Shown here piece after piece: positions 1-64,000 of a stretch of DNA of 64,000 nt. The translations under genes and the position numbers were made by a program. Each line of letters starts with the position of its first letter. Positions within the stretch are counted from its first letter, which is position 1. Location of the stretch: the NCBI GenBank assembly GCA_937935255.1, contig CALGXT010000076.1:1658-65657 (forward strand), given 5' to 3'. The stretch is from an uncultured bacterium (lineage in GTDB: Bacteria > Verrucomicrobiota > Kiritimatiellia > PWTM01). The notes under the pieces are model-generated. The model was given only the letters and a program-made list of their open reading frames with translations. It made no database searches and was not told where the DNA came from.

Positions 1-1
1 G

Positions 2-85
2 GCGGAGGCGGCCCGATTGCAAAACGTCCTGGAAGAAGTGCACCGCCGAATGCAATCCATGCGCGCGGGATTTTCGCCGGCATAA
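2..85 (+). CDS. 3' end of a gene truncated by the window edge (partial CDS, hypothetical protein)
   Basis: The frame beginning at nt 2 translates to AEAARLQNVLEEVHRRMQSMRAGFSPA then a TAA stop. The peptide is not arginine-skewed, unlike typical GC artefacts. No family assigned. Confidence 0.25.
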   Translation, partial: AEAARLQNVLEEVHRRMQSMRAGFSPA

Positions 86-138
86 TCGAGCGGCTCGTCC
101 GGAATCATTCTGCATTCCCGCGTCCTCTGCGCCGCACG

Positions 139-188
139 TTTCCAACCCTTGGAAGCTCCGAGGGCGGTTTTTTCCAAAGCTTGGAAAA
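139..188. repeat. pair of palindromic repeats TTTCCAACCCTTGGAAG / TTTTCCAAAGCTTGGAAAAC (locus A)
   Basis: Same motif family as at 13849, 40961 and 59141, in the same orientation. The spacer is 12 nt. Confidence 0.8.
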
Positions 189-315
189 CCTATCGGACCG
201 CTTTACGCTTGCCCGCGCCTTCCCGCCGGCTACAGTTCCGCCATGGCGATAGGGAGCGCGGTGGTCCACGGCCGACAGATGGAGCCGACCTCGCGCGCGT
301 TGTTTCGCGGAAACC

Positions 316-708
316 TTGAAAGAACCCCGTGACAGACCATCCCTGCGGCCGCGCGTGGAACAACCCCGCGCCGCGCGGCGGCGCGGACCCGCGGCGGCGA
401 CCTCGTGCCGACGCTGCGGCGCGTGCTGCCGGTGGGAAGGCCATGTGCTCGTTTCGGACGCCGACATTGCGCGTCTGGCCGCGCATCTGGCGATGGCCGA
501 AACCGATTTCATCGAGCGTTACTGCGCATTGGCGCGGAATCGGGCGCAGTTGACGCTGATCGAAAACGGCGAGGGCGCGTGCGTTTTTCTCGAGGGCCAT
601 GCGTGCCGCGTGTATCCCGTGCGGCCGGATCAGTGCCGCTCGTTTCCGGAGGGCTGGTCCGTCTCCGGCTGCCCCGCCGAAGCGGGCGGCGGGCCCAACG
701 GACGGTGA
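316..708 (+). CDS. YkgJ/UPF0153-family putative zinc- or iron-chelating protein (CxxCxxCC domain)
   Basis: A 130-aa ORF with a CRRCGACCR motif followed by FIERYC, CVFLEGHACRVYPVRPDQCRSFP. This cysteine pattern matches the YkgJ-type Fe-S/Zn binding domain. Confidence 0.6.
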   Translation: MKEPRDRPSLRPRVEQPRAARRRGPAAATSCRRCGACCRWEGHVLVSDADIARLAAHLAMAETDFIERYCALARNRAQLTLIENGEGACVFLEGHACRVYPVRPDQCRSFPEGWSVSGCPAEAGGGPNGR

Positions 709-1459
709 ACGAGCGGGCCGATCGTTCGATCGTATAGCCGCACGACAAAACGAAACGGCGAATAGAGCAGCCGCAGCCGGGCGATCGCCACGAACATGTC
801 GAGCGACGCCCTCGCCACCCGCAAGCGGGAGCCTTCGGTGTCGTGCCAGACGGTCGGCGTCTCCGCAATCGCGAAGCCCGCGCGCCGGACCTGAAAGAGC
901 AAGTCCACGTCGAACGCCCAGCGCGTCAATCCCAGTTTCGGCAGCACGGCGAGCGCCGTCTCGCGGCGGAGCAGTTTGGCGCCGCACTGCGTGTCGCGGA
1001 TGTTCAGGCCAAAAAGAAACCGGACGAGCGCGTTGAAGACCCGCGACGCGACGCGACGCCGCCACGGCTGGGGCGTGATGATCGAGGCCGGATCCCAACG
1101 ATTTGCCAGAATCAAGCCGGCGTCGCCGATGCGCCGCGTGAGATCGTCGAAGGCCGGCGGCGGCGTGGCGCCGTCGGCGTCCGCAAAACCGATCCACGCG
1201 CCGCGCGCCGCCGCCATGCCGGCCATAATCGCCCCGCCCTTGCCGATCGGGCGCGGGTCCACGAGCACGCGGACGTTGCGATGTTCGGCGGCGCAGCGGC
1301 GCGCCACCGCTTCCGTCCCGTCGGTCGAGCCGTTGACCACGACGATCAATTCGGCCTCATCGCCATAGCGCTCGCGAAAATACGGCGCATAGTCGTCCAG
1401 CATCCGGCCCAGTCGCCGCTCCTCGTTGTAGGCCGGGATGACGATGCTCAGCCGCACGA
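630..1459 (-). CDS. GT2 glycosyltransferase, polyprenol-phosphate sugar synthase type (DPM1/ArnC-like)
   Basis: The C-terminal ~275 aa of the 701-aa ORF carry the GT2 signatures LSIVIPAYNEE, VVVNGSTDGT, FADADG and QCGAKLL. The upstream part of the ORF lies in the frame of the neighbouring gene and is artefact. A likely GTG/ATC start sits next to the stop of the upstream GT-C gene near 1457-1463, suggesting translational coupling. Confidence 0.8.
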
Positions 1460-3043
1460 TCAGTCCTTCCGGCGGTAGATCGTCAGGGTCGTATGCGCCT
1501 GGCCAAAGTCGGCGATTTCGCGAACCGGCTCGTATCGCCGTTCCAGCGCGGCGCGCAACCGCGTCCGTTCCGCCGCCGGCAGCTCGGCGATCGTCGGGCA
1601 GGCGATGCTGAGACCGTATCCGCTGAAGGCCGCCCACGGCGCCTCGGCCCGCTCCAGCGCCTCCAGCAGCAACTCCCGGTTCAAGACCCGCAGACGCTCG
1701 GCGCGATCGCGCGGCCAATCCGGATAGTAGGCGAACGGCCCCATCTCGAAACCCCTCGGAACGCGGCGATTGGCCTCGACGGCCAAATACAAATCCTGCG
1801 TCAATAGCGGCTGGTCTTCGGGCACGCGCTCCCGCAGCCAGGCGGCGGTTTCGCGCAACCGAACGAGGTCCGGTTGCGTCTTCGAGCGCCACCAAATGCG
1901 ATCGCGGCGCACAATCGCCCACTGCTGGTTGATCGGCGAGGCGCCGGCGGAGATCAGACACACCGCTGCCAGCGACGCCAGCGCAATCCGCGCGGGGCGC
2001 GCTTCGGCGGGAAACTCCGCGCCGGCCGTGGAATCTGCGACCTCTCGCGCCAGCGCGGCGGCCAGCGCGGCGGCGGCCAACGGATAGACGATGGTCTGGT
2101 AATCGTCGTAGGGGAACGGCGCGGCCAGATGCGTCAGCGTCATCGCGACCACCGCCCACAGCGCCGGTTCGGCGGCGGCCGGAGCCTCTTGCCGCGCCGC
2201 GGGACGGAACGACCGGGCGGCCATCCATCCGAGGGCGGCGGCGATGGCGGGCCAATAGGCCATGGCCTGCCGGGAGAGAAAGCCGGCGCGGTGAATCCAG
2301 CGGGTGAGCGGGGCGCCCGGCTCGCGTCCGGCATGATATTCGAACAAACCGAAAAGCAGTCCCTCGCGCGCGAAAAACCACGCCGGGCCGAAGAACGCGG
2401 CCGTCCCGAGAGCGCCGCCGAGCGCGAACATCCAGGGCGCGGCGGCGTTCTCCCGGCGGCCTCTCGCAAACCACCAAACCGCCGCCGCCAGGGCCGCCGC
2501 GCCGGCGGAGAGCCGCACGGCGGCGGCGGCGGCCAGCAAAGCGCCGCCGGCGAAAGCCCAGACCGCGCCGTTTGAACGCCGCGCCCGGTGCAGCGCCAGA
2601 AAGCCCGCCGTCAAAAACACCGCGCAGAGCGCATAGGTTTTCACCACCGTGAAGAAATACGCCTGATAGACATTGACGCCGATCAGCAGCGCGGCGGCGG
2701 ACGCCGCCCAGGGCGCGGCGTTGGGCGGCGCCCACCGCGCCGCCAAACGCGCCGAAAGCGCGACCGCCAGCAGCCCGAAGAGCGCCGTCAAGGCGCGCCC
2801 CGCCCCCACCCCGCCCCAGCGCAACAACGGCTGAAACGGCGCATACACCCGCGGCAGCAACGGACCCTGGGTGAAGGCGAAATCCGCGTAGGGTTGAAGT
2901 CCCTCGGCGACCTGGCGCGCGGCGTAGAGGTACCAGCCCTCGTCCTGGTTCAGTTCGCCGAATCCGATGTGGATCAGCGCCAGCGCGACGAAGGCCGCGA
3001 TCGCGGCCCCAAAAAAGAGCGGGATGGCCGGCCGGGGCTTCAT
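1460..3043 (-). CDS. GT-C fold membrane glycosyltransferase (ArnT/PMT-like, GT39/GT83 family)
   Basis: A 527-aa polytopic membrane protein beginning MKPRPAIPLFFGAAIAAFVALAL. It has a DEGWY-type motif (ELNQDEGWYLYAAR) typical of the first periplasmic loop of ArnT/PMT transferases, many transmembrane segments and a soluble C-terminal domain. It sits in an operon with the GT2 polyprenol-P-sugar synthase. Confidence 0.7.
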   Translation of the reverse strand: MKPRPAIPLFFGAAIAAFVALALIHIGFGELNQDEGWYLYAARQVAEGLQPYADFAFTQGPLLPRVYAPFQPLLRWGGVGAGRALTALFGLLAVALSARLAARWAPPNAAPWAASAAALLIGVNVYQAYFFTVVKTYALCAVFLTAGFLALHRARRSNGAVWAFAGGALLAAAAAVRLSAGAAALAAAVWWFARGRRENAAAPWMFALGGALGTAAFFGPAWFFAREGLLFGLFEYHAGREPGAPLTRWIHRAGFLSRQAMAYWPAIAAALGWMAARSFRPAARQEAPAAAEPALWAVVAMTLTHLAAPFPYDDYQTIVYPLAAAALAAALAREVADSTAGAEFPAEARPARIALASLAAVCLISAGASPINQQWAIVRRDRIWWRSKTQPDLVRLRETAAWLRERVPEDQPLLTQDLYLAVEANRRVPRGFEMGPFAYYPDWPRDRAERLRVLNRELLLEALERAEAPWAAFSGYGLSIACPTIAELPAAERTRLRAALERRYEPVREIADFGQAHTTLTIYRRKD

Positions 3044-3117
3044 GTCGGAGTTCCGATTTCGGCGGAAACGTTACGCCGTTTGCCGTCCGGTTGCACGCTC
3101 AATTGGCCGGCCGAACA

Positions 3118-4200
3118 TTAAAAAAACCGCTTGGCCAAGGCCAAAATGCCCTGTTTCCAGGGGGCGCGATGCGAGATCCCCGTGGAAGCCGCGAACCGGT
3201 CGCGATGCGCGACATACCACGCATAGTTCCGAATCAAGGCTTGCCGATTCGAATAGCGCGGGGCGAAACCGAGTTTGCGCTCCGCCTTCTCGATGGAAAC
3301 GAAGGATTCGCGCGCGGCGGTGGCGTACACCCAGGGATACAGCGGCGAAAGTTTCAGCGCCGCCAGCACGCGCAACGCGAACACGGTCGGCCCCTCCGGC
3401 AAACAAACGACGCGCCGACCGTGGCCGGCATAATCCAGCACCGCCTGAAAATCGTCGCGCAAGGAACCGAAAACCTTCGCGCCGATATTGAAGGTGTCGT
3501 TGACGGTTTCCGGCGGGCCGTCCAGACACAATTCAATCGCGGCGCACAAATCCTCGACATCGAGCAACTGGTACGGATTGTTTCCCCGCCCGATGACCGG
3601 AAAGTTTCGGCCCTCATACGCCCACTCGTAGAGCATGGCGAACACGCCCAACCGCTCCGGGCCGACGAAGGTTTTCGGGCGCAGAATGGGCACACAGAGG
3701 CCGCGCTCCCGGAAACCGACGGCGACGCGTTCCGCCTCGACTTTGGCGATGCCGTAAGGTCCGACGCCGCGCATCGGATCGCTCTCGAGCAGCGGGTGGT
3801 GGTCGGGAATGCCGTACACCGCTGTGGAAGAGACGAAGACCACGCGCGGGATGCCCAACGCCTGCGCGGTTTCCAATACGATGCGCGTGCCGTCCACATC
3901 CGTCGTGCGGATATCCTCCGGCGAATACAGCGGCAGCGCGGCGGCGGCGTGGACAATCGCCGCGCAGCCGGCGGCGGCGCGGCGCACCGTCTCGGGATCG
4001 CGAATATCGCCTTGAATCGCCTCCACCCGATCCCGGCAATCCTCGTAGTCGAACGGCGCGAGATCGAGGGAGACGGGACGCTGTTCCCGCGCCAGCAAGC
4101 GACGCACGAGGTTGATTCCCAGGAATCCGGCGCCGCCGGTCACCAGAATACGCGCGCCGGCGGGCGTCGCGCCGAGATCGTCCGGCGAGCGTTCATTCAT
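3118..4200 (-). CDS. NAD-dependent epimerase/dehydratase (SDR family)
   Basis: The N-terminus has a Rossmann motif ([11 protein letters not shown]). A catalytic YxxxK (PYGIAK) is present. Length is 360 aa. Confidence 0.85.
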
Positions 4201-4247
4201 GGCCGCTTTACCGAGCCGCTATAATGTTGAGCCGCGATAGCACAACC

Positions 4248-4952
4248 TCATGCGCCCGGCAGCAGAAGCCGATAACGAACATTGAATATTTCGTCGTCGC
4301 TCATGCCGCGCTGCGGCTTGGCTTTCCAATCGGCATCATCTTTGTAAACGACAGCTCCCCGAATCGCGCCGGCCTTGAGAAGGTCCGCGGCCATGCTCGG
4401 ATCCACCATCTCGAGCAGATACAGGGGTGGATATTTGGCGGCCGCGCCGCGCGCCAGGGCCGGCGGGCCGAGCAATGAAACGACGGCCTTGGCGTCGGGG
4501 ACGGTTTCGACCATTTTCAGAAACACATTCATGGGCAGCATCATCTCGGCGGCGAACATGGAATCGTCGCCCGACGGCGGCGTCGCCTCGGCCAACCGGT
4601 ATCCGGACCCCAAACCCTGTTTCAATCCGTCCAGTCGGGACTGGGTGATTTTTTTCATGGCATCCGGCTCGTCCGCGCCGCGCAGCACGAGCACCGTGCC
4701 GCCGCCGGGATGCGCCGCGGCGACCGCCGCGCCAAGCTTGGCGCCGGCCGACCGGTAGAACGCGACCTGTTCGGAAACCGCCGCGGAGACCGACTTCCGC
4801 CCGTCGCCGGAGAAGACTCGGGCCGCCACGGCCAGCAACGCCAATGCCACCAGGACGCCGAGCACGGCGTTCGCTTTGTCGCCCAATTGCGCCCGTTTGA
4901 TATAGGCAACTACGATGCCCGCCAGAAGCAATATCAGGATGACGTTCAGCAT
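4248..4952 (-). CDS. hypothetical membrane-anchored protein
   Basis: The ORF probably starts at MLNVILILLLAGIVVAYI, a single N-terminal transmembrane helix, with a GGGAGAG RBS-like sequence upstream. No recognisable family. Confidence 0.45.
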   Translation of the reverse strand: MLNVILILLLAGIVVAYIKRAQLGDKANAVLGVLVALALLAVAARVFSGDGRKSVSAAVSEQVAFYRSAGAKLGAAVAAAHPGGGTVLVLRGADEPDAMKKITQSRLDGLKQGLGSGYRLAEATPPSGDDSMFAAEMMLPMNVFLKMVETVPDAKAVVSLLGPPALARGAAAKYPPLYLLEMVDPSMAADLLKAGAIRGAVVYKDDADWKAKPQRGMSDDEIFNVRYRLLLPGA

Positions 4953-5205
4953 GGCACTCTCCCTTCGCGTACGATCGAACCCGCGCCCCACAGCGCACAT
5001 GATCCTTATCGTCCTAATTGGCCCCGCCCGCAAGCCGAAATTGCGGAGCGTTCAGCCTCCCCTGTCGCGCCGCGCCGGAATCGGTCTCCCTTGCCCATCG
5101 CCGCGCGCCGACCCACCGTCCGGGAGCGGCTCACTCTCCGCTAACAGAGGCCTCATCGAGCGCTAACTTGACCCCCCTTTCTTTCCGCCGATACGCTCGC
5201 CCGAC

Positions 5206-6264
5206 ATGCACAAGAGCGCCTTTTTACAAGTCGAGCGCGCGATGGTTTCCCTCGGCGGCGCGGCCGTACTGCGCGGCGTCGGCGTCGCGCTGGAACGCGG
5301 AAAATGTCTGGCGCTGCTGGGCCCGTCGGGCTGCGGGAAGACTACGCTGCTCAACGTGATCGCCGGTTTTTGCGCGCTTGACGAGGGCCGGTGCGTTTGC
5401 GACGGCGTCGTGCTGGACGATCCCGCCGAGCGCGCCTTCGTGCCCGTGCGCGCGCGCGGATTCGCGACCGTGTTCCAGGATTTCAGTCTCTGGCCCCATA
5501 TGACGGTCGCGGAGAATGTCCGGTTCGGATTGCGCGTGCGCGGCGCGCCGGAGAAGGAGAGCCGACGGCGCGCGCTCGACGCGCTGGAAAAAGTCCGCAT
5601 GGCGGATTATGCCGACCGCCGCCCCGCCGCCCTTTCCGGCGGCCAGCAACAGCGGGTGGCGATCGCGCGCGCCTTGGCCGTTCGTCCGAAATTATTGCTG
5701 ATGGACGAACCGCTCAGCGCCCTCGACGCGCGCCTGCGCGAGGAGCTGCGGGACGAAATCGCGCGGCTTTTGCGCGAGGAAGGCCAGACGGCGGTGTACG
5801 TGACCCACGATCAAGCCGAAGCCTTCGCGCTGGGCGACGCGGTCGGCGTGATGCGCGAGGGCCGCATCGAACAGCTCGACGCGCCGGAAGCGCTGTACCG
5901 CGCGCCGCGCACGCGATTCGTGGCCGAGTTCATCGGCTCGGCGAACGTGGCCGCCTTCACGCAGAGCGACGGCGCGCTGCGGATCGGCGCCCATTTGCGG
6001 CTGCCGGCCCGCCCCGATTGGCCCGCCGAGGGCTTCTGCTTCATCCGCCGCGAGAGCGTGCGCGCGCGCCCCGCCGGAACGGAAGCGCGGCCGCCGGCGA
6101 TCTGTTTTCAGCGGCGCTTTCTCGGTTCCCAGGTCGTGATTCGGGCCGGCTGGCGCGGCGATCTGGAACTCGACGGCGTGGCGGAGGGTCCGGTCGAAAT
6201 CGCCGGCCCCGTCGCGCTCGCGATAGATCCCAACGGCATGGGACTGCTTTCGGATTCGCCATGA
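5206..6264 (+). CDS. ABC transporter ATP-binding protein (FbpC/PotA-like, iron(III)-type importer ATPase)
   Basis: Walker A (GPSGCGKTT), ABC signature (LSGGQQQRVAIARAL) and Walker B (LLLMDEPLSALD) are all present. A C-terminal TOBE-like extension follows. Confidence 0.85.
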   Translation: MHKSAFLQVERAMVSLGGAAVLRGVGVALERGKCLALLGPSGCGKTTLLNVIAGFCALDEGRCVCDGVVLDDPAERAFVPVRARGFATVFQDFSLWPHMTVAENVRFGLRVRGAPEKESRRRALDALEKVRMADYADRRPAALSGGQQQRVAIARALAVRPKLLLMDEPLSALDARLREELRDEIARLLREEGQTAVYVTHDQAEAFALGDAVGVMREGRIEQLDAPEALYRAPRTRFVAEFIGSANVAAFTQSDGALRIGAHLRLPARPDWPAEGFCFIRRESVRARPAGTEARPPAICFQRRFLGSQVVIRAGWRGDLELDGVAEGPVEIAGPVALAIDPNGMGLLSDSP

Positions 6265-7283
6265 CGCGCGCCATCTTCCTGGCCCTGACGGCGGCGCTGA
6301 TCGGCTGCCGTTCCCGCGACGGCACGGACGCCGACCGGCTCGTCGTCTATTCCGCCGGCCCCCGTCCGTTGGCGGAAGCGATTTGCGCGGCCTTCACCCA
6401 GGCGACGGGGACGCCGGTGGACTTGTTCCAGGCGACCACGGGCCAGCTCATGGCGCGTCTCGAGGCCGAAAAATACCGTCCCCGCGCCGACATCGTGCTG
6501 TTCGCGAGCGAGATCGCCGCCGCCGCGCTCAAGCGGGAGGGACGGCTGCTCCGATTCCGGCCCGAGGCGGCCGAGCGCTTGCGCGCGGACTGGTCCGACC
6601 CCGACGAAACCTACTGGGCGTCCGGCGCGGCGCTCGTGGGCGTCGCCGTGCGCCGCGATTTTGCGGAGCGCGCGCCGCGGCGCTGGAGCGACTGGTTCGC
6701 CCTGGCGGATGCGCGCCGGATTGTGATGCCCTCGCCCTCGCGCTCGGGCGCAACCGGCGATTTCGTCGTCACCCTGGCGCTTCAATGGCCCGAAGAAACG
6801 TTCGCCGGTTTCGCGCGGCTGCGGCTCGCCGGCATGGATTTCGCCGCCGCCAACAGTCAGGCCATCGGAGGTCTGCAGATGGGCGCGCACGACGCGCTCA
6901 TCGGCGCGGTGGATTATTTGATTTATCAACAGATTGCGCGCGGCGAGCCGTTGGAGATGCTGTATCCCGAGGAAGGCGCGGTGCTCGTGACCCGTCCGAT
7001 CGCGATCCTGGCGGCGACCCCGCGCCCCGACGCCGCGAAGGCGTTTGTGGAGTTCTACCTGGCGCCCGAAAGTCAGCGGCGCGTCGCGGCGGCGCACCTG
7101 GCGCCGGCGCGCGCGGATGTCGCGCCCAGCCCGGCGCGGGGCGCGGAGCTGCCGCGCTGGATTCGCGCCGATCCGGTCGCGGCGGTGCTCCGCCAGGGAG
7201 CGATCCTGCGCCGCTTCCAACTCGATATCGAACGCGCGGCGTCCGCGCGGGCGCTGCGGCGCGCGGCGGGGGCGGCCCCATGA
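6261..7283 (+). CDS. ABC transporter periplasmic substrate-binding protein (Fe3+ FbpA/AfuA-like)
   Basis: The ORF starts MTRAIFLALTAALIGC, a lipoprotein-type signal with a Cys. Its ATG overlaps the ATPase stop (ATGA). The fold resembles class II iron-binding proteins, with motifs such as VVYSAGP and IVMPSPSRSGATG. Confidence 0.7.
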   Translation: MTRAIFLALTAALIGCRSRDGTDADRLVVYSAGPRPLAEAICAAFTQATGTPVDLFQATTGQLMARLEAEKYRPRADIVLFASEIAAAALKREGRLLRFRPEAAERLRADWSDPDETYWASGAALVGVAVRRDFAERAPRRWSDWFALADARRIVMPSPSRSGATGDFVVTLALQWPEETFAGFARLRLAGMDFAAANSQAIGGLQMGAHDALIGAVDYLIYQQIARGEPLEMLYPEEGAVLVTRPIAILAATPRPDAAKAFVEFYLAPESQRRVAAAHLAPARADVAPSPARGAELPRWIRADPVAAVLRQGAILRRFQLDIERAASARALRRAAGAAP

Positions 7284-8971
7284 CGCGCCGTCGAACCCGC
7301 GGAGAAACGGGGGCGCCGGGCGCCGCGAGCGTCAGCCTGGCGGTGGCGGCGCTCGCGATCGCCTGCGCGTACCCGCTGCTTTTGCTGTTCGTCCAAAGTC
7401 TGTTTCCCAACGCGCTCGGCGGCGAGTGGAGCGGCTTCCTTTCGCCCTACCGCCGGTTGTTTTCGACGCCCGATCTCGCGCGCATGCTGGGCCATTCGCT
7501 TTCGTGGGCCGCCGCAACCACGGCGGTCGCCTGGTTCTTCGGCATCCCCTGCGGCTTCCTGCTCGCGCGCTGCGCCCTCCCCGGCAAGGGTTTCGCGCGG
7601 CTGACGATGCTCGCGCCGCTGATGACGCCGCCCTACATCGCGGCGCTCTCGTACGTCGTTTTGCTGCAGCCGGGCGGGTTCGGCGACCGGCTGATCGGCG
7701 TGCCCGAGCCGTTGCGGGACTGGTTTTTTTCGTTCCACGGCGTCACGATGGCGATGGCGCTGGCGTCGTTCGGCTATGTGGCGCTCGGCGTCGAGGCCGC
7801 GTTGTTGCGGTTGCCGCCGCGGATGGAAGACGCCGCGCTGCAGCTCGGCGCCTCGCGGCCGCGGCTCTGGCGCTCGATTCTGATCCCGCTGCTGTTGCCG
7901 GCGATCCTGAACACCGGTCTGCTGGTGTTCCTGGACGCGCTGTCGAATTTCGGGGTGCCCGCCGTGCTCGGCACGCGCGCGAATCTCGCGCTGCTGCCCG
8001 CCGAGATTTATCACCTGCTCACGAGCTGGCCCGTGGATGTGCCGGTCGCCACGGCCCTCTCTTCCCTGCTCTGCCTGCTGGCCCTGCTCTCGCTCCGCAT
8101 CAGCGCGGCGCTCACGCGCGGAAGCGGGAGCGCCGGCGGCCGCGCCGCGGGCGGACGTCTCGTGAAATTGAGCCCGGCGCGCGCGGCGCTCGCATGGCTG
8201 TGGATCGGCGGACTTTTCGTCTTGAGCACCGCGCTGCCCTACGCCGCGATGATCGCGATGAGCCTCGTGGACCGCTGGACCGACGGCGCGCCCGCCTGGA
8301 CGCTTCGGCACTACGGCGCGCTGTTCCGTCCGGCGTCGGGCGGCCGCGCCGCGCTGCTGACGAGCCTCGGACTGGCGGCGGCGGCGGCGACCCTGTGCGC
8401 GGCGGGCGGCGGCTTTGTCGCCTATGTCGCCGCGCGCAGCGGACGGCTCGCGCGGCGCGCGATCGAAGCGCTCGCGATCCTGCCGCGCGCGCTGCCGAAG
8501 ATCGTGATGACCGTCGGCCTCATTCTCGCCTGGAACGCCCCCTGGGTGCGCGTGAACCTCTACGGAACGCTCGGCATGCTGCTGCTGGCCTACGTCGTGT
8601 GCTACATTTCCGACGCGCTCGCCTACGCCGGCGCGGCGCTGCGCCGCATGAATCCGCGTTTGGAAACCGCCGCGCTGCAGCTCGGCGCCGGACGCGTCGC
8701 CGTGCTCGCGCGGATCGTCGCGCCGCAACTCGGCCCCGCCCTCGCGGCGGCGTGGCTCACCACCTTTATCGTGTGCGTCCGCGAACTGGTCTGCTCGATT
8801 CTCCTGCTGCCGCCGGGCGTCGAAACCACCGCGACCTTCATTTTCAATCAGTTCGAACAGGGCGATCTGTCTTCCGCAATGGCCATGGCGACCGTGACCA
8901 TCGGCGTGACGGCGACGATCCTGTTTCTCTTGCAGCGAACGCCGCTCTTCCGAATGAAAGGAGACGTATGA
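7280..8971 (+). CDS. ABC transporter permease, fused two-domain (FbpB-like)
   Basis: A 563-aa ORF starting MTRRRTRGE, overlapping the binding-protein stop (ATGA). It has two repeated TM6 permease domains, each carrying an EAA-like loop (EDAALQLGASRPRLW and LETAALQLGAGRVAV). Confidence 0.85.
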   Translation: MTRRRTRGETGAPGAASVSLAVAALAIACAYPLLLLFVQSLFPNALGGEWSGFLSPYRRLFSTPDLARMLGHSLSWAAATTAVAWFFGIPCGFLLARCALPGKGFARLTMLAPLMTPPYIAALSYVVLLQPGGFGDRLIGVPEPLRDWFFSFHGVTMAMALASFGYVALGVEAALLRLPPRMEDAALQLGASRPRLWRSILIPLLLPAILNTGLLVFLDALSNFGVPAVLGTRANLALLPAEIYHLLTSWPVDVPVATALSSLLCLLALLSLRISAALTRGSGSAGGRAAGGRLVKLSPARAALAWLWIGGLFVLSTALPYAAMIAMSLVDRWTDGAPAWTLRHYGALFRPASGGRAALLTSLGLAAAAATLCAAGGGFVAYVAARSGRLARRAIEALAILPRALPKIVMTVGLILAWNAPWVRVNLYGTLGMLLLAYVVCYISDALAYAGAALRRMNPRLETAALQLGAGRVAVLARIVAPQLGPALAAAWLTTFIVCVRELVCSILLLPPGVETTATFIFNQFEQGDLSSAMAMATVTIGVTATILFLLQRTPLFRMKGDV

Positions 8972-10299
8972 CCCCTTCGCGCACCAAGGATGTGAATCGC
9001 GCCGCGCCCGCGTCCTGGCGGCGGCGGGCCGTCGCGCTGACGCTGTGGATGCTGTGCGGCCCGGCCTTTGCGGCGGCGCAGATTTTCTTCAGTTTCCGAG
9101 CCGCCGATGGCGGCGGTCTCGGACGGATCGAAGTGGACGCGCAAACCGGTGATTTCATCGCGCAGGAGGCGGTGTATTCCGCGGCGACCGCGCGCGCCGC
9201 GTTCAAGGTCGCCCAATCGCCGGAGGGGTATGCCGCGTTGACCGTCAACGAACGCGGGCCCGAAAATTTCGTCTTTCGCGCGCCCGACGGTCGCGTGCGG
9301 ACGCTGTCCCTCCCCGATAAACTCGATGAAGTCCGCCTTCACGGTCGGCGCGCCCTCGTCGGCGGCGAAGAGGGCGGCGTGTACCTCGTTCGGCTGGACA
9401 CCGGGGAACTCGAGCGCTCCTGGAAGCTCGCGGAAGCGCTTCATCCGCCGGGACGACGGCCGGAAGATCTCCGGATCGAGCGCGAGGGCCGCCGGGCCTG
9501 GGTGACGCTGCAAAAGGACAGCAAAAAAGGGGATCGCGAGGGCCAGCGCGTGGTGTATCTCGACTTGGACAGCGGAGCGGCGCTCGCCGATTTGCGGCTG
9601 CCGCGGGATCGCGCCGACCTGCATTACGGGCGGGACGGCGATTTCCGTCAGCGCGGTCCGGGGCCGGAAATCGTGATGCCCTTCGAGTCCGCCGGCGTCC
9701 TGCTCGTCACGCTCGATTTATACGGGGCGATCGGATTCGCCGATTTGACGGAGGCCCGTCAAGGGCGCCTGACGAACTGGACCGTCCTGCCCACGGCGCC
9801 GGATGGGAGCTGGGGCGCGGCCTTCCCCGATCGCGTAGCCGCGTTCGCCGCGGGCGGGCGCGAATTCGCGCTTGTCCTCAACGCCGGCGCGGCGGGCGGC
9901 GCGGCGGTCGCCGACGTGGCGAAGCGGAACATCGTGCAACGGTTGGCCGCGGGGCACGGTCTTTCCACGCCGGCGTTTGTTCCCGCCGCGCGCGCCGTCG
10001 TCGCCGCGAGCGGGGGCAAACTCAAGCGGCGGGGCGCCGAAGATGTGGAAAAAACCTTTCATCCTCGGGCTGAAATCGCGGTGTTCGATCTGACCGAGGA
10101 GGGCGGTCCGCTGGCGCTGCGCGTCGCGCCCACGGGCGATCCCGCGCATGCGCTGCGGCCCGTCGCTCCGGAATCGAGCGCGCTGATCCTGGTCAATGTC
10201 GGCGAATCGGCGGACGCCTGGCTGGTCATGGACATCCGCGACGGACGCATCCTCGGACGCCGCCCGGCGCTCGGGCGCGTGGAACGTCTGGCGCCGTAA
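8968..10299 (+). CDS. secreted hypothetical protein, translationally coupled to the iron ABC permease
   Basis: The ORF starts MTPSRTKDVNRAAPASWRRRAVALTLWMLCGPAFAAAQ, a signal peptide with a Tat-like RRR. Its ATG overlaps the permease stop. About 443 aa with no recognised domain. Confidence 0.55.
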   Translation: MTPSRTKDVNRAAPASWRRRAVALTLWMLCGPAFAAAQIFFSFRAADGGGLGRIEVDAQTGDFIAQEAVYSAATARAAFKVAQSPEGYAALTVNERGPENFVFRAPDGRVRTLSLPDKLDEVRLHGRRALVGGEEGGVYLVRLDTGELERSWKLAEALHPPGRRPEDLRIEREGRRAWVTLQKDSKKGDREGQRVVYLDLDSGAALADLRLPRDRADLHYGRDGDFRQRGPGPEIVMPFESAGVLLVTLDLYGAIGFADLTEARQGRLTNWTVLPTAPDGSWGAAFPDRVAAFAAGGREFALVLNAGAAGGAAVADVAKRNIVQRLAAGHGLSTPAFVPAARAVVAASGGKLKRRGAEDVEKTFHPRAEIAVFDLTEEGGPLALRVAPTGDPAHALRPVAPESSALILVNVGESADAWLVMDIRDGRILGRRPALGRVERLAP

Positions 10300-10688
10300 G
10301 GCGAGGATCGCGGCGGCGCGGAGATTCGCTTTTTCCCGGCGCCGCACAGGGAACGCGGGCGGCGGGGCGGCCAGAATCTTCGCGCCAGGCTCCGGCGTCG
10401 CGCAAAGACATCGCTCCCCCTCGCGGTGGTCGCGACGTCGCAGAGCGCCGCCCACCATCGTGTTTTTCGCGGTTTTTCCGCGGGCCGGCGCCTGAAGCGG
10501 CGAACGTCGGCCTTCGCGCTCGCGCGGCGGCGGCGTCGGACCTCGAACCCGCGCAAACGGAACGAGCGGATCTCTCGCCAGGCGCGCACGCGCGGCGATC
10601 CTCCGGGGCCGCCGCGCCGCCGCCCGCGCGCTTGCTCCGTGCGTTCGGCTGGTCTATCTTGGCGCTTTGTCACGGCGGGAGCGACATC

Positions 10689-13600
10689 ATGCTGGAGTCT
10701 GTTTCGAGCAAGGTGAGCTTTCCGGAGATGGAGCGCGAAGTGCTCCGTTTCTGGGAGGAGCGGGATATTTTCAAGAAATCGCTGGCGCAGCGCGAGGGCG
10801 CGCCGGAGTTCATTTTCTACGACGGCCCCCCGTTCGCCACCGGCCTGCCCCACTACGGCCATCTGCTCGCGGGCACGATCAAGGACATCGTCCCGCGCTA
10901 TCAGACGATGCGGGGCTTTCACGTCGAGCGGCGCTTCGGCTGGGATTGCCACGGATTGCCGATCGAGGCGCTGGCGCAAGAGGCGCTCGGGCTGGCGGGC
11001 GCCGGCGCGATCGTGGCCCGGGGCGTCGCCGCGTTCAACGAACAATGCCGCTCGATGGTGCTGCGCTATGTCGGCGAGTGGCGGAAGATCGTCGCGCGCA
11101 TGGGCCGCTGGGTGGACTTCGACAACGACTACAAGACCATGGACCTCACCTTCATGGAAACGGTGTGGTGGGTCTTCAAACAGCTCTGGGATCAGGGGCG
11201 CGTCTATCGCTCTTACCGCATCATGCCCTATAGTTGGAAGCTCAACACCCCGCTCTCCAACTTTGAGGCCGGATCGAACTATCAGGAGGTGCAGGACCCC
11301 TCGATCACGTGCCGACTGCGCGTGACCTCGGGCCCCGCCGCGGCCGGCGCGCCGTGGTATCTGCTGATCTGGACAACGACGCCCTGGACACTGCCGGCGA
11401 ACCTCGCCGTGTGCGTCGGGCCGGACATCGAATACGCCGCCGTACGCGACCGCGCCGACGGCAATGTCTACGTCCTCGCCGAGGCGCGGCTCTCGGCCTA
11501 TTACAAGAAACCGGAAGAATACGAGCGCGTCACCGCGTTCAAAGGGCGCGACCTCGTCGGCTGGCGCTACGAGCCGCTGTTCCCCTACTATGCCGATCGC
11601 GCCAACGCCTTCCGCGTGCTCGCCGACGATTTCGTCAGCACCGAGGACGGCGCCGGCATCGTGCATATCGCGCCGGCGTACGGCGAGGACGACTTCCGCG
11701 TCGGCCGCGCCGCCGGACTCGAACTCGCCGACCCGCTCGACGCGAACTGCGCGTTCACCGATCCGGTCGTCGAATACCGCGGCCAGTTCTGCAAGGACGC
11801 CGACAAGGCGATCGTCAAGCGGCTCAAGGCCGAGGGAAAGCTGGTCCATCAATCCACGATCGTTCACAGCTACCCCTTCTGCGAGCGCACCGACACGCCG
11901 CTCATTTACCGCGCCATCGAGGCGTGGTACGTCCGCGTCGAAGATTTGCGCGACCGCCTCGCGGCGGCGAACGCCGAGGCGCATTGGGTGCCGTCGTATG
12001 TCGGCGAAAAGCGTTTCGGCAACTGGCTGCGCGAGGCGCGCGACTGGAACATCAGCCGCAACCGCTTCTGGGGCTCATGCATCCCCGTCTGGATCGCCGA
12101 GGACGGCTCCGACCAAATTTGTGTCGGCTCGATCCGCGAACTGGAGGAGCTTTCGGGCCGCAAAGTGACCGACTTGCACAAGCACGTCGTGGACGAGATC
12201 ACGTTCGTTCGCAACGGCAAGACCTACCGCCGCACGCCGGAGGTCTTCGACTGCTGGTTCGAATCCGGCTCGATGCCCTATGCGCAGCACCATTACCCTT
12301 TCGAGCGCGGCGGGGAGCTCGATCGCATCTTCCCGGCGCATTTCATCGCCGAAGGGCTCGATCAGACGCGCGGCTGGTTCTACACGCTGCTCGTGCTTTC
12401 GGTCGCGCTGTTCGACCGCAGCGCCTACCGCAACGTGGTGGTCAACGGTCTCATTCTCGCCGCCGACGGGCGCAAGATGAGCAAGCGCCTGAAGAACTAC
12501 CCCGACCCGGCGCACATTCTCGAGACCTACGGCGCCGACGCGCTCCGCCTCTACATGATCCACTCGCCCGTCGTGCGCGCCGAGGACCTCTGTTTCACCG
12601 AAGACGGCGTGAAACACGCGCTGCGGCATTTGCTGATCCCGCTCTGGAACGCCTACGTCTTTTTCGTCACCTACGCGCGGGTGGACGGCTGGCGCCCCGG
12701 CCGCGCCGCCGCCGATGCCTCCGGCGCGGGCGCGCGCAGCGGCGACCTGCTCGACCGCTGGATTCGCAGCCGGCTCGACTGGCTCACCCAGACCGTCACC
12801 GCCGCGATGGACGCCTACGACCTGCAGGGCGCGGTGCGACCGTTCGTGGATTTCATTGACGACCTGACCAACTGGTACATCCGCCGCTCGCGCCGCCGGT
12901 TCTGGAAATCCACCGACGACGCCGACAAGGCCGCCGCGTACGCCACGCTCTACGAAGTGCTGCTGCGCCTCTCCAAGATCGCCGCGCCCTTCGTGCCTTT
13001 CGTGGCCGAGAAAATCTACGGCAATTTACGCGCGGACGATAGGCCCGAATCGGTCCACTTGTGCGATTTTCCCGCCGTTTCCGGCGCGGAGCGCGATCTC
13101 GAGCTCGAAGCGGAAATGGAAGCGGTGAAGACGGTCGTCGCGCTGGGACGGCAATTGCGCGTGCAACACGATCTCAAGGTGCGCCAGCCGCTCGCGCTGC
13201 TCCATATCGCCTCGCGCGACCGCGCGCTGCTCGCGCGGCTGGAGGCCGTGCAGGACCTCGTCGCCGACGAGCTGAACGTCAAGCGCGTGCGCTTCCTGGC
13301 GGACGAGTCGCACCTCGCCCGTTTCTCGGCCAAGCCGAATTTCCGCGTCCTCGGCCCGAAACTCGGCGGCGCCATGTCGCAGGCCGCCGCCGTGATCAAA
13401 AACCTCGACGCCGAGCACATCCTGCGGCTGCTCGACGGCGAGCGCGTCGCCATCGAAGTCGGCGGCAAGACCATCGAAATCGGCAGCGAGGAAGTGATCG
13501 TCGAGCGCACGCCGCGCGAGGGGCTCGCGGTCAGCGCCGAGGGCGGCATCGTCGTGGCGATGGAAACCGCGCTGACGCCGGCGCTGATCGCCGAGGGTCT

Positions 13601-13844
13601 CGCGCGCGAAGCGGTCAACCGCATCCAAAACCAGCGCAAGACGGCGGATTTGGACGTCGCGCAGCGCATCCGCTTGCGGTTCACGGGCGACGACGCCGTG
13701 CGCGCGGCCTTCGAGAAGCATGCCGACTACATTTGCGCGGAGACGCTGTGCGTCGGCTGGGAATGGGCGACCGCGCTGGATAAACCCGACTGGTTCGGCG
13801 ACCTCAACGGCCATCCGGCGGCGTTCACGTTGACGCCGGAGTGA
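10689..13844 (+). CDS. ileS: isoleucine--tRNA ligase
   Basis: Class I HIGH motif (PHYGHLLAGTIKD) and KMSKS motif (KMSKRL) are present. Length is about 1050 aa. Family characteristic sequences include WTTTPWTLPAN and the editing domain. The probable start is MLESVSSKVSFPEM. Confidence 0.95.
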   Translation: MLESVSSKVSFPEMEREVLRFWEERDIFKKSLAQREGAPEFIFYDGPPFATGLPHYGHLLAGTIKDIVPRYQTMRGFHVERRFGWDCHGLPIEALAQEALGLAGAGAIVARGVAAFNEQCRSMVLRYVGEWRKIVARMGRWVDFDNDYKTMDLTFMETVWWVFKQLWDQGRVYRSYRIMPYSWKLNTPLSNFEAGSNYQEVQDPSITCRLRVTSGPAAAGAPWYLLIWTTTPWTLPANLAVCVGPDIEYAAVRDRADGNVYVLAEARLSAYYKKPEEYERVTAFKGRDLVGWRYEPLFPYYADRANAFRVLADDFVSTEDGAGIVHIAPAYGEDDFRVGRAAGLELADPLDANCAFTDPVVEYRGQFCKDADKAIVKRLKAEGKLVHQSTIVHSYPFCERTDTPLIYRAIEAWYVRVEDLRDRLAAANAEAHWVPSYVGEKRFGNWLREARDWNISRNRFWGSCIPVWIAEDGSDQICVGSIRELEELSGRKVTDLHKHVVDEITFVRNGKTYRRTPEVFDCWFESGSMPYAQHHYPFERGGELDRIFPAHFIAEGLDQTRGWFYTLLVLSVALFDRSAYRNVVVNGLILAADGRKMSKRLKNYPDPAHILETYGADALRLYMIHSPVVRAEDLCFTEDGVKHALRHLLIPLWNAYVFFVTYARVDGWRPGRAAADASGAGARSGDLLDRWIRSRLDWLTQTVTAAMDAYDLQGAVRPFVDFIDDLTNWYIRRSRRRFWKSTDDADKAAAYATLYEVLLRLSKIAAPFVPFVAEKIYGNLRADDRPESVHLCDFPAVSGAERDLELEAEMEAVKTVVALGRQLRVQHDLKVRQPLALLHIASRDRALLARLEAVQDLVADELNVKRVRFLADESHLARFSAKPNFRVLGPKLGGAMSQAAAVIKNLDAEHILRLLDGERVAIEVGGKTIEIGSEEVIVERTPREGLAVSAEGGIVVAMETALTPALIAEGLAREAVNRIQNQRKTADLDVAQRIRLRFTGDDAVRAAFEKHADYICAETLCVGWEWATALDKPDWFGDLNGHPAAFTLTPE

Positions 13845-13848
13845 GCGA

Positions 13849-13899
13849 TTTTCCAAGGGTTGGAAGTAAACCCGCCACAGTTTTCCAAGCCTTGGAAAC
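13849..13899. repeat. pair of palindromic repeats TTTTCCAAGGGTTGGAAG / TTTTCCAAGCCTTGGAAAC (locus B of a four-locus family)
   Basis: Read directly from the sequence, immediately after the ileS stop. Each copy has 6-8 bp inverted arms around a 3-nt centre; the spacer between copies is 14 nt. Confidence 0.8.
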
Positions 13900-14123
13900 G
13901 CCGATCGCGTCAAAGCCGCCGGACGACGCCGGCACGCGGCGCGTCGGCGCCGAACCCTAAATCCACGGCTTGCGACCGCGCTTCCGAAAGCAGCGGGCGG
14001 CACCGCGGATGATCGGAATGCCGCTCGATTTGCGGGCGCGAGAGCGCCCGGAACGCCCCCGCTGTCGGCGGAAACGGTTCGCGGTTTTCGCGGGCGACGG
14101 GCCGAGGGCGGCGGGATCGGTCA

Positions 14124-14153
14124 GGGACAATTCCACGCCGTTGTTCGCATAAT
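14124..14153 (+). promoter_or_regulatory. putative sigma70-like promoter upstream of the ECF sigma operon
   Basis: GGGACA (-35-like) and CATAAT (-10-like) are separated by 18 nt, about 125 nt upstream of the sigma factor start. This is a weak, purely sequence-based call. Confidence 0.2.
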
Positions 14154-14279
14154 CTCCATTTCCCGATTCGTCTTGCTCCGCCGCGGCGGGCGCGGCATGC
14201 TGCCGGGCGTTTCATCGTCAAATCAAAATATTTCCTCCCCCCTTTCGTTTATAAGGCGAATGGAGCGGGCGGAGATGCA

Positions 14280-14858
14280 ATGGCCGAGATGCAACCGATC
14301 GAACGGGAATGGCTCGAGCAATATCGCCGGGGCGACCTGGAAGCGCTCGGAAAGCTTGTGGAGCAGTATCGCCGCCCGCTGTTCTCGTTCATTCTCAAGA
14401 TGACCGAAGGCCGGGGCGATCCGGAAGAGGTCTTTCAGGAAACGTGGATTCGGGCCATTCGGAATCTGGACCGCTTCGATGACCAGAATCTTCTCGGTTG
14501 GCTTTTCCGCATCGCCCATAACCTGGTGATTGACCGGGCGCGCAAGTTGCGTCCGGAGGTGCGGCCGGAGCTGCGCACCGGCCAGTCGGCGACGACGTGG
14601 TTCGATCAGGTGCCGGGCGGCGGCGCAGGACCGGCGACGGTGGCCGCGGACAACGACCTGGGGAAACGGATTTCCGCGGCGGTCGAGCGCCTGCCCCCGG
14701 AGCAGCGGGAAGTGTTCCTGTTGCGCATGGACAGCGACATGTCGTTCAAGGACATCGCGAAGGTGCAGGGCGTTTCGATCAATACGGCCCTCGCGCGGAT
14801 GCATTATGCGGTGCGCAAGCTGCGCGAGATGTTGAAAGACACGTACGAGAAATTATGA
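14280..14858 (+). CDS. RNA polymerase sigma-70 factor, ECF subfamily
   Basis: Sigma region 2 (LVEQYRRPLFSFILKMT, ETWIRAIRNLDRFD) and sigma region 4 HTH (LPPEQREVFLLRMDSDMSFKDIAKVQGVSINTALARM) are present. Length is 192 aa. Confidence 0.85.
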   Translation: MAEMQPIEREWLEQYRRGDLEALGKLVEQYRRPLFSFILKMTEGRGDPEEVFQETWIRAIRNLDRFDDQNLLGWLFRIAHNLVIDRARKLRPEVRPELRTGQSATTWFDQVPGGGAGPATVAADNDLGKRISAAVERLPPEQREVFLLRMDSDMSFKDIAKVQGVSINTALARMHYAVRKLREMLKDTYEKL

Positions 14859-14871
14859 ATCGAGGTTCACC

Positions 14872-15429
14872 ATGAACTGCAAAAGGGCGCGAACCTGGCT
14901 GCTGCTGGCGGAAACCGGCGAATTGACGCCGGAGCGGCGCCGGCGGCTCGAGGAGCACATCGCGGCTTGCGCGGCGTGCGAACGCTATGCGGCGTCGCTG
15001 CGCGCGCTGCGCGGCGAGTATTCGACGGAAGCCCCGCCGCACACGGCGACGCCGCCGCCCACACTGAACGCGATTTTGCTCGCGGCCCGCGAGACCGTCG
15101 TGCAGCCGGCGCCGAAGCGGCGGAGCGTGTGGTTCGCGGACTGGACGTTGGCCGAGCGCGCGCTCGCCGCCGCCGCGGTGCTATTGGCGGCGCTCGGGCT
15201 GACCGTATTGCTGTCGCGCGCGCCCCGCCGCGCCGCCGTCGTCGCGCTGGATAACGCGCTGATCGAGCGGCAAGTGGCGGCGGCCGTCGAGGCGATGGAG
15301 GCGGACTGGACCGCCTGGGAAGGCGAAATGGCCCTCGTGGCGCTCGAATTCGGCGACTGGTACCTGCTCGCCGGCGACGCCGCGGACGAGCCGGCCATCG
15401 CGCCGGCAGTTTTCGAGGTGGGCATATGA
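14872..15429 (+). CDS. anti-sigma factor, zf-HC2 type, membrane-anchored
   Basis: An HxxxCxxC motif (HIAACAACERY) lies near the N-terminus. A central hydrophobic helix (LAAAAVLLAALGLTVLL) is present. The gene sits 14 nt after the sigma factor. Confidence 0.7.
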   Translation: MNCKRARTWLLLAETGELTPERRRRLEEHIAACAACERYAASLRALRGEYSTEAPPHTATPPPTLNAILLAARETVVQPAPKRRSVWFADWTLAERALAAAAVLLAALGLTVLLSRAPRRAAVVALDNALIERQVAAAVEAMEADWTAWEGEMALVALEFGDWYLLAGDAADEPAIAPAVFEVGI

Positions 15430-16178
15430 AAACGCAACACGGAATTTTGACCCTGTGCGTCGCCTCTCTTTTCGCGGCGGCGATTCGCGCGGATGATGCG
15501 ACCGGCGATCCGCCGGCGCGGACGACGGACGACGAAGCGCCGCCGATAGCGATCGCCGCTCCACCGACGTCTCCGTTGGAATCGGGGCGGCGCGTCGGTC
15601 CCCCGCCGCGGCCCTTCGGCCCGCCGTCGGAATCGGACTTCAAAGAAGGCGCAGTGCTGCGCTGGCTGGATCGTCTGCGCGAGGCCCATCCGGAGGAGTT
15701 CGCGCGGATGCGGCATCTGCGCGAGACGCAGCCGGAAAAATTCCGGGAGGAGATGCGCCGCCGCATCCAGCGGCGTCTGCTGATCGAAGAAGGCGGATCG
15801 CCGTTCGCGAAGGCCGAGGAAGGCGGACCGCGTCGGGAAGCCAAACCCCCGCCCCGGCTGGAACGCGATCCCGAAATGGAACGGCTGGAGCGCGAATTGG
15901 TCGCGCTGGTGCGCGAGTTTCATTCGACCGATGCGCCGGAGCGCCGCGAGGAGATTCAGCGCCGCATCCGCAACCTGATCCGGGAAGCGATGGAGCGGCG
16001 CGAGGCGGTCTGGGCCGCTCGGGTGCGGCAGATGCGCCGGGAGTTGACGGATCTCGAGGAACGGCTGGATCGCTGGCGTGAAAATCGCGATGCAACGATC
16101 GAGCAGCGGCTCCAGATGATGCTGGAGAAAACGCCCCAACCGCCGCCGGAGCCGCCGCCCCCGCCGCCGGCCGCTTGA
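15426..16178 (+). CDS. periplasmic coiled-coil protein with proline-rich C-terminus (Spy/CpxP-like envelope stress protein candidate)
   Basis: The ORF starts MKTQHGILTLCVASLFAAAIRA, a signal peptide. Its ATG overlaps the anti-sigma stop (ATGA). The central region is rich in charged coiled-coil residues, and the C-terminus is PQPPPEPPPPPPAA. Confidence 0.55.
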   Translation: MKTQHGILTLCVASLFAAAIRADDATGDPPARTTDDEAPPIAIAAPPTSPLESGRRVGPPPRPFGPPSESDFKEGAVLRWLDRLREAHPEEFARMRHLRETQPEKFREEMRRRIQRRLLIEEGGSPFAKAEEGGPRREAKPPPRLERDPEMERLERELVALVREFHSTDAPERREEIQRRIRNLIREAMERREAVWAARVRQMRRELTDLEERLDRWRENRDATIEQRLQMMLEKTPQPPPEPPPPPPAA

Positions 16179-16241
16179 GGCGTGCGCATTGATCGGCGAC
16201 TGTCGTCTTGGAGAATCGAAGTTCACTTCCGGAATGCCGTG

Positions 16242-18635
16242 TCACACGGGTTTTCCCATCGTAACCCGCACCGTGTGGCGGGGCGCCGTGGGCAAGGGCA
16301 GCTTGTTGCCGTGAATTCGACATCCGTCGAGGCGTAATTCCTTCACACCGGTTTCGACGCCGTCCGGATTCTCGAAGCGGATTTCGTACTCGCTGCCGCG
16401 GAATCGGCGATGCAGCGAAAACACTTTCCAAACAGGGTCCACGGCGGGCGCAATTCGAAGGCCGTCCATTTCCGCCCGTACGCCGATGATATAATCGGTC
16501 ATGGCCCGGAACATCCACGCCGCCGTTCCGGTCAGCCAATGGAAAGCGCCCTCGCCGAACCGGTCGCCCGCGCCCGGCCCGGCGCAGTATTGCGAATAAA
16601 CATAGGGCTCGACGGCGTATTGGCGCGCATCGCGTTGGAACGGCAAAATCTTTCGATATAGGGCCACGGCTTCCCGCCCTCGTCCGAGCAGTGCGCGCGC
16701 CACCACATGGAACGCGCTGACGTGGGAAAACACAGCGCCATTTTCTTTCCGACCCGGCAGAAACGCTGAAATGAGACCGACGCTGGGGTCATACACGGTG
16801 TACGCCGGCGCGAGGTTGGTCATGCCAAAAGGCGTCTCCAGACGCCGGGCGGCCGCGTCCATACAGACATTCAGCCGCGATTTATCCGATATTCCCGCCA
16901 TCACCGCCCACGTTTGGGAATTAATCCAGATGCAGCCTTCCTGCTCGCCCTTTACCCCGAGGGGGCGGCCATCGTCGCGAAAAGCGCGCACGAACCATTC
17001 GCCGTCCCAGCAAAATTCGTTCATGATCCGCCGAAGTTCCTCGGCGCGCGCGCGGTAGCGTTGCAGCCTAGAATCGGCGCCCCAGCCTTCCAGCAACGGC
17101 GCGATTTCCCCGATTGCGTAGCATAGAAACTGGGCCAGCCAGACGCTTTCGCCCCGACCCGCGGCGCCCACGCGATTGGCGGCGTCGTTCCAATCGCCTT
17201 TCCCCATCAGTGGTAGCCCGTGTGGACCGCGCTGCTCCAGCAGGCGTTCCATGCCGGTCAGCATGACTTCGTAGACGGTCGAATCGGTTCCATCCATGAG
17301 AGAAACCGACATGTCGAGCAAATCCATATCTCCGGTTTCGCGCAGGTAGTCCGCTACCGCCAGCACGAACCAGAGCGGGAGATCCACCTTGGGCGACGGG
17401 CCTTCGGGCAGACCCGCGCGGTTGCAGCCCCCGCACGCCTGCCCGTCCGCGAAGAAGAAGCCGGCGATGCGGAGCAGATTCCGTTTGGCCAGGTCCGGCG
17501 CCAGCGGGGTGACGCCGAACGCATCCTGGCAACTGTCGCGCATCGCCGGATACTGGCCCTTGTGAAAGTAACTCGGTCCGCGGCCGAAATGGAAATTGAC
17601 CATCAATTGGAGCTTGTTCCACGTGTTCGTCATCCGGTCGAGATCCGGCTCGGGCGTCCGCACCGTCAGTGGCGCGAAAAGCGAGCGCCAGTGCGCGCGC
17701 GTCGCCTCCCAGGCCGGCTCGACGAACGCCGGATCGCGCAATCGGGCCGCCAGCGGTTCGGGATCGGCGTCGCGCGGCTGGATCGCGATCGCCACGTGAT
17801 TGTTCCAGCGGGCGCCGGGCGCCAGTGCCACCCGCCACTGGAAGACGGCCGCCAGATGCTGTCCCTGGGTCGGCGCCTCCGGCAGCCATTCGGACTCCAG
17901 TCCGGCCGGCGCGTCCAGATGCCGCATCGCCCCGATAAACGCATTGCGATCGGCTACGATTCGCTCCGGCGGCGCGGCGCTCACGACCAGCGCCTGGCGC
18001 GGCCAGACCTGGTTGTGCTCCGACCAGCCGTCTTCGGTGAACCAGAAGTTATGCTGTGCCAGCAGGCCATCCGCGCGCAGGGTCACGTCATGAAACAGGC
18101 TGTGGAAGGCCGTCTCGTGTTCGTAGAGCGAGATGTTGCCGAGCGAGAAGAACGCGCAGGTATAAATCGAGAGGCGGCGCGGGCGGCCGCTGGAATTCGC
18201 CAGCCCGAGACCCCAGATTTCCGCGTCGAGGTCCGGGGGCACGAAAAACCGCAGCTCCGCGTCCACGCCGCCGTAGGAGGATCGGATCGCCGTCGTGCCC
18301 GGCGCATGCCGCGCTTCGAACCGGTCGAACTTCCCGATCGGATGCGCATTCGCCGTCCAGACCTCGCCGGTTTCCTCGTCCTTCACGTAAACGATCCGCC
18401 CCGGCAGGTCGTCGTTCGCCTGGTGCAGCCCGCGCTGGAGAATGCCGTGCAGCCGGTGATCGACGTGAAAGCTGAACCCGCCGCCGACGTGCGAACATAG
18501 CGCGCAATAATCGCCGTTGGTCAGATAATTGATCCAAGGCCTCGGCGGACGCGGCGTCGTGACAACGTACTCGCGGCCATCTTCGGAAAAATGTCCGAAG
18601 GGGTTATCCGCGAAACATTCTCCACCCGGCGTCAT
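16242..18635 (-). CDS. GH94 family glycoside phosphorylase (cellobiose/chitobiose/beta-glucan phosphorylase-like)
   Basis: The N-terminus (MTPGGECFADNPFGHFSEDGREYVVTTPRPPRPWINYLTN) matches the GH94 N-terminal domain. The catalytic (alpha/alpha)6 region contains the conserved GH94 stretches GKGDWNDAAN and VWLAQFL. Length is about 800 aa. Confidence 0.85.
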   Translation of the reverse strand: MTPGGECFADNPFGHFSEDGREYVVTTPRPPRPWINYLTNGDYCALCSHVGGGFSFHVDHRLHGILQRGLHQANDDLPGRIVYVKDEETGEVWTANAHPIGKFDRFEARHAPGTTAIRSSYGGVDAELRFFVPPDLDAEIWGLGLANSSGRPRRLSIYTCAFFSLGNISLYEHETAFHSLFHDVTLRADGLLAQHNFWFTEDGWSEHNQVWPRQALVVSAAPPERIVADRNAFIGAMRHLDAPAGLESEWLPEAPTQGQHLAAVFQWRVALAPGARWNNHVAIAIQPRDADPEPLAARLRDPAFVEPAWEATRAHWRSLFAPLTVRTPEPDLDRMTNTWNKLQLMVNFHFGRGPSYFHKGQYPAMRDSCQDAFGVTPLAPDLAKRNLLRIAGFFFADGQACGGCNRAGLPEGPSPKVDLPLWFVLAVADYLRETGDMDLLDMSVSLMDGTDSTVYEVMLTGMERLLEQRGPHGLPLMGKGDWNDAANRVGAAGRGESVWLAQFLCYAIGEIAPLLEGWGADSRLQRYRARAEELRRIMNEFCWDGEWFVRAFRDDGRPLGVKGEQEGCIWINSQTWAVMAGISDKSRLNVCMDAAARRLETPFGMTNLAPAYTVYDPSVGLISAFLPGRKENGAVFSHVSAFHVVARALLGRGREAVALYRKILPFQRDARQYAVEPYVYSQYCAGPGAGDRFGEGAFHWLTGTAAWMFRAMTDYIIGVRAEMDGLRIAPAVDPVWKVFSLHRRFRGSEYEIRFENPDGVETGVKELRLDGCRIHGNKLPLPTAPRHTVRVTMGKPV

Positions 18636-18637
18636 AT

Positions 18638-21600
18638 TCACGGCTCGAATGAAAACTCCAAGTCGTTCGACCAATGTTCCGCCCAATCCACCTGAAAGGC
18701 GAAGGGGCTGCGCAGCGAGACGCTGCGCCGGCGCGCCAGTTCCAGGGTCGGCCCGCCGCCTCGATAATTGACGCGATAACTGAACTTGACCGACCGGCCC
18801 TCGTCCACCGCCGCCTTGACCGCCGGCATTTCCGCCCAGGGAATCGCCGCCTCGGTGATGCGTAGGCCGTCGCGATACACCGTGATCATCTTCGCGCCTT
18901 CCACGGGGCCTTCGTTCGGCGCTTTCGGCTGCCGGGGGTAGAAATGCTTGCGCGGCAGCGTGGGATGCGTGAGCCGCCAGACCTCGAAGCCGCCGCCGAA
19001 TTCCGGCGCCACGTGGTTCAGCGCGTACTCGTGATCGGTGCAGACCACCGGGATGAGCCGCTCCGGACTGCCGGGCAGCTTCGAAATGGAACTGCTGGGG
19101 CCCTGCTGGTCGGGCGGCAGCACGTTGAATGCAATCTGCACGTTGTCGAAGTCCGGGCTGCGGTTCCCGGCCGGCAGAATCGGATCCCTACGGTAGGTGA
19201 AACGGCGTACGCCCTCGGGCCATCGCATGGCCGCCAAACCGTCGTCGCGTGGCGCGGCCGCGGCGCCCGCCCACGGCAACGCCGGCCACGCCGCATAATC
19301 AATAACGGCATCCACGCGCGTCAAACGGGGGGCGCCGTCCAGACCGGTCCCGGCGAAGAACTCGGCTTTCAAGCCCGGCGCCTCGCCCGCTTCCGCGGCG
19401 AACAGCGCCTCCGCCGGCACCGTCATCCGCTCCCCGCCCGGCTCGATCCACTGGAACTGGGCCACGGCGCCGCCGCCGCCCTGAAAGTACTCGATGCGAA
19501 TCGGCATTCTCTTCCCGGCGGTCAGTTCGACTTCGACCTTCGAATCGGCCGGCGCGCGCCCCGACCAGTCGTTGATGACCTGCCGCCCGTCCAGCCACAG
19601 ACGCACTCCATCGTCCGTCCGTAGAATCAAGGTGTGCGGGCCGGTCGCGCGAGCCTGCAGGAAGCCGCTCCAGCGGGCGCTGAAATTTTCCGCGCCACCC
19701 TGCCCCTGCTGCGACGGGCCCACCTTTCGATACGAGATCTCCGGATAGAAAAACTGGTCGTCGTCGCGTTCGGCGAAACGCAGCGTGCCGGGATCGGGCG
19801 TGGCGTCGCTGATGCGCGCGGCGAAGTAGAAGTACTCGTCGTCGTAGGCCAGCCACGCGGTCGCGAATCCGCTCCGTCCCTCCGGGGCGAACTTCGCAAA
19901 GGGCAGCCACGCCTCCTCGGTGAGCGTCCGCGTGGCCGCGCCGGCGCCCGAGACCGCCTGCGGTATTGCGCCGCGCCAGTCGTCCAGTTGGCCGTCGATG
20001 CGGACGGTGCGGCGGACCACGCGATTTACGTGGAGCGCTTCGCGATGCACGGCCACCCCCCGATCGCCGGCGTCGAACACGAGCGACAGGGGATAGGTGT
20101 TGTCCGCCCGGGCAGCGCCCTTCACCGGAATATCGAGCCGCAGCGTCTCGCGCGGTTCCAGGCGGATGCGCGCCGGCGCCTCCGCTTGCAAGCCTTCGAT
20201 CGTCAGGCGCAACGCGCCTTCGATCGGCTGGTTGTGATGGCTGGTCAACTCCAGGCGAAGCACCGCTCCATCTTCGACCGGTTGCAGGAAGTCACGGGCG
20301 ACGATGTGGATCGGCGCCAGGCCTTCGACCCGCGCGGCGCGGAGGGCGGCGAGCAGCGCCTCGAACGATTCGGCCTTGCCGTCGGTGGCGCGCAGGAAGA
20401 AGCCGCGGTGATCGAGCGGAACGACAATCGAACCGTCCGCCGAAGGCGGCAGCCGGTTGCCGGTGAAATCGAACATGGCGAAGGGCGCATCCATGGCGGA
20501 CACAACAAGTTTCGCATCGCGATACGGCCCGCGCTCGGCCAGGCGATTCTCGATCTCGGCCTTGCGCTCCGGGGTCTCCGCGCGATTCAATTCCGAAAGG
20601 AGCTCCAGGCGCGCCCGGCTCCCGGCCAGGTCGGGGGTCTCGCCCCACAAATGCCCCCGCCCGAACAGCGCATCCAGATCGCCCAGCACCACGACCGTTC
20701 CGTCGCCGGCGTTGCCGTCGTATCCGTCGAACACGAATACCCAGGGCAGGCCACGCTCGAACAACACCTCGCGAAACGGGCGGTCGCCAATGAAATGCTG
20801 GACTGCGCCGACCGATGCGGCCAGCGGGAACGCCTGCAACGGGGCGGCGATCTGCTCGCGGCCGCGATCGCTCCAAACCTCCGCGCGGCGAACGCGCCCG
20901 TGACTCAGCACATCCACCACATTGCCGCCATATACACCCATCGCCCGGTCGTAACCCGCGGCGCGATTCGCGGCCACGACGGCCGCATAGCGGTCGTCCG
21001 TGTTGGCGACCCAGGATTCGGTGTCGAAGATGAGCACGCGGCCCTCGCGATTCTTGCGCTCGCGCCACATCTTGAAATGGGCCGGCGAATGCATGCCCTG
21101 ATAGTGGATCGAACAGAAGTCGAGATATTCCAGAAACTCGTCGCTGCCGTCGGGGAAAAACTTGTCCCAGGTGTTGGTGGAGGAGTCCGCTCCGCCGACG
21201 AGCACCTGCACGCCGAATTCCTTCTCGGCCTCGTGGACCGCCTCGGCCATCGCGCGATAGATCTCGCGGTAGCGGATCATATCCGCCTGCCAGCCGCTGA
21301 TGCTCGACCCCTCCCACGGTTCATTCCACAGCATCACGCCGGTGATCGGGCCCTTGGGCCAGCCGAACGCGCCGACCAGCTTCTTCACCTCCGCCTTGAA
21401 GTCCGCGTCCAGTTCCGGCAGCCAGACGTGATCCATTTTACCTTCGAGCATGACGCCGTCGGCGTCGAGGTGCGGCCGCGGGCGATCCAGCGGCTGCGGC
21501 GCGCCCCCCGCGCCGAATTCGGCCAGCACGGTGACGTTGCGCTCGTGCAGCGCGCGCAGCTCGCTCTCGTATCGGGCCAGCAGTCCGCGCCGCGATGAAT

Positions 21601-22231
21601 GCGCGTAGTCAATGCCCTTGCGAACCGCCCGAATATTCAGCCGTTGCAGAACCTCGGGAGGCATTTCCTCCATGGCCTGGTGCGGGTGCCGGCTGCGGCG
21701 ATCGTCCGCGGCGAACGTTCGCACGCCGTGCGTGAGCAACCGGCGTCCGCGCCCCCCCAGATCCACGATCGCCATCCAACCCAGATTCCGCTCCGGCAGG
21801 TCGAACTCAACCGTGAAATTGCTCCATCCGGGCTTGCCGTCCGCCGCGGCCGGCAAATCAACCTTGATCGGCAGCCGCTGAAGAACGCCCCGATTGCGCA
21901 CTTGTGGCAGCCATATGTCGCCGGGGATGCCTTCCGTTGCCCATTCCACGATCTCAATATGTCCCACCACATGCAACGGTGTGACGCCGGCGTGTCGCAA
22001 CTGAAATGAAAGTCGGGGCCGCTCGCCGGGCCAGAAGATGTTGGCGGGCGCATTGCTCTCGATCAGCACGGCTTCGAAACCCGCCGCCCCCTGCAGGCGC
22101 AATTCCGCATGCCAGTCCTTCATGGATTCACCGGTCTTCATCTGCGCGGACGCCCGGAAGGCCAACGACGACACCCCCGCGGCAACGGCCAGGCCGGCCA
22201 CGAACGATTTGCGATGCGCTTTCATAATCAT
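18638..22231 (-). CDS. large secreted protein with PA14 domain and carbohydrate-binding-like modules
   Basis: The ORF starts MIMKAHRKSFVAGLAVAAGVSSLAFRASAQ, a signal peptide, preceded by a GGGGAG RBS. The PA14 signature ARWSGFLQARATGPHTLILRTDDGVRLWLDGRQVINDW is present. About 1200 aa. Its stop lies 2 nt before the GH94 start. Confidence 0.6.
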   Translation of the reverse strand: MIMKAHRKSFVAGLAVAAGVSSLAFRASAQMKTGESMKDWHAELRLQGAAGFEAVLIESNAPANIFWPGERPRLSFQLRHAGVTPLHVVGHIEIVEWATEGIPGDIWLPQVRNRGVLQRLPIKVDLPAAADGKPGWSNFTVEFDLPERNLGWMAIVDLGGRGRRLLTHGVRTFAADDRRSRHPHQAMEEMPPEVLQRLNIRAVRKGIDYAHSSRRGLLARYESELRALHERNVTVLAEFGAGGAPQPLDRPRPHLDADGVMLEGKMDHVWLPELDADFKAEVKKLVGAFGWPKGPITGVMLWNEPWEGSSISGWQADMIRYREIYRAMAEAVHEAEKEFGVQVLVGGADSSTNTWDKFFPDGSDEFLEYLDFCSIHYQGMHSPAHFKMWRERKNREGRVLIFDTESWVANTDDRYAAVVAANRAAGYDRAMGVYGGNVVDVLSHGRVRRAEVWSDRGREQIAAPLQAFPLAASVGAVQHFIGDRPFREVLFERGLPWVFVFDGYDGNAGDGTVVVLGDLDALFGRGHLWGETPDLAGSRARLELLSELNRAETPERKAEIENRLAERGPYRDAKLVVSAMDAPFAMFDFTGNRLPPSADGSIVVPLDHRGFFLRATDGKAESFEALLAALRAARVEGLAPIHIVARDFLQPVEDGAVLRLELTSHHNQPIEGALRLTIEGLQAEAPARIRLEPRETLRLDIPVKGAARADNTYPLSLVFDAGDRGVAVHREALHVNRVVRRTVRIDGQLDDWRGAIPQAVSGAGAATRTLTEEAWLPFAKFAPEGRSGFATAWLAYDDEYFYFAARISDATPDPGTLRFAERDDDQFFYPEISYRKVGPSQQGQGGAENFSARWSGFLQARATGPHTLILRTDDGVRLWLDGRQVINDWSGRAPADSKVEVELTAGKRMPIRIEYFQGGGGAVAQFQWIEPGGERMTVPAEALFAAEAGEAPGLKAEFFAGTGLDGAPRLTRVDAVIDYAAWPALPWAGAAAAPRDDGLAAMRWPEGVRRFTYRRDPILPAGNRSPDFDNVQIAFNVLPPDQQGPSSSISKLPGSPERLIPVVCTDHEYALNHVAPEFGGGFEVWRLTHPTLPRKHFYPRQPKAPNEGPVEGAKMITVYRDGLRITEAAIPWAEMPAVKAAVDEGRSVKFSYRVNYRGGGPTLELARRRSVSLRSPFAFQVDWAEHWSNDLEFSFEP

Positions 22232-22407
22232 TTTCTCCCCGTCGGGTTTGGTGTGGACTCTTTTTTTTGAGGCAAGCCTCATGAAAATCTCTTGCCGTTC
22301 AGCGGCGGGCAGGGGACTGCCCGCCCTACCTTCTCAATAATCGGTAGGGCGGCGAGTCCCTCTTGGCCGACGTAGCTTTAGCGAAGTCAGCTCGCCGCCG
22401 CTATCGC

Positions 22408-24555
22408 TCACTCGATGGCGTAGACACGGCGGGCGCGGGCGCGCAGCCGGCCGTCCGTGATTTCTTCCGACGCGCCGCCCGTCAGCTCGGTCACGCGCGC
22501 CTTTCCGTCCACCGGCATTTCGAGGTCGCGGAAGGCCCAGAGGATTTTCCGCCGGGCGCCTTCGTAAATGACACCCGCCTCGTCCGGCAAGATCGTGCGG
22601 TGGAGCATGTCCGCATCCGCCGCGTTGAAAGCTTTCATCCAGGCCTTCTGCTCTTCGGTCGGCCGGTCGAGTTCGTTCTTCACGCCGCTGGAGCGCCAAC
22701 TCAGCGTGCGACTGGGAATGTGCCAGTAGAGCAGCCAGACGCAGCGATACGCGAGGCCGCGGAAGAATACATCCGAGGGGTCCGCGCCCGCCTCCCGCAA
22801 CGCCGGCCCGTCCCACACGGCGGCGAATTCACGCCACAGAAAAAGATTGTCGAGCCGCGCAACGACGGGCGGTCCCGTGCGATGCGTTCCGAAAACGCCG
22901 CAGTCCTCGCTGTTGTAGTGATAGCCGTAGCGCTGCATCTCCGCGATCAGATCGAGGTGCGCGCGGTACTGCGAGAGGATGGCCTTCGGCGGTTCCACCT
23001 CCGGACGCACCCGGCCCAACCGAACGGTTTGGTCCACCGTCGCGCCGCCCGAACCCGCGACCTGGCCGACCCAGTGAAACTTATCGCTGCTGAGGTTGAA
23101 CGAACTGTCGAGAAAGATGCCGTCGAAGCCGACCCGCTCGCGCGCCTCGCGCCAGCGCCGATGCCAGTAGGCCACCACGGCCGGATCGCGCAGGTTCAAC
23201 TGACAGAACGTGTGCGTGTAGTGATCGGCCTCGATGTGTCCGGCCGGATTGCGCACAAAGGCCTGGGGCGAACGCTCGATGACCTCGGTGATCGAGCCCT
23301 CGACGGGGAGCTGCCGGAGCCGTCCCGAATGGCCGGAGCCACGGCCGATCGAATTGAGATAGGTGTAGGTGGAAAGCGCGGTGTTGGCCCAGTGGTGGAT
23401 GGTCGCGCCGCCGGCGTGCAGCGCATCGCAGAAGCGTTTCACCTTCGCTTCGCCGACGGTCTCGGCGATTTTGTAGTCCACGGTGCAGCACATGTTGCTG
23501 ACGCCCCAGGTGTTCATGTTGTTTTCGAACTCGTTGGGGATGAAAACCTGCCGCACGCCGTAATCCAGCAGGGCCGGCGCCGCCTCGCGCGTGTAAAGAT
23601 CGAAGTCGGGCATCCCCCACTCTTCGACCATGCCGTACGGTGCGATGCGGTCCTGGCGCATGCCCAGCTCGGCGTGCAGACGCTCCGCCACCCACTCTCG
23701 CAGCGACTCCCAGAGGTTGGCGTTGGCGACGCGGTCGCGCCGGCCCGCGAACCAGAGCACCTCGACCGGCCGCGTATCGAATTCGAGCGCCAGGTCGCCG
23801 CAATGCTCGTGGGCATGGACGATCCGCGTCCACCCGCGCGGTTTCTCGAAGAGGCTGCGCACGTGGGCGACGCCGTCCACCCACGTGACGAGCGCGCCCT
23901 CGGCCGCGGCGGTCAGCGTGAAGCCGGGGAACTGCGTCTGCAACGGCAGAAACTGGAAGATGGAGGGATTGTGGCAGCCCGGCAGCCACCACTCGGTGGT
24001 GTAGTGCTCCGACGCATCGGCGAAACAATGGATCGAGGGCGCAAAACTTTGGCGCAGCCAGAATTCATTGCCGATCGCGCTGCCGCCCGGTTCCCAGGTG
24101 CCGCGGTCGAGAATCTTGTAGATGGGAATGCTCGCCGAGCGATACCGGAAACGATAGCTGAAACCCGCACCTCGCGCGCCGCGCACCTCGCGCGCCGCCG
24201 GGCGCAACTCGATCGTCAGGCGCGTGTCCGGCGCGGGCCGTGGCGCCGCCGTCCAGTCGCTGACGCGGTAGCGGTTGTGGACGCGGTGCAGCATCCACTC
24301 CATCGGGCCGCCCTCGCGGCGGCGCGGCTCCAGTTCGATCGCGAGTCCGCCCTCGGGCAGCGGCGCCTGCCCCACGACGCGCCAGTCGCACAGTTCGATG
24401 GCCTCTGGGTTGCGGATTTCCGGCAGCAGCGGCAGCGCGGGGTCGCGCATGACCCGGCCGGCGATGCGCACGGCGCCGATACCGAGCCAGCGTTCGCCCT
24501 CGGAACGAAGATGAAGCTCGCAGCCGTTGGGGAAGCGATGGATTGGGGATAGCAT
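22408..24555 (-). CDS. hypothetical protein, putative glycoside hydrolase (unclassified family)
   Basis: A 715-aa ORF starting MLSPIHRFPNGCE with a GGAG RBS. It is rich in Trp, Asp and Glu and has a FLDSSFN-type motif consistent with a TIM-barrel glycosidase. No confident family was assigned. Confidence 0.45.
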   Translation of the reverse strand: MLSPIHRFPNGCELHLRSEGERWLGIGAVRIAGRVMRDPALPLLPEIRNPEAIELCDWRVVGQAPLPEGGLAIELEPRRREGGPMEWMLHRVHNRYRVSDWTAAPRPAPDTRLTIELRPAAREVRGARGAGFSYRFRYRSASIPIYKILDRGTWEPGGSAIGNEFWLRQSFAPSIHCFADASEHYTTEWWLPGCHNPSIFQFLPLQTQFPGFTLTAAAEGALVTWVDGVAHVRSLFEKPRGWTRIVHAHEHCGDLALEFDTRPVEVLWFAGRRDRVANANLWESLREWVAERLHAELGMRQDRIAPYGMVEEWGMPDFDLYTREAAPALLDYGVRQVFIPNEFENNMNTWGVSNMCCTVDYKIAETVGEAKVKRFCDALHAGGATIHHWANTALSTYTYLNSIGRGSGHSGRLRQLPVEGSITEVIERSPQAFVRNPAGHIEADHYTHTFCQLNLRDPAVVAYWHRRWREARERVGFDGIFLDSSFNLSSDKFHWVGQVAGSGGATVDQTVRLGRVRPEVEPPKAILSQYRAHLDLIAEMQRYGYHYNSEDCGVFGTHRTGPPVVARLDNLFLWREFAAVWDGPALREAGADPSDVFFRGLAYRCVWLLYWHIPSRTLSWRSSGVKNELDRPTEEQKAWMKAFNAADADMLHRTILPDEAGVIYEGARRKILWAFRDLEMPVDGKARVTELTGGASEEITDGRLRARARRVYAIE

Positions 24556-24597
24556 AAGAAATCTCCGTGGAATCCGACTTTCGTGTCTGAGCATCGC

Positions 24598-25515
24598 TCA
24601 CACGCTCAGAACACGTGACAGACAATAGTCCAGCGAACGCGCGCGATCGGCATCCCAGGCTACGCAATGCGGGCCGCCCGACGCCTCGGCGAAGGTGGTG
24701 AAGCCATAGGTCGCGTTCCCGGCCAGTTCGACGCTCACGGTCCCCGTGCGCCATACGCACAAGTCCGGCTCCAAAATCGCGGCGACGGCCATGGGATCGT
24801 ACAACGACGGCAGGGCGAGAGCGCCCTGCGGGCTGGCGCTCCGCCACGCGGCAATCGCCGCCGCCAGACGGCGGGCGAGCGGTCGCCGAGAAGCGTTGAG
24901 CCGATCCACATGGCTTTGATCGAAGCGCACGGTATGGCCGATATCCCACGGGATGACCGTGATGGGAATGCCGCTGCTGAAGACGATATGCGCGGCCTCC
25001 GGATCGCAGCGAATATTCCATTCCGCGAAGGGTCGCTTGAATTCCGCCGCCATGGCGACGATTCTTGGAATCTTGCCGGCGATACGCCGTTCGAGCACCA
25101 GGGCGGCGGCCAGGTTGGTCATCGCCCCGATGGTCACCGGCACAATGTCGCCGTCACCGGTCATGAGCGTCTCGACAAGGAAGTTGACCGCGTGCCGCGA
25201 ATCCAGCGGGGGAAGGTCGGATTCCGGCAGACTGGTGGAATCCTGATTCGGAAGCGTATCCTCCAGGTAGGCCTTCATACCGTGATTCGGGCGCGAGGCC
25301 ATGGTCGCGCCACAGCCTACGGCGACCGGAATGCGCGCGAAATCGCCGCCGGCTATGGTCAGCACCGTTCGCGCTTGTCGCGCCCGGGCCCGCACGTTGC
25401 CAAAAACCGTGGTAACGCCCAGCAACTCCAGTTCGGGACTGCCACAGATCAGGCCCAACGCGAGGACATCGTCAATGTCATCGCCGATGTCGGTGTCGAG
25501 AAGTATTTTGGTCAT
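24598..25515 (-). CDS. inosine-uridine preferring nucleoside hydrolase family protein
   Basis: The N-terminal DTDIGDDIDD aspartate cluster is the IUNH Ca-binding signature. Length is 305 aa. Confidence 0.8.
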   Translation of the reverse strand: MTKILLDTDIGDDIDDVLALGLICGSPELELLGVTTVFGNVRARARQARTVLTIAGGDFARIPVAVGCGATMASRPNHGMKAYLEDTLPNQDSTSLPESDLPPLDSRHAVNFLVETLMTGDGDIVPVTIGAMTNLAAALVLERRIAGKIPRIVAMAAEFKRPFAEWNIRCDPEAAHIVFSSGIPITVIPWDIGHTVRFDQSHVDRLNASRRPLARRLAAAIAAWRSASPQGALALPSLYDPMAVAAILEPDLCVWRTGTVSVELAGNATYGFTTFAEASGGPHCVAWDADRARSLDYCLSRVLSV

Positions 25516-25549
25516 GGTCCGCGGTTTCCTCCACGCGAAGTTGTCATGA

Positions 25550-28500
25550 TTAGCGGTTCGTTCCCGATTCCCGCGAAGGAACGGGAACGAGTTCCGGATC
25601 GAGAATCGTCAGGTCCCAACGGCCCCAGTTCCAAGGCATGAGCCGCGCTTCGCTGGGAACATCGCTGCAGATGCTGGTGTCAAGGTTGCTCCAATAGAGG
25701 CGCTGGGTGGTCATGGCGCCGGTGCCCCGCAAGAGGCCAATATCGCCCTGCAATTGCATGCCCGCCTTTAGCGGAGGGACACCGAGCAAGTCGAGCGGCA
25801 CCGCCAGTTCGATATCTCCGCCCCGTTGGGCAAGACGAATGCGTTCGCTGACCACTTCCACGCGATCGAATTCCACCCGGCCGACCGGCGACTCGAACGG
25901 AACCCGTTCTTCCGGGCGCGTGCCGGGCACAACCGAGCGGTACAAGACCGCCGTGGGTATGCCGTCCTGGAGGGAGGCCAACAGACGCTGATCCCCCGCC
26001 ACCGGATCGCGCCGGCGAGGGTTCGCGCCGGGATCCGCCGCAATCATCAGGTCCACCGCGCCGCCACGCTTGAAGAGTAGCCGGGGTTCGCCGCTGGCGT
26101 TGGCCAGCGCATGGGGATCGCCCGTGCGCCAGGCGGCGTAGAGGACGCCGTCCACGATGCGCAGCGAGGCGGAGGCGCGATCGTCGAGGCGCACCCAACC
26201 CGTTTCCGGCCAATCCGCGAGGTTGCCGTCCACGACCGGGGGCTCTCCGCCAACCGCCACGGTCAGCGTCTGGGGACCCCGCTGACGGGAGGCCACAACG
26301 AGCGTCTCCGGCAGCCCCGCCAAACGCGCGGCATCGAGCGTGAGCGCGCCGAAATCGCGACGCCGGACGTCCTGCAGCCCGTCCACCCGGAAGATCGCGC
26401 TGTATTCCTTGCCGGCGATCAGAATTACGTCGCCCTCCTTCGTCTGGGAAAGACTCGGGCCGAAGTGCTCGTCGAGGAAGGTGACGCCCTCAACGACCAT
26501 GCCGCGGCGGTAGTCGGGGTACTTCTGGCCCATCGTCGGATGCGTGCGCATGTCGCCGCCGAGATCCTGGAGGAAGAGCCCGTCGGTCGTCATCAGGTAC
26601 ATCGAACCCTTTTCGCCGTTTACGCCGAACACGGTCCCCGCCTCGCCCCGTTGCGCGAGGAAGGGGGCGCCGAGAAAACGCTGGGCCATGATGACGTCAC
26701 CCGGATTGTGGGGGATGATTTCCCCGGCGAGGCTGGGATACTCCCACTTCCGCTCGCCGTCGCGCCAGCCGAAGATGGCGTTGTGACGGCCGGGAAGTTG
26801 ACCCCGGTGATCCCGGCCGACGGCGAGCGTCCAACCGTCGGCGGTGGTGGTGGTGTTCGAGGGCCGTTCGGCGCCGATGAGCGGCGTGAGTACAGACTCC
26901 TGCGACCAGACGGGAACGCCGTTGGGCAGGATGGTCGGCGCGGGAAATGAATGACCGCGCACGGTGAAGGACAGGTCGTCGTTGAAGCGGATGTTGTTTC
27001 CGATGTAGGCGGTGTCCGTGCGCCAGTATCGGAACTCCTCGGGCTGGGCGCGGCCGTCGCGGTTGAGGTCGGACCAGATGAGCATCGCGTAAAAGTCGAG
27101 TTTCTTTCCGTCCCCCGGATCGTCGAAGAACTCCTGCACCCCGGGGTTGCGCTCGGGGTTCCATGCGCCGTGGGCCGGCTCCCGGAGGTTGAGCGCGCCG
27201 ACCAGGGCCACCGGCCAGGCGACGCCGTCCTTGCCCAGATGCCAGATCGTGCCAATGCTGTTGTTCGAAGCCAGGGCGGCGGTGTAATTGGGTATGAGAA
27301 ACGTGTGTCCGCCGACGTGGAAGGCGTTGTCGGGAATCTGTCCCACATGACGGTCGCGGTCCAACCCGCGGAACTGCTCGGGACGCGAGAAAACGTTGTC
27401 CACCACGGCGGTGCCCTTCGCCCAGTCGAGCTTCATCGAATAGCCGCCGTTGAAGATGCCGTAGTAGAACCGGGTGCGGTCTTGCGGGTCCAACGCCCCT
27501 CCCCCGCCGTACTTCGGCCCGCCGACGAACGACCGCACGAGCGCGCCGTCCGCGGTCGACCAGACGCTGATGCGCTTGGGCAGGTGGTCGGCGTTGACGA
27601 CCCACAGTTGACCGCGCGCGTCGACCGCGAGTCCCTTCGGATAGTGCAGCCTTTCGTAGTCGAAGCCGCCCCCCAGTTGGGGACCGCCGGGCTTGCCGAA
27701 GACGCGCATAGGCCGGCCCGCGGGATCGAACTGCTTGACGACATGCAGCGAACCCCAGTCGCCGACGTACAGATTGCCGGACGGATCGAGCGCGAGCTGC
27801 TGCGCGTCCTCCAGGTGCGCGCCGATCACGACCTCCTCGCGCAGAACGGCCGGCTTCGCCGTATCCAGCGTCAGCCGCTTCACCTGCTTCGCGGTCGCCA
27901 GCAGCAGGCGACCCTGGTCGTCGAACAGCACGCCGCGCGGACCTTCCACCGGAAGGCGGCCGATCAGCCGCTTCGCGCGCGCGTCCACCACCAGCAGTTC
28001 GTTATCGTGCGGGACGCTGATCACCGCGATGCCGTTCCACACCGCGATCGAATCGCTCGTCAATCCGCCGTTCCAGACGATCGGGTTCTCGCTCTGATGC
28101 CGGAACAGCCGGAAGGTTTTACCGCCGCGCGCGAAGGCGTTGACGATGACGTCCCGCCCTCCCGGCCGCAACGCGTACAGCCATGGGGCGTCATCCCCGC
28201 GCGGCGCGTCGGGGCCGCGATCCACCGCGAGCGCGTAACCGCCGTGCCATCCGAACGGGCTGAGGCCGACGATCTTTTTCCCATCGGAATCGAGGGCCAT
28301 GAAGGCGTCGCCGCATTCGGCGGTGATCGCGCTGACGATCACCCGATCCTTCCCCTTCCCGAAATAGCCGTCATCCGATGCCGGGAGGAACACGACGCTC
28401 TGCGGCGAGGTGTGGTCGGCCAGCCAGGCCCCGCTGCGATCCGGCGTGAACCAGGGCGGCTGGCCGGGGCTCTGAATCGGAAACTCGTAGATCAACCGCA

Positions 28501-28828
28501 GTCCGTTGTGGGTCAGGCCACGGACGCGGTAGGTTCCCGGCGCGACCAACCGTCGGAGGGTCGAACCGTCCTTCTGCACCTCGCCATCGTCATAGCCGTC
28601 CCAGCTCAGCAGGTTCGGGCCCGGCGGCAGGCGGGTCGCGGCCATCAGGTTGCGCACGCGCTTGCCGTCCGCATCGTCGATGACCACCGTCACCGTGGCC
28701 GCCTGCTCGAGATCGAAGGCGATCGGGATGTTCAGCGGCGCGGGTGCGGCGGCATCCTGGGCGAAGAGCAGCCCCGGCGAAAGCAGCGCAAAGCAGAGAC
28801 GAAGGGGAGAAGAATGACGGTGAATCAT
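25550..28828 (-). CDS. large secreted hypothetical protein (beta-propeller-like repeats), candidate novel carbohydrate-active enzyme
   Basis: The ORF starts MIHRHSSPLRLCFALLSPGLLFAQDAAAP, a signal peptide, with AGGATGG upstream. About 1090 aa with repeated G/D/W-rich segments. No family assigned. Confidence 0.5.
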   Translation of the reverse strand: MIHRHSSPLRLCFALLSPGLLFAQDAAAPAPLNIPIAFDLEQAATVTVVIDDADGKRVRNLMAATRLPPGPNLLSWDGYDDGEVQKDGSTLRRLVAPGTYRVRGLTHNGLRLIYEFPIQSPGQPPWFTPDRSGAWLADHTSPQSVVFLPASDDGYFGKGKDRVIVSAITAECGDAFMALDSDGKKIVGLSPFGWHGGYALAVDRGPDAPRGDDAPWLYALRPGGRDVIVNAFARGGKTFRLFRHQSENPIVWNGGLTSDSIAVWNGIAVISVPHDNELLVVDARAKRLIGRLPVEGPRGVLFDDQGRLLLATAKQVKRLTLDTAKPAVLREEVVIGAHLEDAQQLALDPSGNLYVGDWGSLHVVKQFDPAGRPMRVFGKPGGPQLGGGFDYERLHYPKGLAVDARGQLWVVNADHLPKRISVWSTADGALVRSFVGGPKYGGGGALDPQDRTRFYYGIFNGGYSMKLDWAKGTAVVDNVFSRPEQFRGLDRDRHVGQIPDNAFHVGGHTFLIPNYTAALASNNSIGTIWHLGKDGVAWPVALVGALNLREPAHGAWNPERNPGVQEFFDDPGDGKKLDFYAMLIWSDLNRDGRAQPEEFRYWRTDTAYIGNNIRFNDDLSFTVRGHSFPAPTILPNGVPVWSQESVLTPLIGAERPSNTTTTADGWTLAVGRDHRGQLPGRHNAIFGWRDGERKWEYPSLAGEIIPHNPGDVIMAQRFLGAPFLAQRGEAGTVFGVNGEKGSMYLMTTDGLFLQDLGGDMRTHPTMGQKYPDYRRGMVVEGVTFLDEHFGPSLSQTKEGDVILIAGKEYSAIFRVDGLQDVRRRDFGALTLDAARLAGLPETLVVASRQRGPQTLTVAVGGEPPVVDGNLADWPETGWVRLDDRASASLRIVDGVLYAAWRTGDPHALANASGEPRLLFKRGGAVDLMIAADPGANPRRRDPVAGDQRLLASLQDGIPTAVLYRSVVPGTRPEERVPFESPVGRVEFDRVEVVSERIRLAQRGGDIELAVPLDLLGVPPLKAGMQLQGDIGLLRGTGAMTTQRLYWSNLDTSICSDVPSEARLMPWNWGRWDLTILDPELVPVPSRESGTNR

Positions 28829-28922
28829 GTTGAATCCATCCTGTGTGAGCCCTAGTGCGGCGCGAATCGAGCTATCGGAAGTCACCCTACCGTCGGAAGA
28901 CACCCGGCGGCAACGCGGAAAA

Positions 28923-30716
28923 TTACTGTATCAATAAAGCTGGCCAATCGCCGCCGATGAGTTGCTGCAACTCGCGCATCCGTGCGCGCTGCCGGTAAAT
29001 ATCGCGCGGAAGGCAGTCGTGGGCCTTGCACAGCGCCGCCGCGTATCCTACCGCGACGCCCATCTGGCCGGTCGTGTTCATCACGCGCGAACTGCCCAGC
29101 GCCACGTGGGTGACGCTGACGTTGCGGCCGGCCATGAAGAGGTTCGGAATGTCGCGCGAATACAGGATGCGATACGGGAAGTACCATCGGGCGACTTTCT
29201 GATTCGTATACTTCGAACGATAGCTGACGTCGGTCGGGTAGTGCAGATCGATACCCCAGGTGGCCGTGCCGACGGCGTCCTCGAAATAGCGGCCCTGCTC
29301 GATATCGCTCTGGGTCAGCACGTAATCGCCCATCAACCGCCGCGACTCGCGTTTGCCCGCCACGTAGGGCACCCATTCGAGCGCCAGCGCCGCGTTCGCC
29401 GTATTCCGTTTCGCGTTGAAAAACGTTCCGTAGATCGCCCGCAGCAGATGGTCGCGGATGGCCTCGGCGTCTTCGATCGTGTCCTGATGGAAGCCCGCTT
29501 CCCAGTTCCAGTTGCCGCCCGTTTCCGCCGCGGCGCCGGCCACGGTCAACGCCCAGGGAACCTCCGGAAACGTCTGCGGCGAATCCATCCGACGCGAGCG
29601 CCACATCAGCGAGTTGCCCATCGTCATCTCGTCGGCGGCCGCCGGCGCGAGCGATTCGCCGAACTCGCCGGCCGCCTCGCGACCCATGCGATACGACGCG
29701 CCCGCCCAGAAGCCGATCCAGCCGTCCCCCGTGCAGTCCGCGAAGAGCGGCGCGCGGAAGCGGCGGCGTTCGCCCGAGTCCACGCGCCGCGCGTCCACCG
29801 CCCGGATGCGCCGCCCGACGCCGGTTTCAACCCCGTAGGCGCGCCAGCCGGTGAACAGACGCAGGGTCGGATATTCGGCCACGACGGCCATCCGCGCGGC
29901 ATCGGCGGCCGCCGCTCTCGGATCGGTGTTGGTGAAGTCGTTGGCGACAGCGCTCACGATGCGATGCCGCTTCTCGCCCTCGGTCTTCACGCGAATCTCG
30001 CCGCTGGCGTTGCCGCCGAGCACCGGGCGATCCTGGATCAGTGCCACCGAAAGCCCGCGCTCGGCGGCCGCGATCGCGGCGCAGGTGCCCGCGATGCCGC
30101 CGCCCACGACCACGAAGTCGAAGTCCATGACTTCTTCGGGAGCGCCCGTTTCGCCGCGACGCTCCGCGCGCCACGCGCGCAAGGCGTCGCCCGCGGCCGG
30201 CGGCGGTCCGGCCGCCGGATCGTCGGCGAAATAAATCGCGTCGCAACGCCCATCAAACCCGGTCAGGTCGCGCAGGCGCAGCTCCACCGCCGCGGCGTCG
30301 AGCGTCACCGTGCCGCCGTCCACCCAGCCCCACGCCGGCGGGGCTACGCCGAATATCGCCGGGAGCGCCGCGCCATTGACCCACACCTGAAAGCGACCCG
30401 GCTTTTCGCCATCGAAGTCGGGCGTCCAGTCGCGCGTCCGCACCCAGATCCGCCAACGGCCCGGCGCGGGCAGCGTTACGGTCGTCACCGCATCCGCCAC
30501 CGGAACACCCAGTCCGTGCGCCAGCAGATACGGCGAGCCCATCGCCTCCACGAATTGCGCGTCCACCGACCAGCCGCCCTTCTCCGTAAACGCCTCGGCC
30601 TCGATCAGAACACCCGCGGCGGCGACCGGCCGCGGCGAGAAGAGCAAAATCGCGCCGAGGAAAAACGCGTGACCGAATGCGCGCGCCCGCCCGAGCGCCG
30701 GCCGCAGATCGCTCAT
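28923..30716 (-). CDS. FAD-dependent oxidoreductase with N-terminal carbohydrate-binding-like domain
   Basis: The ORF starts MSDLRPALGRARAFGHAFFLGAILLFSPRPVAAAG, a signal peptide. The FAD dinucleotide-binding motif DFDFVVVGGGIAGTCAAIAAAERG is present. This family is commonly found in polysaccharide utilisation loci. Confidence 0.75.
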   Translation of the reverse strand: MSDLRPALGRARAFGHAFFLGAILLFSPRPVAAAGVLIEAEAFTEKGGWSVDAQFVEAMGSPYLLAHGLGVPVADAVTTVTLPAPGRWRIWVRTRDWTPDFDGEKPGRFQVWVNGAALPAIFGVAPPAWGWVDGGTVTLDAAAVELRLRDLTGFDGRCDAIYFADDPAAGPPPAAGDALRAWRAERRGETGAPEEVMDFDFVVVGGGIAGTCAAIAAAERGLSVALIQDRPVLGGNASGEIRVKTEGEKRHRIVSAVANDFTNTDPRAAAADAARMAVVAEYPTLRLFTGWRAYGVETGVGRRIRAVDARRVDSGERRRFRAPLFADCTGDGWIGFWAGASYRMGREAAGEFGESLAPAAADEMTMGNSLMWRSRRMDSPQTFPEVPWALTVAGAAAETGGNWNWEAGFHQDTIEDAEAIRDHLLRAIYGTFFNAKRNTANAALALEWVPYVAGKRESRRLMGDYVLTQSDIEQGRYFEDAVGTATWGIDLHYPTDVSYRSKYTNQKVARWYFPYRILYSRDIPNLFMAGRNVSVTHVALGSSRVMNTTGQMGVAVGYAAALCKAHDCLPRDIYRQRARMRELQQLIGGDWPALLIQ

Positions 30717-30717
30717 T

Positions 30718-30812
30718 GCGCGCTGTAGACGCGGGCGTTGACCGCGTCGTTCCTCGCGTTCCCGGCTCGCGCCACGCTCACCGCGGCCAGCGGCCGCGGC
30801 TACAGGGCGGGC
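30718..30812. repeat. structured bipartite element X1: CTGTAG + hairpin A (GACGCGG..CCGCGTC) ... hairpin B (CCGCGGCC-AGC-GGCCGCGG) + CTACAG
   Basis: Seen directly, immediately upstream of the FAD oxidoreductase start. The same A and B blocks recur at 34936-35017 with about 90% identity. Confidence 0.6.
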
Positions 30813-30952
30813 ACGGATTGCATGTAATACGTCAGCACGGCGCCGACCGGCGAGGCCGCCGGTCCCACAATGCTCACGCCGTGGCGTTGTAGGACAGGCC
30901 GCCGGCCTGTCGCTCCCCCGTGCCTGACGCATTACGACCGCATGGTCTTCGC

Positions 30953-33310
30953 TCATTGTTCATTCTCCACGCGAAGCTCTGTGTCGGAGTCCGGTGTCAG
31001 GTCGATTTTCACGGTCACGTCGCCGTCCGCCAGGGCGAACTCCACCGGGCGGCCGTCGCGCAGGACGCGGATCGGACCGGTCAATTCCACCGGCCGCGTG
31101 AACACCGCCTCCAGTTCCATCGGATCGCCGGTGTGCGCCAGCCGCACGACCAGCCGCCGCGGTTCGCTCACGCCGGAAATCAGCACGCCGCCCGGACCGC
31201 GGAGCGAGGAAAAAGACACCCGCCGGCGCCGCCAGTCCGCCGGCATGCCCCGGCCGACAAACACGCGCGGGCGCCAGAAGTCCGGCAACACGACCTGCTC
31301 GCAGGCCGCCGTCAGAAAGGCGCCGTGGGCCGTTTCGAACGGCGGCAGCGCGGCGTGGCCGACCAGCGACATCTCCTGAAAATAACCCGGACCGTACGTC
31401 CGGCATTCGATCGTGTCCGCCATGAACGCCTCGGCCCGATCCGGCCGCCCCAGCCGAATCTCGCTCGAGGCCAGGGCGCTGTTGAACCATGCCGGATTCG
31501 CGCTTTCGCCCGGAACAACCTCCCGCCGGCTGTTCCGGAACGCGGCGTCATCGAGATATTCACCGGTCTCGGCCAGATAATTGCCGATCGCGAACCAGTC
31601 GGTCGTGTGCTGGCCCGACGCCGCGCCCCGCCAGGCCGGATAGCGGCCGTCCAGAACGGGCAGCCGGATTCGCGCGAGCGCCGCCCGCCAACGCTCCTGC
31701 CGATCGGGGTCCACCCCCAGCCGCGCGGCGTAATCGACGGCTTTCCGTATAACGGTCATAAACAGAATGACCGTCGCGGCGAAATGCGGACGCGGTTCCT
31801 CGCCCATCACGTCGGTTTCGACGCCGCGCAGCAGCAGCTCGCCGTCCGACTCAAAAAAGCACTCCGCCAGCGAATAATCGGCCACGCGCCGAAGGATCGG
31901 ATACACCGCCTCGCGCAGCAACTGCAGCCGATCGCGCCCGGCCAGCTCGAACAGCCGCATGGCCAGCAGCGCGCGATTGGCGTCGGACATCGGCGCGCGG
32001 TCGCGTTCCGGCGGCACCACCGCCTCCCCGTTATACGTCAACATCCAGGGGAACGGCCGGCCCGACGGACGCATCACCCGCGCCATCCAGCGCGCGTGCG
32101 CCTCGGCTTCGGTCCAGAGGTTGGCGCGGGCGACGCCGTCGATGATGTAGTGGTGATCGTGGAAATTGCTCGCGGCCCAGCCGTTCTGATGGTTGAGCAG
32201 AAACTGAACCGTGCCGCCGAGGGCATGGTCGTCTCCGCAACGGAGCAGGTAGGCGGACATGCGATGGAGAAAGTGCCGCCGCACTTCGTACTCGTTCGGC
32301 GCTTCGACCTCGATGTCCGCCGTCCGCGCCCAGAAGGCCCGGAAATCCTCGATATGGGCGGCCCGCGCGCGCTCGTGGCCCGCGCGGTCGAACGCTTCCA
32401 GTTCCGACTCCAGCTCCGCCCGAACTTGCGGCGCCCGCTCCACCGCCGACCCGGCGAGGCGGCGAAAATCCAGCCGCAGCCAGGCTGTCTGTTCCGACGC
32501 CAGCGGTCCCCGCATCGTCGCCGTCAACCCCTCCGGGGTCGCTTCGGCGGACATCCCCTCCGCCGCGATGCCATACACGATCGTGTAGGGCTCGGACGGC
32601 TTGAATCGGGACGCCGGAGTGATCGAGGCAACGAGCGTGCGCGCGCGGACATCTATCGCGCCGGGCTGGTCGAACAGCGGCAGGCCGTGGCGGGTCTGCA
32701 GGACGAGCCGGACGTTCCATTCGAAATCGCCGACGGCGGATGCGGCCGCCGCCCGGTGCAGTTTCAAAAAGACCGTCTCGCCGCCGTGGGGCGCGAAGGC
32801 CTCCAGGGTCAATCGGCCCGGCCGCGCCTTGGGCAGAACGCCGCGCCGGTTCAGCGAGTAAGACGTGCGGACCGTCGCGGTGCGAAGGTCCCAGTCGCGA
32901 CGCCAGGAACCCGCGAAGGCGCGCAGCTCGTCGCCCGCGATCGTCCGACTGCCGAACGCGAGTTCCTGCGTCAGATAGCCCAGCGGCATAAAATTCCGCT
33001 GCCCGTAGCGATTTGTCGCGGGATCGAATTCGGCGCTGCCCGAGAACGCGATCTCGTCTTCCCAGAGGTGGGAGCTGACGAGGCCGGATCGCAGGATGTA
33101 GAGATCGCTCTGCGTGCTGTGCCAGGGCGCGGCCCAGCAGCGGTAATGCGCGGCCAGCCGATCCGGCAGGCTCTGCAGGCCGGCCGCGTCCAGGCCGATG
33201 CCGAAGCCGCCGGACCCGATCAGCGCGGGATATCCGAGCGCCGGCAGCGCATCGGATTCCTCGACGACCGACCACGCGTCGAGCCGGGTTGCCTGGGTGT
33301 CCTTGAACAT
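30953..33310 (-). CDS. hypothetical protein, putative (alpha/alpha)6-type glycoside hydrolase
   Basis: A 785-aa ORF with no signal peptide. It is Trp/His-rich (for example LLNHQNGWAASNFHDHHYIIDG), suggesting a six-hairpin glycosidase fold. The family is unclear. Confidence 0.45.
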   Translation of the reverse strand: MFKDTQATRLDAWSVVEESDALPALGYPALIGSGGFGIGLDAAGLQSLPDRLAAHYRCWAAPWHSTQSDLYILRSGLVSSHLWEDEIAFSGSAEFDPATNRYGQRNFMPLGYLTQELAFGSRTIAGDELRAFAGSWRRDWDLRTATVRTSYSLNRRGVLPKARPGRLTLEAFAPHGGETVFLKLHRAAAASAVGDFEWNVRLVLQTRHGLPLFDQPGAIDVRARTLVASITPASRFKPSEPYTIVYGIAAEGMSAEATPEGLTATMRGPLASEQTAWLRLDFRRLAGSAVERAPQVRAELESELEAFDRAGHERARAAHIEDFRAFWARTADIEVEAPNEYEVRRHFLHRMSAYLLRCGDDHALGGTVQFLLNHQNGWAASNFHDHHYIIDGVARANLWTEAEAHARWMARVMRPSGRPFPWMLTYNGEAVVPPERDRAPMSDANRALLAMRLFELAGRDRLQLLREAVYPILRRVADYSLAECFFESDGELLLRGVETDVMGEEPRPHFAATVILFMTVIRKAVDYAARLGVDPDRQERWRAALARIRLPVLDGRYPAWRGAASGQHTTDWFAIGNYLAETGEYLDDAAFRNSRREVVPGESANPAWFNSALASSEIRLGRPDRAEAFMADTIECRTYGPGYFQEMSLVGHAALPPFETAHGAFLTAACEQVVLPDFWRPRVFVGRGMPADWRRRRVSFSSLRGPGGVLISGVSEPRRLVVRLAHTGDPMELEAVFTRPVELTGPIRVLRDGRPVEFALADGDVTVKIDLTPDSDTELRVENEQ

Positions 33311-33384
33311 GGCGGGCGGCGAAAAAGCGGATTGAACGCGGATTTCACGGATTGGTACTGATTAAGCACTGCTCCGGTATTCAG

Positions 33385-33418
33385 AATTCAGGAGTCAGGA
33401 GTCAGAAGTCAGAAGTCA
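33385..33418. repeat. heptamer tandem repeat (AGTCAGR)x5
   Basis: The sequence ttcaggagtcaggagtcagaagtcagaagtcacg lies 75 nt upstream of the putative glycosidase start. Confidence 0.7.
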
Positions 33419-33484
33419 CGAAACAAACCGCCGCGCCCGGAGCAATTCCGGGCGCAGCGATTCCCTCGCGCCTTCCACATCGAA

Positions 33485-34750
33485 TCACGCGCGGTTGCGC
33501 TTACGCAGACCGGCCGCGCCGACCAGCGCGATACCCAACAGGGCCAGCGTACTCGGCTCAGGAATCAGGGTCAGGTCGCCGCTACCGGTATCGAAGGACC
33601 AGTCTCCGCTGCTGTATTTTCCACCGCCATCATGGACGAAGACAGTGTCGTTCGTGAAGGCAAGCCCAAAGTTGCCGCCGAAGGTTGCAGACAGGCTGGC
33701 CACATTCACCAGATTCCAAGTGCCCGATGTGTCCGTCAGCCCCGAGATATCGAGGCGGAAAAGCCCATCGAAGATCGCCGTGCCTGCACCGTCAAATTTG
33801 TTCGACGCGTTGCCGTTGTTTATTACAAAGCGGGACTCGCTGGCGGAGGTGAGGCTGAGGGTTCCGTCATTCACCTGCGTGTCGCCGACATAGGTGTTCA
33901 CCCCGGACAGCGTTAGGGTACCGGCGCCGCTCTTGATCAGGCCACCGCTTCCGGCATTCGCGAGCCCAAGGGATATTCCGATGTCATAGGCTTGGGTGTC
34001 GATTCTCGCCCCGCCATTCCCCACGTTCACAATGGGTGCGCCACCGGCACCGGCCGTGAGAAAAGATGCGTTCGTTGCGCCGGCGCGGAGCGTGCCACCA
34101 TCAAGGTTGATGGTGCTGGTGGCATAGGCGGTCGGACTATTATCCACAAAACCGTTGACGGTCAATATGCCGCCGGTGAGATTCACGATTTGACTGTTGC
34201 CGGTTCCGGCAATAGCGCCAGACCGTCCAAAATGGATAGTGCCGAGCGTAGCACTTCCGCCGCTTACCGAGAGGGTGGCGGTGGTGTTGCTTTGAGTTCC
34301 ATACAGCATGTACATGATGTTGTTGGCGGCAAAGGTTCCGCCTTCAACGGACAACGTTCCGCTTACTCCGTTGCCAATCAGGCTGCCGCTTGATCCATTT
34401 GTTGTGAGGGAGCCTCCCTGCACGCGCAGAATGCCAGCGGAGCCTTGTCCGACCAAAAGACCTAGTGCAGTCGAACTGAACGAACGAGTTCCTTCACCCG
34501 CATCGTAGATCAGTTCATTCGTGGCGGCATTGCCAATATTCCAGCGAATATTGCCGGAAGTGGCAGTGGCCGCCGCAGCATTGTTCCAGTTCGCACCTGT
34601 CCCCCAATCCGTGCTCGTGGCACCCGTCCATGTGTATTGCGTCTGCGCAAAGACACCGAAGGGAGCGAGGGTTAGAAGCAGCGCAGCGAGGGCGCCCACC
34701 GCCGGAAACCGCGCGCGTGTCGTGAGGTATCTATGGTTATTCATGTGCAT
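33485..34750 (-). CDS. PEP-CTERM domain repeat protein (exosortase substrate)
   Basis: The N-terminus has a signal peptide, and a GAAGGAGA RBS lies upstream. The body is Gly/Thr/Ser/Asn-rich beta-helix-like repeats (GGTL, GAGT and similar). The C-terminus (IPEPSTLALLGIALVGAAGLRKRNRA) is a canonical PEP-CTERM sorting signal. Confidence 0.75.
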   Translation of the reverse strand: MHMNNHRYLTTRARFPAVGALAALLLTLAPFGVFAQTQYTWTGATSTDWGTGANWNNAAAATATSGNIRWNIGNAATNELIYDAGEGTRSFSSTALGLLVGQGSAGILRVQGGSLTTNGSSGSLIGNGVSGTLSVEGGTFAANNIMYMLYGTQSNTTATLSVSGGSATLGTIHFGRSGAIAGTGNSQIVNLTGGILTVNGFVDNSPTAYATSTINLDGGTLRAGATNASFLTAGAGGAPIVNVGNGGARIDTQAYDIGISLGLANAGSGGLIKSGAGTLTLSGVNTYVGDTQVNDGTLSLTSASESRFVINNGNASNKFDGAGTAIFDGLFRLDISGLTDTSGTWNLVNVASLSATFGGNFGLAFTNDTVFVHDGGGKYSSGDWSFDTGSGDLTLIPEPSTLALLGIALVGAAGLRKRNRA

Positions 34751-34935
34751 GTCTCCTTCATCTTCTTTGACATTTTTCGTCTTGCTTCCCGCCGCGCCCT
34801 TGCCGGCGCACACCGCCGCAGGGCCCCATTATCGAGCCTACCCAGCCCAACAATCATGCGCACGATGCGCTTCCTCAAGCCGCGCCGCAAATTAATTATA
34901 AACTTTATCTGTAAAGCCTATTCCCGCGCCAGTTT

Positions 34936-35017
34936 CGCCGCGGCCGGCGGCCGCGGCTACAGGTGCCGATTCGCTGGGCGTCTGCTATAGACGCGGGCGC
35001 TGACCGCGTCCGCTTGC
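34936..35017. repeat. bipartite element X2: hairpin B ... hairpin A (permuted copy of X1)
   Basis: ccgcggccggcggccgcggctacagg and ctatagacgcgggcgctgaccgcgtc match the X1 blocks at 30718-30812 in the opposite block order. It lies upstream of the PEP-CTERM gene. Confidence 0.6.
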
Positions 35018-35636
35018 CTTTGCGTAACCCCTCCGAAATTCTCACGCAAAGACGCCAAGCCGCGCAAAGAGTAGCCGCCACGGTTGATTTGAGGCCTTAC
35101 GCTTGTCACCTTTCGTCTCCTTCTTTGTGTTCTCTGCGTCCCTTGCGGTTAAATTCGTTTCCTATCCGCGTTCATCCGCGTGATCCGCGGTCAATTTCCC
35201 TTTTCTCTTCGTCGAACAACCAGGTAACCTCACGCCGGCCGGGGATGGCGCAACTTCTGAAAACGTTCATCCTTCGTGCCTTCGTGGTTTCTCTTCCCCC
35301 GCCGGCCGAGTAGGCGAACCACGAAGGGGGAATACCGGACGCATATCGGCGCCCGGTTTTTCGGGGTTGTTTGGGAGCCGGATCGGCGCGGCGACTGCGG
35401 CCATTGTCGGCATCGCTCCCGTGGCGTCACGCTGGCCTGTCTGGGTTGAAGATCGAAAAATGATTCTGTCCTAATGATTCTGTCTTCCATTAATGATCGG
35501 CGGCCGCGTCCACTTCGTGCCACACGCGTTCCCTACTCAAGGCATCCGCTTTTGAAAGCTCCACGCCGGTCGTACCGCGGTGATTGACGCTCCACGCCGA
35601 ATGCGTTACTTGATCCGATCATCTGGAGGGCGCGCC

Positions 35637-36644
35637 ATGGAATCGAAACGGGTCACCTTGAGGACGATTGCCGCGGCGGCGGGGTTGAGCGTGCAGGCGG
35701 TTTCGCTGGCGCTGCGAAATCGGCGAGAGATCGCGCGGGCGACGCGCGCGCGCGTGAAGAAGGTGGCGGAAGAACTAGGCTATCGGCCCGATCCCGCGCT
35801 GCGCGCCCTCGCCGAGTACCGGACCGCGCGGCGCAAGGTCGCCGCCAAGTGGAACGAAATCGCCCTCGTGCATGACTGGCTGTCGCCCGAAAAATGGCTG
35901 GCCAATCCGTTCTATCAGGACCTGGTGCGCGAGCTCCGGCTTTACGCCCGCGAACGGGGCATCGCGATCCGCGAGGAATGGCTCGGCCACCGGCACGAGC
36001 TCGCGAAGACGGTCTTCCGCCGCCTGCGCGACATCGGCGTCACGGGCCTGCTGATCGCGCCGCCGCCGCTCGATCCCGACCCGATGGCGATCCCCGTTCC
36101 GAAACGCGGTTTCCAGACCGTCACGTTCGGCCCCGAACACCTGTATCCAAACCTTCACACGGTTCAGTTCGACTTCTACGAGAACCTGCGTCTGGCGTGG
36201 GCCGTCCTCCGCAAGCGCGGCAGCCGGAGAATCGGACTGCTGTACGCGGCCTATCAGGGCTGGCGGACGGGCGACGCCTGGATCGCGGCCCACTATATCG
36301 AAAAACGCGCGGCCGGTTTCCACGCCGAGGATCTGCCGCCGCTGGCGGTTCCCGGCACGGACGACGCGAGCTTCCAGCAGTTCCGCCAGTGGGCGACCGC
36401 ACAGCGCCTCGATGCGGTGATCTCCAGCGTTCACCCGGCCCTCGCGTGGAGCCGGACCCTGAAGCCGGCGCCGCGGGTGGCGATCATGAACGTCGGGAAG
36501 ACCGGCGAAAGCGGCATTGACCTCAACCTCCGCCAGACCGCCCGCACGGCGATCGAACTGCTGCTGCTCGAAATGCAGCGCTCGCTCGTCGCGGAGTCGG
36601 CTCTTCCCTTCCGTATCCATATCCCGGGGCGGTGGGTGGACTAG
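35637..36644 (+). CDS. LacI family transcriptional regulator
   Basis: The N-terminal HTH (VTLRTIAAAAGLSVQAVSLALRN) is followed by a periplasmic-binding-protein-like sugar-binding domain. The probable start is MESKRV, preceded by GGAGGG. Confidence 0.85.
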   Translation: MESKRVTLRTIAAAAGLSVQAVSLALRNRREIARATRARVKKVAEELGYRPDPALRALAEYRTARRKVAAKWNEIALVHDWLSPEKWLANPFYQDLVRELRLYARERGIAIREEWLGHRHELAKTVFRRLRDIGVTGLLIAPPPLDPDPMAIPVPKRGFQTVTFGPEHLYPNLHTVQFDFYENLRLAWAVLRKRGSRRIGLLYAAYQGWRTGDAWIAAHYIEKRAAGFHAEDLPPLAVPGTDDASFQQFRQWATAQRLDAVISSVHPALAWSRTLKPAPRVAIMNVGKTGESGIDLNLRQTARTAIELLLLEMQRSLVAESALPFRIHIPGRWVD

Positions 36645-36888
36645 CGCGATCGTTCGCCGCGCAATCCCAGCCGCGCAGGACAGAGCAGTTTACGCGATTA
36701 CTGGTTGAATCTCGGATGCCAGCCCTCGGCAATATGTGTGCGATCAAGCCGCGCCGGCGGGCGAGCAGCGGGGCCCTGCCATCGCGGGTCGCGCAATCCT
36801 GCGCTGATCCGCATGCGGGTGTCGTTTTTACAGATAAAGCATATTTTGCCGTTTTCACTTCTCCAACAGCTGCCACATACTGCCGGAT

Positions 36889-37566
36889 ATGAGAATGACG
36901 AATAAAGGCTTTACACTGGTGGAGTTACTGGTGGTCGTTGCAATCATCGCGATTCTGATCAGCATCGTACTGCCGTCGCTCAACGGCGCGCGCGCGCAAG
37001 CGATGCGCCTCAGTTGCGCCGTCAACGTCAAATTCCTGCTGGAATCCACGATGGCGATGGCCTCGCTCAACGGAAAGCTCCCGCGACTCCATGCCGCGGA
37101 CCGGCCGCCGTACTGGTACACGGTGGAACAGCGCGACCGACTGGTAAGCGAGTTCGGCGTTCCCCGCAAGATGTTCTATTGCCCGGCCAACCAAAAGGGA
37201 TGGAATCGGGACAATTTCTGGCGCTGGCCCGGCACGGATTTCTCCATCTGGGGGTACACCTACGCGGCGGACGACGGCGCGCTGATGGGGACCCTGAACT
37301 ACGATGCCGGCTGGGGTTCGGACCGCCCGTATACGGCCCGCTCACTGGCGGATGCGCCGCATCTGACCGTGCTTTGGAGCGATCTGCTTCGGGAAGATAT
37401 CGCCTTTTCCTGGTGGGGACCGGACGGGCGCCAGGGCGTCAATCACCTGAAGGGCGCGAATCCGGAGGGCGCCAACCAGGGCTTTCTCGACGGCAGCGTC
37501 CGATGGACACCCTTCGAGCGAATGAAGCCCCGCATCACGTGGTCCGGCTACCGCCTGTATCTCTGA
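36889..37566 (+). CDS. prepilin-type N-terminal cleavage/methylation domain protein (type II secretion pseudopilin with DUF1559-like C-terminal domain)
   Basis: The N-terminus is MRMTNKGFTLVELLVVVAIIAILISIVLP, a class III signal peptide with the GFTLVE motif. The C-terminal domain resembles DUF1559 (my family attribution), a family associated with the PVC superphylum. Confidence 0.85.
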   Translation: MRMTNKGFTLVELLVVVAIIAILISIVLPSLNGARAQAMRLSCAVNVKFLLESTMAMASLNGKLPRLHAADRPPYWYTVEQRDRLVSEFGVPRKMFYCPANQKGWNRDNFWRWPGTDFSIWGYTYAADDGALMGTLNYDAGWGSDRPYTARSLADAPHLTVLWSDLLREDIAFSWWGPDGRQGVNHLKGANPEGANQGFLDGSVRWTPFERMKPRITWSGYRLYL

Positions 37567-37711
37567 CCCTATCACGATCCTTCGCGACCAACCATGGGTA
37601 CGAGAGTCAGCGGGGCGGTCCTTGCCGGATTGAAATGACCCGGGCTTCATGCTATCCGTCAGCAACTTTGAAACATTTCCTTCCCTTCACCACCCGATCG
37701 GGAGTGTTCGC

Positions 37712-39247
37712 ATGCCCATCAAAGTAGCGTTTATCGGGGCCGGCAGCGTGGGTTTCACGCGCCGGCTGACCCAAGATGTGCTCACCGTGCCTGAGTTGCG
37801 GGAAACCGTTTTTTCGTTCACCGACATCAACCGCCGCAACCTCGACATGGTGACCCGGCTCTGCCGAAAGGACATCGAAAGCAACCGGCTTCCCGCCCGG
37901 GTCCTGGCGACCACCGATCGCCGGCGCGCGCTGGAGGGCGCGGATTATGTCTTCAATACCACACGTATCGGCGGGCTGGAGGCTTTCCGGCTGGACGTCG
38001 AAATCCCGCTCCGGTACGGCGTGGACCAATGCGTGGGCGACACGCTGGGGCCGGGCGGCATCTTTTATGGCCAGCGCAATGCGCCGGCACTGCTCGATTT
38101 CTGCAAAGATATCCATGAAGTCGCGAAGTCCGGCGCATTGCTGTTGAATTATGCGAATCCCATGGCCATCAACACCTGGGTTTGTCTGGATTACGGCGGC
38201 GTGCCGACCGTCGGGCTGTGCCACGGCGTCGAGGGCGGCTGGCGCCAGATCGCCATGGCGCTCGGCGCCGACCCCCAACACTGGCGCGAGGAGGTGGATA
38301 TCGTCTGCGCGGGCATCAATCATCAGACCTGGTATATTCGCGTGCTGTTTCACGGGCGCCCGGTTTCGGGCGAAGAGCTGCTGGCGGCGTTCGAGCGGCA
38401 TCCGAGCTATCGAACCACGGAGAAGGTGCGCATTGACGTATTGCGGCGATTCGGATTCTACAGCACGGAATCCAACGGCCACCTCTCCGAATACGTGCCG
38501 TGGTACCGCAAACGCCCCAAAGATATCCGGCGCTGGATAGACCTTTCCAGTTGGATCAACGGCGAAACCGGCGGCTACCTCCGGGTCTGCACGGAAGGCC
38601 GGAACTGGTTTAAGACGGACTTTTCCAAATGGCTGTCGGAGGATTCGCCAAAGCTCACGCCCGAACACCGCGGACATGAGCACGGCAGTTACATCATCGA
38701 GGCCATCGAAACCGGGCGCCCCTATCGCGGTCATTTCAATGTACGTAATTACGGCAGCATTCCGAACCTCCCGCCGGACTGCATCGTCGAGGTTCCCGGC
38801 TACGTGGACCGGCACGGTCTCAACATCCCGCACGTCGGCGATCTACCGCCGGCTTGCGCGGCGACATGCAACGCCAGCGTGAGCGTACAGCGCATGGCGA
38901 AAGAGGCGGCCGTGCGCGGTGACGTAACGTTGTTGAAGCAGGCGCTGCTACACGATCCGCTAACGGCGGCGGTCTGCGATCCGGACGAAATCTGGCGCAT
39001 GGCCGACGAATTGCTGGTGGCGGAAGCGCGATGGCTGCCGCAATACGCCTCTGAAATCTCCGCCGCCCGGCGTCGCCTGAAGCAAGCCCCCCCGCCGCCC
39101 TGCCCAAACTTCAAGGGTGCGGCGCGGCTGAAGGTTCGTTCCGTGGCGGAGCTGCGCGCCGAAGGCGAGGCCGCCCGCCGGGAGACGCTGGCCGCCGACA
39201 AGGCCGCGGCGCGACGAATGACGGACGCCGCGCGGCGCCGGGCGTAA
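37712..39247 (+). CDS. GH4 family glycoside hydrolase (NAD+/Mn2+-dependent alpha-glucosidase/galactosidase-like)
   Basis: The N-terminal Rossmann motif MPIKVAFIGAGSVGFTRRL is present. The GH4 core signatures CHGVEGG and GINHQTWY are present. A C-terminal extension follows. Confidence 0.85.
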   Translation: MPIKVAFIGAGSVGFTRRLTQDVLTVPELRETVFSFTDINRRNLDMVTRLCRKDIESNRLPARVLATTDRRRALEGADYVFNTTRIGGLEAFRLDVEIPLRYGVDQCVGDTLGPGGIFYGQRNAPALLDFCKDIHEVAKSGALLLNYANPMAINTWVCLDYGGVPTVGLCHGVEGGWRQIAMALGADPQHWREEVDIVCAGINHQTWYIRVLFHGRPVSGEELLAAFERHPSYRTTEKVRIDVLRRFGFYSTESNGHLSEYVPWYRKRPKDIRRWIDLSSWINGETGGYLRVCTEGRNWFKTDFSKWLSEDSPKLTPEHRGHEHGSYIIEAIETGRPYRGHFNVRNYGSIPNLPPDCIVEVPGYVDRHGLNIPHVGDLPPACAATCNASVSVQRMAKEAAVRGDVTLLKQALLHDPLTAAVCDPDEIWRMADELLVAEARWLPQYASEISAARRRLKQAPPPPCPNFKGAARLKVRSVAELRAEGEAARRETLAADKAAARRMTDAARRRA

Positions 39248-39304
39248 GTTCTCCGGGCAGCCGCGCGATTGGGGCGAGGGGGCTTTCGGACGAAAGGGCG
39301 AGTG

Positions 39305-40012
39305 ATGTTTTCGGCGGCGTTCGATCTTTTGTATCCGCGCTGCTGCGCGGGATGCGGACGGCCGGACCCCGATGCCGCGCGCTATTTGTGCTGGGACTGC
39401 CTGTCGCGCATTGAGTTCGTACAGCCGCCGTTTTGCGAGCTCTGCGGCGATCCCGTCGCCGGGCGCATCGGTCACGCTTATCGCTGCGCGCTCTGCTCCC
39501 ATCGCGCGGTATATTTCGACGCTGCGCGTTCCGTCGCCCGTTATGACGGGCCGATGGGCGCCCTGATCCGCAACCTCAAATATAACGGCCACCTCTGGTT
39601 GACGGACGATCTGGCCGATCTGCTGGCGACCGGCGTTCACACCCACTATGACGGCGTGCCGTTTGACGCCGTCGCGGCCGTGCCCCTCCATTGGAGCAAG
39701 CGGCGGCGGCGCGGATTCAATCAATCGGCGCATCTTGCCGCCGCGCTGGGACGACGGCTGCGCATCCCGTCCGCGCGCCGCTGCCTGCGGCGATGGAGAC
39801 CGGACCGGAGCCAGACGAAATTGACAGTGGCCCAGCGCGCTGCTAATGTCGCGGGCGCTTTCGAGGGCCGCTGGCGGCGTTGGCTCCAAGGCCGAAGAAT
39901 CCTGCTTGTGGACGACGTGATGACGACCGGCGCCACCGCCAACGAATGCGCGCGGGCCCTGAAAGAAGGCGGCGCGGCGACGGTGCATGTGATGACGCTG
40001 GCGCGGGGCTGA
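39305..40012 (+). CDS. comF: ComF family protein (phosphoribosyltransferase domain)
   Basis: The N-terminus has a four-Cys zinc ribbon (CAGCG...CWDC...CELCG). The C-terminus has a PRTase motif (ILLVDDVMTTGAT). Confidence 0.8.
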   Translation: MFSAAFDLLYPRCCAGCGRPDPDAARYLCWDCLSRIEFVQPPFCELCGDPVAGRIGHAYRCALCSHRAVYFDAARSVARYDGPMGALIRNLKYNGHLWLTDDLADLLATGVHTHYDGVPFDAVAAVPLHWSKRRRRGFNQSAHLAAALGRRLRIPSARRCLRRWRPDRSQTKLTVAQRAANVAGAFEGRWRRWLQGRRILLVDDVMTTGATANECARALKEGGAATVHVMTLARG

Positions 40013-40035
40013 ACCCGCGCAACCGAAAGAAAACC

Positions 40036-40908
40036 ATGCCCATTTTCGGTAAAAAACACTATACGACCGTCAGTGTCCGCAAACGCGACATGCCCGACGG
40101 CCTCTGGCTGAAGTGTCCGGCCTGCGAGGAAATCATCTACAAAAAAGAGCTCGCCGCCAATCATTCGGTCTGTCCGCATTGCGGCCATCATTTCCAGTTG
40201 GACCGCCGGGAGCGCATCGAGCTGTTGACGGAGCCGGGGTCGTTCGAGGAATGGGATGCCGAAATGACCAGCGTGGACCCCCTGGAGTTCTCCGGCGTCA
40301 GTCCTTACACCGAAAAACTGCGAAGCAACATGGAGAAAACCGGCTACCGCGACGCGGTTTCCTGCGGCCGCGCGCGGATCGGACCCCACCCGGTCGGCTT
40401 CGGCGTGATGGATTTCAATTTTTTGGGCGCGAGCATGGGGTCGGTCGTCGGCGAAAAAATCACGCGGCTGATCGAACGATCCACGGCGGAGCGTCTGCCG
40501 GTGGTCATAGTCTGCGCCTCGGGCGGCGCGCGCATGTACGAAGGCATGTTGAGCCTGATGCAGATGGCCAAAACCAGCGGCGCACTCGCGCGGCACGCGG
40601 CGGCGCGCCTGCCGTATATTCCGGTTTTGACGCATCCGACGACGGCGGGCGTCATGGCGAGTTTCGCGACCCTCGGCGATGTAATCGTCGCCGAGCCGGG
40701 CGCGCTCATCGGTTTCGCGGGACCGCGCGTGATCAAAGAGACGACGCAACAAGACTTGCCCGAAGGCTTCCAGCGCTCCGAATTTCTGCTCAAGCACGGT
40801 CTGCTCGACCTGGTCGTGCCGCGGCGGGAATTGAAGGCAACGCTGATCAGATTGCTGGACTTTATGGCGGGGCCTCAGGTCGCCTTCGCCGCGCCGCCGG
40901 TTTCGTGA
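40036..40908 (+). CDS. accD: acetyl-CoA carboxylase carboxyltransferase subunit beta
   Basis: The N-terminal zinc ribbon is CPACEEIIYKKELAANHSVCPHCGHH. The carboxyltransferase domain carries GGARMYEG. The ORF starts MPIFGKKHYT. Confidence 0.9.
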   Translation: MPIFGKKHYTTVSVRKRDMPDGLWLKCPACEEIIYKKELAANHSVCPHCGHHFQLDRRERIELLTEPGSFEEWDAEMTSVDPLEFSGVSPYTEKLRSNMEKTGYRDAVSCGRARIGPHPVGFGVMDFNFLGASMGSVVGEKITRLIERSTAERLPVVIVCASGGARMYEGMLSLMQMAKTSGALARHAAARLPYIPVLTHPTTAGVMASFATLGDVIVAEPGALIGFAGPRVIKETTQQDLPEGFQRSEFLLKHGLLDLVVPRRELKATLIRLLDFMAGPQVAFAAPPVS

Positions 40909-40960
40909 GCGGGCGACGCCGCACGGCGGCACCTCCCGCCCCCCCGCCCCCGCGCTTCGG

Positions 40961-41009
40961 CTTCCAACCCTTGGAAAAATTTCGCCAAAGTTTTCCAAGC
41001 CTTGGAAAC
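40961..41009. repeat. pair of palindromic repeats CTTCCAACCCTTGGAAAAA / TTTTCCAAGCCTTGGAAAC (locus C)
   Basis: Located downstream of the accD stop, in the same orientation as the other loci. The spacer is 11 nt. Confidence 0.8.
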
Positions 41010-41090
41010 TGAACGAGACGCGATTCCATCCATTGCCATCCGGACCGCGACTGGTCCGAACGGCATTTGCCGATCCCCTCTTTGCCTGTC

Positions 41091-41114
41091 CCTTTTTCCA
41101 ATCCTTTTTCCAAT
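41091..41114. repeat. tandem direct repeat of half-site CCTTTTTCCAAT x2
   Basis: ccctttttccaatcctttttccaatcgg lies in the convergent terminator region between accD and the GT4 gene. It has the same TTTTCCAA half-motif as the palindrome family. Confidence 0.6.
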
Positions 41115-41240
41115 CGGCGGCCGGCGCCCCAACGGGGTCGGCGTGTTTTCGGCGATAGTGCCCGCGGCGCGAGCGCAAGGGCGCAAGGGACAGAGACGAG
41201 TCTGCAAATCCTGGATGGCCAACGACCGGTATTTCGAGCG

Positions 41241-42380
41241 TTATCCCGGGCCTCGGGAACCGGCCCGCTGCCGTTGGGCGATCGCCGAGAAAACCTCCGA
41301 CCACGGGCGGGCGCACTCCGACCACGTGAAACGCCGCCCGTTCGCTCGGGCGCGTTCCGACATTTCGCGCCAGTGCGCGGCATCCGTCAGCAATCGCCCC
41401 AGCGCGTCGGCCGCGCCTTCGGCGTCGTCCGGACCGAAATACCGTCCTCCCGCCCCGCAGATTTCGGGCACCGCGCAGACATTGGAGCCTACCACAGGTG
41501 TTCCGAAAATTTGGGCTTCCACCGCGGGGATGCCGAACGACTCGCAGCGGGACAATAGACAGAACGCCATCGCCTCCGCGTAGAGGCGGTCGAGTTCCTC
41601 CCGCGCGACGAAACCGGCGAAACGGACGCGGTCCGCAACGCCCAGCCGCTCCGCGAGGCGGCGCATACGGCGCTCGTATTCCCGACAAGGCCAGGGGCCG
41701 GCGATCGTCACCGCGGCGTTCGAAACCGACGTCCGCAGCCGCGCCAGCGCGCGCAGGACGGTCTCCACGTTTTTGTGCGGCGCCATGACCGAGACGCAGA
41801 GGATTTGACCGGGGCGGCGCGGCGCGGTCTTCAGCTCTGCGGCCCGCCGATGGGTGGAATCGTCGGCCGCCTGATAAACCACAAAACCGCGCTTTTCCGA
41901 AAATCCCGCGTTGCGGCGATAGGCCTCGCGCATGTAGCGAGAATTGAAGACCAGAACGTCGGCGATCCGCTGGGCGCGGCGATAGGCCGCCCGTTGCAAG
42001 GCGGCCTTGGGCGCATCGCGGCGGCGGCGCGCGGCGGGCACGAGGGACCAGGGATTCTGGCAGAAAACGATCTGCGGGATATCCAGCCGCGCGGCGGCGA
42101 TGCCGGACGGCGTGAAATACACGTCCGCGCCGATTTCGCGGGCGACGCGCGCGAGCTGCGTCCGCTCCCACACGGAACGCTGCAGCCAATGTGCCGAGTA
42201 CTCCGGGGCGAGACGCCAATCGCAGCGCCCCTCCAACCGCTCGCGAAAGGCGGTCATGCTTTCGCGGCAGAGTAGCGCAACGCGAAAGCGGCCCTCGCGC
42301 ACCCACTCGCCCACATGCCCCAACAGCACATGGGCGCCGCTGGGGTTGGTCACCGATAGCGCGTTGACGAGCACTTTCAT
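41241..42380 (-). CDS. GT4 family glycosyltransferase
   Basis: The ORF starts MKVLVNALSV, with its ATG overlapping the upstream stop (ATGA). The C-terminal EX7E-type region (FCLLSRCESFGIPAVEAQIFGTPVV) is present. Confidence 0.8.
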   Translation of the reverse strand: MKVLVNALSVTNPSGAHVLLGHVGEWVREGRFRVALLCRESMTAFRERLEGRCDWRLAPEYSAHWLQRSVWERTQLARVAREIGADVYFTPSGIAAARLDIPQIVFCQNPWSLVPAARRRRDAPKAALQRAAYRRAQRIADVLVFNSRYMREAYRRNAGFSEKRGFVVYQAADDSTHRRAAELKTAPRRPGQILCVSVMAPHKNVETVLRALARLRTSVSNAAVTIAGPWPCREYERRMRRLAERLGVADRVRFAGFVAREELDRLYAEAMAFCLLSRCESFGIPAVEAQIFGTPVVGSNVCAVPEICGAGGRYFGPDDAEGAADALGRLLTDAAHWREMSERARANGRRFTWSECARPWSEVFSAIAQRQRAGSRGPG

Positions 42381-43459
42381 GACGGGCGCGCCCCCCGCGG
42401 GAATCCATACCAGTCCCATAATTGACGCGCCATGCGCTCCAGGGTGAATTCCGCGGCGCGACGGCGACCCGCCGCGACCAGTCGTTCCCGCAATGCCGTG
42501 TCTCGAAGCACCGCGCCGCAATGGCCCGCGAGCGCATCGAGGTCGTCGGCGGCGGCCGTCAGCGCCGCCGCGCCGGCGGCCTCCGGCAAAGCGCCCGCAT
42601 TCGAGCACACCACCGGACACCCCAGCGACATGGCCTCCAGCACGGGCATGCCGAAACCCTCATAAAGGCTGGGGAACAGCAAAAGGGCCGCGGCGCGATA
42701 CAGCGCGGAGAGATCGGCGTCCGAGACCCTCTCGAGAAACACGACGCGCGGTGCGGCGGCGGCGCGCTTGCGCAGTTCAAGCGTGGGCGGAGGGCCGGCC
42801 AGAACGAGGTGGAGAGCGCCGCGCTCAGACCCATCGGACCGCTCGCACAGCCGCCGAAACACCTCGATTGCGCCGGCGCGGTTTTTATACGGGGCGTTAT
42901 GGCCGACGTGCAGCACAAACCGCTTCGGCAAGGATTCATCCATCGGGGCCGGCGGCGGCAGCGGGCGCAGCGCCGGCGGAATGACCGCCGCAGCGCGCAC
43001 ATCGGCCAGCCGCATCAAATCGCCGCGCGTGGCTTCCGAATCGGCGCAAACGGATCGGCACTCTCGAAGCGCCCGCACGCCCCGCCGCACAATCATCCGC
43101 GCGGGCAAACTTTGCGCGCCGGGCAGCGCCCCCCGCATCTGGCGCACGGGAATCAGATCGTGGACGGTGATCCAGGTCCGCTCGCGGACGGCGCGCGGCA
43201 GAAAGGCCGACATCGAGCCGTCGAGCAAGTGGTAGGCGTCCGCCGAAGCTCGGCGGAGCGCGCCGCGAAAATGGCGAAGCCGCCAAAAATGCTGCCGCCA
43301 GAGATCGCCGCCCGCGCGGGGGTCGAACGCGTCGCAGAATCCGATCCGAACCCCGGGGGGCGGATCGAGCGCCAGCGCCCGCGCCACAAGGTCGGCGTAC
43401 GCCGCCATGCTGCCGGGCGCTCCGGGCGGCGCGCTGCGGATCAGCGCGAGGCGGGGCAT
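42377..43459 (-). CDS. GT4 family glycosyltransferase
   Basis: The ORF starts MPRLALIRS. A GT4 C-terminal motif (LLFPSLYEGFGMPVLEAMSLGCPVV) is present. Only the last ~360 aa of the 996-aa ORF are real; the rest is Arg-rich artefact. Confidence 0.75.
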   Translation of the reverse strand: MPRLALIRSAPPGAPGSMAAYADLVARALALDPPPGVRIGFCDAFDPRAGGDLWRQHFWRLRHFRGALRRASADAYHLLDGSMSAFLPRAVRERTWITVHDLIPVRQMRGALPGAQSLPARMIVRRGVRALRECRSVCADSEATRGDLMRLADVRAAAVIPPALRPLPPPAPMDESLPKRFVLHVGHNAPYKNRAGAIEVFRRLCERSDGSERGALHLVLAGPPPTLELRKRAAAAPRVVFLERVSDADLSALYRAAALLLFPSLYEGFGMPVLEAMSLGCPVVCSNAGALPEAAGAAALTAAADDLDALAGHCGAVLRDTALRERLVAAGRRRAAEFTLERMARQLWDWYGFPRGARPS

Positions 43460-44808
43460 GGCGTCTCCGATCCGGCGGAGGGAATCCACTCCGCGAAGGA
43501 AAAGAACAAGCCGGCGAGCAGCGCCAGCAAGAGGGCGATGAAGGGATCGCCGTACACCTGGGCCGAAACGATGCCCGCGCTCAGATTGGCCGCCAGGATG
43601 GCCACGATCCCGGCGCCGACCGGAAACTCCTCCGAGGCGGCGATTCGCCGTAACACGTGATAGGCCGTAAGCGCCATCAGGATCAGCAGCGAGCAGAACA
43701 GGAGCGCGCCCGGCACGCCCAGTTCGGCGACCAGCTTGGTCGGCCCGCTCTCCTGCCAGGTGTTGGGCATTTCGGCGCGTATGTGGTGGACGCCCTGTTG
43801 CCCCATTCCCAGGCCGTAGCCCCAGAACCCGGCCTGCTCGAGGGTGCCCCAGACGGCGGCCACGCCATGCCGCCACACCTGCTCCTCGGCTTCGTCGAAT
43901 GCCGTAAGATAAAACCGTTGCACCGGATCGTCGCGCAGATGATGGGTGACGATATAGAATCCCAGCCCCACCGCGAGCACCGACGCCGCCCCCGCCAGCG
44001 CCCAACGACGCAGCCCCTGGAACCAGGCGACTTCGACGAGATAGACGCCCAAAAAGATCGGAATCATCGAAATCATTTTGCGCCGGCCGCACAGCCAGAT
44101 ATTGACGAAACCCCAGGCGGCGGCGGCGATCCAGCCCCAACGAGCCGCGCCGCGCGCTCGGGCCGCGAGCACGAGGGCCCCCATCAGCGCGAGCGCCGCG
44201 TGCCATCCCATGACGTCGGGACTTCGGAAAAAGCCGGCCAACATATACACCGCCTCGCCGGTGCGATGCGTCACCCACACGTGACCCAGCGCTTCCGTGC
44301 CGACGGCCGCATACCGCGCGCTCCAGCCCAGACGGTCGAGCGGCCCGCCCAGCAGCGCCGCCGACGCCGCCAAGACATAGAACGCCAGGGCCCGACGAAC
44401 GTCGGCGGGGTTCATCGGATAACGCCAGCCGCAACACAACACCCCGAACGTGGTCGCATACACCAAAGCGCCCAGCGCGGTCACCTGCCAGGTATTGCGC
44501 CCATAGCTCGCGGACAGCATCGCCGGCACGATCAAATAGGCGCCGAAAATCTTCAACGCGCGCCCCAATCGCGGAAACCGGAAAATGAAAAACGCCGGGC
44601 GCACGGCGCCCGACGCCAGCGCGGCGCCAAAAAGCGTCATCCATACCGGCACCGTGCTCATCGCGTAATAGCCGGGCGCGCCGGGAATGAGCTTGCGCAA
44701 AGGGTCCTGCACCAGACCGACGACCACGGCCGCGAAAACCCCTTTGCGCCAATCCCGCAGCGCGACGGCGCAGGCGGCAAGGATGAGCATGGGCAGGAGC
44801 AAGAACAT
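43441..44808 (-). CDS. O-antigen ligase/polymerase family membrane protein (Wzy/WaaL-like)
   Basis: A 455-aa polytopic membrane protein with about 10-12 transmembrane segments and a large periplasmic loop. The pattern is typical of Wzy_C. Confidence 0.7.
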   Translation of the reverse strand: MFLLLPMLILAACAVALRDWRKGVFAAVVVGLVQDPLRKLIPGAPGYYAMSTVPVWMTLFGAALASGAVRPAFFIFRFPRLGRALKIFGAYLIVPAMLSASYGRNTWQVTALGALVYATTFGVLCCGWRYPMNPADVRRALAFYVLAASAALLGGPLDRLGWSARYAAVGTEALGHVWVTHRTGEAVYMLAGFFRSPDVMGWHAALALMGALVLAARARGAARWGWIAAAAWGFVNIWLCGRRKMISMIPIFLGVYLVEVAWFQGLRRWALAGAASVLAVGLGFYIVTHHLRDDPVQRFYLTAFDEAEEQVWRHGVAAVWGTLEQAGFWGYGLGMGQQGVHHIRAEMPNTWQESGPTKLVAELGVPGALLFCSLLILMALTAYHVLRRIAASEEFPVGAGIVAILAANLSAGIVSAQVYGDPFIALLLALLAGLFFSFAEWIPSAGSETPCPASR

Positions 44809-44823
44809 GCGGAACCGGCTGTT

Positions 44824-46071
44824 TCAAGCTTTGGGGGATACTAGCGTCGAACGCGCCGCGGCGACAATCCCCTCCATCGCGGTCTCCAGGCCAAACGCCC
44901 GAACCTGTTCCGCCGCTCGTTTCCCCTGCCGCGCGGCCAGCGCCGGATCGTCCGTGTACAGGTTCATCCGAGCGGCCAGCGCCGGAACATCGCCGCACTC
45001 GAAGGCGAAACCGGTTTCGCCTTCGACGACCAAATCCGCGCAACACCCCGCCGCGCGCGAAACGATCGCCGGGCGTCCGGAGGCCATCGCCTCGTTGACG
45101 ACCAGCCCCCAGGTTTCCCCGGCGTCGGACGGCAAAACCAGGACGTCCGCCGCGGCGTAGGCGTCCGGCAGACGCGACTGATTCAGGAACCCGGCGAAAA
45201 CGGCGGGAAGTTCGCGGTTTCGCGCGAAGTTTTCGCACTCCGCGCGCAACGGCCCGTCGCCCGCCACGAGGAGCGCGACGGAGCGCGCCAAGCGCGCCGG
45301 CGATCCTGTTTTTTCCAGGGCGCGCAATACATCCAGCGGCCGTTTCTTCGGCTCGAGTTTCCCGCAAAACAGGAACACGACGGCATCCGCCGGCAGGCCG
45401 AAACCGGCGCGCAGTTCCGCGCGGCGGCCCGCGCGCTCCGCGGCGGCGGCGGCGAACCGGTCGTTATCCACCGCGTAGGGCGCCCAGAAGATGCGCTCCG
45501 CCGGGCAACCGTGAAAATGATAGAAATCGCGATTGGCCGCGCCGATGGCGAGATAGGCGCGATATTGTCGCAGCCAAAGCCGGTGCATCGCATGTTTCCA
45601 GACGGCGCGCGCCCGCAAAAGGTTCGCCTCGCAACGCACGAGACAGGGGATGCCGAGCCGACGGCAGGCCGCCAGCGCCTGCACGCAGGCCTTCACAACC
45701 CAGCCGTTGACGAGCACGGCGTCCGGCCGGGCTTCGCGGAATCGGCGATAAATCTCCGGCGTGTCGCAGCCGCCGAACCGAACGACAGAGGGCGCGCGCG
45801 CCACATTGCGCAGCACTTCATGGCGATAGCCGCCGAGCAGCGGCGCATCCCACTCGAACGCGACGCCGAAGCCCGCGCCCTGCCGCGCGGCGTCCGGAAT
45901 CATGGCGTAATATACCGTCACATCGAGGCGCGGATCGGCGGCCAGCCGCCGGAACAACGGCGCCTTGTATTGGATCGGGTGGGACTCCACGATCGCGAGG
46001 CGGCAAGGCGCGCGCGAGGAACGGTCCGCTTCGGCGTCCGGAGGGGGCGGCGCGGCGTTTGAAATTCTCAT
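44824..46071 (-). CDS. GT4 family glycosyltransferase
   Basis: The ORF starts MRISNAAPP. The C-terminal motif is LLVLPSDAGETWGLVVNEAMASGRPAI. Confidence 0.8.
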   Translation of the reverse strand: MRISNAAPPPPDAEADRSSRAPCRLAIVESHPIQYKAPLFRRLAADPRLDVTVYYAMIPDAARQGAGFGVAFEWDAPLLGGYRHEVLRNVARAPSVVRFGGCDTPEIYRRFREARPDAVLVNGWVVKACVQALAACRRLGIPCLVRCEANLLRARAVWKHAMHRLWLRQYRAYLAIGAANRDFYHFHGCPAERIFWAPYAVDNDRFAAAAAERAGRRAELRAGFGLPADAVVFLFCGKLEPKKRPLDVLRALEKTGSPARLARSVALLVAGDGPLRAECENFARNRELPAVFAGFLNQSRLPDAYAAADVLVLPSDAGETWGLVVNEAMASGRPAIVSRAAGCCADLVVEGETGFAFECGDVPALAARMNLYTDDPALAARQGKRAAEQVRAFGLETAMEGIVAAARSTLVSPKA

Positions 46072-46748
46072 TTTCTGAAGACCATTGCGTTCTCGTGATA
46101 CCACGGGCTGACCTGTCCGCTTTCCCGCCAGACGCGGCGCAACGCCTCGGAGGCTTCCTCATCGCAGGCGAAGCCGGCCCGCTGAAACAGCGCCTTCCAA
46201 TACGCGGGGGGTTGTTCGTTGAGATGGCCGGTCCCGCCCTGGCCCGGATGCGCCGCGGTGATCAGCACTTGGGGCGCCAGTCGGCACAGCAATTCGACGT
46301 AGATCACGGCCAGATCGGCGGGCAAGTGCTCCGCGACCTCGGTGCTGACGGCCAGATCGAAGGTGTCGGGCGAGGTCCACGCGTCCGCCCCGATCCGAAA
46401 TCGAAGAACTTGCAACTGGCGTTCGCGGCAGACGCGCAAGGCGGCCCGGGCGTATTCCAGGCCCAGCGTCCGACAGCCGAGATCACGGAACGCGGCCAAT
46501 ATCGCGCCGGTTCCGCAGCCGACATCAATCACCGACGAGGGATGAAAGCGCTCGACCACGGATCGGGCAATGACCCACGCGCTGCGGGTCGCCGTCGGAT
46601 CAATGACCCGTCGAAAATAATCTTCATTATAGAGCCACTGAAAACCGCCGAGACGAATCGCCGCCGCCCGCATCCGACGAAGCGGACCGGACGCCCGGAC
46701 AGACTCCGGCGCCAACGCTCGATACACCGCGCGAATTTTGTCCATCAT
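46068..46748 (-). CDS. class I SAM-dependent methyltransferase
   Basis: The ORF starts MMDKIRAV, with a GGAGGAG RBS upstream. Motif I (VIDVGCGTGAIL) is present. Confidence 0.65.
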   Translation of the reverse strand: MMDKIRAVYRALAPESVRASGPLRRMRAAAIRLGGFQWLYNEDYFRRVIDPTATRSAWVIARSVVERFHPSSVIDVGCGTGAILAAFRDLGCRTLGLEYARAALRVCRERQLQVLRFRIGADAWTSPDTFDLAVSTEVAEHLPADLAVIYVELLCRLAPQVLITAAHPGQGGTGHLNEQPPAYWKALFQRAGFACDEEASEALRRVWRESGQVSPWYHENAMVFRK

Positions 46749-46783
46749 GGTCGGTGGCACTCCCAGCGCTTTCTCCTCCGAAT

Positions 46784-47647
46784 TCAAAGGGCGCGCCGCC
46801 AGGCGTTCCAGTGTGCGCGTACGCTGATCGCAGGATACAGCAAATCCAGCAAAACGCAGTCCCAGGCGCGCCGCCGAGCATCGGTCCGAACGAGTCTCCC
46901 CGTAGCGACGGTCAGGTCGCCCACCGCCGCGCGCAGCCGGCGAATCGTCCGGCGGTCGTCGGTCCAATTGCCGAAATACTTCCAACGCCAATAGGTGGTC
47001 AAGACGGAGGCGATCGTGTCGCGCCGCAAATGCCAGCAGACCGCCTGGGGCAGATAGCGCGTTTTTCCGCCGGCATCCCGGATTTTACGGGTGACAGAAA
47101 CGTCGTCGCCCGCCGCGCGGTTTCGCTCATCGTAGCCTCCCACGCGCCGCAACCACGCGAGCCGATGCGCGTGATTCGCCCCGAACAATACCGGCGGGTC
47201 GTCCCGCGGGCGGTCGCCGTAATTTTGCCGCAAATGCGCCGCGCGCCAGCGATCCGGCAACGCCGCCGTATGCTTTTCGCGGAGATTTCCGCAGACTCCC
47301 GCCAGTGCGGCGTCCCGCGTCATTTCCGCCATCAGCGTCGCCAGCCAATCCGACTCGGCCTGAACGTCCGCATCCAACGCGGCCAAAAAATCCGTCCGGC
47401 AAGCGGAGATGGCCGTGTTGCGCGCGGCGGCCAATCCCCGGTTGGACGGGTGCCGGATGACGCGCAAGGAGAGACGGAGCGACGACGCGACCTCCGCCGC
47501 GAGCTCCGCCGATCCGTCCGTGCTGCCGTCATCCACCCAAAGGCATTCTTCCGCGGGCCAGGTCTGCCGAGCGATCCCCCGGATCACGTCCGGGATATAC
47601 CGCCGGCCGTTGTAGCACGGCACATAGAGCGTGACGCCCGCCGTCAT
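46784..47647 (-). CDS. GT2 family glycosyltransferase
   Basis: MTAGVTLYVPCYNGRRYIPDV, WVDDGSTDGS and ALDADV (DxD) are present. Confidence 0.75.
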   Translation of the reverse strand: MTAGVTLYVPCYNGRRYIPDVIRGIARQTWPAEECLWVDDGSTDGSAELAAEVASSLRLSLRVIRHPSNRGLAAARNTAISACRTDFLAALDADVQAESDWLATLMAEMTRDAALAGVCGNLREKHTAALPDRWRAAHLRQNYGDRPRDDPPVLFGANHAHRLAWLRRVGGYDERNRAAGDDVSVTRKIRDAGGKTRYLPQAVCWHLRRDTIASVLTTYWRWKYFGNWTDDRRTIRRLRAAVGDLTVATGRLVRTDARRRAWDCVLLDLLYPAISVRAHWNAWRRAL

Positions 47648-48450
47648 GGAGACCCCGAAAGCCGCGCCGCCGGCCGCAAAGCGAACTCGCGGCGCAGCGC
47701 GGGCGTGATGGGCCGGCGTTTGAGCAGATGCCGAAGCCAACGTCGCCAGTTCGAATCGGGCTCTCGATGCTGCGTCGCGAAAAAGTTCCGGCGATTGAAC
47801 GTGTAGATGGCGCCATAGAAAGGCAGCGCCGAGAGCGGAACGCCTCGTCGGCTCATATCGTCGCGAATATACGCATGGGTGACGTATCGCCGAACGTAAT
47901 AATCCGACAGGTCCAGGGTGTCGTCGAGCCGATTCGGGAACGGCGCGACGGCCGCGCGGAGAATGTAACTCGACCCGCATTCGTGATAAAAGCGGCGTCG
48001 CCAATACAGCGCGGGCCGGGGATACTCATCCAGGCGATAGCCGCGATCGAAATACCAACCGTTCGCCCCGGCGTTCCGGTTCGTCCATTGCGCCAACCGA
48101 TTGCTGACCAGATCATCCGCGTCCAAAAACATGACGTAAGCGTCCGACAGCTCCCGCGCCGCCGCCAAACCGTGCAACAACTTGCGGCCTTTATCGGTAT
48201 GCAACAGCCAAATCCTGCGGTCGGGCGCGCATTGCGGGGGCAATTTCGGCGGCGGAAACGAAACCGGCACGAACTCGGCATTCTCGGGCCATCGGATTCC
48301 CTCGGGGCGCCGATGGCCGACCACCACCGCGCGGCAGGCCGCCCCCGTTTGAGCGCAGGCGGATTCCAGCGTGCGCTCGAGCAAGACGCATACGCCCGGC
48401 CAGTCGTCGGTCGTGGACTCGTCGCGCAGGGGAATGACGAAGTTCAGCAT
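47644..48450 (-). CDS. glycosyltransferase, GT2-like (putative)
   Basis: The ORF starts MLNFVIPLRDE and has an FLDADDLV DxD motif. The assignment is weaker than for its neighbours. Confidence 0.55.
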   Translation of the reverse strand: MLNFVIPLRDESTTDDWPGVCVLLERTLESACAQTGAACRAVVVGHRRPEGIRWPENAEFVPVSFPPPKLPPQCAPDRRIWLLHTDKGRKLLHGLAAARELSDAYVMFLDADDLVSNRLAQWTNRNAGANGWYFDRGYRLDEYPRPALYWRRRFYHECGSSYILRAAVAPFPNRLDDTLDLSDYYVRRYVTHAYIRDDMSRRGVPLSALPFYGAIYTFNRRNFFATQHREPDSNWRRWLRHLLKRRPITPALRREFALRPAARLSGSP

Positions 48451-49436
48451 GGCCGCTCGGCTTCGGAGGACGGCGGCGCGCGATTCGGCGGCCGCCCGGC
48501 GCGCGCGCGCCGGTAAAGACGGAACGCCAGAACGAGGGCGCGCAATTCGCCGATGAATTTCACGGGAATCCACCACGGATGCCGGAGATGAAAACGGGTG
48601 CGCACCTCGCGGAAAGGCCGGCGCGCCAGGTAGCTCGCACGGTCCCAGCCCCGCCCCCGGCGCAGCGCGTAATAATAATCCCCCACCCCATGCAGCGGCG
48701 AAGCGGAGGTCAAATGCGATCCGATGCTCCGCGTGCCGCCGGACACGGCGCGCAAGTGGCGGATTTCGGCGGACGGCTCGAACCGTATCCGCCCCCCCGC
48801 GGCGATCAGGCGTTTGGCGAACTCCGTCTCAAAGCGATACGCCACCGGCGGAAGGAAGTTCTCGTCGAAACCGCCGATCGCGAGCGCGCGATCCCGGCGA
48901 ACCGACAAGTTGCCCGCCATGACGTTTTCGACCCATGCCGGTTCGATGCCGTTGAAGCGGAATTCCAAGTCGCGGCGCAACGGCGAGGACGGACGGTCGC
49001 CGCGGCGGCGCCCGATTTTCCCGCCAACGCCGCCCGGCTCAGGGGTGTCGTCGTCTTCGGGCTGCAACACCCGACCGACCGCCGCCCACGCCTCCGGAAA
49101 TGCTCGATAGACGGCCCGATGGGCCGCCGGCAGATTCGGCGAAGGAAGGATGTCGTCGTCCAGAAAAAGCACGATCTCGCCGCGGGCCTCCGCCAATCCG
49201 CGATTCATCGCGCCGACAACACCCGGCGGCCGATGGCGAATCCAGCGGAGGCGTCCGGCGCGGTGTTCCTCCCTCAGCACGCGTTCTGTGCTCTCCGCGT
49301 GCCTGTCGGTCTGATCCACCACCAGCAGCTCGCCGGGCGCCGGAACGGCATCCAGCAATCGCCGGAGGGTTTCCACGAGCACGGCTTCCCGCCCGTAGGT
49401 GGGCACCACGACCGATACATTCTCGATGCGCGTCAT
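48444..49436 (-). CDS. GT2 family glycosyltransferase
   Basis: MTRIENVSVVVPTYGRE, LLVVDQTD and LFLDDDIL (DxD) are present. Confidence 0.8.
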   Translation of the reverse strand: MTRIENVSVVVPTYGREAVLVETLRRLLDAVPAPGELLVVDQTDRHAESTERVLREEHRAGRLRWIRHRPPGVVGAMNRGLAEARGEIVLFLDDDILPSPNLPAAHRAVYRAFPEAWAAVGRVLQPEDDDTPEPGGVGGKIGRRRGDRPSSPLRRDLEFRFNGIEPAWVENVMAGNLSVRRDRALAIGGFDENFLPPVAYRFETEFAKRLIAAGGRIRFEPSAEIRHLRAVSGGTRSIGSHLTSASPLHGVGDYYYALRRGRGWDRASYLARRPFREVRTRFHLRHPWWIPVKFIGELRALVLAFRLYRRARAGRPPNRAPPSSEAERPC

Positions 49437-49535
49437 CGCGGTTTCACCGCCCCGCCCTCCGCGAATCGTTCATTCCGACCGAATCCGCGGCGGCATTCCT
49501 CAAAGTCTCCGGGGATTTCAACACGAATTCCGCGC

Positions 49536-50243
49536 TCACCACAACCGCAGAGTCTCGATGCGCCATAAGCCCAACCGCTGATCGCGGCTATGCTCCCGCG
49601 GGCACCGCTCATCAATCAACCGCAGGGGCGGCGGGAAGTTGAAGGGCGGCGCTTCCAGATTCAAGGGCCGCCAGGCGCCGGTGGGATTATCCTCATTGGC
49701 CGTTCGATCCACATACGTCGTGGTCAGCAAGAAGGTCGCGCCGGAATCGCGAATGACCTTGAGCGCGCGGCGGATGTTGCGAAAGGAAAAGTGAATCAGA
49801 CAATCCCGGCAGAGGAGCAGATCGGTTTTCGGCAGGGGACCGCGGAGGAGGTCGAGACAAAGAAATTGCCGTCCGGGGCGGCCATATTTCCGCTGATTTT
49901 CGCGCACCAGGTCCTCCACGATATCGGCGCCGATATACTCCACATCCAAATTCACCCGGCTCATCCAATGGAAATCGCCGCACGGAATGTCAAGCAGGGA
50001 TCGGACGCCGAGATCCTCGATCAATCCGGGCAGACACTCCCGTAACGCCGCGGTCCGAGCCAGACTGGAGCCGGGGCCGGAGACGCTCTCCGGATCCCCC
50101 CAGCGGTTATGGCGATAAATGTCCGAGAAGACCCGCGCCGGGGAACGACGATCCTGAAGGGCGTATTTCAATGCCCGCCACCATGCCACGGCGGCGGGAA
50201 AGTTTTTTTTGATGCGCGCCCTGGCGGAGATCATTTCATGCAT
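49536..50243 (-). CDS. class I SAM-dependent methyltransferase
   Basis: A glycine-poor motif I variant (LLDIPCGDFHWM) and an acidic motif (YIGADIVEDL) are present. Length is 235 aa. Confidence 0.6.
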   Translation of the reverse strand: MHEMISARARIKKNFPAAVAWWRALKYALQDRRSPARVFSDIYRHNRWGDPESVSGPGSSLARTAALRECLPGLIEDLGVRSLLDIPCGDFHWMSRVNLDVEYIGADIVEDLVRENQRKYGRPGRQFLCLDLLRGPLPKTDLLLCRDCLIHFSFRNIRRALKVIRDSGATFLLTTTYVDRTANEDNPTGAWRPLNLEAPPFNFPPPLRLIDERCPREHSRDQRLGLWRIETLRLW

Positions 50244-51438
50244 CCTCCGACACCGTGCGTTCGCGCCCTGCCGCCAGATCGCGGAGCCGCTCCGCGATGC
50301 GCGGCCACGCGAATTCGCGGCGCGCCCGTTCCTGCGCCGCGCTTCCCATGGCCGCCAGCCGCTCGCGGGAGGCGCAGACTTCGCGAATGGATTGCGCCAG
50401 CTCCGCCGCGTCGCCCGGCGCCGACAGCCGTCCCGCGGAGGTGTTTCCCACCAGGTAGGGCAAGCCTCCGACGCGCGAGCCGATCAACGGCAGGCCGCAC
50501 AACAAACCTTCGATCCCCGCGACCGAGAGCGGCTCGGAGAGCGAAGGGACGCAGAGGACGTCCGACGCCAGATACAGCGTTCCCAATTCCGCGCGCGGCA
50601 CAAAACCCAGAAAACGCGCGTTCGACGCCAATCCCAGCTCCCGCGCCATGCGTTCATAACGCGCCTGCTCATTGCCGCCCCCGGCCAAGGTCAAGCGGCA
50701 TCGAAACGCGCCCGCCGATTCGGCCGTTGGGGAACACAAGGCCGCCAAGGCCCGCAGCAGCGCCTCGACGCCTTTGATCGGCTGAAGACTTCCGACGAAC
50801 AGGAGCCGGGCTATCCCCTCCGGCAGATAGGTCTCCGCCGCGCGCCGCGGCATCCCGGAAAGTCCGATTTCCGCCGGTTCGACGCCGTGCGGCACGACCC
50901 ACACCTTCCGCGCGCCGGCCGAGCGCGCCAGCTCCGCCATGTGGGGCGAAATCGCCTGCACCGCATCCGCGCGCCGATAGGCCGGACCGTTGACGCGGCG
51001 GTAGAACCACGTCAACTCCCGCGCGTAGGAGCCCGGCGGGCGATCGCGAATATCGCCGTGCGCGGTCAGTACGATCCGAAATCCGTGACGCCGCCGCAAC
51101 GGCGCCGCCGCCAGCGGCACGGAAGCGTGACCGTGGCACCAAACCGTCGAGATCGCGGCGCGGCGGCAGAGCGCTTCCAGCCCGCGCCGAGCGCACGCCT
51201 CGAACGCCAGGGCGTTGGGCACATGGCAGAACCGCCGCAAAAAATTCCAGCGCCGGGGCCGCAACGTGTGCGCGCAAAGATTCGGGTTGTCGGTTGCCGG
51301 CAGCGCAGCGGAGAACACGTGCACCTCGAACCAGCGGCTCAACTCCGCGGCGTGTCGCCAGGCCACCGCCCCCACGCTGCCGTGGCGGCAATTGGGCGCG
51401 AGGATCGCGATGCGGCGTCGTTGTTTGCCGGTCTTCAT
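50236..51438 (-). CDS. GT4 family glycosyltransferase
   Basis: The ORF starts MKTGKQRRRIAILAPN. The C-terminal motif is VLCVPSLSEPLSVAGIEGLLCGLPLI. Confidence 0.8.
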   Translation of the reverse strand: MKTGKQRRRIAILAPNCRHGSVGAVAWRHAAELSRWFEVHVFSAALPATDNPNLCAHTLRPRRWNFLRRFCHVPNALAFEACARRGLEALCRRAAISTVWCHGHASVPLAAAPLRRRHGFRIVLTAHGDIRDRPPGSYARELTWFYRRVNGPAYRRADAVQAISPHMAELARSAGARKVWVVPHGVEPAEIGLSGMPRRAAETYLPEGIARLLFVGSLQPIKGVEALLRALAALCSPTAESAGAFRCRLTLAGGGNEQARYERMARELGLASNARFLGFVPRAELGTLYLASDVLCVPSLSEPLSVAGIEGLLCGLPLIGSRVGGLPYLVGNTSAGRLSAPGDAAELAQSIREVCASRERLAAMGSAAQERARREFAWPRIAERLRDLAAGRERTVSEDA

Positions 51439-52400
51439 GACGAACCGCCGCGCCCGCGGCGCTCGGCGGCCGCCGTTTGCGCCCAACGGAGCGCGGCGCG
51501 CAGCGACCAGGGCCGCGCGCGCAACGCGCGCGCGAAATAGGAACGGGCCATCCCGGGATGCCGCGCGCGCAGACAACCGCCGATGAAATAGCAGCCCTCG
51601 AAATCATCGCCGGCGCCGTCGGCTCGGGAACGGCGTATTTCGGCGCTCAACGCCTCGGCTTTTCGCAAAATCGCCGTCTCGCCGCGCCCCGCCGCTCGCG
51701 CGGCCCGGGCCTGGCGAATCAGCGCCCGAAAGGCTTCCTGCCGCGCCCGGTGGCGGCCGGAGATGGATCGCGGAGAGACGCGGAATACATAGAGGAGGTC
51801 GGGGAGCGACGCCAGGGGCCCCCGCTCCGCCAGGCGCCCGACGAGATCCAAATCTTGCGCGAAGTAAAAGGCCGTCCGATACCCTCCGACCGCTCGATAC
51901 GCATCCGCGCGGAACAGCAGCGCGCCGTGCGCGCAAGGGGTTTTGCCGCCCTCCAGAATGTCGCGCCGCATTTGCGTTTCATCCGCGGGCGGGCGCGCCT
52001 CGAAGAGGTCATACCCTTCCGGGCTCCGCCACACCGCGCCGCACGCGACCAGTACGGGCGCATCGGATTTGCGCGCCCGCTCCCATTGCGCTTTCAGCCG
52101 GCCCGGCAAGGAGATGTCGTCCGCATCCTGCCGCGCGATCCAAGGCGCGCGGGCCATCGAGCAACCCTCGGCCAGGGCTCGCGTCAGCCCCGCATGGGCT
52201 TGGCGCAAAACCCTCAGGCGCGCGTCCCTGCCCGCCCAGTCGTCGAGGATTTTTCCGGAGGCGTCCGTGGAGCCGTCATCTACGGCGATGAATTCCAGCG
52301 GAACCCCCTCCTGCGACAGAATGCTCTCGATCGCCGACGACAAGGTTTCGGCGGCGTTGAAAACCCCCATGACGACCGAGACTTGAGGACCGCCGCTCAT
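51435..52400 (-). CDS. GT2 family glycosyltransferase
   Basis: VSVVMGVFNAAE, AVDDGSTDAS and RQDADDIS are present. Confidence 0.8.
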   Translation of the reverse strand: MSGGPQVSVVMGVFNAAETLSSAIESILSQEGVPLEFIAVDDGSTDASGKILDDWAGRDARLRVLRQAHAGLTRALAEGCSMARAPWIARQDADDISLPGRLKAQWERARKSDAPVLVACGAVWRSPEGYDLFEARPPADETQMRRDILEGGKTPCAHGALLFRADAYRAVGGYRTAFYFAQDLDLVGRLAERGPLASLPDLLYVFRVSPRSISGRHRARQEAFRALIRQARAARAAGRGETAILRKAEALSAEIRRSRADGAGDDFEGCYFIGGCLRARHPGMARSYFARALRARPWSLRAALRWAQTAAAERRGRGGSS

Positions 52401-53497
52401 GGGACCCTCGAATCCTGCGCCTGCCACAGCGCGCGCGCGTCCTCGATCCAGGAGGGCGACAAACCGCTTTTCGAGCGCCGTCGGAACGGCGCGCGTTCGA
52501 GCAGCAGACACAGTCGGCCGGCCGCGCGCCATCCGACGGCGCGCGCCAGTCTCCGAACCATCCGCCCCCCGCGGGTTTCACCGCCGGCCTTCGCCGAAAG
52601 GCCGAGCAGAGCGTCGGCGGCCGCGGACAACCCCATCGCTCCGACGCGCCGCGCGAGGGCGAACGCCCATCGCGCGAAATGCCGCATTTCCGGCGCGTCG
52701 CACGGAACTCCGGCGCGCCGCGCGCAATCGAGCAGCCGCGGCAGGAATTCGGCCTCTTGCGGCAGATAGCTCTCCACTGCGGCGCCCGTGATGCGGTGTC
52801 CTTCGTGATAGCGTTGGCAGGACAACGTCTCCGGAACAAAGACCAGCCGCGCGCCCAACGCGCCCGCCCGCGCATCATAGTCCCAATCCTCCGGCCGCGA
52901 AGCCCGCCAGGGGCCGATGCGGTCGCAAAGCTCCCGGCGATAGAGCGGCGTGTGGGTGTGCCACCAGCGATCCACCAGCAGCGCCGGGAAAAGCCGCTCG
53001 AAGGAACGACCGGTCCATTTGCTCGGTTCCCGAAGCTTCGCCCCGTCCGCGCCGATCAGCCGGGACTGACCGTACGCAATATCGCATTCCGGGTGGGAAA
53101 TCAGAGCGGCGACCTGCGCCTCGAACTTGCGCGGCAACAAAAGATCGTCGCTGTCGAGGTATTGGATGAATTCACCGCGCGCCAGCCGCCGGCCCGTCTC
53201 GCGGGCAAGCCCCGGACCGCCGTTTTCCCGCCGAACGGCGCGGACGATCTCCGGCTGCGCATGCTCCCATTCGCGAAGACGGTCCCACGTGTCGTCCGTG
53301 GAACCGTCATCCACCAAGATGATTTCGATGGGCCGATAGGTTTGCGCGAGGACGCTGCGCACCGCGTCGCCCGCCATCCATCCGCGGTTGAAGACCGGAA
53401 TGACGGTTGAAACCAATCCCGGCACGATGGACGCCGGCGCGAACGGCAGCGCTTCCGTCCGGCCTTCAGCCCCCGCCGAATATTGCGCGGTTTCCAT
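52397..53497 (-). CDS. GT2 family glycosyltransferase
   Basis: VSTVIPVFNRG, ILVDDGSTDDT and YLDSDDLL are present. Confidence 0.8.
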   Translation of the reverse strand: METAQYSAGAEGRTEALPFAPASIVPGLVSTVIPVFNRGWMAGDAVRSVLAQTYRPIEIILVDDGSTDDTWDRLREWEHAQPEIVRAVRRENGGPGLARETGRRLARGEFIQYLDSDDLLLPRKFEAQVAALISHPECDIAYGQSRLIGADGAKLREPSKWTGRSFERLFPALLVDRWWHTHTPLYRRELCDRIGPWRASRPEDWDYDARAGALGARLVFVPETLSCQRYHEGHRITGAAVESYLPQEAEFLPRLLDCARRAGVPCDAPEMRHFARWAFALARRVGAMGLSAAADALLGLSAKAGGETRGGRMVRRLARAVGWRAAGRLCLLLERAPFRRRSKSGLSPSWIEDARALWQAQDSRVP

Positions 53498-53500
53498 CGG

Positions 53501-54700
53501 CTACTCCGGAATCAGCCCGGCCCAGGCCGCCCATTCGCGGGTCGCCCGCATTCCCTGGTCCAAATCATAGGCCGGCTCAAATCCCAGCCGGCGGCGCGCT
53601 TTTTCGATCGAAACGCGCGCCGGCGACGCCATGAGCTCCAACTGTATCGGACGCGGAAGCCGCAGGGGGCGCCCCGGAGCGGACGGGGCGGCGCCGCCGC
53701 GTTTCATCCACCGATCCTTGGCCCGCTCCCAACGGGCGCGGGGAAGGAGGGCGCGCGCGAGCGCATACGCCTGCGCAAGCGCCGGCAAGGCCAGGATCGT
53801 CTGACGCAGGTCGCCGTCGGACCGAAGCCGGTGGATCAGCCGCCGAAACGGACGGGCGGATTTCGCCTGCGCGTTCAGCTGGGCGCGGACGCTCGCCGTG
53901 TCCATCGCGAGCAGGGACGACACGCCGAGCATCCGCTCATACGCGCCATAGAAATCCAGCCAGGTCGGCGGTTGTTCACCGGAAATCAGAAACGCCTCGC
54001 CCTCCACCGCCTCGGCAACCGCCGCGCGAAAGATGGCTTGAATCACATCGTCCAAATAGACGGCATTGCAGATTCCCTGTCCCCGCGCCGGCAGAACCAC
54101 AATCCCTTCGCGCAGCTGGCGGAGCGGGCCCACGGTCCATCCGGCGAAGGGCCCATACACCACGGTGGGCTGGAGGATCACCGCCGGCAACCCGTCTTCG
54201 CGCGCGAGCCGCAGCAGTTCCCGTTCGCCGGCCTGCTTGCCGGCGCCATATGGATCCGCGCCGGGACGGCGCGGCGCGCTTTCATCCAGCGTCAACGCCC
54301 GCACGGGGCCGTACACGGAAATCGTGCTCAGATGCACCAGCCGGCGCGCCCGGCGGCGGCGGACGGCGGCGGCGATCGAGTCGGCCATTTCGCGAGCCGC
54401 GCGGACGCGCTCCGCACGGTTTCCCTCCGCCGGATACGTCAAGTCCACGACGATATCGCCTTCCGAGATCGCCCGATCCAGGATTCCGGCGTCCCGAACA
54501 TCGCCGGAGACGATCCGGATCGGGAAGCGGGCCGCACGCGCCGCCTTCGAGAGCGTCCGAACCACGGCGACCGTCTCGACGCCCAATTCGCCGGCGAGCG
54601 CTTCGACGACACGGCCGCCGATCACGCCGCCCGCGCCCAGCGCCACGATCCGGGAACCGCGCAGCGCTTCGGCAACGGCGGACATCGCGAGCGCTCTCAT
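53501..54700 (-). CDS. NAD-dependent epimerase/dehydratase family protein
   Basis: The Rossmann motif (IVALGAGGVIG) and a YxxxK (PYGAGK) are present. The probable start is MRALAMSAV. Confidence 0.75.
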   Translation of the reverse strand: MRALAMSAVAEALRGSRIVALGAGGVIGGRVVEALAGELGVETVAVVRTLSKAARAARFPIRIVSGDVRDAGILDRAISEGDIVVDLTYPAEGNRAERVRAAREMADSIAAAVRRRRARRLVHLSTISVYGPVRALTLDESAPRRPGADPYGAGKQAGERELLRLAREDGLPAVILQPTVVYGPFAGWTVGPLRQLREGIVVLPARGQGICNAVYLDDVIQAIFRAAVAEAVEGEAFLISGEQPPTWLDFYGAYERMLGVSSLLAMDTASVRAQLNAQAKSARPFRRLIHRLRSDGDLRQTILALPALAQAYALARALLPRARWERAKDRWMKRGGAAPSAPGRPLRLPRPIQLELMASPARVSIEKARRRLGFEPAYDLDQGMRATREWAAWAGLIPE

Positions 54701-55719
54701 GCACCGGCTCCGATCAGCGGACGCTCCCATACCCCGGCGACGGTTCGCCGGCGGGCATAGGCCTCTTCGATCAGGCGAATGGTTTCCCGCGCCTCCTCGG
54801 CGGCGGCGATTTCCGCGGGTTGGCGGCGGATGGCCTTCAACCAATTCTCCGCTTGTTCTTCGAAAAGGGTCACCCAATCCGGCGCCGAGTCCATCGCTCC
54901 TTCGACCGTTCCGGCGAGTCCGGTCTTCGACCGCGAGGGGGTCAATGTTGCCCGATGGTTGAGGGGTTCAACGTCCAACGTGGCGCGGGAACCGCGCAGC
55001 ACGCACCGATTGCGGAGATCGCGCAGACGGCTCAGGCGGATCGTCCCTTCCGCGCCGCACAGCGATCGCACGCGCATCTCGCCGTCGGCCTCGACGCCGC
55101 CCGCGGCGTCATCCGCATATTCCACGAGCGTCAAATCGCCCAGCCAGCAACGCAGCATATCCAACACATGGGCGCCGGTATCCATGAACACACCGCCTCC
55201 GGCCGTCTCCCGGCGAAAAAAGAAATCCGAGGCCGCCGGCCAACGGTAAACACCGCCCTCCTCCACTTCAAACGCGGCAATATCGCCGAGCAGACCGGCG
55301 GACAGCCAATCGCGCACCGCGCGCACTGCAGGCAAATAGCGGCGCACCTGGGCGACCGCGAGGACGCGTCCGTTTTCGCGGGCCGCGGCGATCAGCGCGT
55401 CGCAATCGGCGACCGTGTTGGCGAGGGGTTTTTCCATTAGAACATGTTTGCCCGCGCGAAGCGCGGCGATTCCAATCGTGGCATGCAGATGATGCGGGAG
55501 CGCCAACACGACCGCGTCAACGCCATCCAGCATTTCTTGAAAATCGGCGACCGCGCGCGGCACGCCGAATTGCGCCGCCAAAATCCGCGCGCGCTCCAAC
55601 GCCGGATCGGCGAGGGCCGCCACCCGCGCGCCGGCGACCCGCCGCAAGGCCGGCAGATGGTACCGGGCGGTCACGGCGCCGCATCCGACCACCCCGATTT
55701 GAATTGAGTCCACGGTCAT
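54697..55719 (-). CDS. Gfo/Idh/MocA family oxidoreductase
   Basis: The N-terminal motif is IQIGVVGCGAVTARYHLPAL. The EKP motif (VLMEKPLA) is present. Confidence 0.85.
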   Translation of the reverse strand: MTVDSIQIGVVGCGAVTARYHLPALRRVAGARVAALADPALERARILAAQFGVPRAVADFQEMLDGVDAVVLALPHHLHATIGIAALRAGKHVLMEKPLANTVADCDALIAAARENGRVLAVAQVRRYLPAVRAVRDWLSAGLLGDIAAFEVEEGGVYRWPAASDFFFRRETAGGGVFMDTGAHVLDMLRCWLGDLTLVEYADDAAGGVEADGEMRVRSLCGAEGTIRLSRLRDLRNRCVLRGSRATLDVEPLNHRATLTPSRSKTGLAGTVEGAMDSAPDWVTLFEEQAENWLKAIRRQPAEIAAAEEARETIRLIEEAYARRRTVAGVWERPLIGAGA

Positions 55720-55846
55720 ACCACTGCGATTCCGGGGGCTGTTCCATCCGGCGCGGAAAACCCACCGCGAGCTTCCCCCTGTTGGTTGGACAGGCGGCGG
55801 GGTGATATAAGCAAAGATTCCATGCGCCATCAATCGTCCATATTAG

Positions 55847-56212
55847 CCTCCCTACGGCGGCCGGCGCTGGTACGACGCGGCCTCGCTCGCATGGCTGACC
55901 CCCGACCCCATCGGCGAGCGCGGCGTCAACCTCACCGCCTTCTGCGACGGGAACCCGGTGAACATCGTGGATCCGCCGGGGCTGGCGACGATGGATTTCG
56001 TTTTGGACTACGATCCGGAAAACGGATCAAATGTTGGCGGTTTTGCGCCGCTGTCCTTGGTGAAAAGCCCAAATGGATTTGTCGAGCGGGACGGATGTTC
56101 CCGATTGGCGGCGCTGGAGGCCGGCCACGGCGCGGGAGTCGGCTCACCGGCGTCGTGTGAAATCCGGCGATGTCGGCGGCGCACGCCTGACAGTCTTGTC
56201 GGAAGCCCGTAG
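55847..56212 (+). pseudogene. orphan C-terminal fragment of an RHS/YD-repeat polymorphic toxin (core-end DPxGL motif plus ~75-aa variable tip)
   Basis: An in-frame translation directly after a TAG stop gives PPYGGRRWYDAASLAWLTPDPIGERGVNLTAFCDGNPVNIVDPPGLATMDF... This aligns with the conserved Rhs core end (RYYDP..GRF...DPIG..GG.NLY.Y..NNPVN..DPLGL). There is no ATG and no upstream Rhs body. The tip region is about 50% GC against a background of about 68%. Confidence 0.6.
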
Positions 56213-56354
56213 CATGTGGGTAAAGCTTTGTAGCGTCATCCGCCGATGCGGCGTAGGAAGCCGGAGGCCTTCCGACAAGCGAGGTGAGCGGCGAGAGGTA
56301 TGCGCAAACCGTCGCGATCGGGACGGCGTCACATCAAATTCTCCGTCCCTGTCC

Positions 56355-59054
56355 CTACTCCGCGAGAAATTGGCGAAGGACGTAGGGGAGGATGCCGCCG
56401 TGGCGGAAATATTCCGCTTCGACGGTGGTGTCTATGCGCGCCTTTGCTTGGAAGCGAATTGCGCGGCGATCGGACTTGACGGCCTCCACTTCGATCATGC
56501 CGCCCGGCGTGAGGTCGGCAATGCCGCGAAGGTGAATCGTTTCGCTGCCGTTCAGTCCCAGTGAATCCGCGGTGGCCCCCGCGGGAAACTCCAAAGGCAG
56601 CAGACCCATCCCAACCAGATTGCTCCGGTGGATGCGTTCATAACTTTCGGCGATCACGGCGCGAACCCCGAGTAGCGCCGGCCCCTTCGCCGCCCAGTCG
56701 CGCGAAGAACCGGCGCCATACATTTTGCCGGCGAGCACCACCAGCGGGACGTTCTCGCGCCGGTACGCTTCCGCCGCGTCAAATATCGTCATAACAGCGC
56801 CATCCGGCCAATGCCTCGTCCAGCCGCCTTCACGATCGGCTAAACGATTGCGCAATCGCACGTTGGCGAATGCGCCTCGCATCAGCACTTCATGGTTGCC
56901 GCGCCGCGCGCCATACGAGTTGAAATCGGCGGGCGAGACACCCTGCTCGATGAGATAGCGCCCGGCGGGGCTATCCTTCGGAATCGAACCCGCCGGCGAG
57001 ATGTGGTCGGTGGTCACGAAATCGCCGAAATAGCCCAGCACGCGGGCGTTTTCGATATCGCCGCGAGGCGCAGGCGCCGGGGTGAAGTCGGCGAAAAACG
57101 GAGCTTCGCGGATATAGGTCGAATTCGCATCCCAGGCATAAACGTGGTTCTCCGTCCCTTTCAGCGCGTTCCACGCGGGACTCACATCGCTCAGCCGCCG
57201 GTAGGTGTCGAGGTAGTCTTCCGGGGATAGCGCCGACGCCACGGCGACGCGCAATTCGCTGTTATCCGGCCAGATATCGCGTAAATAGACGGGCTTGCCG
57301 TTCGTGTCTGTCCCCAAGGGTTCGTCGCCGAGATTGGCGCGGACCGTTCCGCGGAGCGCATACGCGATCACCAGCGGCGGCGAACAGAGGTAATTGGCGC
57401 GCGTGAGCGGATGGATGCGCCCTTCGAAGTTCCGGTTGCCGCTCAAAACCGCGGCGGCGACCAGGCCATTTTCACGAATCGCGCGCTCAATTTCGGGATC
57501 CAGCGGGCCGCTGTTGCCGATGCACGTGGCGCAGCCGTATGCGGCGACGTGAAAGCCCAGCGCTTCGAGATCGGCGAGCAACCCGGCTCGCCGCAAATAC
57601 GCAGTCACGGCGCGGGAGCCCGGCGCGAAGCTGGTCTTGACCTGCGGCGGCACGCGCAGCCCGCGCGCCCGCGCCTTGCGCGCCATCAGCGCCGCGCCGA
57701 TCATCAAGTCGGGGTTCGAAGTGTTCGTACAGCTTGTGATCGAGGCAATGACCACTGCGCCTTGTTCCAGCGCCCCCTGGGGGCCGAGGTCAACTCGACG
57801 GTTCGCCGCTTCCGGCGAAATACCGAATCCCTTGCGCTCGGCGGGCGCGGTCAGCGCGCGCTCGAATTCGCGCCCCACACGGGCCAGGGGAAGGCGGTCT
57901 TGCGGCCGCCGCGGTCCGGCGACGGAGGCCTCAACCCGATTGAGATCAATCTCCACGACGGCGGAATACTCGGGATCGGGCCGCCCGGGTTCCCGCCATA
58001 AGCCTTGCGCTTTGGCATACGCCTCGACGCGCGCGATGTGGGCGGGATCGCGCCCCGTTTCGCGCAGATAGGCGAGCGTGGAGGCGTCCATTGGGAAAAA
58101 CCCCATCGTCGCCCCATACTCCGGCGCCATGTTCGCCACCGGCGCGCGGTCGGCCAGGGGCAGCGTGTCCAGCCCCGGGCCAAAAAACTCCACGAAATGC
58201 CCCACCACGCCCTGGGCGCGCAATGTCTCTGTCACCGTCAACGCCAGGTCGGTCGCGGTGGCGGGGCTGCGCAGCCGCCCCACGAGCCGCACGCCCGTCA
58301 CCGGCGGCGGCGTGAGGGGGATGGGCTGCCCCAGCATCGCCGCTTCGGCCTCGATGCCGCCCACGCCCCAGCCGAGAATGCCCATGCTGTTGATCATCAC
58401 GGTATGCGAATCGGTGCCGACGACCGTGTCGGGCGCGGCGACGACGCGGCCTTCGGCGTCGCGCTCGTCAAACCGCACGCCCTCCGCGAGGTATTCCATG
58501 TTCACCTGATGGCAAATCCCCAATCCCGGCGGCAGCACGCGCAATCGGGCAAATGCTCGCTGTCCCCAGCGCAGAAACGCGTACCGCTCGGCATTGCGCT
58601 CAAACTCTTTTTCGATGTTCGCCTCGAACGCGCGCGCGGACCCCGCCTCGTCGAGTTGCACCGAATGGTCAATGACCAGATCCACGGGTATGAGCGGCTC
58701 GACGCGCCGAGGATCCCCGCCGGCGCGAGCCAGCGCGCCGCGCAGCGCCGCGAGATCCACTACGCACGGCACGCCGGTGAAATCCTGCAAAAGCACGCGC
58801 GCCGGCAAAAACGGTATCTCGCCGCCGCCGGGATTCGCCGGCGACCAGCGCGCGAGGCTTTCTACGTGTTCCGGCGCGAAGCCCGGCCGCTTCATTCCCT
58901 GTCCCCGCAACACCGTCTCCAGCAGGATGCGCAACGAATAGGGCAAACGAGCGATCCGTCCCCAGCCGAGCTCCTCGATGACGGCGATGCGATAATATCG
59001 AAAAGAACCGGATCCGGCTTCGAGCTCGGCCAGGGCGTTGGGAATCGTCTTCAT
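56355..59054 (-). CDS. acnA: aconitate hydratase A
   Basis: About 900 aa. Conserved aconitase family stretches include GVVGTDSHT, SCTNTSNP and the 4Fe-4S ligand Cys residues. The ORF starts MKTIPNALAELEAGSGSFRYY. Confidence 0.95.
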   Translation of the reverse strand: MKTIPNALAELEAGSGSFRYYRIAVIEELGWGRIARLPYSLRILLETVLRGQGMKRPGFAPEHVESLARWSPANPGGGEIPFLPARVLLQDFTGVPCVVDLAALRGALARAGGDPRRVEPLIPVDLVIDHSVQLDEAGSARAFEANIEKEFERNAERYAFLRWGQRAFARLRVLPPGLGICHQVNMEYLAEGVRFDERDAEGRVVAAPDTVVGTDSHTVMINSMGILGWGVGGIEAEAAMLGQPIPLTPPPVTGVRLVGRLRSPATATDLALTVTETLRAQGVVGHFVEFFGPGLDTLPLADRAPVANMAPEYGATMGFFPMDASTLAYLRETGRDPAHIARVEAYAKAQGLWREPGRPDPEYSAVVEIDLNRVEASVAGPRRPQDRLPLARVGREFERALTAPAERKGFGISPEAANRRVDLGPQGALEQGAVVIASITSCTNTSNPDLMIGAALMARKARARGLRVPPQVKTSFAPGSRAVTAYLRRAGLLADLEALGFHVAAYGCATCIGNSGPLDPEIERAIRENGLVAAAVLSGNRNFEGRIHPLTRANYLCSPPLVIAYALRGTVRANLGDEPLGTDTNGKPVYLRDIWPDNSELRVAVASALSPEDYLDTYRRLSDVSPAWNALKGTENHVYAWDANSTYIREAPFFADFTPAPAPRGDIENARVLGYFGDFVTTDHISPAGSIPKDSPAGRYLIEQGVSPADFNSYGARRGNHEVLMRGAFANVRLRNRLADREGGWTRHWPDGAVMTIFDAAEAYRRENVPLVVLAGKMYGAGSSRDWAAKGPALLGVRAVIAESYERIHRSNLVGMGLLPLEFPAGATADSLGLNGSETIHLRGIADLTPGGMIEVEAVKSDRRAIRFQAKARIDTTVEAEYFRHGGILPYVLRQFLAE

Positions 59055-59140
59055 GAGAAAACCTTTCACAGGCAAAACGGCGCGCGATGATAGGGCGGGG
59101 CCGCCGATCCGTCAAACCCGGCCGCCATCGGAACTTGCGG

Positions 59141-59194
59141 TTTTTTCCAAGGCTTGGAAGAATGAGGCCGTCCATTTTCCAAACCTTGGAAAAA
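59141..59194. repeat. pair of palindromic repeats TTTTTTCCAAGGCTTGGAAG / TTTTCCAAACCTTGGAAAAAG (locus D)
   Basis: Located in the divergent region between the aconitase and ROK kinase starts. The spacer is 14 nt. Confidence 0.8.
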
Positions 59195-59224
59195 GCGGCG
59201 TCCGACGCCGGGAAGCGGAACACG

Positions 59225-60202
59225 ATGGCGACAGCGAATCTGAAAAAAGCGGTGGGCATTGATTTCGGCGGGACGGAAACCAAACTGGCGCGCGTCAACG
59301 AGCGCGGCAAGGCCGAAGCCGCCGCCTCGTTTCCCACCGCGGAAGCGCCGGGCCCGGATGCCTGGATCGCGGCGGTCGCGGCGGCGCTACCGCAGCTGGG
59401 CTTATCGAACGAGCCGGAAACGTTGCGGCGTGAAATCGTCGGCATCGGGATCGGCGCGCCGGGCTTCACGGATTTCGAGCGCGGCTATATTTACGATCTC
59501 ACGAATGTGCCCGGCTGGAAGGCCGTGCCGTTGGCCGATCGAATGGAAGCTCGGTTCGGCGTGCGCACACGGGTGGACAACGACGTCAACGCCATGGCGA
59601 TGGGCGAATGCACATTCGGCGTCGGACGCCTCTATCAGCACGCGGTGTTTGTCACCCTCGGCACGGGCGTCGGCGGCGGCTTGCTGATCCACAATCGGAT
59701 CTATCGCGGCGCGCACTCGATGGCGGGCGAGATCGGCCACGTCTCCATTGACCTCAACGGCATCCGCTCGCCGCAGGGGGTGGGAGGGCTGGAACAATAT
59801 GTCGGCAACCGCGCGATCGTCGAGCGCGCCGCGGCGGCGTTGCGCGCCGGCCGCGCGAGCGCCTTGCGCGAGCGTTACGCCGGCGACTTTTCCCGCCTCA
59901 CTCCGCGCGACATTGCCGCCGCGGCGACCGCGGGCGACGCATTGGCGCTCGAGGTTTTCGATTTCGTGGCCCTCTGTCTCGCGACCGCCTTCGCCTCCAT
60001 CGCCTATCTGCTGCAACCGCAGGTCATCATTGTCGGCGGCGGCGTGGCGCAAGCCGGGCCGGTGCTTTTCGATCCGCTCCGGCGGCATTTGAAAGACCGG
60101 CTTTCGCCCTTGTTTTACGACCGCATGGATGTGCGGCCCGCGGCGCTCGGGGCGGCGGCGGGCGTCATCGGCTGCGCAGCGCTTGCGCTGGCGGAGTCTT
60201 GA
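59225..60202 (+). CDS. ROK family protein (sugar kinase, glucokinase/N-acetylglucosamine kinase-like)
   Basis: The ATP-binding motif VGIDFGGT is present. The ROK signature region contains GHVSID. Confidence 0.8.
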   Translation: MATANLKKAVGIDFGGTETKLARVNERGKAEAAASFPTAEAPGPDAWIAAVAAALPQLGLSNEPETLRREIVGIGIGAPGFTDFERGYIYDLTNVPGWKAVPLADRMEARFGVRTRVDNDVNAMAMGECTFGVGRLYQHAVFVTLGTGVGGGLLIHNRIYRGAHSMAGEIGHVSIDLNGIRSPQGVGGLEQYVGNRAIVERAAAALRAGRASALRERYAGDFSRLTPRDIAAAATAGDALALEVFDFVALCLATAFASIAYLLQPQVIIVGGGVAQAGPVLFDPLRRHLKDRLSPLFYDRMDVRPAALGAAAGVIGCAALALAES

Positions 60203-60240
60203 CGTTTTTGACAAACTTTTTTGCGGCGGTATGTTGAGCA

Positions 60241-61365
60241 ATGAGAATATACCGCCCGTCGGCGCGCCTTGCGGCTGTTTCGCTTCTCTTCGCCGTCCCG
60301 GTGTGGAAAGCGACCGCGGACGAGAGATCAACGCCAACGCCTCTCGAATCCGGCGCGATGTCCGAGGGTCATTTTCCGGCGCCATCCAGCTCGCCCGCCG
60401 CTCCGAGTCCGGCCTCCACGCCGTCGGCCCCCGCCTCGGTGAATCCTTCCGGCTTCGCCGGCAGCCATGTTTCTTTCGGTCTCGCGGATGGGCTCATTCG
60501 CGTGGCGCGCGGCGGCGAGTGGCTGCTGCTGGCCAACCCGCGTTTCATGGCCAGCGACGACGACGAGCAACTTTATGGTTTGGGTTTCATTTTCCGCCGC
60601 CGTCCCGGCGAGGGTATTCGCCAATCGCTCTTTCTCCGGTTCGATGTGCGAAACACGCCGGGCGACAATTGGTACACCACGACCTCCGGCGGGTTTGAGC
60701 ATCGCGGCGCCCTATGGACCGGGCGTCTGCGCGGCTTCATTTCGCCGCATGGCGCCGACGTGGTCGAGCGGCGCATCGAGGAGGAGGAAGTCCGGCGTCC
60801 CGACGGTTCCACCGACACGATCCGCCGAACCTTCGAGCGGCTGGAAATTCCGCTGACCGGCGCCGAAGCCGAGGGCGGTCTTCGCATCCCGTTGCCGCCC
60901 TTTTTGGGCGACCTGCGGATTTTCGGCGGCGCGCATTATCGCGACGGTCCGAGTTTCGATGCGCAGTCGGGTTGGTTGACGCGGACGGAATACCGGCCGC
61001 GGGAGCGGTTCTCGTTCGAATTCGCGGCCTACTTCAACCGGGATTTTACGGAAGTCGAGTACCTCTTCGGGGTTCGCGCCATTTTCCCGTTCGGAACCGG
61101 CGGCGGAGGAAACGGCAAATCCATGGGCGGCGAACACTTCTGGTTCGAGCCGCCGCCGTTCAACCCCCGCGCGGTTTCGGGGAAAAGCGCCTCGGCCCGC
61201 CGCAGCAAGGAACAGGTCGTCGGCACGAAACCGCCGCCGCCGCCGCCATCCATGGCGCCGAAGTTCGACGGCGATCAACCCTCCGATCCCGATTTGCCCC
61301 CCGATACCGAACCGCCCGACGGCCCGGATTTGCCGTATGATCCGGATTCTCCGGACTGGAGATAA
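60241..61365 (+). CDS. secreted hypothetical protein with proline-rich C-terminus
   Basis: The ORF starts MRIYRPSARLAAVSLLFAVPVWKATA, a signal peptide. A Pro/Ser-rich linker follows. The tail carries PPPPPPP and PDxP repeats. No family assigned. Confidence 0.5.
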   Translation: MRIYRPSARLAAVSLLFAVPVWKATADERSTPTPLESGAMSEGHFPAPSSSPAAPSPASTPSAPASVNPSGFAGSHVSFGLADGLIRVARGGEWLLLANPRFMASDDDEQLYGLGFIFRRRPGEGIRQSLFLRFDVRNTPGDNWYTTTSGGFEHRGALWTGRLRGFISPHGADVVERRIEEEEVRRPDGSTDTIRRTFERLEIPLTGAEAEGGLRIPLPPFLGDLRIFGGAHYRDGPSFDAQSGWLTRTEYRPRERFSFEFAAYFNRDFTEVEYLFGVRAIFPFGTGGGGNGKSMGGEHFWFEPPPFNPRAVSGKSASARRSKEQVVGTKPPPPPPSMAPKFDGDQPSDPDLPPDTEPPDGPDLPYDPDSPDWR

Positions 61366-61691
61366 GAAGAACAAAAGGAAAAAGCGCAGGGAAAAGCTCG
61401 ACGGCGCGCAAACGATTCTCAGCGGCTGAAATTGAGAATCACAACATTCGTTTCAGCGCCCACGCGGCGGGAAGCAGCAGCGCCAGCAAAGAGCCGGCGA
61501 ATCGGAAAAGCGAAAAGCTCCGCCGCCGAACGAGACACCGCGGCGGCGGCAAGCCCGGGCGACTCCGGTAAAGAGAGCCCGCCTGGGCGTGAGAGCCTCC
61601 ATAAATATCGCCGATGCTTCTGGCGTTCATGCCGCTTCTCATCCTCAAAGCACGCCAGAACATACATCGGATTATGTCTGCCGCAAGCGAC

Positions 61692-62111
61692 TCAACCGTT
61701 TTCTAACAGACGCATCGCCTTCTCGATGTCGTCCACCCGCGCGATGACCATCCCTACGGGCACCCTCGGGCTGCTGGCGCAATAACAGTACTCGATGTTC
61801 ACGCCATTCGCGCCCCACAGCTCCGCGACGGCGCCCAGACCGCCCGGACGGTTGCCGATCTCCAGCCACAACACTTCTTTTTCGAAGAATAGATGGCCTT
61901 CTTTCCGCAGAACCTCCATCGCCCGGTCCGGCGCATCGGTGACCATCCGGACGTAGCCATGCTCGATGCCCTCGGCCAGCGTCAGCGCGTAAATATTGAC
62001 GCCGGCATCGCCGAGCAACCGGCAGACGCGCCCCAACGTTCCCGGCCTGTCTTCCAGAAAGACGGAAATCTGTCGTCCCTTCGAGAACTCGATTCCTTTG
62101 CCTTTGTTCAT
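61692..62111 (-). CDS. ACT domain-containing protein
   Basis: A 139-aa ORF with two ACT-like units (ISVFLEDRPGTLGRVCRLLGDAGVNIYAL and LWLEIGNRPGGLGAVAELWGANGVNI). Confidence 0.7.
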   Translation of the reverse strand: MNKGKGIEFSKGRQISVFLEDRPGTLGRVCRLLGDAGVNIYALTLAEGIEHGYVRMVTDAPDRAMEVLRKEGHLFFEKEVLWLEIGNRPGGLGAVAELWGANGVNIEYCYCASSPRVPVGMVIARVDDIEKAMRLLENG

Positions 62112-62335
62112 CGCACCCTCTCCCGAAACGGCGGCCTGCCGCGCGCCCCTCTTTTACACGCCGGTTATGGGGACAGGCAAGCGATCAGGTGAATGCGGCG
62201 GAAGGGAGCGGCCCTTTGCTTCGGTTGAAGCGGCAGATATTGGGACACGGATATAGGGACAGGCAATTTTCCGCCGGGGCTTCAGGCATGTTCGTGCGTG
62301 ACGGCGCCGCGGCCAAAAGGCAGACTGCGGCCCGC

Positions 62336-63916
62336 ATGAACGAGCGAATGCAACGCCGTCGCCGAGCGCGCCGGTTTTTTGGGCGCTGCTGCGGTCTTCT
62401 CGCGGTCGCCCTGCCTTGGATGCGCGGCGAGCGGCCTTTGCCGCCCGGCGTTTCCCTCGCGGGGCCGCCGCGCCCGCTGGGAGCCGATGGCGCCCGACTG
62501 TTGCTCGACCGCACGGTGTGGGACCCCGACACCGCTGCGCGCCGCATCGAGCAGGAAATCTTCGAAACCGTTTTGCGCCGGATTGGGGAAGCGCGCCGCC
62601 TGCTGGTCATGGATTGGTTTCTTTGGAACGGCTGGCGGGGCCGCGGCGCGGAGTTTCATCGCGATATTTCCGCCGAACTCACAGCGGCGCTGATCGAAAA
62701 ACGGCGCGCTTCGCCGGATATGGATCTGCTCGTTCTGACCGACCCGATCAACCGCATTTACGACGGGCATGAGGCGGCGGACCTTCGCGCGCTGCGGGAC
62801 GCCGGCATCCCGGTGGTGTATACGGATGTCAACCGTTTGCGCCCCACCAACCGGGTGTTCACGCCGCCGGCCGAATTCTTCGCTCCGTTGTTCTCGCGCG
62901 TCGGACCCCTGCGCCGATGGGCCGACCGGCCTCGCATCAAAAACCCGTTCGATATCGCGGAACCGCCGATCAGCGCGCGCCAGATGGCGCGGCTTCTGCA
63001 TTTTCGGGCCAATCATCGCAAACTTCTGGTGGCGGACGACGAATCCGGCGCGCTGCGCTTGCTCATCGGCAGTTTTAATCCCTCCAGCGCCAGTTCCGCC
63101 CATGTCAACGTAGCGCTGGAATGCGGGGGCCCCGTTGCGTTGGACGCGTTGGCGTCCGAACTGGCTGTCATCGAATGGTCGCTGGCCGGCGACTATGCGC
63201 CGCCGGCCGCCGAAACGCAGCGGGCGCGGGAGACCCTCGATCGCATTCGCCGGCGCTGTCTCGCGGAAATCGCGGCGCTGCCGGCGGCCGACGCCCAAGT
63301 CGAAGGCCCCCGCGTTCAATGGCTCGGCGAAGGGGCCATTCACCGCCGGCTGCTGGAGCGGTTGGACGCCCTGAGGTCGGGCGACGAGGCGCGGGTGGCC
63401 TTGTTTTATCTCTCGGATCGGGCCGTCTTGCGCGCGTTGCGCGGCGCCGCCCGGCGCGGCGCCCGTATTCGCCTGATTCTCGATCCCAATCGGGACGCCT
63501 TCGGCCTTGAGAAAAACGGCATCCCCAATCGTCCGCTCGCCGCGGGACTCGCGGCCTACGGCGCGCGCGCGGGGCGAAATCTGATGATCCGGTGGGCGGA
63601 CACGCACGGCGAGCAATTCCATGCGAAAGCCGTCCTTTTCACCTTCGCGGACGGCCCGCCGGAGCTGTTGGCCGGCTCGGCCAATTGGACTTCGCGCAAT
63701 TTGCGCGACCGTAACCTGGAGGCCAATGTGTTGGTGATCGGCGACGCCGCCGTCGCCGCGCGTTTCGCGGATGCGTTCGACGCGGCCTGGGAAAATCGCC
63801 CGGGCGGACTTTGCCGAACGCGCGAATATGCCGCCTTCGCCGAATCGCCCGCTGCGCGCCTCTGGAAAGCGCCGCTGGGTTATCTCCAGGAGGTCACCGG
63901 CGCTTCGTCCTTTTGA
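62336..63916 (+). CDS. phospholipase D-like family protein (two HKD-type motifs, membrane-anchored)
   Basis: There is an N-terminal hydrophobic anchor (FFGRCCGLLAVALPWM). The first HKD motif is HRKLLVADDE...GSFNPSS and the second is HAKAVLFTF...GSANWTSRNL. The true start is uncertain (62288-62348). Confidence 0.7.
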   Translation: MNERMQRRRRARRFFGRCCGLLAVALPWMRGERPLPPGVSLAGPPRPLGADGARLLLDRTVWDPDTAARRIEQEIFETVLRRIGEARRLLVMDWFLWNGWRGRGAEFHRDISAELTAALIEKRRASPDMDLLVLTDPINRIYDGHEAADLRALRDAGIPVVYTDVNRLRPTNRVFTPPAEFFAPLFSRVGPLRRWADRPRIKNPFDIAEPPISARQMARLLHFRANHRKLLVADDESGALRLLIGSFNPSSASSAHVNVALECGGPVALDALASELAVIEWSLAGDYAPPAAETQRARETLDRIRRRCLAEIAALPAADAQVEGPRVQWLGEGAIHRRLLERLDALRSGDEARVALFYLSDRAVLRALRGAARRGARIRLILDPNRDAFGLEKNGIPNRPLAAGLAAYGARAGRNLMIRWADTHGEQFHAKAVLFTFADGPPELLAGSANWTSRNLRDRNLEANVLVIGDAAVAARFADAFDAAWENRPGGLCRTREYAAFAESPAARLWKAPLGYLQEVTGASSF

Positions 63917-64000
63917 ATCGTTTCGACGCGCCGGCGGCGCGGGTTCGCGCCAAGCGATCGCGGCCGGATCGGCTATGTTCGCGGCGGGTGCACTCGCCGC

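Follow-up and report, generated by a model that had tools for sequence, protein, structure and literature searches.

REP, DUS/USS, HIP1, Chi and matS are iterated motifs whose study has in every case opened up a part of chromosome biology. Two groups of described systems are among those closest to the element reported here. The first is formed by the REP and BIME elements of enterobacteria and pseudomonads, with REPs being specific to a species or a genus in their sequence, and the second by tandem operators, in which the boxes of NrdR lie 31-32 bp apart, the enhancer sites of NtrC 32 bp and the boxes of ArgR ~21 bp, and which also include the RBS/ABS sites of LysR-type regulators. The present element is a paired palindrome that is previously undescribed and is a variant within a known kind, the highly iterated genomic palindromes; a literature search for the motif, its dialects and the repeats or palindromes of Kiritimatiellia found no description of it. 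Its host group consists of barely studied polysaccharide degraders which are relevant to the environment and the gut. The pair looks like a docking site for an abundant DNA-binding protein and is unlikely to be a mobile element, a terminator or an RNA hairpin.

The element was noticed in a 64 kb stretch of bacterial DNA (the window, meaning the whole of the stretch that was analysed), for which the initial annotation had listed four intergenic pairs. All four are present. The window contains eight exact matches to TTCCAANNNTTGGAA, at positions 140, 172, 13851, 13883, 40962, 40993, 59145 and 59177, compared with 0.04 expected from 100 dinucleotide shuffles of which none reaches eight. The two palindromes of sites 1 to 4 start 32, 32, 31 and 32 bp apart, respectively; as had been reported, their centre triplets read CCC/AGC, GGG/GCC, CCC/GCC and GGC/ACC. 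The eight palindromes are the following.

Site 1, palindrome 1: 139..155, no strand, TTTCCAACCCTTGGAAG, with the exact core at 140-154.
Site 1, palindrome 2: 169..188, no strand, TTTTTCCAAAGCTTGGAAAA, 32 bp from palindrome 1.
Site 2, palindrome 1: 13849..13867, no strand, TTTTCCAAGGGTTGGAAG, starting 4 nt past the ileS stop codon (13842-13844) and kept in the related locus L117.
Site 2, palindrome 2: 13881..13899, no strand, TTTTCCAAGCCTTGGAAAC, 32 bp from palindrome 1 and kept in L117 with one mismatch (T10 to C).
Site 3, palindrome 1: 40961..40978, no strand, CTTCCAACCCTTGGAAAA, 53 nt past the accD stop codon (40908).
Site 3, palindrome 2: 40990..41009, no strand, TTTTCCAAGCCTTGGAAAC, 31 bp from palindrome 1.
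Site 4, palindrome 1: 59141..59161, no strand, TTTTTTCCAAGGCTTGGAAGA, with core and centre triplet identical in the related locus L218.
Site 4, palindrome 2: 59173..59195, no strand, TTTTCCAAACCTTGGAAAAA, 32 bp from palindrome 1, with core and centre triplet identical in L218.

Site 1 lies in a divergent spacer. It had been described as lying upstream of a YkgJ-like gene, and the CxxCxxCC gene in question (316/355-708) does follow ~130-170 nt downstream of the site, but the description needs to be completed with a minus-strand gene that starts near 109, ~30 nt to the left. Two sites were said to sit directly after stop codons, which is accurate for site 2 behind ileS and less so for site 3, whose distance from accD is larger and which occupies the convergent spacer between accD and a GT4 glycosyltransferase gene on the minus strand that ends at 41241. 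Downstream of site 2, Pfam context indicates an ECF sigma/anti-sigma pair ~380 nt on, with the ECF sigma gene starting at 14280. Site 4 was correctly placed in the divergent spacer between acnA, which is on the minus strand and starts near 59054-59069, and a ROK kinase gene, the likely start of which at 59225 is 33 nt beyond the right end of the site.

When the four loci are aligned, nothing is conserved beyond the palindromes and the register in which they stand, and neither the spacer of 13-17 nt nor the flanks are related; such a lack of conservation outside the core had been set beforehand as an outcome that would speak against the proposed repeat family, and it counts against a REP/BIME-like element. 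Relaxing the core to 13 nt with up to two mismatches yields no copies with one mismatch in the window and a number of two-mismatch matches that is near chance, so that the motif is all-or-none there. The hexamers TTCCAA and TTGGAA occur 37 times in the window, 16 of them within the palindromes, with ~11 expected from base composition as an estimate. The 21 hexamers outside the palindromes are no more than about twofold above chance. The unit is the palindrome, and 88% of clusters are paired or arrayed.

The distribution of the pair was followed in a scan of one genome per species for 185,579 species, in which two copies with a free gap of 6-36 nt (start-to-start 21-51 bp) were required and for which less than one chance match to the 24 specified bases is estimated over the whole collection. 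The pair is present in at least 116 tiles from at least 47 metagenome-assembled genomes (MAGs), and these values for distribution and density are lower bounds. The MAGs listed as bearers have a GC content of 44-73% and are nearly all labelled Kiritimatiellia, Lentisphaerae or Verrucomicrobia. They are deeply divergent, with orthologous housekeeping proteins that are 41-58% identical, yet the 12-base core is the same. The window has no DNA-level matches to the 116 listed tiles and too few protein-level ones for it to be placed, and the closest named homologues of its ROK kinase are Kiritimatiellia or Verrucomicrobia proteins with ~60-65% identity. The motif occurs at a density of 1 per 3-16 kb, and a bearer genome apparently carries hundreds of near-perfect copies. 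At the same time the distribution is patchy. Among 80 metagenomic loci anchored on IleS, and therefore not selected for the motif, it is found only in the closest relative (90% identity), the other 79 loci (~440 kb) containing zero copies even when one mismatch is allowed, and the motif is also missing from two contigs that are labelled Kiritimatiellia (42 kb) and from five further loci anchored on ROK. A scan of viral sequences matched 16 contigs. Some of these contain repeats of an unrelated kind, with W at the centre and spacings that are out of phase; one is a genuine phage, with terminase, portal, protease, major head protein and methyltransferase, that carries ~8 canonical copies including a phased array.

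The spacing of the copies is highly regular. Among the matches listed, successive perfect copies that are less than 52 bp apart (n=191) fall into classes of 21-22 bp (15), 30-33 bp (166) and 42-44 bp (10) and nothing else, and the longer gaps carry on the series with 53, 62-64 and 73-74 bp. As the classes are separated by ~10.5 bp, which is the helical repeat of B-DNA, spacing is quantised in turns with a strong preference for three. Several of the 42-43 bp pairs have no degenerate copy in the middle, and mixed arrays of up to six sites, such as 22+31+31+31+22, hold all sites in phase. Apparent singletons have a partner with up to two mismatches in 19 of 44 cases, always at 31, 32 or 41 bp, which leaves true single copies at ~12% of clusters among the matches listed and the remainder as pairs or arrays. 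Two further readings of the layout were rejected, namely a sigma-70/ECF promoter of the form TTGGAA-N16-17-TTCCAA, which makes use of the inner arms alone and leaves the palindromes and the 21-22 and 42-43 bp classes unexplained, and a higher-order dyad with a centre G in one palindrome and C in its partner, the signal of which is weak and spacing-dependent.

The individual sites are symmetric. Of the 392 copies listed, 388 (99%) have G or C at the centre (201 G and 187 C). Complementary bases are favoured at positions 7 and 9, which is of no use to a hairpin with a 1-nt loop, and the palindrome is surrounded by mirror-image A-tracts and T-tracts. The conserved palindrome amounts to 15-17 bp and the extended site can be written as aaawT-TTCCAA-K-S-M-TTGGAA-Awttt. 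The initial annotation had the two copies of a pair in the same orientation, which does not hold as a general property, the palindromes being without polarity except at the centre base and the wider data giving no consistent polarity. Likewise, clusters that are oriented by the gene ending just upstream have no strand polarity and no U-tract or T-enrichment downstream.

The reading preferred here, held at somewhat better than even probability, is that the paired sites are cooperative same-face binding sites of a putative dimeric protein that binds double-stranded DNA and whose role would probably be architectural. Each palindrome would be the duplex-DNA site of one sequence-specific protein with two-fold symmetry, and at least two dimers would bind cooperatively on one face of the helix, either as a dimer of dimers or as a longer oligomer on arrays. 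The requirement for the same face would fix the centre-to-centre distance at two, three (strongly preferred) or four turns and leave the spacer sequence free. Symmetric sites, whole-turn spacing and a free spacer are the defining features of dimer-of-dimers sites, and at the sequence level all three are found here. Mismatches are distributed as at a recognised site, sparing the CC/GG core, which is almost never mutated, and falling at the outermost and innermost positions of the arms, and genome-specific dialects and footprints that keep sites and register are further features which such binding predicts. The putative protein would be present in a patchy set of deeply divergent Kiritimatiellia-like hosts, where its co-evolution with the sites may have given rise to the dialects at position 7 that are described below, and its role could be nucleoid-associated or IHF-like bending, bridging, wrapping or chromosome organisation. 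Tandem duplication on a local scale and point substitutions in situ would be the sources of new pairs.

For the genomic context of the clusters, genes were called with a home-made program that trains itself on codon usage; it finds the genes of the window that Pfam verifies and misplaces some starts. It distributes the clusters as follows.

Co-directional spacers: 89 of 191 clusters, 1.56 per kb of spacer.
Convergent spacers: 20 of 191 clusters, 1.7 per kb of spacer.
Divergent spacers: 18 of 191 clusters, 0.73 per kb of spacer.
Inside called genes: 42 of 191 clusters (~22%).
Tile edges: 22 of 191 clusters.

Some of the clusters called intragenic that are near the 5' ends of genes are start-codon mis-calls, and the motif accounts for systematic mis-annotation of start codons beside the sites. 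Ten intragenic hosts were checked by Pfam and nine were confirmed as conserved enzymes, namely a Mur ligase, MnmE, SufBD, AroB, an ArgH-like lyase, a sulfatase, a GDSL lipase, GreA and a kinase-FGE fusion. Inside genes, the in-frame translation of a palindrome is FQxLE, SKxWK or PNxGK, and the pairs hold the 31-32 bp register. Alignment to solved structures indicates that the pair in AroB originated in place and without insertion, FQCLE being aligned with FEWQE/FDWLE, and that a MurF-like gene has ~22 extra residues between two copies of FQTLE. In one MAG, two Mur-ligase genes carry in-frame insertions that have spacer sequence in common. The neighbourhood of the sites has no common theme, the 95 flanking proteins containing 117 Pfam families of which none is found in more than two proteins, and across the 780 proteins of the tiles no family recurs beyond generic ones.

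Comparison between lineages provides two orthologous footprints of what is retained. The post-ileS pair of the window is found again in L117 (IleS 90% identity) with both palindromes and the 32-bp register kept; one centre base is changed in addition to the T10-to-C substitution, and the spacer, the flanks and even the C-terminus of ileS have diverged. The pair upstream of the ROK gene is found again in L218 (68% identity), where neither the palindromes, with their GGC and ACC centre triplets, nor the register have changed and the start codon is 36 nt away compared with 33 nt in the window, all else having diverged. Both footprints, in which sites and register are kept and the spacer is free, point to selection on the site and the register and not on the spacer. 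The upstream neighbour of the ROK gene in L218 is a sulfatase in place of acnA; acnA/ROK synteny is not conserved in most relatives and L218 is the only informative comparison. Other positions turn over, as L220 (69% identity) lacks the ROK pair, one of its convergent spacers contains a pair that is decaying, and the AroB pair is located within the gene in one MAG and just past its stop codon in another. Positional coincidences across MAGs (~6 versus ~10 by chance, as a rough estimate) are neutral as evidence. Pairs with the same centre are enriched at 31 bp (62 versus 28, p = 4e-4) which, together with the residual similarity of array spacers, suggests growth by tandem duplication.

An architectural role of the putative protein is preferred to a regulon on the basis of the unrelated housekeeping neighbours, the presence of sites in all contexts, the coding and phage copies, the turnover between lineages and the depletion in divergent regions. 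It weighs against a protein site that no candidate gene for the binding protein recurs near the sites, either among the 95 flanking or among the 780 tile proteins. A wider reading, possible but on the doubtful side and offered tentatively, is that the pairs are the footprint of a new sequence-specific system of chromosome architecture in Kiritimatiellia-like bacteria. An abundant tetrameric or filament-forming protein would read an almost invariant 17-bp palindrome with at least two sites per face, it would act on the genome forcefully enough for its sites to be written into essential coding sequence, and phages would copy the sites. If this is true, bacteria would have their own equivalent of an insulator or loop-anchor code that is defined by sequence, and no known family corresponds to it.

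Among the rival explanations the strongest, which is nevertheless considered unlikely, is molecular drive like that of USS/DUS or HIP1, whereby preferential uptake with recombination, or biased repair or gene conversion, would keep forming and restoring perfect copies wherever these are tolerated and the sites would be locally functionless. Several observations favour drive. Among the matches listed, copies number 393 without mismatch, 83 with one and 43 with two, compared with 0.2, 1 and 16 in shuffles, giving a ratio of perfect to one-mismatch copies of ~5:1. Each genome is uniform in its dialect at position 7, with T in 153 of 154 half-sites of one MAG and G at most half-sites of several other MAGs and of the window. 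Both single copies and entire pairs have formed in situ within essential genes, using all three reading frames, lineages are patchy, positions turn over, a phage carries copies and sites are enriched where they are least harmful, in convergent spacers and past stop codons. The near all-or-none mismatch spectrum and the sites formed in place in essential genes are also unusual for a protein site, as is patchiness among relatives unexpected for a core nucleoid protein, and both points stand against the preferred explanation. However, drive by itself does not account for pairing that is locked to whole helical turns. Uptake sequences, moreover, have a density of ~1 per kb, well above that found here, and are non-palindromic, HIP1 is unpaired, and the ROK-upstream pair is held in position with its centre triplets at a protein identity of 68%. 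Drive would be compatible with a binding site for a dimeric protein if the driving agent were that same protein.

The initial annotation had suggested a genome-wide REP/BIME-like element, which is borne out as far as genome-wide occurrence is concerned, and indeed extends over many genomes, but not in the strict sense of REP/BIME. On such a reading the palindromes would act as hairpins in single-stranded DNA or RNA and would be recognised and spread by a RAYT-type (IS200/IS605-like) transposase or would serve the stabilisation of mRNA 3' ends, and this is regarded as distinctly unlikely. The high-copy, mostly extragenic palindromes in pairs and arrays do fit, as does the distance to the adjacent stop codon, which peaks at 0-40 nt (73 of 138) with the distances to start codons being broad, and the highest density in convergent spacers, some of which consist of little beyond the cluster. 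This bias resembles REP elements and speaks against a protein site, and the insertions with shared spacer in two Mur-ligase genes of one MAG also favour a REP-like origin. Folded as one long hairpin, the pair reaches -23.5 to -33 kcal/mol with z of ~-4.2 to -4.7 at sites 2 to 4; site 1 is not significant. The self-complementarity of the copies makes a hairpin or cruciform energetically available, which is a further argument against a protein site, but it also makes folding automatic, and the variation data add no support. One-mismatch copies are uncompensated, and transitions that are compatible with G·U pairing number the same as those forming C·A (11 each). The RNA hairpins that had been proposed are physically possible, but there is no strand asymmetry, U-tract, compensatory or G·U-biased variation or Rfam match to go with them. 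Further points against a REP-like element are that copies, even those of one genome, are unrelated in their spacers and flanks (the four aligned sites and the 92 pairs listed) and linker motifs are absent; that no transposase or RAYT-like neighbour recurs among the flanking-protein families (best 25 of 117 listed) and no transposase elsewhere in the tiles; that one 12-base core extends over at least 47 MAGs with the protein divergence given above, which is at odds with species or genus specificity; that in-frame intragenic copies and pairs formed in place contradict a strictly extragenic location; and that helical-turn spacing would have no purpose in a hairpin.

Still less likely is an operator at which a global transcription factor, for instance for carbon, iron or redox, would bind as a tetramer and control the adjacent genes. 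The geometry of two palindromes three turns apart is that of NrdR, LysR-type and NtrC-type regulators, start codons are 30-33 nt away from two of the four window sites, which belong to divergent promoter regions, the pair upstream of the ROK gene is retained in L218 at its place and start-codon distance, and a six-site array in L034 ends ~20 nt before the start codon of a purM-like gene. The unrelated Pfam families next to the sites, the low density in divergent spacers and high density in convergent ones, the 42 clusters called within genes and a motif that is essentially invariant instead of graded all argue against this. Of the earlier suggestion that the pair is an operator bound by two dimers, the paired dimers are thus supported by helical phasing, while the regulon operator finds no support in view of the unrelated flanking genes, the contexts and the intragenic clusters.

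A search of the entire window at the Rfam gathering score gave no match, and no terminator-like site is found at the locus of the post-ileS pair. Canonical terminators in the window are at background (21 versus 19.7 in shuffles), and so are those in the bearer MAGs, which number 39/570 in sense and 29/570 in antisense. Two viral contigs suggested that a stop codon is followed by the pair and then by a canonical terminator, an arrangement that was rejected, as it applies to only 2/80 clusters. In the phage, a textbook terminator comes after the array, which indicates that the array itself is not a terminator. A role of the pairs as terminators or 3'-UTR RNA structures, either intrinsic or through a protein roadblock, is therefore very improbable in spite of their closeness to stop codons and of the near absence of canonical terminators, which means that some other mechanism of termination must exist, as pairs are found within essential genes (MurF, MnmE, AroB, SufBD and the ArgH-like lyase) and directly upstream of start codons, have AT-rich stems without 3' U-tract or polarity where a GC-rich stem and U-tract would be expected, occur at a minority of gene ends only, are accompanied by a separate terminator in the phage and have no Rfam match.

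The anatomy of the pairs is unusually informative, with an invariant core, whole-turn spacing, dialects and in-frame coding copies, and it should make the putative partner protein findable, either by DNA-affinity capture or by correlation of motif and dialect with protein content. In practical terms, the motif is a marker that flags bearer lineages and their phages in metagenomes.

Compared with known systems, the pairs are like REP and BIME elements, including the IHF-binding BIME-1/RIP, in being high-copy extragenic palindromes that are clustered and located past stop codons and in convergent spacers, and a role of the kind proposed here is known from BIMEs, to which the architectural proteins IHF and gyrase dock. 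They are unlike them in that the conserved part is a perfect palindrome of 15-17 bp with no linkers, with helical spacing, a core shared across genomes and copies within genes. With the tandem operators of NrdR, LysR-type regulators, NtrC and ArgR they share palindromes of ~15-17 bp, a distance of two or three whole turns and a free spacer, which implies a dimer of dimers; those operators, however, belong to few promoters and a coherent regulon, whereas the present pairs apparently number hundreds of copies with unrelated neighbours and also occur in coding sequence. To our knowledge, the motif matches none of the consensus motifs of these four regulators. There are resemblances between the core AAT-n-ATT of the T-dialect and the 7-1-7 box of the Fur family, between CAA-N3-TTG and the IHF consensus CAA-N4-TTG, and between the motif and the LysR T-N11-A box, each of which we take to be a lead only.

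Cyanobacterial HIP1 (GCGATCGC) is likewise an iterated palindrome that is patchy in one lineage, occurs in coding and non-coding DNA, has perfect copies in large excess over near-misses and turns over; in these respects, and in being lineage-wide, the present motif behaves as HIP1 does. HIP1 is, however, 8 bp long and unpaired, has a density of ~1 per kb and is connected with the site of a methyltransferase, whereas the present sites are 15-23 bp long, occur in phased pairs, are enriched between genes and are much rarer. The DUS of Neisseria and USS of Pasteurellaceae also are lineage motifs with dialects, perfect copies exceeding mismatched ones, copies in coding frames and many copies downstream of genes, but they are asymmetric 9-12-mers at ~1 per kb with no fixed pair spacing, so that the present motif does not qualify as an uptake sequence, and we know of no competence in Kiritimatiellia. 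The NBS of Noc, SBS of SlmA, matS of MatP and parS of ParB are scattered palindromes of 12-16 bp that are function-blind, often intragenic and read by a dedicated dimeric protein, all of which resembles the present case; they differ from it in being single, in numbering tens per genome and in their ori-ter pattern, compared with a phased pair or array of apparently much higher copy number. The paired palindromes thus unite the geometry of tandem operators with the genomic behaviour of REP, HIP1 and uptake sequences, a combination that is found in no single known family.

The palindrome is not confined to intergenic DNA. Within one MAG, each of two neighbouring Mur-ligase genes carries an in-frame insert:
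L006 1179-2585, Mur-ligase gene with in-frame insert
L006 3918-5324, neighbouring Mur-ligase gene with in-frame insert
Each insert is flanked by two palindromes encoding FQxLE, the copies being separated by 42 or 66 nt, and the GC-rich spacer CCGGCTGAGCCGGGGCTTGCTGNAAAC is common to both. Judged from this arrangement, the inserts look like a palindrome-spacer-palindrome unit that spreads locally into coding sequence. Tile L034 of the genome-collection scan holds a longer array:
L034 338-508, six-copy palindrome array with a strict 31-bp period
A residual ttttcag motif recurs in the spacers of this array, suggesting that it grew through tandem duplication. Approximately 20 nt separate the end of the array from the start codon of a purM-like gene, which is absent from the gene-caller output.

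The most frequent variant of the motif affects the innermost arm position, where T10 becomes C or, in the mirror-image form, A6 becomes G. A change in the CC/GG core is almost never seen. The variant is present in both copies of a decaying pair at the ROK-anchored locus L220 (5216-5262) and in the second palindrome downstream of ileS at L117 (1421-1435), the locus with the closest IleS relative of the window.

Some called gene boundaries are doubtful, including that of the ROK kinase:
window 59162-60202, ROK kinase gene, recorded product P0001 of 346 aa
The recorded start codon (59162) falls within the palindrome pair. Because homologues are 320-328 aa long as opposed to 346 aa for P0001, translation more likely begins at the ATG at 59225. 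Gene callers appear to over-extend the 5' ends of genes across AT-rich palindrome clusters. A second case is in tile L008, where the protein as called begins with FQTLE..PNIGK..SKHWK ahead of a signal peptide. Elsewhere in the window, two called ORFs overlap convergently by about 78 nt (630-708):
window, ending at 708, plus strand, CxxCxxCC (YkgJ-like) ORF
window, from 630, minus strand, family-2 glycosyltransferase ORF
One of the two probably has a mis-assigned end.

Canonical intrinsic terminators (GC hairpin and T-run) at the gene ends of these genomes are barely above the antisense or shuffle background, with 39/570 against 29/570 antisense in tiles L001-L116 and 21 against 19.7 in shuffles for window 1-20000. 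Sigma-70-like promoters are at background (3 versus 2.2), and the transcription signals of the clade appear to be non-canonical.

The palindromes also occur on viral contig IMGVR_UViG_3300035698_006241:
L208 650-767, phage palindromes
L204 3420-3505, phage palindromes
This contig is a genuine phage encoding a large terminase, portal, head protease, major head protein and DNA methyltransferase, and it carries about 8 canonical palindromes in 19 kb. Four of them form an array with steps of 31, 31 and 41 bp upstream of the terminase genes, and a textbook terminator comes after this array. The repeats of five other viral contigs (L199, L201, L202, L206 and L210) fit the search pattern in form only; their centre base is A/T, their spacings are 28, 36, 41 or 45 bp, and L210 has six repeats of a longer unit, TTCCAAACTTTGGAACTCCGT. 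These are probably phage-specific operator arrays with no relation to the paired-palindrome family.

Follow-up and report, generated by a model that had tools for sequence, protein, structure and literature searches.

GTAG-tagged REPs, their HH dimers, TT dimers and heterodimers, and the flanking of RAYT genes by these repeats have already been described, including in the PVC superphylum, whose REP families include those of Opitutus terrae and of Planctomycetes (Di Nocera, De Gregorio and Rocco 2013, PMC3733652). Reported effects of REPs include the stabilisation of upstream mRNA and the attenuation of transcription (PMC3733652). RAYT cleaves single-stranded REPs at a CT dinucleotide with GTAG as a guide, and no mutation of GTAG is tolerated in the E. 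coli REPtron (PMC8266576). The two loci described here are very probably dimers of GTAG-tagged REPs (REPIN/BIME/REPtron repeats) that, as we infer, have been spread by a RAYT. Small non-coding repeats of this sort are a familiar form of accessory or junk DNA in bacteria.

The window, i.e., the whole stretch of DNA that was analysed (64 kb, G+C content of 66.5%), contains two blocks that recur at two loci, with two copies each, as the original prediction had claimed. Block A (CTGTAGACGCGGGCGTTGACCGCGTC) is located at 30723-30748 and is matched again, with two mismatches, at 34985-35010, where the tag reads CTATAG; block B (CCGCGGCCAGCGGCCGCGGCTACAGG) is located at 30781-30806 and is matched again, with one mismatch, at 34938-34963 (pattern match in both cases). 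Neither block pattern gave a match in 100 dinucleotide-preserving shuffles. The covariance model R1, run on the 64-kb window with filters off, recovered exactly four units at the two loci with scores of 39.6-44.4 bits; its opposite-strand alignments over these four units did not exceed 20.9 bits, and all the other matches in the window were noise of 13 bits or less. Chance GC-rich palindromes without biological meaning might be expected in a genome of 66.5% GC, since such DNA holds many short inverted repeats (550 pairs), and, over the whole window, a hairpin follows GTAG about as often as it follows other tetranucleotides (8 of 159 GTAG sites, with the GTAG-hairpin signal limited to five sites). 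This explanation has a negligible probability and is refuted by the absence of shuffle matches for either block, by model scores of 40-44 bits against the noise level given above, and by the dozens of near-identical copies found in other genomes and beside RAYT genes.

The hairpins of both blocks are present as they had been described, with a stem of 6-7 bp and a loop of 7 nt in block A, and a stem of 8-9 bp and a loop of 3 nt in block B. Each unit has a size of ~25 nt and consists of YT-GTAG followed by a GC-rich stem of 6-8 bp with a loop of 3-7 nt. As its reverse complement, B reads CTGTAG + CCGCGGCC-GCT-GGCCGCGG, which is the design of A in the opposite orientation, so each locus is a pair of inverted REP units, and because A and B differ in stem and loop both dimers are heterodimers. 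The GTAG tags are located outside at locus 1 (HH dimer) and inside at locus 2 (TT dimer). The order A...B at locus 1 and B...A at locus 2 was correctly noted, and the HH and TT pairing of inverted units accounts for the "permuted arrangement" that had been seen in it: the permutation consists of the two standard pairings of inverted REPs and involves no rearranged RNA. Within one family, A and B form two sub-types that differ mainly by compensatory stem changes and are always mutually inverted.

The HH heterodimer comprises unit A1 as its left half (30723..30750, plus strand; exact pattern match; R1 44.4 bits, E 5e-9; hairpin present in the folds), with the tag CTGTAG, the stem ACGCGG/CCGCGT and the loop GCGTTGA, and unit B1 as its right half (30778..30805, minus strand; pattern match; R1 42.3 bits; hairpin present in the folds), which reads on the minus strand CTGTAG, an 8-bp stem CCGCGGCC/GGCCGCGG and the loop GCT. 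They are separated by an unstranded spacer at 30751..30777 that is pyrimidine-rich beside A (GTTCCTC...) and resembles the TCTTCC tails found behind A units of other genomes (flank comparison across loci). In the TT heterodimer, the left half is unit B2 (34935..34962, minus strand; pattern match with one mismatch; R1 41.8 bits), composed of CTGTAG + CCGCGGCC GCC GGCCGCGG, and it is followed by an unstranded spacer between the two inward-facing tags (34963..34984) and by unit A2 (34985..35012, plus strand; pattern match with two mismatches; R1 39.6 bits), with the loop GCGCTGA and a mutated tag CTATAG (GTAG to ATAG). GTAG is thus present in three of the four units of the window. Given the ATAG tag of A2 and the intolerance of the E. 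coli system to GTAG mutation, A2 is probably no longer mobilisable and probably represents a decaying, immobile relic copy.

A further possible GTAG-tagged hairpin, found in a GTAG-hairpin scan and apparently unrelated, lies in the same intergenic region as the HH dimer (hairpin C, 30887..30911, plus strand; TTGTAG GACAGGCC GCC GGCCTGTC). It was considered as a third member of the A/B family and rejected, with an R1 score of only 10 bits (E 1.8), and no second copy of it was found in the window, in the pattern-seeded loci (L002-L040) or in the loci of FAD-oxidoreductase homologues (L041-L120). An inverted repeat at 30824-30841 / 30918-30935 was likewise rejected as a further repeat family, having no other copies.

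Both dimers are intergenic, with Pfam or gene-call support for the flanking genes. The HH dimer occupies part of a 236-nt gap between two co-oriented genes, 148 nt downstream of the stop codon of a gene for a 785-aa protein with no Pfam match (30953..33310, minus strand; ORF list, Pfam and Logan gene call) and upstream of a gene for a 597-aa FAD-dependent oxidoreductase (28923..30716, minus strand; PF12831, 242 bits; translation and the same Logan gene call). The Logan gene call and a GC3-based start picker agree on the start codon of the latter (ATG, 30714-30716, minus strand), and the CTGTAG of unit A1 begins 6 nt upstream of it. The stop-to-stop open reading frame of the FAD gene extends through the HH dimer. 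The TT dimer is located in a divergent intergenic region of ~830-890 nt, with a LacI-family gene on one side and, on the other, a gene for a PATR and PEP-CTERM protein (33485..34750, minus strand; PF12951, PF07589; translation; likely ATG at 34750), from whose likely start codon it is separated by ~185-260 nt, beyond an AT-rich stretch. From their translations, the FAD oxidoreductase and the PEP-CTERM protein both show a signal-peptide-like N-terminus.

These positions bear on the suggestion, made in the original prediction, of a cis-regulatory RNA or DNA element upstream of two secreted-protein genes. As a structured RNA, it would be an attenuator or riboregulator in the 5' leaders of both genes, where two hairpins and a closing CUGUAG/CUACAG helix would control transcription or translation. 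It is correct that both downstream genes are minus-strand genes whose products have a signal-peptide-like N-terminus, and the element of locus 1 does end 6 nt from the AUG. The proximity to the start holds for the FAD gene alone, since the element of locus 2 is not adjacent to the PEP-CTERM start (~185-260 nt upstream), being at least ~185 nt away from it and beyond an AT-rich, promoter-like stretch; moreover, with the hairpins in opposite order at the two loci, the transcripts would differ in fold. Sigma-70 promoter scans gave no matches in either region.

Folding predictions do include the closed three-way form that had been proposed. The minus strand of the dimers is predicted to form, as single-stranded DNA, either separate hairpins or this three-way form, and the plus strand of both dimers a single long hairpin in which A is paired with B (REPIN-like). 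The three-way fold has several nearly equivalent competitors among the predicted folds and does not differ markedly from shuffles (z = -0.1 to -2.5); all of the fold energies stand out weakly (z = -0.1 to -3.1), and that of the 108-nt leader does not stand out (z = -0.13). Therefore, fold energy alone is no evidence. A search against Rfam, which had been suggested as a check, gave no match at the gathering score over the whole window nor at E<=1 in both intergenic regions. Sequestration of the ribosome-binding site cannot be argued either, as the FAD gene has no Shine-Dalgarno-like motif upstream that could be sequestered; such a motif precedes only 14 of the 41 crudely called genes of the window. 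With regard to termination, no terminator-like site overlaps the units of locus 1, where no U-tract follows the hairpins, and a single weak terminator-like match (hairpin plus weak T-run) covers A2 at locus 2, on the plus strand and with no gene ending there. The number of terminator-like matches is within shuffle expectation, and the units do not have the features of intrinsic (Rho-independent) terminators.

The distribution of the units in other genomes bears on the choice between a gene-bound leader and a dispersed repeat. In a scan with unit A (CTRTAGACGCGGGNNNNNACCGCGTC as query) over one genome per bacterial or archaeal species, 39 loci were returned. Unit A is present in multiple copies in about 20 MAGs and is mostly intergenic there; about 13 of these belong to the PVC group (Kiritimatiellia, Verrucomicrobiota, Victivallales, "PVC group") and about 6-7 to the Alphaproteobacteria, five of the latter being Roseiarcus. 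Single matches in Streptomyces and Mycolicibacterium look like chance. The Verrucomicrobia MAG CALMYG01 carries at least nine exact copies of unit A on six contigs, and related MAGs carry two to nine exact copies on different contigs, which are lower bounds given the fragmented assemblies. The covariance model finds about twice as many units as exact A matches in related MAGs, and in the 277 kb of pattern-seeded loci it gave 103 matches. Most loci have an inverted partner within 130 nt of unit A (e.g., CTGTAG-CCGCGC-GCGATGA-GCGCGG), and inverted dimers and A-B-A-B arrays were observed in loci L014, L017, L020 and L121. The family is small compared to classical REPs, with two dimers in 64 kb and one to nine exact copies in related MAGs.

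According to a crude, home-made GC3-based gene caller, which finds the same FAD start codon as Logan, 40 of the 48 A units fall between genes, compared to 77% of the DNA being predicted as coding, and most of the eight remaining units are marginal overlaps at gene ends. The units are found in both orientations; 25 gene ends have a unit just behind the stop codon, whereas only 17 start codons have one upstream, many of the units in related genomes lying 4-30 nt behind stop codons. The genes downstream of them are unrelated and encode an HD hydrolase, a hexapeptide transferase, an ABC ATPase, DsbA, shikimate dehydrogenase, CbiM, a class II tRNA synthetase, PFK and an FAD monooxygenase. Conversely, no A, B or C units were detected by fuzzy matching at 80 metagenomic loci of FAD-oxidoreductase homologues (562 kb), and R1 gave zero matches in the same 562 kb. 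The closest relatives of the FAD gene of this locus are at most 62% identical at the protein level, and the 80 homologues, with 43-62% identity, are distant ones, so these loci rule out linkage to the FAD gene family and do not extend to very close relatives.

The unrelated neighbours and the placement pattern argue against a leader RNA for secreted-protein genes, as do the occurrence of the unit in both orientations and in arrays, its more frequent position 3' than 5' of genes and its absence from the 80 homologous FAD-oxidoreductase loci. Together with the lack of an Rfam match and the unexceptional stability of the leader, these observations leave a cis-regulatory element tied to the two secreted-protein genes unsupported and largely refute the structured leader RNA, to which a very low probability is assigned. 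The covariation of the stems would fit a structured RNA, but it is equally explained by the hairpin that a single-strand-DNA transposase needs. The preferred reading, that of RAYT-spread REP dimers, accommodates the same distribution: the stem-loop is kept across copies, GTAG stands at its 5' foot, and the units are extragenic and arranged in inverted dimers or arrays.

This covariation was measured in 37 distinct partner sequences, for whose choice only a TGTAG tag and a nearby A unit counted. In these, 84% of the stem cells are paired compared to 24-54% for slid partners, and double-sided (compensatory) changes occur in 34 cells compared to 3-10 in the slid controls; none of 500 shuffles was as good as the observed set for pairing and double-sided changes. 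The pair types are CG (24), AU (8) and GC (2) at columns 7-25, and CG (17) and GC (15) at columns 12-20. GTAG is found on one side of 24 of 27 B-type hairpin bodies, where the tag was not used in the selection, and on four of five A-type bodies in RAYT-derived loci; for the seeded loci, which were chosen with the tag in the pattern, the conservation of the tag in unit A is partly built in.

The link to a transposase comes from loci of other genomes, where the units directly flank RAYT genes (NCBIfam REP_Tyr_transpos) in seven of seven cases, five of them retrieved by protein homology alone. In locus L014 of CALMYG01, a 156-aa open reading frame (1902-2372) begins 13 nt behind an A unit, and further A/B units lie past its stop codon. 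The encoded protein is a REP-associated tyrosine transposase (NF047646, 106 bits against a cutoff of 80; Pfam Y1_Tnp) whose best PDB match is the E. coli TnpArep 4er8 (E 2.5e-9), with which it aligns in the HUH motif and in the tyrosine of the conserved Y-x-x-x-NPV motif. It has 4071 homologous proteins at E<=1e-20, several of which bear the name RayT in their sources. The RAYT of a Roseiarcus MAG (L037), which is 57% identical to that of L014, has an A unit on its 5' side and an inverted A-like unit on its 3' side.

As an independent test, three RAYT homologues were chosen by protein sequence only (from a Kiritimatiellia MAG, a Logan run and a JGI metagenome), which led to five loci. In all five, R1 units abut both ends of the RAYT gene, and none are found elsewhere in the 3-kb flanks; in one of these loci (L125), the RAYT ATG is closely preceded by a perfect homodimer with its GTAG tags outside, and the stop codon is closely followed by a heterodimer. 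Units abutting both ends of a RAYT gene are the defining "REPtron" arrangement. A cognate RAYT flanked by its units is therefore found for the family at loci of other genomes, and no RAYT gene was detected in the 64-kb window by tblastn. Of the options listed in the original prediction, that of a small mobile repeat is the one supported, by the REP design and, in other genomes, by the multi-copy spread and the RAYT flanking.

The mechanism proposed here is modelled on the systems of E. coli, Stenotrophomonas and Marinomonas. By analogy with these, a single-copy HUH/Y1 enzyme (RAYT, TnpAREP), which would be encoded elsewhere in the genome, may bind the folded hairpin on single-stranded DNA, with GTAG as a putative recognition and guide sequence, and may cut and rejoin at a nearby CT dinucleotide. 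In the units of this family an invariant T, usually as CT, is found immediately 5' of GTAG, and this T/CT is a candidate cleavage site. Units or dimers would thereby be copied into intergenic DNA. The copies of the window would be passive products of the RAYT process, and any effect on neighbouring genes would be a by-product; for example, an RNA hairpin might act as an mRNA-decay barrier between the 785-aa and FAD genes, or a hairpin might hinder initiation 6 nt upstream of the FAD AUG.

A co-option of REP units by the host, which would be additional to the REP explanation and would not replace it, could assign such effects a function as mRNA 3'-end stabiliser, as partial terminator between the 785-aa and FAD genes, or as a nucleoid-protein or gyrase site. 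Some E. coli BIMEs have been reported as nucleoid-protein or gyrase binding sites. The HH dimer is suitably placed between two genes of the same strand, 148 nt past a stop codon and 6 nt before a start codon, the many units 4-30 nt behind stop codons in related genomes would fit a 3'-end role, and the A2 hairpin with its weak T-run was flagged as terminator-like; PMC3733652 reviews how REPs contribute to mRNA stabilisation and termination. However, no U-tract lies behind the hairpins of locus 1, the terminator-like match of locus 2 is on the plus strand with no upstream gene to terminate, and the count of such matches does not exceed that of shuffles. Co-option is accordingly rated as rather unlikely, and the co-option of the HH dimer 6 nt upstream of the FAD AUG as a translational or mRNA-stability element is a weaker reading than that of a transfer of the REP-RAYT system between phyla (see below).

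The REP sequence CTGTAG-ACGCGG-GCGNYGA-CCGCGT is shared by PVC-group bacteria and Alphaproteobacteria (five Roseiarcus MAGs and one other), and the cross-phylum RAYTs are 57% identical, i.e., as similar as RAYTs within the PVC group. REPIN-RAYT systems are generally viewed as almost strictly vertically inherited residents. If these MAGs are not binning artefacts, it is conceivable, as a tentative suggestion, that the whole REP-RAYT system crossed phyla by horizontal transfer and re-expanded; if true, such a transfer would be at odds with near-strict vertical inheritance. The R1 model (YTGTAG plus hairpin) and the RAYT clade, most of which is unnamed, allow the movement of REP-RAYT systems between phyla to be tested, and they provide a handle for the cataloguing of these systems in Kiritimatiellia and Verrucomicrobiota, such repeats having been little catalogued in the probably Kiritimatiellia-like lineage of the window. 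The gene content (PEP-CTERM, N-methyl pilin-like, PATR) and the distribution of the REP family point to the PVC group. In annotation, pairs of GC-rich hairpins of this kind should be masked or labelled as REP/REPIN repeats and should not be taken for riboswitch-like regulators or for N-terminal extensions of open reading frames. The repeats also explain assembly breaks at RAYT loci in PVC-group MAGs.

Compared to the GTAG-REPs of PMC3733652, the units share a stem-loop of 6-9 bp with an unpaired GTAG at one of its ends, the mostly extragenic location, the inverted HH or TT pairs, the heterodimers of differing stems or loops, the spacers of 20-100 bp, the arrays and the RAYT genes flanked by the same repeats; they differ in their low copy numbers. 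The stem-loop ACGCGG-GCGNTGA-CCGCGT and its CCGCGS variants were found neither in the text nor in the supplements of that study, and since the peptides that the O. terrae units encode are different (VGPALAAG), these are different families. With the REPINs and RAYTs of Pseudomonas and Enterobacteria, they have in common the long single-stranded-DNA hairpin that inverted REPs form (Bertels and Rainey 2011, PMC3116915) and the flanking of the RAYT by REP dimers, as in L125 (PMC3116915; RAREFAN 10.1101/2022.05.22.493013). Unlike REPINs, the dimers of the window are imperfect heterodimers in which ~21 of 26 positions are complementary, and the host probably belongs to the PVC group and is not a gammaproteobacterium; the dimer of locus 2 also departs from the canonical REPIN by its GTAG-inside arrangement. 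The RAYT aligns with E. coli TnpAREP (4ER8; Messing 2012, PMC3479197) in the HUH motif and in the Y-x-x-x-NPV tyrosine, whereas the proteins as a whole are distantly related (E 2.5e-9). As in the REP/BIME of E. coli (Corneloup 2021, PMC8266576), there is a GTAG tag, an adjacent CT and an alternation of inverted Y/Z-like units; in contrast, the stems are regular here and lack the bulge that the E. coli enzyme needs. In this respect unit B, with its perfect 8-bp stem and 3-nt loop, is closer in look to the Stenotrophomonas REP (PMC8266576). The REP architecture, the dimer types and the RAYT flanking are thus known features, and what appears to be new here is the particular stem/loop sequence.

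The stop-to-stop frame of the FAD oxidoreductase gene (28923–30956, minus strand) stays open across the entire head-to-head REP dimer formed by the first A and B units, up to 30956, and therefore a naive longest-ORF call returns a 677-aa protein, whose 80-aa N-terminal extension is spurious and partly encoded by the repeat. A third GTAG-tagged hairpin, hairpin C (TTGTAG GACAGGCC GCC GGCCTGTC, 30887–30911), lies 3′ of the 785-aa gene, about 40 nt from its stop codon, and is enclosed by the two arms, each about 17 nt long, of an imperfect inverted repeat (GTAATACGTCAGCACGG at 30824–30841 and GTAATGCGTCAGGCACGG at 30918–30935). Its membership in the A/B family was ruled out, as it scored only 10 bits, and no further copies were found in the window, at the loci seeded with the unit A pattern (L002–L040) or at those of the FAD oxidoreductase homologues (L041–L120). 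Hairpin C may belong, as a singleton, to a different REP family, or it may be a terminator-like structure.

Between the second, tail-to-tail dimer and the PEP-CTERM gene, a markedly AT-rich stretch (aaattaattataaactttatctgtaaag, 34890–34925) stands in a region that is otherwise 66% GC; it could serve this gene as a promoter or UP-like region, and a scan for the sigma-70 consensus did not flag it. The PATR/PEP-CTERM gene itself (33485–34813) was missed by a GC3-based gene caller that found its neighbors, which suggests an atypical codon composition, possibly caused by recent acquisition or by low-complexity richness in Gly, Thr, Ser and Ala.

A separate repeat with no relation to the A/B units is dispersed over four sites in the window (139–188, 13849–13899, 40961–41009 and 59143–59193), all four of them between predicted genes. 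Each site carries two copies of the AT-flanked palindrome TTTTCCAAGGCTTGGAAA, spaced about 30 nt from start to start. The pairs could serve as paired operators or as a bidirectional terminator, or could belong to a further repeat family.

Outside the window, most homologues of the REP-associated tyrosine transposase (RAYT) are carried by very short contigs of less than 2 kb (protein matches P0001–P0120; loci L121–L123), and the Kiritimatiellia RAYT at L121 has over 15 arrayed REP units on its 3′ side. REP arrays are evidently assembly break points, and the copy numbers of REP units in MAGs are thus underestimates.

Comparison of loci L015, L017, L018, L020, L026, L028, L030, L032, L033, L037 and L039 with L002–L014 and others showed that REP unit A is common to MAGs of the PVC group and to Alphaproteobacteria (five Roseiarcus MAGs and one other MAG). 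In Roseiarcus, the loop of the REP unit is GCGYCGA, and an A-like unit in inverted orientation takes the place of the B-type partner. Since a RAYT with 57% identity is likewise present in Alphaproteobacteria as well as in PVC-group MAGs, the joint occurrence of both elements suggests a possible transfer of the REP-RAYT system between these phyla.

Follow-up and report, generated by a model that had tools for sequence, protein, structure and literature searches.

The window analysed here is a stretch of 64,000 nucleotides of a metagenome-assembled contig in which the large open reading frames represent housekeeping or carbohydrate genes. Two minus-strand genes lie 635 nt apart, and the gap that separates them holds an open frame on the plus strand (55847-56212) that carries the end of an Rhs core. 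The features of this gap and its surroundings are collected in Table 1. The oxidoreductase gene on one side is the first gene of a sugar-modification operon and its ATG at 55719 lies only 128 nt from the fragment; a gene is also called at this position in the sister assembly L058. The AcnA protein encoded on the other side is 100% identical to P0002 and 99.9% identical to P0123, and it assigns the window to a Kiritimatiellia/Verrucomicrobiota-like MAG. No synteny was found at the interval in relatives with a 70-76% identical aconitase. Scans for promoters and terminators around the fragment gave nothing meaningful and an Rfam search returned 0 matches. An AT-rich stretch (55805-55846) separates the oxidoreductase start from the 5' end of the fragment. 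Its minus strand reads TTGATG, an 18-nt spacer and TATATC, which could serve as the promoter from which the divergent sugar-modification operon is transcribed; no call was made there by the scan tool. In the sister assembly, a gene pair encoding an encapsulated ferritin and a Linocin_M18 (encapsulin) protein is located at L058:1534-2708, approximately 3-4 kb beyond window position 64000.

Table 1. Features in and around the gap between the oxidoreductase and aconitase genes (window coordinates)
Feature	Position	Strand	Basis and remarks
Gfo/Idh/MocA oxidoreductase gene	54697-55719	-	Pfam PF01408/PF22725/PF02894; divergent from relic
5' truncation point	55844-55851	+	TAG 55844-55846; homology to intact cassettes starts at ca. 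55847-55853 (blastn, alignments)
Rhs core-end relic, YGGRRWYDAASLAWLTPDPIGERG-VNLTAFCDGNPVNIVDPPGL	55852-55984	+	Last 45 positions of TIGR03696
First ca. 12 tip codons (ATMDFVLDYDPE)	55985-56020	+	Rhs frame kept; ended by +1-nt insertion at ca. 56017-56021
Tip linker, TDQMLAVLRRCPW, stop, KAQMDLSSGTDVPDWRRWRPATARESAHRRRVKSGDVGGARLTVLSEAR	56022-56210	+	+1 frame relative to the open frame 55847-56212; tblastn to P0145 aa 145-207
Missing segment of ca. 86 nt (L062 1355-1452; P0145 aa ca. 208-240)	56210-56224	+	DNA alignment; second frame change
Last recognisable linker piece, third frame, SFVASSADAA, stop, EAGGLPTSEVSGERYAQTVAIGT	56224-56325	+	blastn, tblastn; one-codon deletion
Aconitate hydratase AcnA gene (acnA)	56355-59054	-	Pfam PF00330/PF00694; convergent with relic

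The open frame begins with the end of an Rhs core. Its translation (55847-56209, 121 codons) is exactly as quoted in an earlier note on this DNA; the frame is closed by TAG 56210-56212 and TAG 55844-55846 lies directly upstream. As that note stated, there is no in-frame ATG in 55847-56212 and the first in-frame start is GTG 55958. The motif DPIG...NPVN...DPxGL, which the note had taken for the Rhs core end, lies within a match of residues 3-46 to TIGR03696 (Rhs_assc_core) that reaches 42.7 bits (E = 6e-11) against a curated cutoff of 32.5 bits and covers profile positions 32-76 of 76. The lack of any such profile match, which the note had named as evidence that would overturn its reading, was thus not observed. 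In profile searches of the kind it had proposed, TIGR03696 recovered the core end while Pfam gave nothing with either the 121-aa translation or the 84-aa translation from the internal GTG. Residues 3-46 also align with the final ca. 45 residues of the solved TcC/Rhs cores of YenC2, TccC3 and Salmonella bongori Rhs, and the core boundary reads NPVNIVDPPGL. A six-frame motif scan found no second core end in the 64-kb window, and no YD shell is present there either, in agreement with the lack of an upstream RHS shell stated in the note. The profile and solved-core matches, combined with the lack of a second core end in 64 kb, indicate that the motif is real and not a chance occurrence.

The core-end relic belongs to a recognisable subfamily and has drifted from it. 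A search of the 121-aa sequence against 5.8 billion proteins returned a match to the core end only (P0001). The peptide patterns WLTPDPIG and NLTAFCDG, scanned against GTDB species genomes, yielded 54 loci and, of the window DNA, only 55852-55989 matches them, at 75-86% nucleotide identity; by blastn, the relic is 75-86% identical to 8 core ends of other genomes. The closest subfamily core end has the pattern YYGHRWYDAA.LKWLTPDPIGERGG.NLTAFCDGDP.N.VDPLGL and precedes unrelated tips that are 266-296 aa in length. The relic has a GC content of 0.70/0.57/0.93 by codon position. It carries a one-codon (3-nt) deletion near 55925 and alters residues conserved without exception in 7 relatives (Y to G, H to R, K to A, one G lost, D to N, and L to P in DPxGL). 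dN/dS between the window copy and these relatives is 0.13-0.46 compared to 0.03-0.16 among the 7 relatives themselves which, within the limits of this small sample, would fit relaxed constraint. Decayed fragments of this subfamily are also found in L008, L011, L031 and in the second cassette of L063, which is itself interrupted (WLTPIPLASAAAPT followed by a stop). Two tandem core ends, 82-84% identical to the relic at the nucleotide level, are located at L006:473-607 and 2837-2971 on a contig binned as Desulfuromonadales. They are unusually close for different phyla, which suggests horizontal cassette transfer or a binning error.

The ca. 75 residues following DPPGL had been described as resembling nothing known and indeed found no relative as a protein. 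Against 1.84 billion representative proteins, the tip gave a single match to a TPR protein, which we rejected as a homologue since its score is inflated by a repeated DPENxxNLGxYA motif. No relative was found in JGI metagenomes, and a comparison with all fetched loci and 120 Rhs proteins gave noise apart from an 11-residue match at the junction. This match, ATMEFDLDYDP after DPLGL compared to ATMDFVLDYDP after DPPGL in the window, pointed to P0145, an intact 427-aa relative encoded on metagenome contig L062 that was found via a longer core-end query from a relative.

Comparison with this intact relative at the DNA level and in several frames resolved the identity of the tip. Window positions 55852-56209 align with L062 995-1354 at 81% identity (293/361) and 56224-56324 with L062 1455-1558 at 73% over 104 aligned positions. 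When P0145 is searched against the window by tblastn, three matches are obtained in three successive frames (55853-56023, 56022-56210 and 56263-56325), that is, homology extends over more than one frame and is broken by disabling lesions. The first match lies in the open frame (P0145 aa 88-145, 74% identity), the second covers P0145 aa 145-207 at 82.5% identity, with a joint E-value of 7e-46 for the two, and the third covers P0145 aa 255-275 in the third frame (76% identity, E = 4e-5). The first frame change is due to an inserted nucleotide (window CCGGAAAACGG, L062 CC-GAGCACGG), in agreement with the tblastn frame switch at 56022/56023. In the true frames, two stop codons interrupt the sequence, TGA 56061-56063 and TAG 56254-56256, where L062 has TGG and TAC, respectively. 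The reference for these lesions is not the true ancestor but relatives from other organisms with only 81% identity; the ca. 86-nt gap, for example, could instead be an insertion in the P0145/L063 lineage, even though L063 shares the segment. After frame repair, the window translation shares 79% identity with P0145 and 70% with L063, and the Arg/Trp-rich linker is conserved at the protein level in L063 too. No counterpart of P0145 aa 1-87 is present upstream of the fragment by either tblastn or DNA alignment, and the rest of the window gives no tblastn match to it either. At the other end, homology stops at aa 275 of 427, 30 nt short of the acnA stop, and P0145 aa 276-427 have no tblastn match anywhere in the window. 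A 14-nt inverted repeat (56195-56208 and 56266-56279, 93% complementary) brackets the site of the ca. 86-nt deletion and TAG 56254; its arms are far less complementary in L062, and the segment 56195-56279 folds no better than shuffled sequences (z -1.0 to -1.7).

Because the linker lies in shifted frames, ca. 63 of the 75 tip residues are an out-of-frame reading, and the protein searches with the tip came up empty for this reason. The apparent lack of resemblance is therefore an artefact of the wrong frame, the DNA showing 81% identity with an intact cassette across 361 aligned positions. Likewise, the proposal that the tip represents a new toxin domain does not hold, as only ca. 12 residues after DPPGL are in the true frame and the remainder is out-of-frame linker. 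By our own estimate, made without a dedicated tool, the chance of a stop-free run of 64 codons at 62% GC is roughly 0.15. A reading based on codon statistics, with 55985-56095 as an in-frame tip and the rest as non-coding DNA, was overturned by the L062 alignment, which places the end of the true frame at ca. 56020 and extends the tip-derived DNA to 56324.

The substitution pattern follows the frame of the intact gene and not the open frame. Relative to L062, substitutions in the first tip segment are distributed over P0145-frame codon positions 1/2/3 as 9/5/20-21 (p = 0.003) and those in the second as 5/1/19 (p = 2e-5). Read in the open frame, the first segment gives 20/9/5, the opposite of a coding pattern, which argues against a stand-alone small peptide or new toxin produced as 84 aa from GTG 55958 or as 121 aa via a non-canonical start. 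The 122 open codons and a codon log-likelihood of +0.36 over 55985-56095 in this frame would agree with such a product, but 56096-56209 carry no coding signal, the gene calls of L058 skip the region, no convincing ribosome-binding site was seen by eye before 55958, and no tip homologue exists in the 1.84 billion representatives (the spurious TPR match aside), the 5.8 billion proteins, Pfam or JGI. AlphaFold prediction of the 121 aa gave a mean pLDDT of 36.9, which weighs little since a single sequence was used. The 84-aa toxin-tip peptide suggested in the earlier note would consist of 9 core-end residues followed by mostly out-of-frame sequence for which there is no homologue, and we consider a product of either kind highly improbable.

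The low GC content noted for the tip is a local feature. Over 55985-56095 it amounts to 52%, which is among the lowest ca. 1% of 111-nt windows with ca. 26 other mostly intergenic spots being equally low, whereas the whole tip-derived stretch 55985-56324 has 62% compared to a window mean of 66.5%. L062 and L063 have a GC content of 54-57%, so the dip fits the composition of the cassette family, which taken alone is weak evidence. The closest relatives are found on other, lower-GC metagenome contigs, consistent with the foreign origin implied by the horizontal acquisition that had been proposed.

An independent assembly reproduces the lesions, indicating that they are real and not assembly errors. 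L058 (ENA ERZ6863929) is 99.79% identical to window 52516-64000, with 24 SNPs over 11.5 kb and 0 between 55631 and 57635, so the whole gap with all lesions is present in both. No gene is called in L058 between the oxidoreductase gene and acnA. Single-base indels are a frequent assembly error and the contig is metagenome-assembled, so the frame might be part of an intact longer gene broken by an assembly or sequencing artefact, or its motif might be due to chance. This is extremely improbable: L058 is identical across the gap yet differs at 24 other sites, the TIGR03696 score exceeds the curated cutoff and, as there are at least 8 separate lesions, two of them truncations, fixing one indel restores no gene. 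Moreover, the 128 nt up to the divergent oxidoreductase start leave no room for a shell. Frame correction does lengthen the gene to 56324, which goes halfway towards an outcome that the earlier note had named as refuting its reading, but the result is still not an intact gene.

Intact relatives of the fragment are short Rhs-CT cassettes with exchangeable C-terminal domains. P0145 contains the full 76-position TIGR03696 domain (73.9 bits), and the general layout of P0145-type proteins is a conserved N-terminus of ca. 25 aa, a core end of ca. 100-105 aa closing with DPxGL, a linker of ca. 200 aa and a toxin domain of ca. 100 aa. A small ORF 3' of the intact cassettes is probably the immunity gene. 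The hydrophobic N-terminus M.FV.A...F..FGW.APD.A.AMIPRD..SVIA is conserved in L062:735-2018, L004:9740-11002 and L063:1221-1667, with only ca. 100 aa of core end after it. Cassette genes of this Rhs subfamily have the look of independent 'mini-Rhs' genes rather than of orphans truncated at the 5' end. The ca. 200-aa linker is 66% identical between L063:2-964 and L062:1131-2018 and leads into a TNT (PF14021) NAD-glycohydrolase domain in L063 and into an uncharacterised domain of ca. 100 aa (ITVIGSR.DTLAAKGWPGHNVLDVP.WTAKGNIKWLDSAIRRGDEIYLATDP...) in P0145. As the same linker precedes different toxin domains, it represents a shared module. The C-terminal domain of P0145 has no Pfam or NCBIfam match; it recurs in L064-L067 with 78-97% identity and is located behind a different Rhs core end in L066.

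For a 349-aa core-end query, the 120 best homologues (P0124-P0243) all range from 198 to 602 aa in length, with no full-length Rhs protein among them; many of their contigs are short, so some proteins may be cut by contig ends. Several of them lie in one 4.24-Mb Phycisphaerales contig. In L004 (MAG CALLML01), a 339-aa ORF on the minus strand (8821-9840) is arranged head-to-head with the Rhs-CT cassette, overlapping it by 100 nt. It is no homologue of Gfo/Idh/MocA proteins and contains an ADP-ribosyltransferase exoenzyme domain instead (PF03496, E = 7e-15). A ROK kinase 68% identical to that of the window is found 4.5 kb away in L004.

The C-terminal parts of such cassettes are missing from the window. 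Neither the domain common to P0145 (aa ca. 325-427) and L064-L067 nor the TNT domain of L063 is present, and the 172-aa candidate immunity ORF located 3' of P0145 in L062 has no tblastn match. The absence of an immunity gene reported from first inspection is borne out, with no immunity-sized ORF fitting into the 142 nt between the stop of the open frame and that of acnA. These losses bear on the idea of a silent but usable orphan Rhs-CT cassette, with which a full-length rhs gene elsewhere could recombine via ca. 135 nt of core-end homology to gain a new tip. A class of orphan rhs-CT modules is known that lack signals for translation initiation but keep sequence ahead of DPxGL (Poole et al., 2011, PMC3150448). 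The core-end block shows 75-86% identity to cassettes of other genomes, and the locus is fixed in two assemblies. However, the window copy has nothing useful to donate, as it has neither a toxin domain nor an immunity gene and a frameshift and two stops disrupt its linker. In addition, the site is not an rhs locus (64 kb without a shell or other core end), a double crossover would need downstream homology of which there is none, and even the core end has changed at positions invariant in the family, making a usable cassette distinctly unlikely. Of the displaced or orphan toxin cassette first proposed, the origin from an Rhs C-terminal cassette is retained while an intact tip is lacking and the toxin domain has been deleted.

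Overall, 55852-56324 is very probably a non-functional pseudogene fragment of a short P0145-type Rhs-CT toxin cassette. Judged by its sequence, the fragment reflects the ordinary decay of a gene rather than a new toxin, with no product, toxin or immunity expected from it. A complete cassette or rhs locus would formerly have been present at the site, or a piece would have been inserted there, with erosion following. Deletion has removed the 5' part (at least 87 codons) and the whole toxin and immunity end from the window copy, of which the last 45 core-end codons and about 140 codons' worth of linker are left. Its further lesions are the +1 frameshift, the loss of ca. 86 nt, the in-frame deletion of two codons and, in the true frames, two nonsense codons. 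Of the 122 codons of the open frame, ca. 57 are in the real frame, and the remainder are open by chance in a shifted frame. A variant of the pseudogene reading, which we regard as very unlikely, is that a gene of a little-described mini-Rhs class once occupied the site of the relic and that the dead copy persists because the neighbouring genes make use of its DNA; if so, it might provide, for example, promoter spacing for the oxidoreductase operon or part of the acnA 3' region. On this reading, members of the class (ca. 370-600 aa, with swappable toxin domains) may be expressed and delivered without a YD cocoon.

As a pseudogene fragment, the relic indicates that an Rhs-CT cassette was once present, or that part of one was taken up, in this Kiritimatiellia/Verrucomicrobiota-like lineage, and it adds one more decayed fragment of this kind. 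It also calls for caution in GC-rich DNA, where a frameshifted pseudogene may remain free of stops over more than 60 codons and mimic an orphan domain without homologues. The intact short cassettes with their conserved N-terminus and modular tip are of more interest than the relic itself.

Compared to known Rhs systems, the window copy retains only the boundary region. The YD-repeat shell of full-length Rhs proteins usually exceeds 1000 aa. No such shell (PF05593 / TIGR01643 / PF25023) is found in the fragment or the 64-kb window, and neither a toxin domain after DPxGL nor a downstream cognate immunity gene is present. A TIGR03696 core ending in PxxxxDPxGL does exist, but only for profile positions 32-76 of 76. 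Orphan rhs-CT/rhsI modules ('silent cassettes'), reportedly first described by Jackson and colleagues in 2009, are closer in that the window copy likewise keeps the 3' end of the rhs core, DPxGL and tip sequence with no start codon or other initiation signals and no YD shell. [quoted passage not shown] In contrast, the window copy stands alone between the oxidoreductase gene and acnA with no full-length rhs within the 64-kb window, and its CT is frameshifted, interrupted by the ca. 86-nt gap, TGA 56061 and TAG 56254, truncated at the 3' end before the toxin domain and without rhsI. In the TcC/Rhs cocoon, the core end forms a plug with an aspartyl autoprotease (YenC2 4igl/9c4k, TccC3 4o9x/6h6e, Salmonella bongori Rhs 8qjb). 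Both Asp-Pro motifs, DPIG and DPPGL, whose aspartates we take to be the putative catalytic residues of this autoprotease, are still present in the window copy, which has no cocoon to sit in. The P0145-type short cassettes comprise those of L062, L004 and L063 along with numerous 'RHS repeat-associated core domain-containing proteins' of 200-600 aa in metagenomic bacteria, the PVC group included. While the window copy is without the N-terminus, full TIGR03696 domain, toxin domain and downstream small ORF of intact members, it shares with them the same core-end subfamily and, after frame repair, the same linker at 79% identity to P0145.
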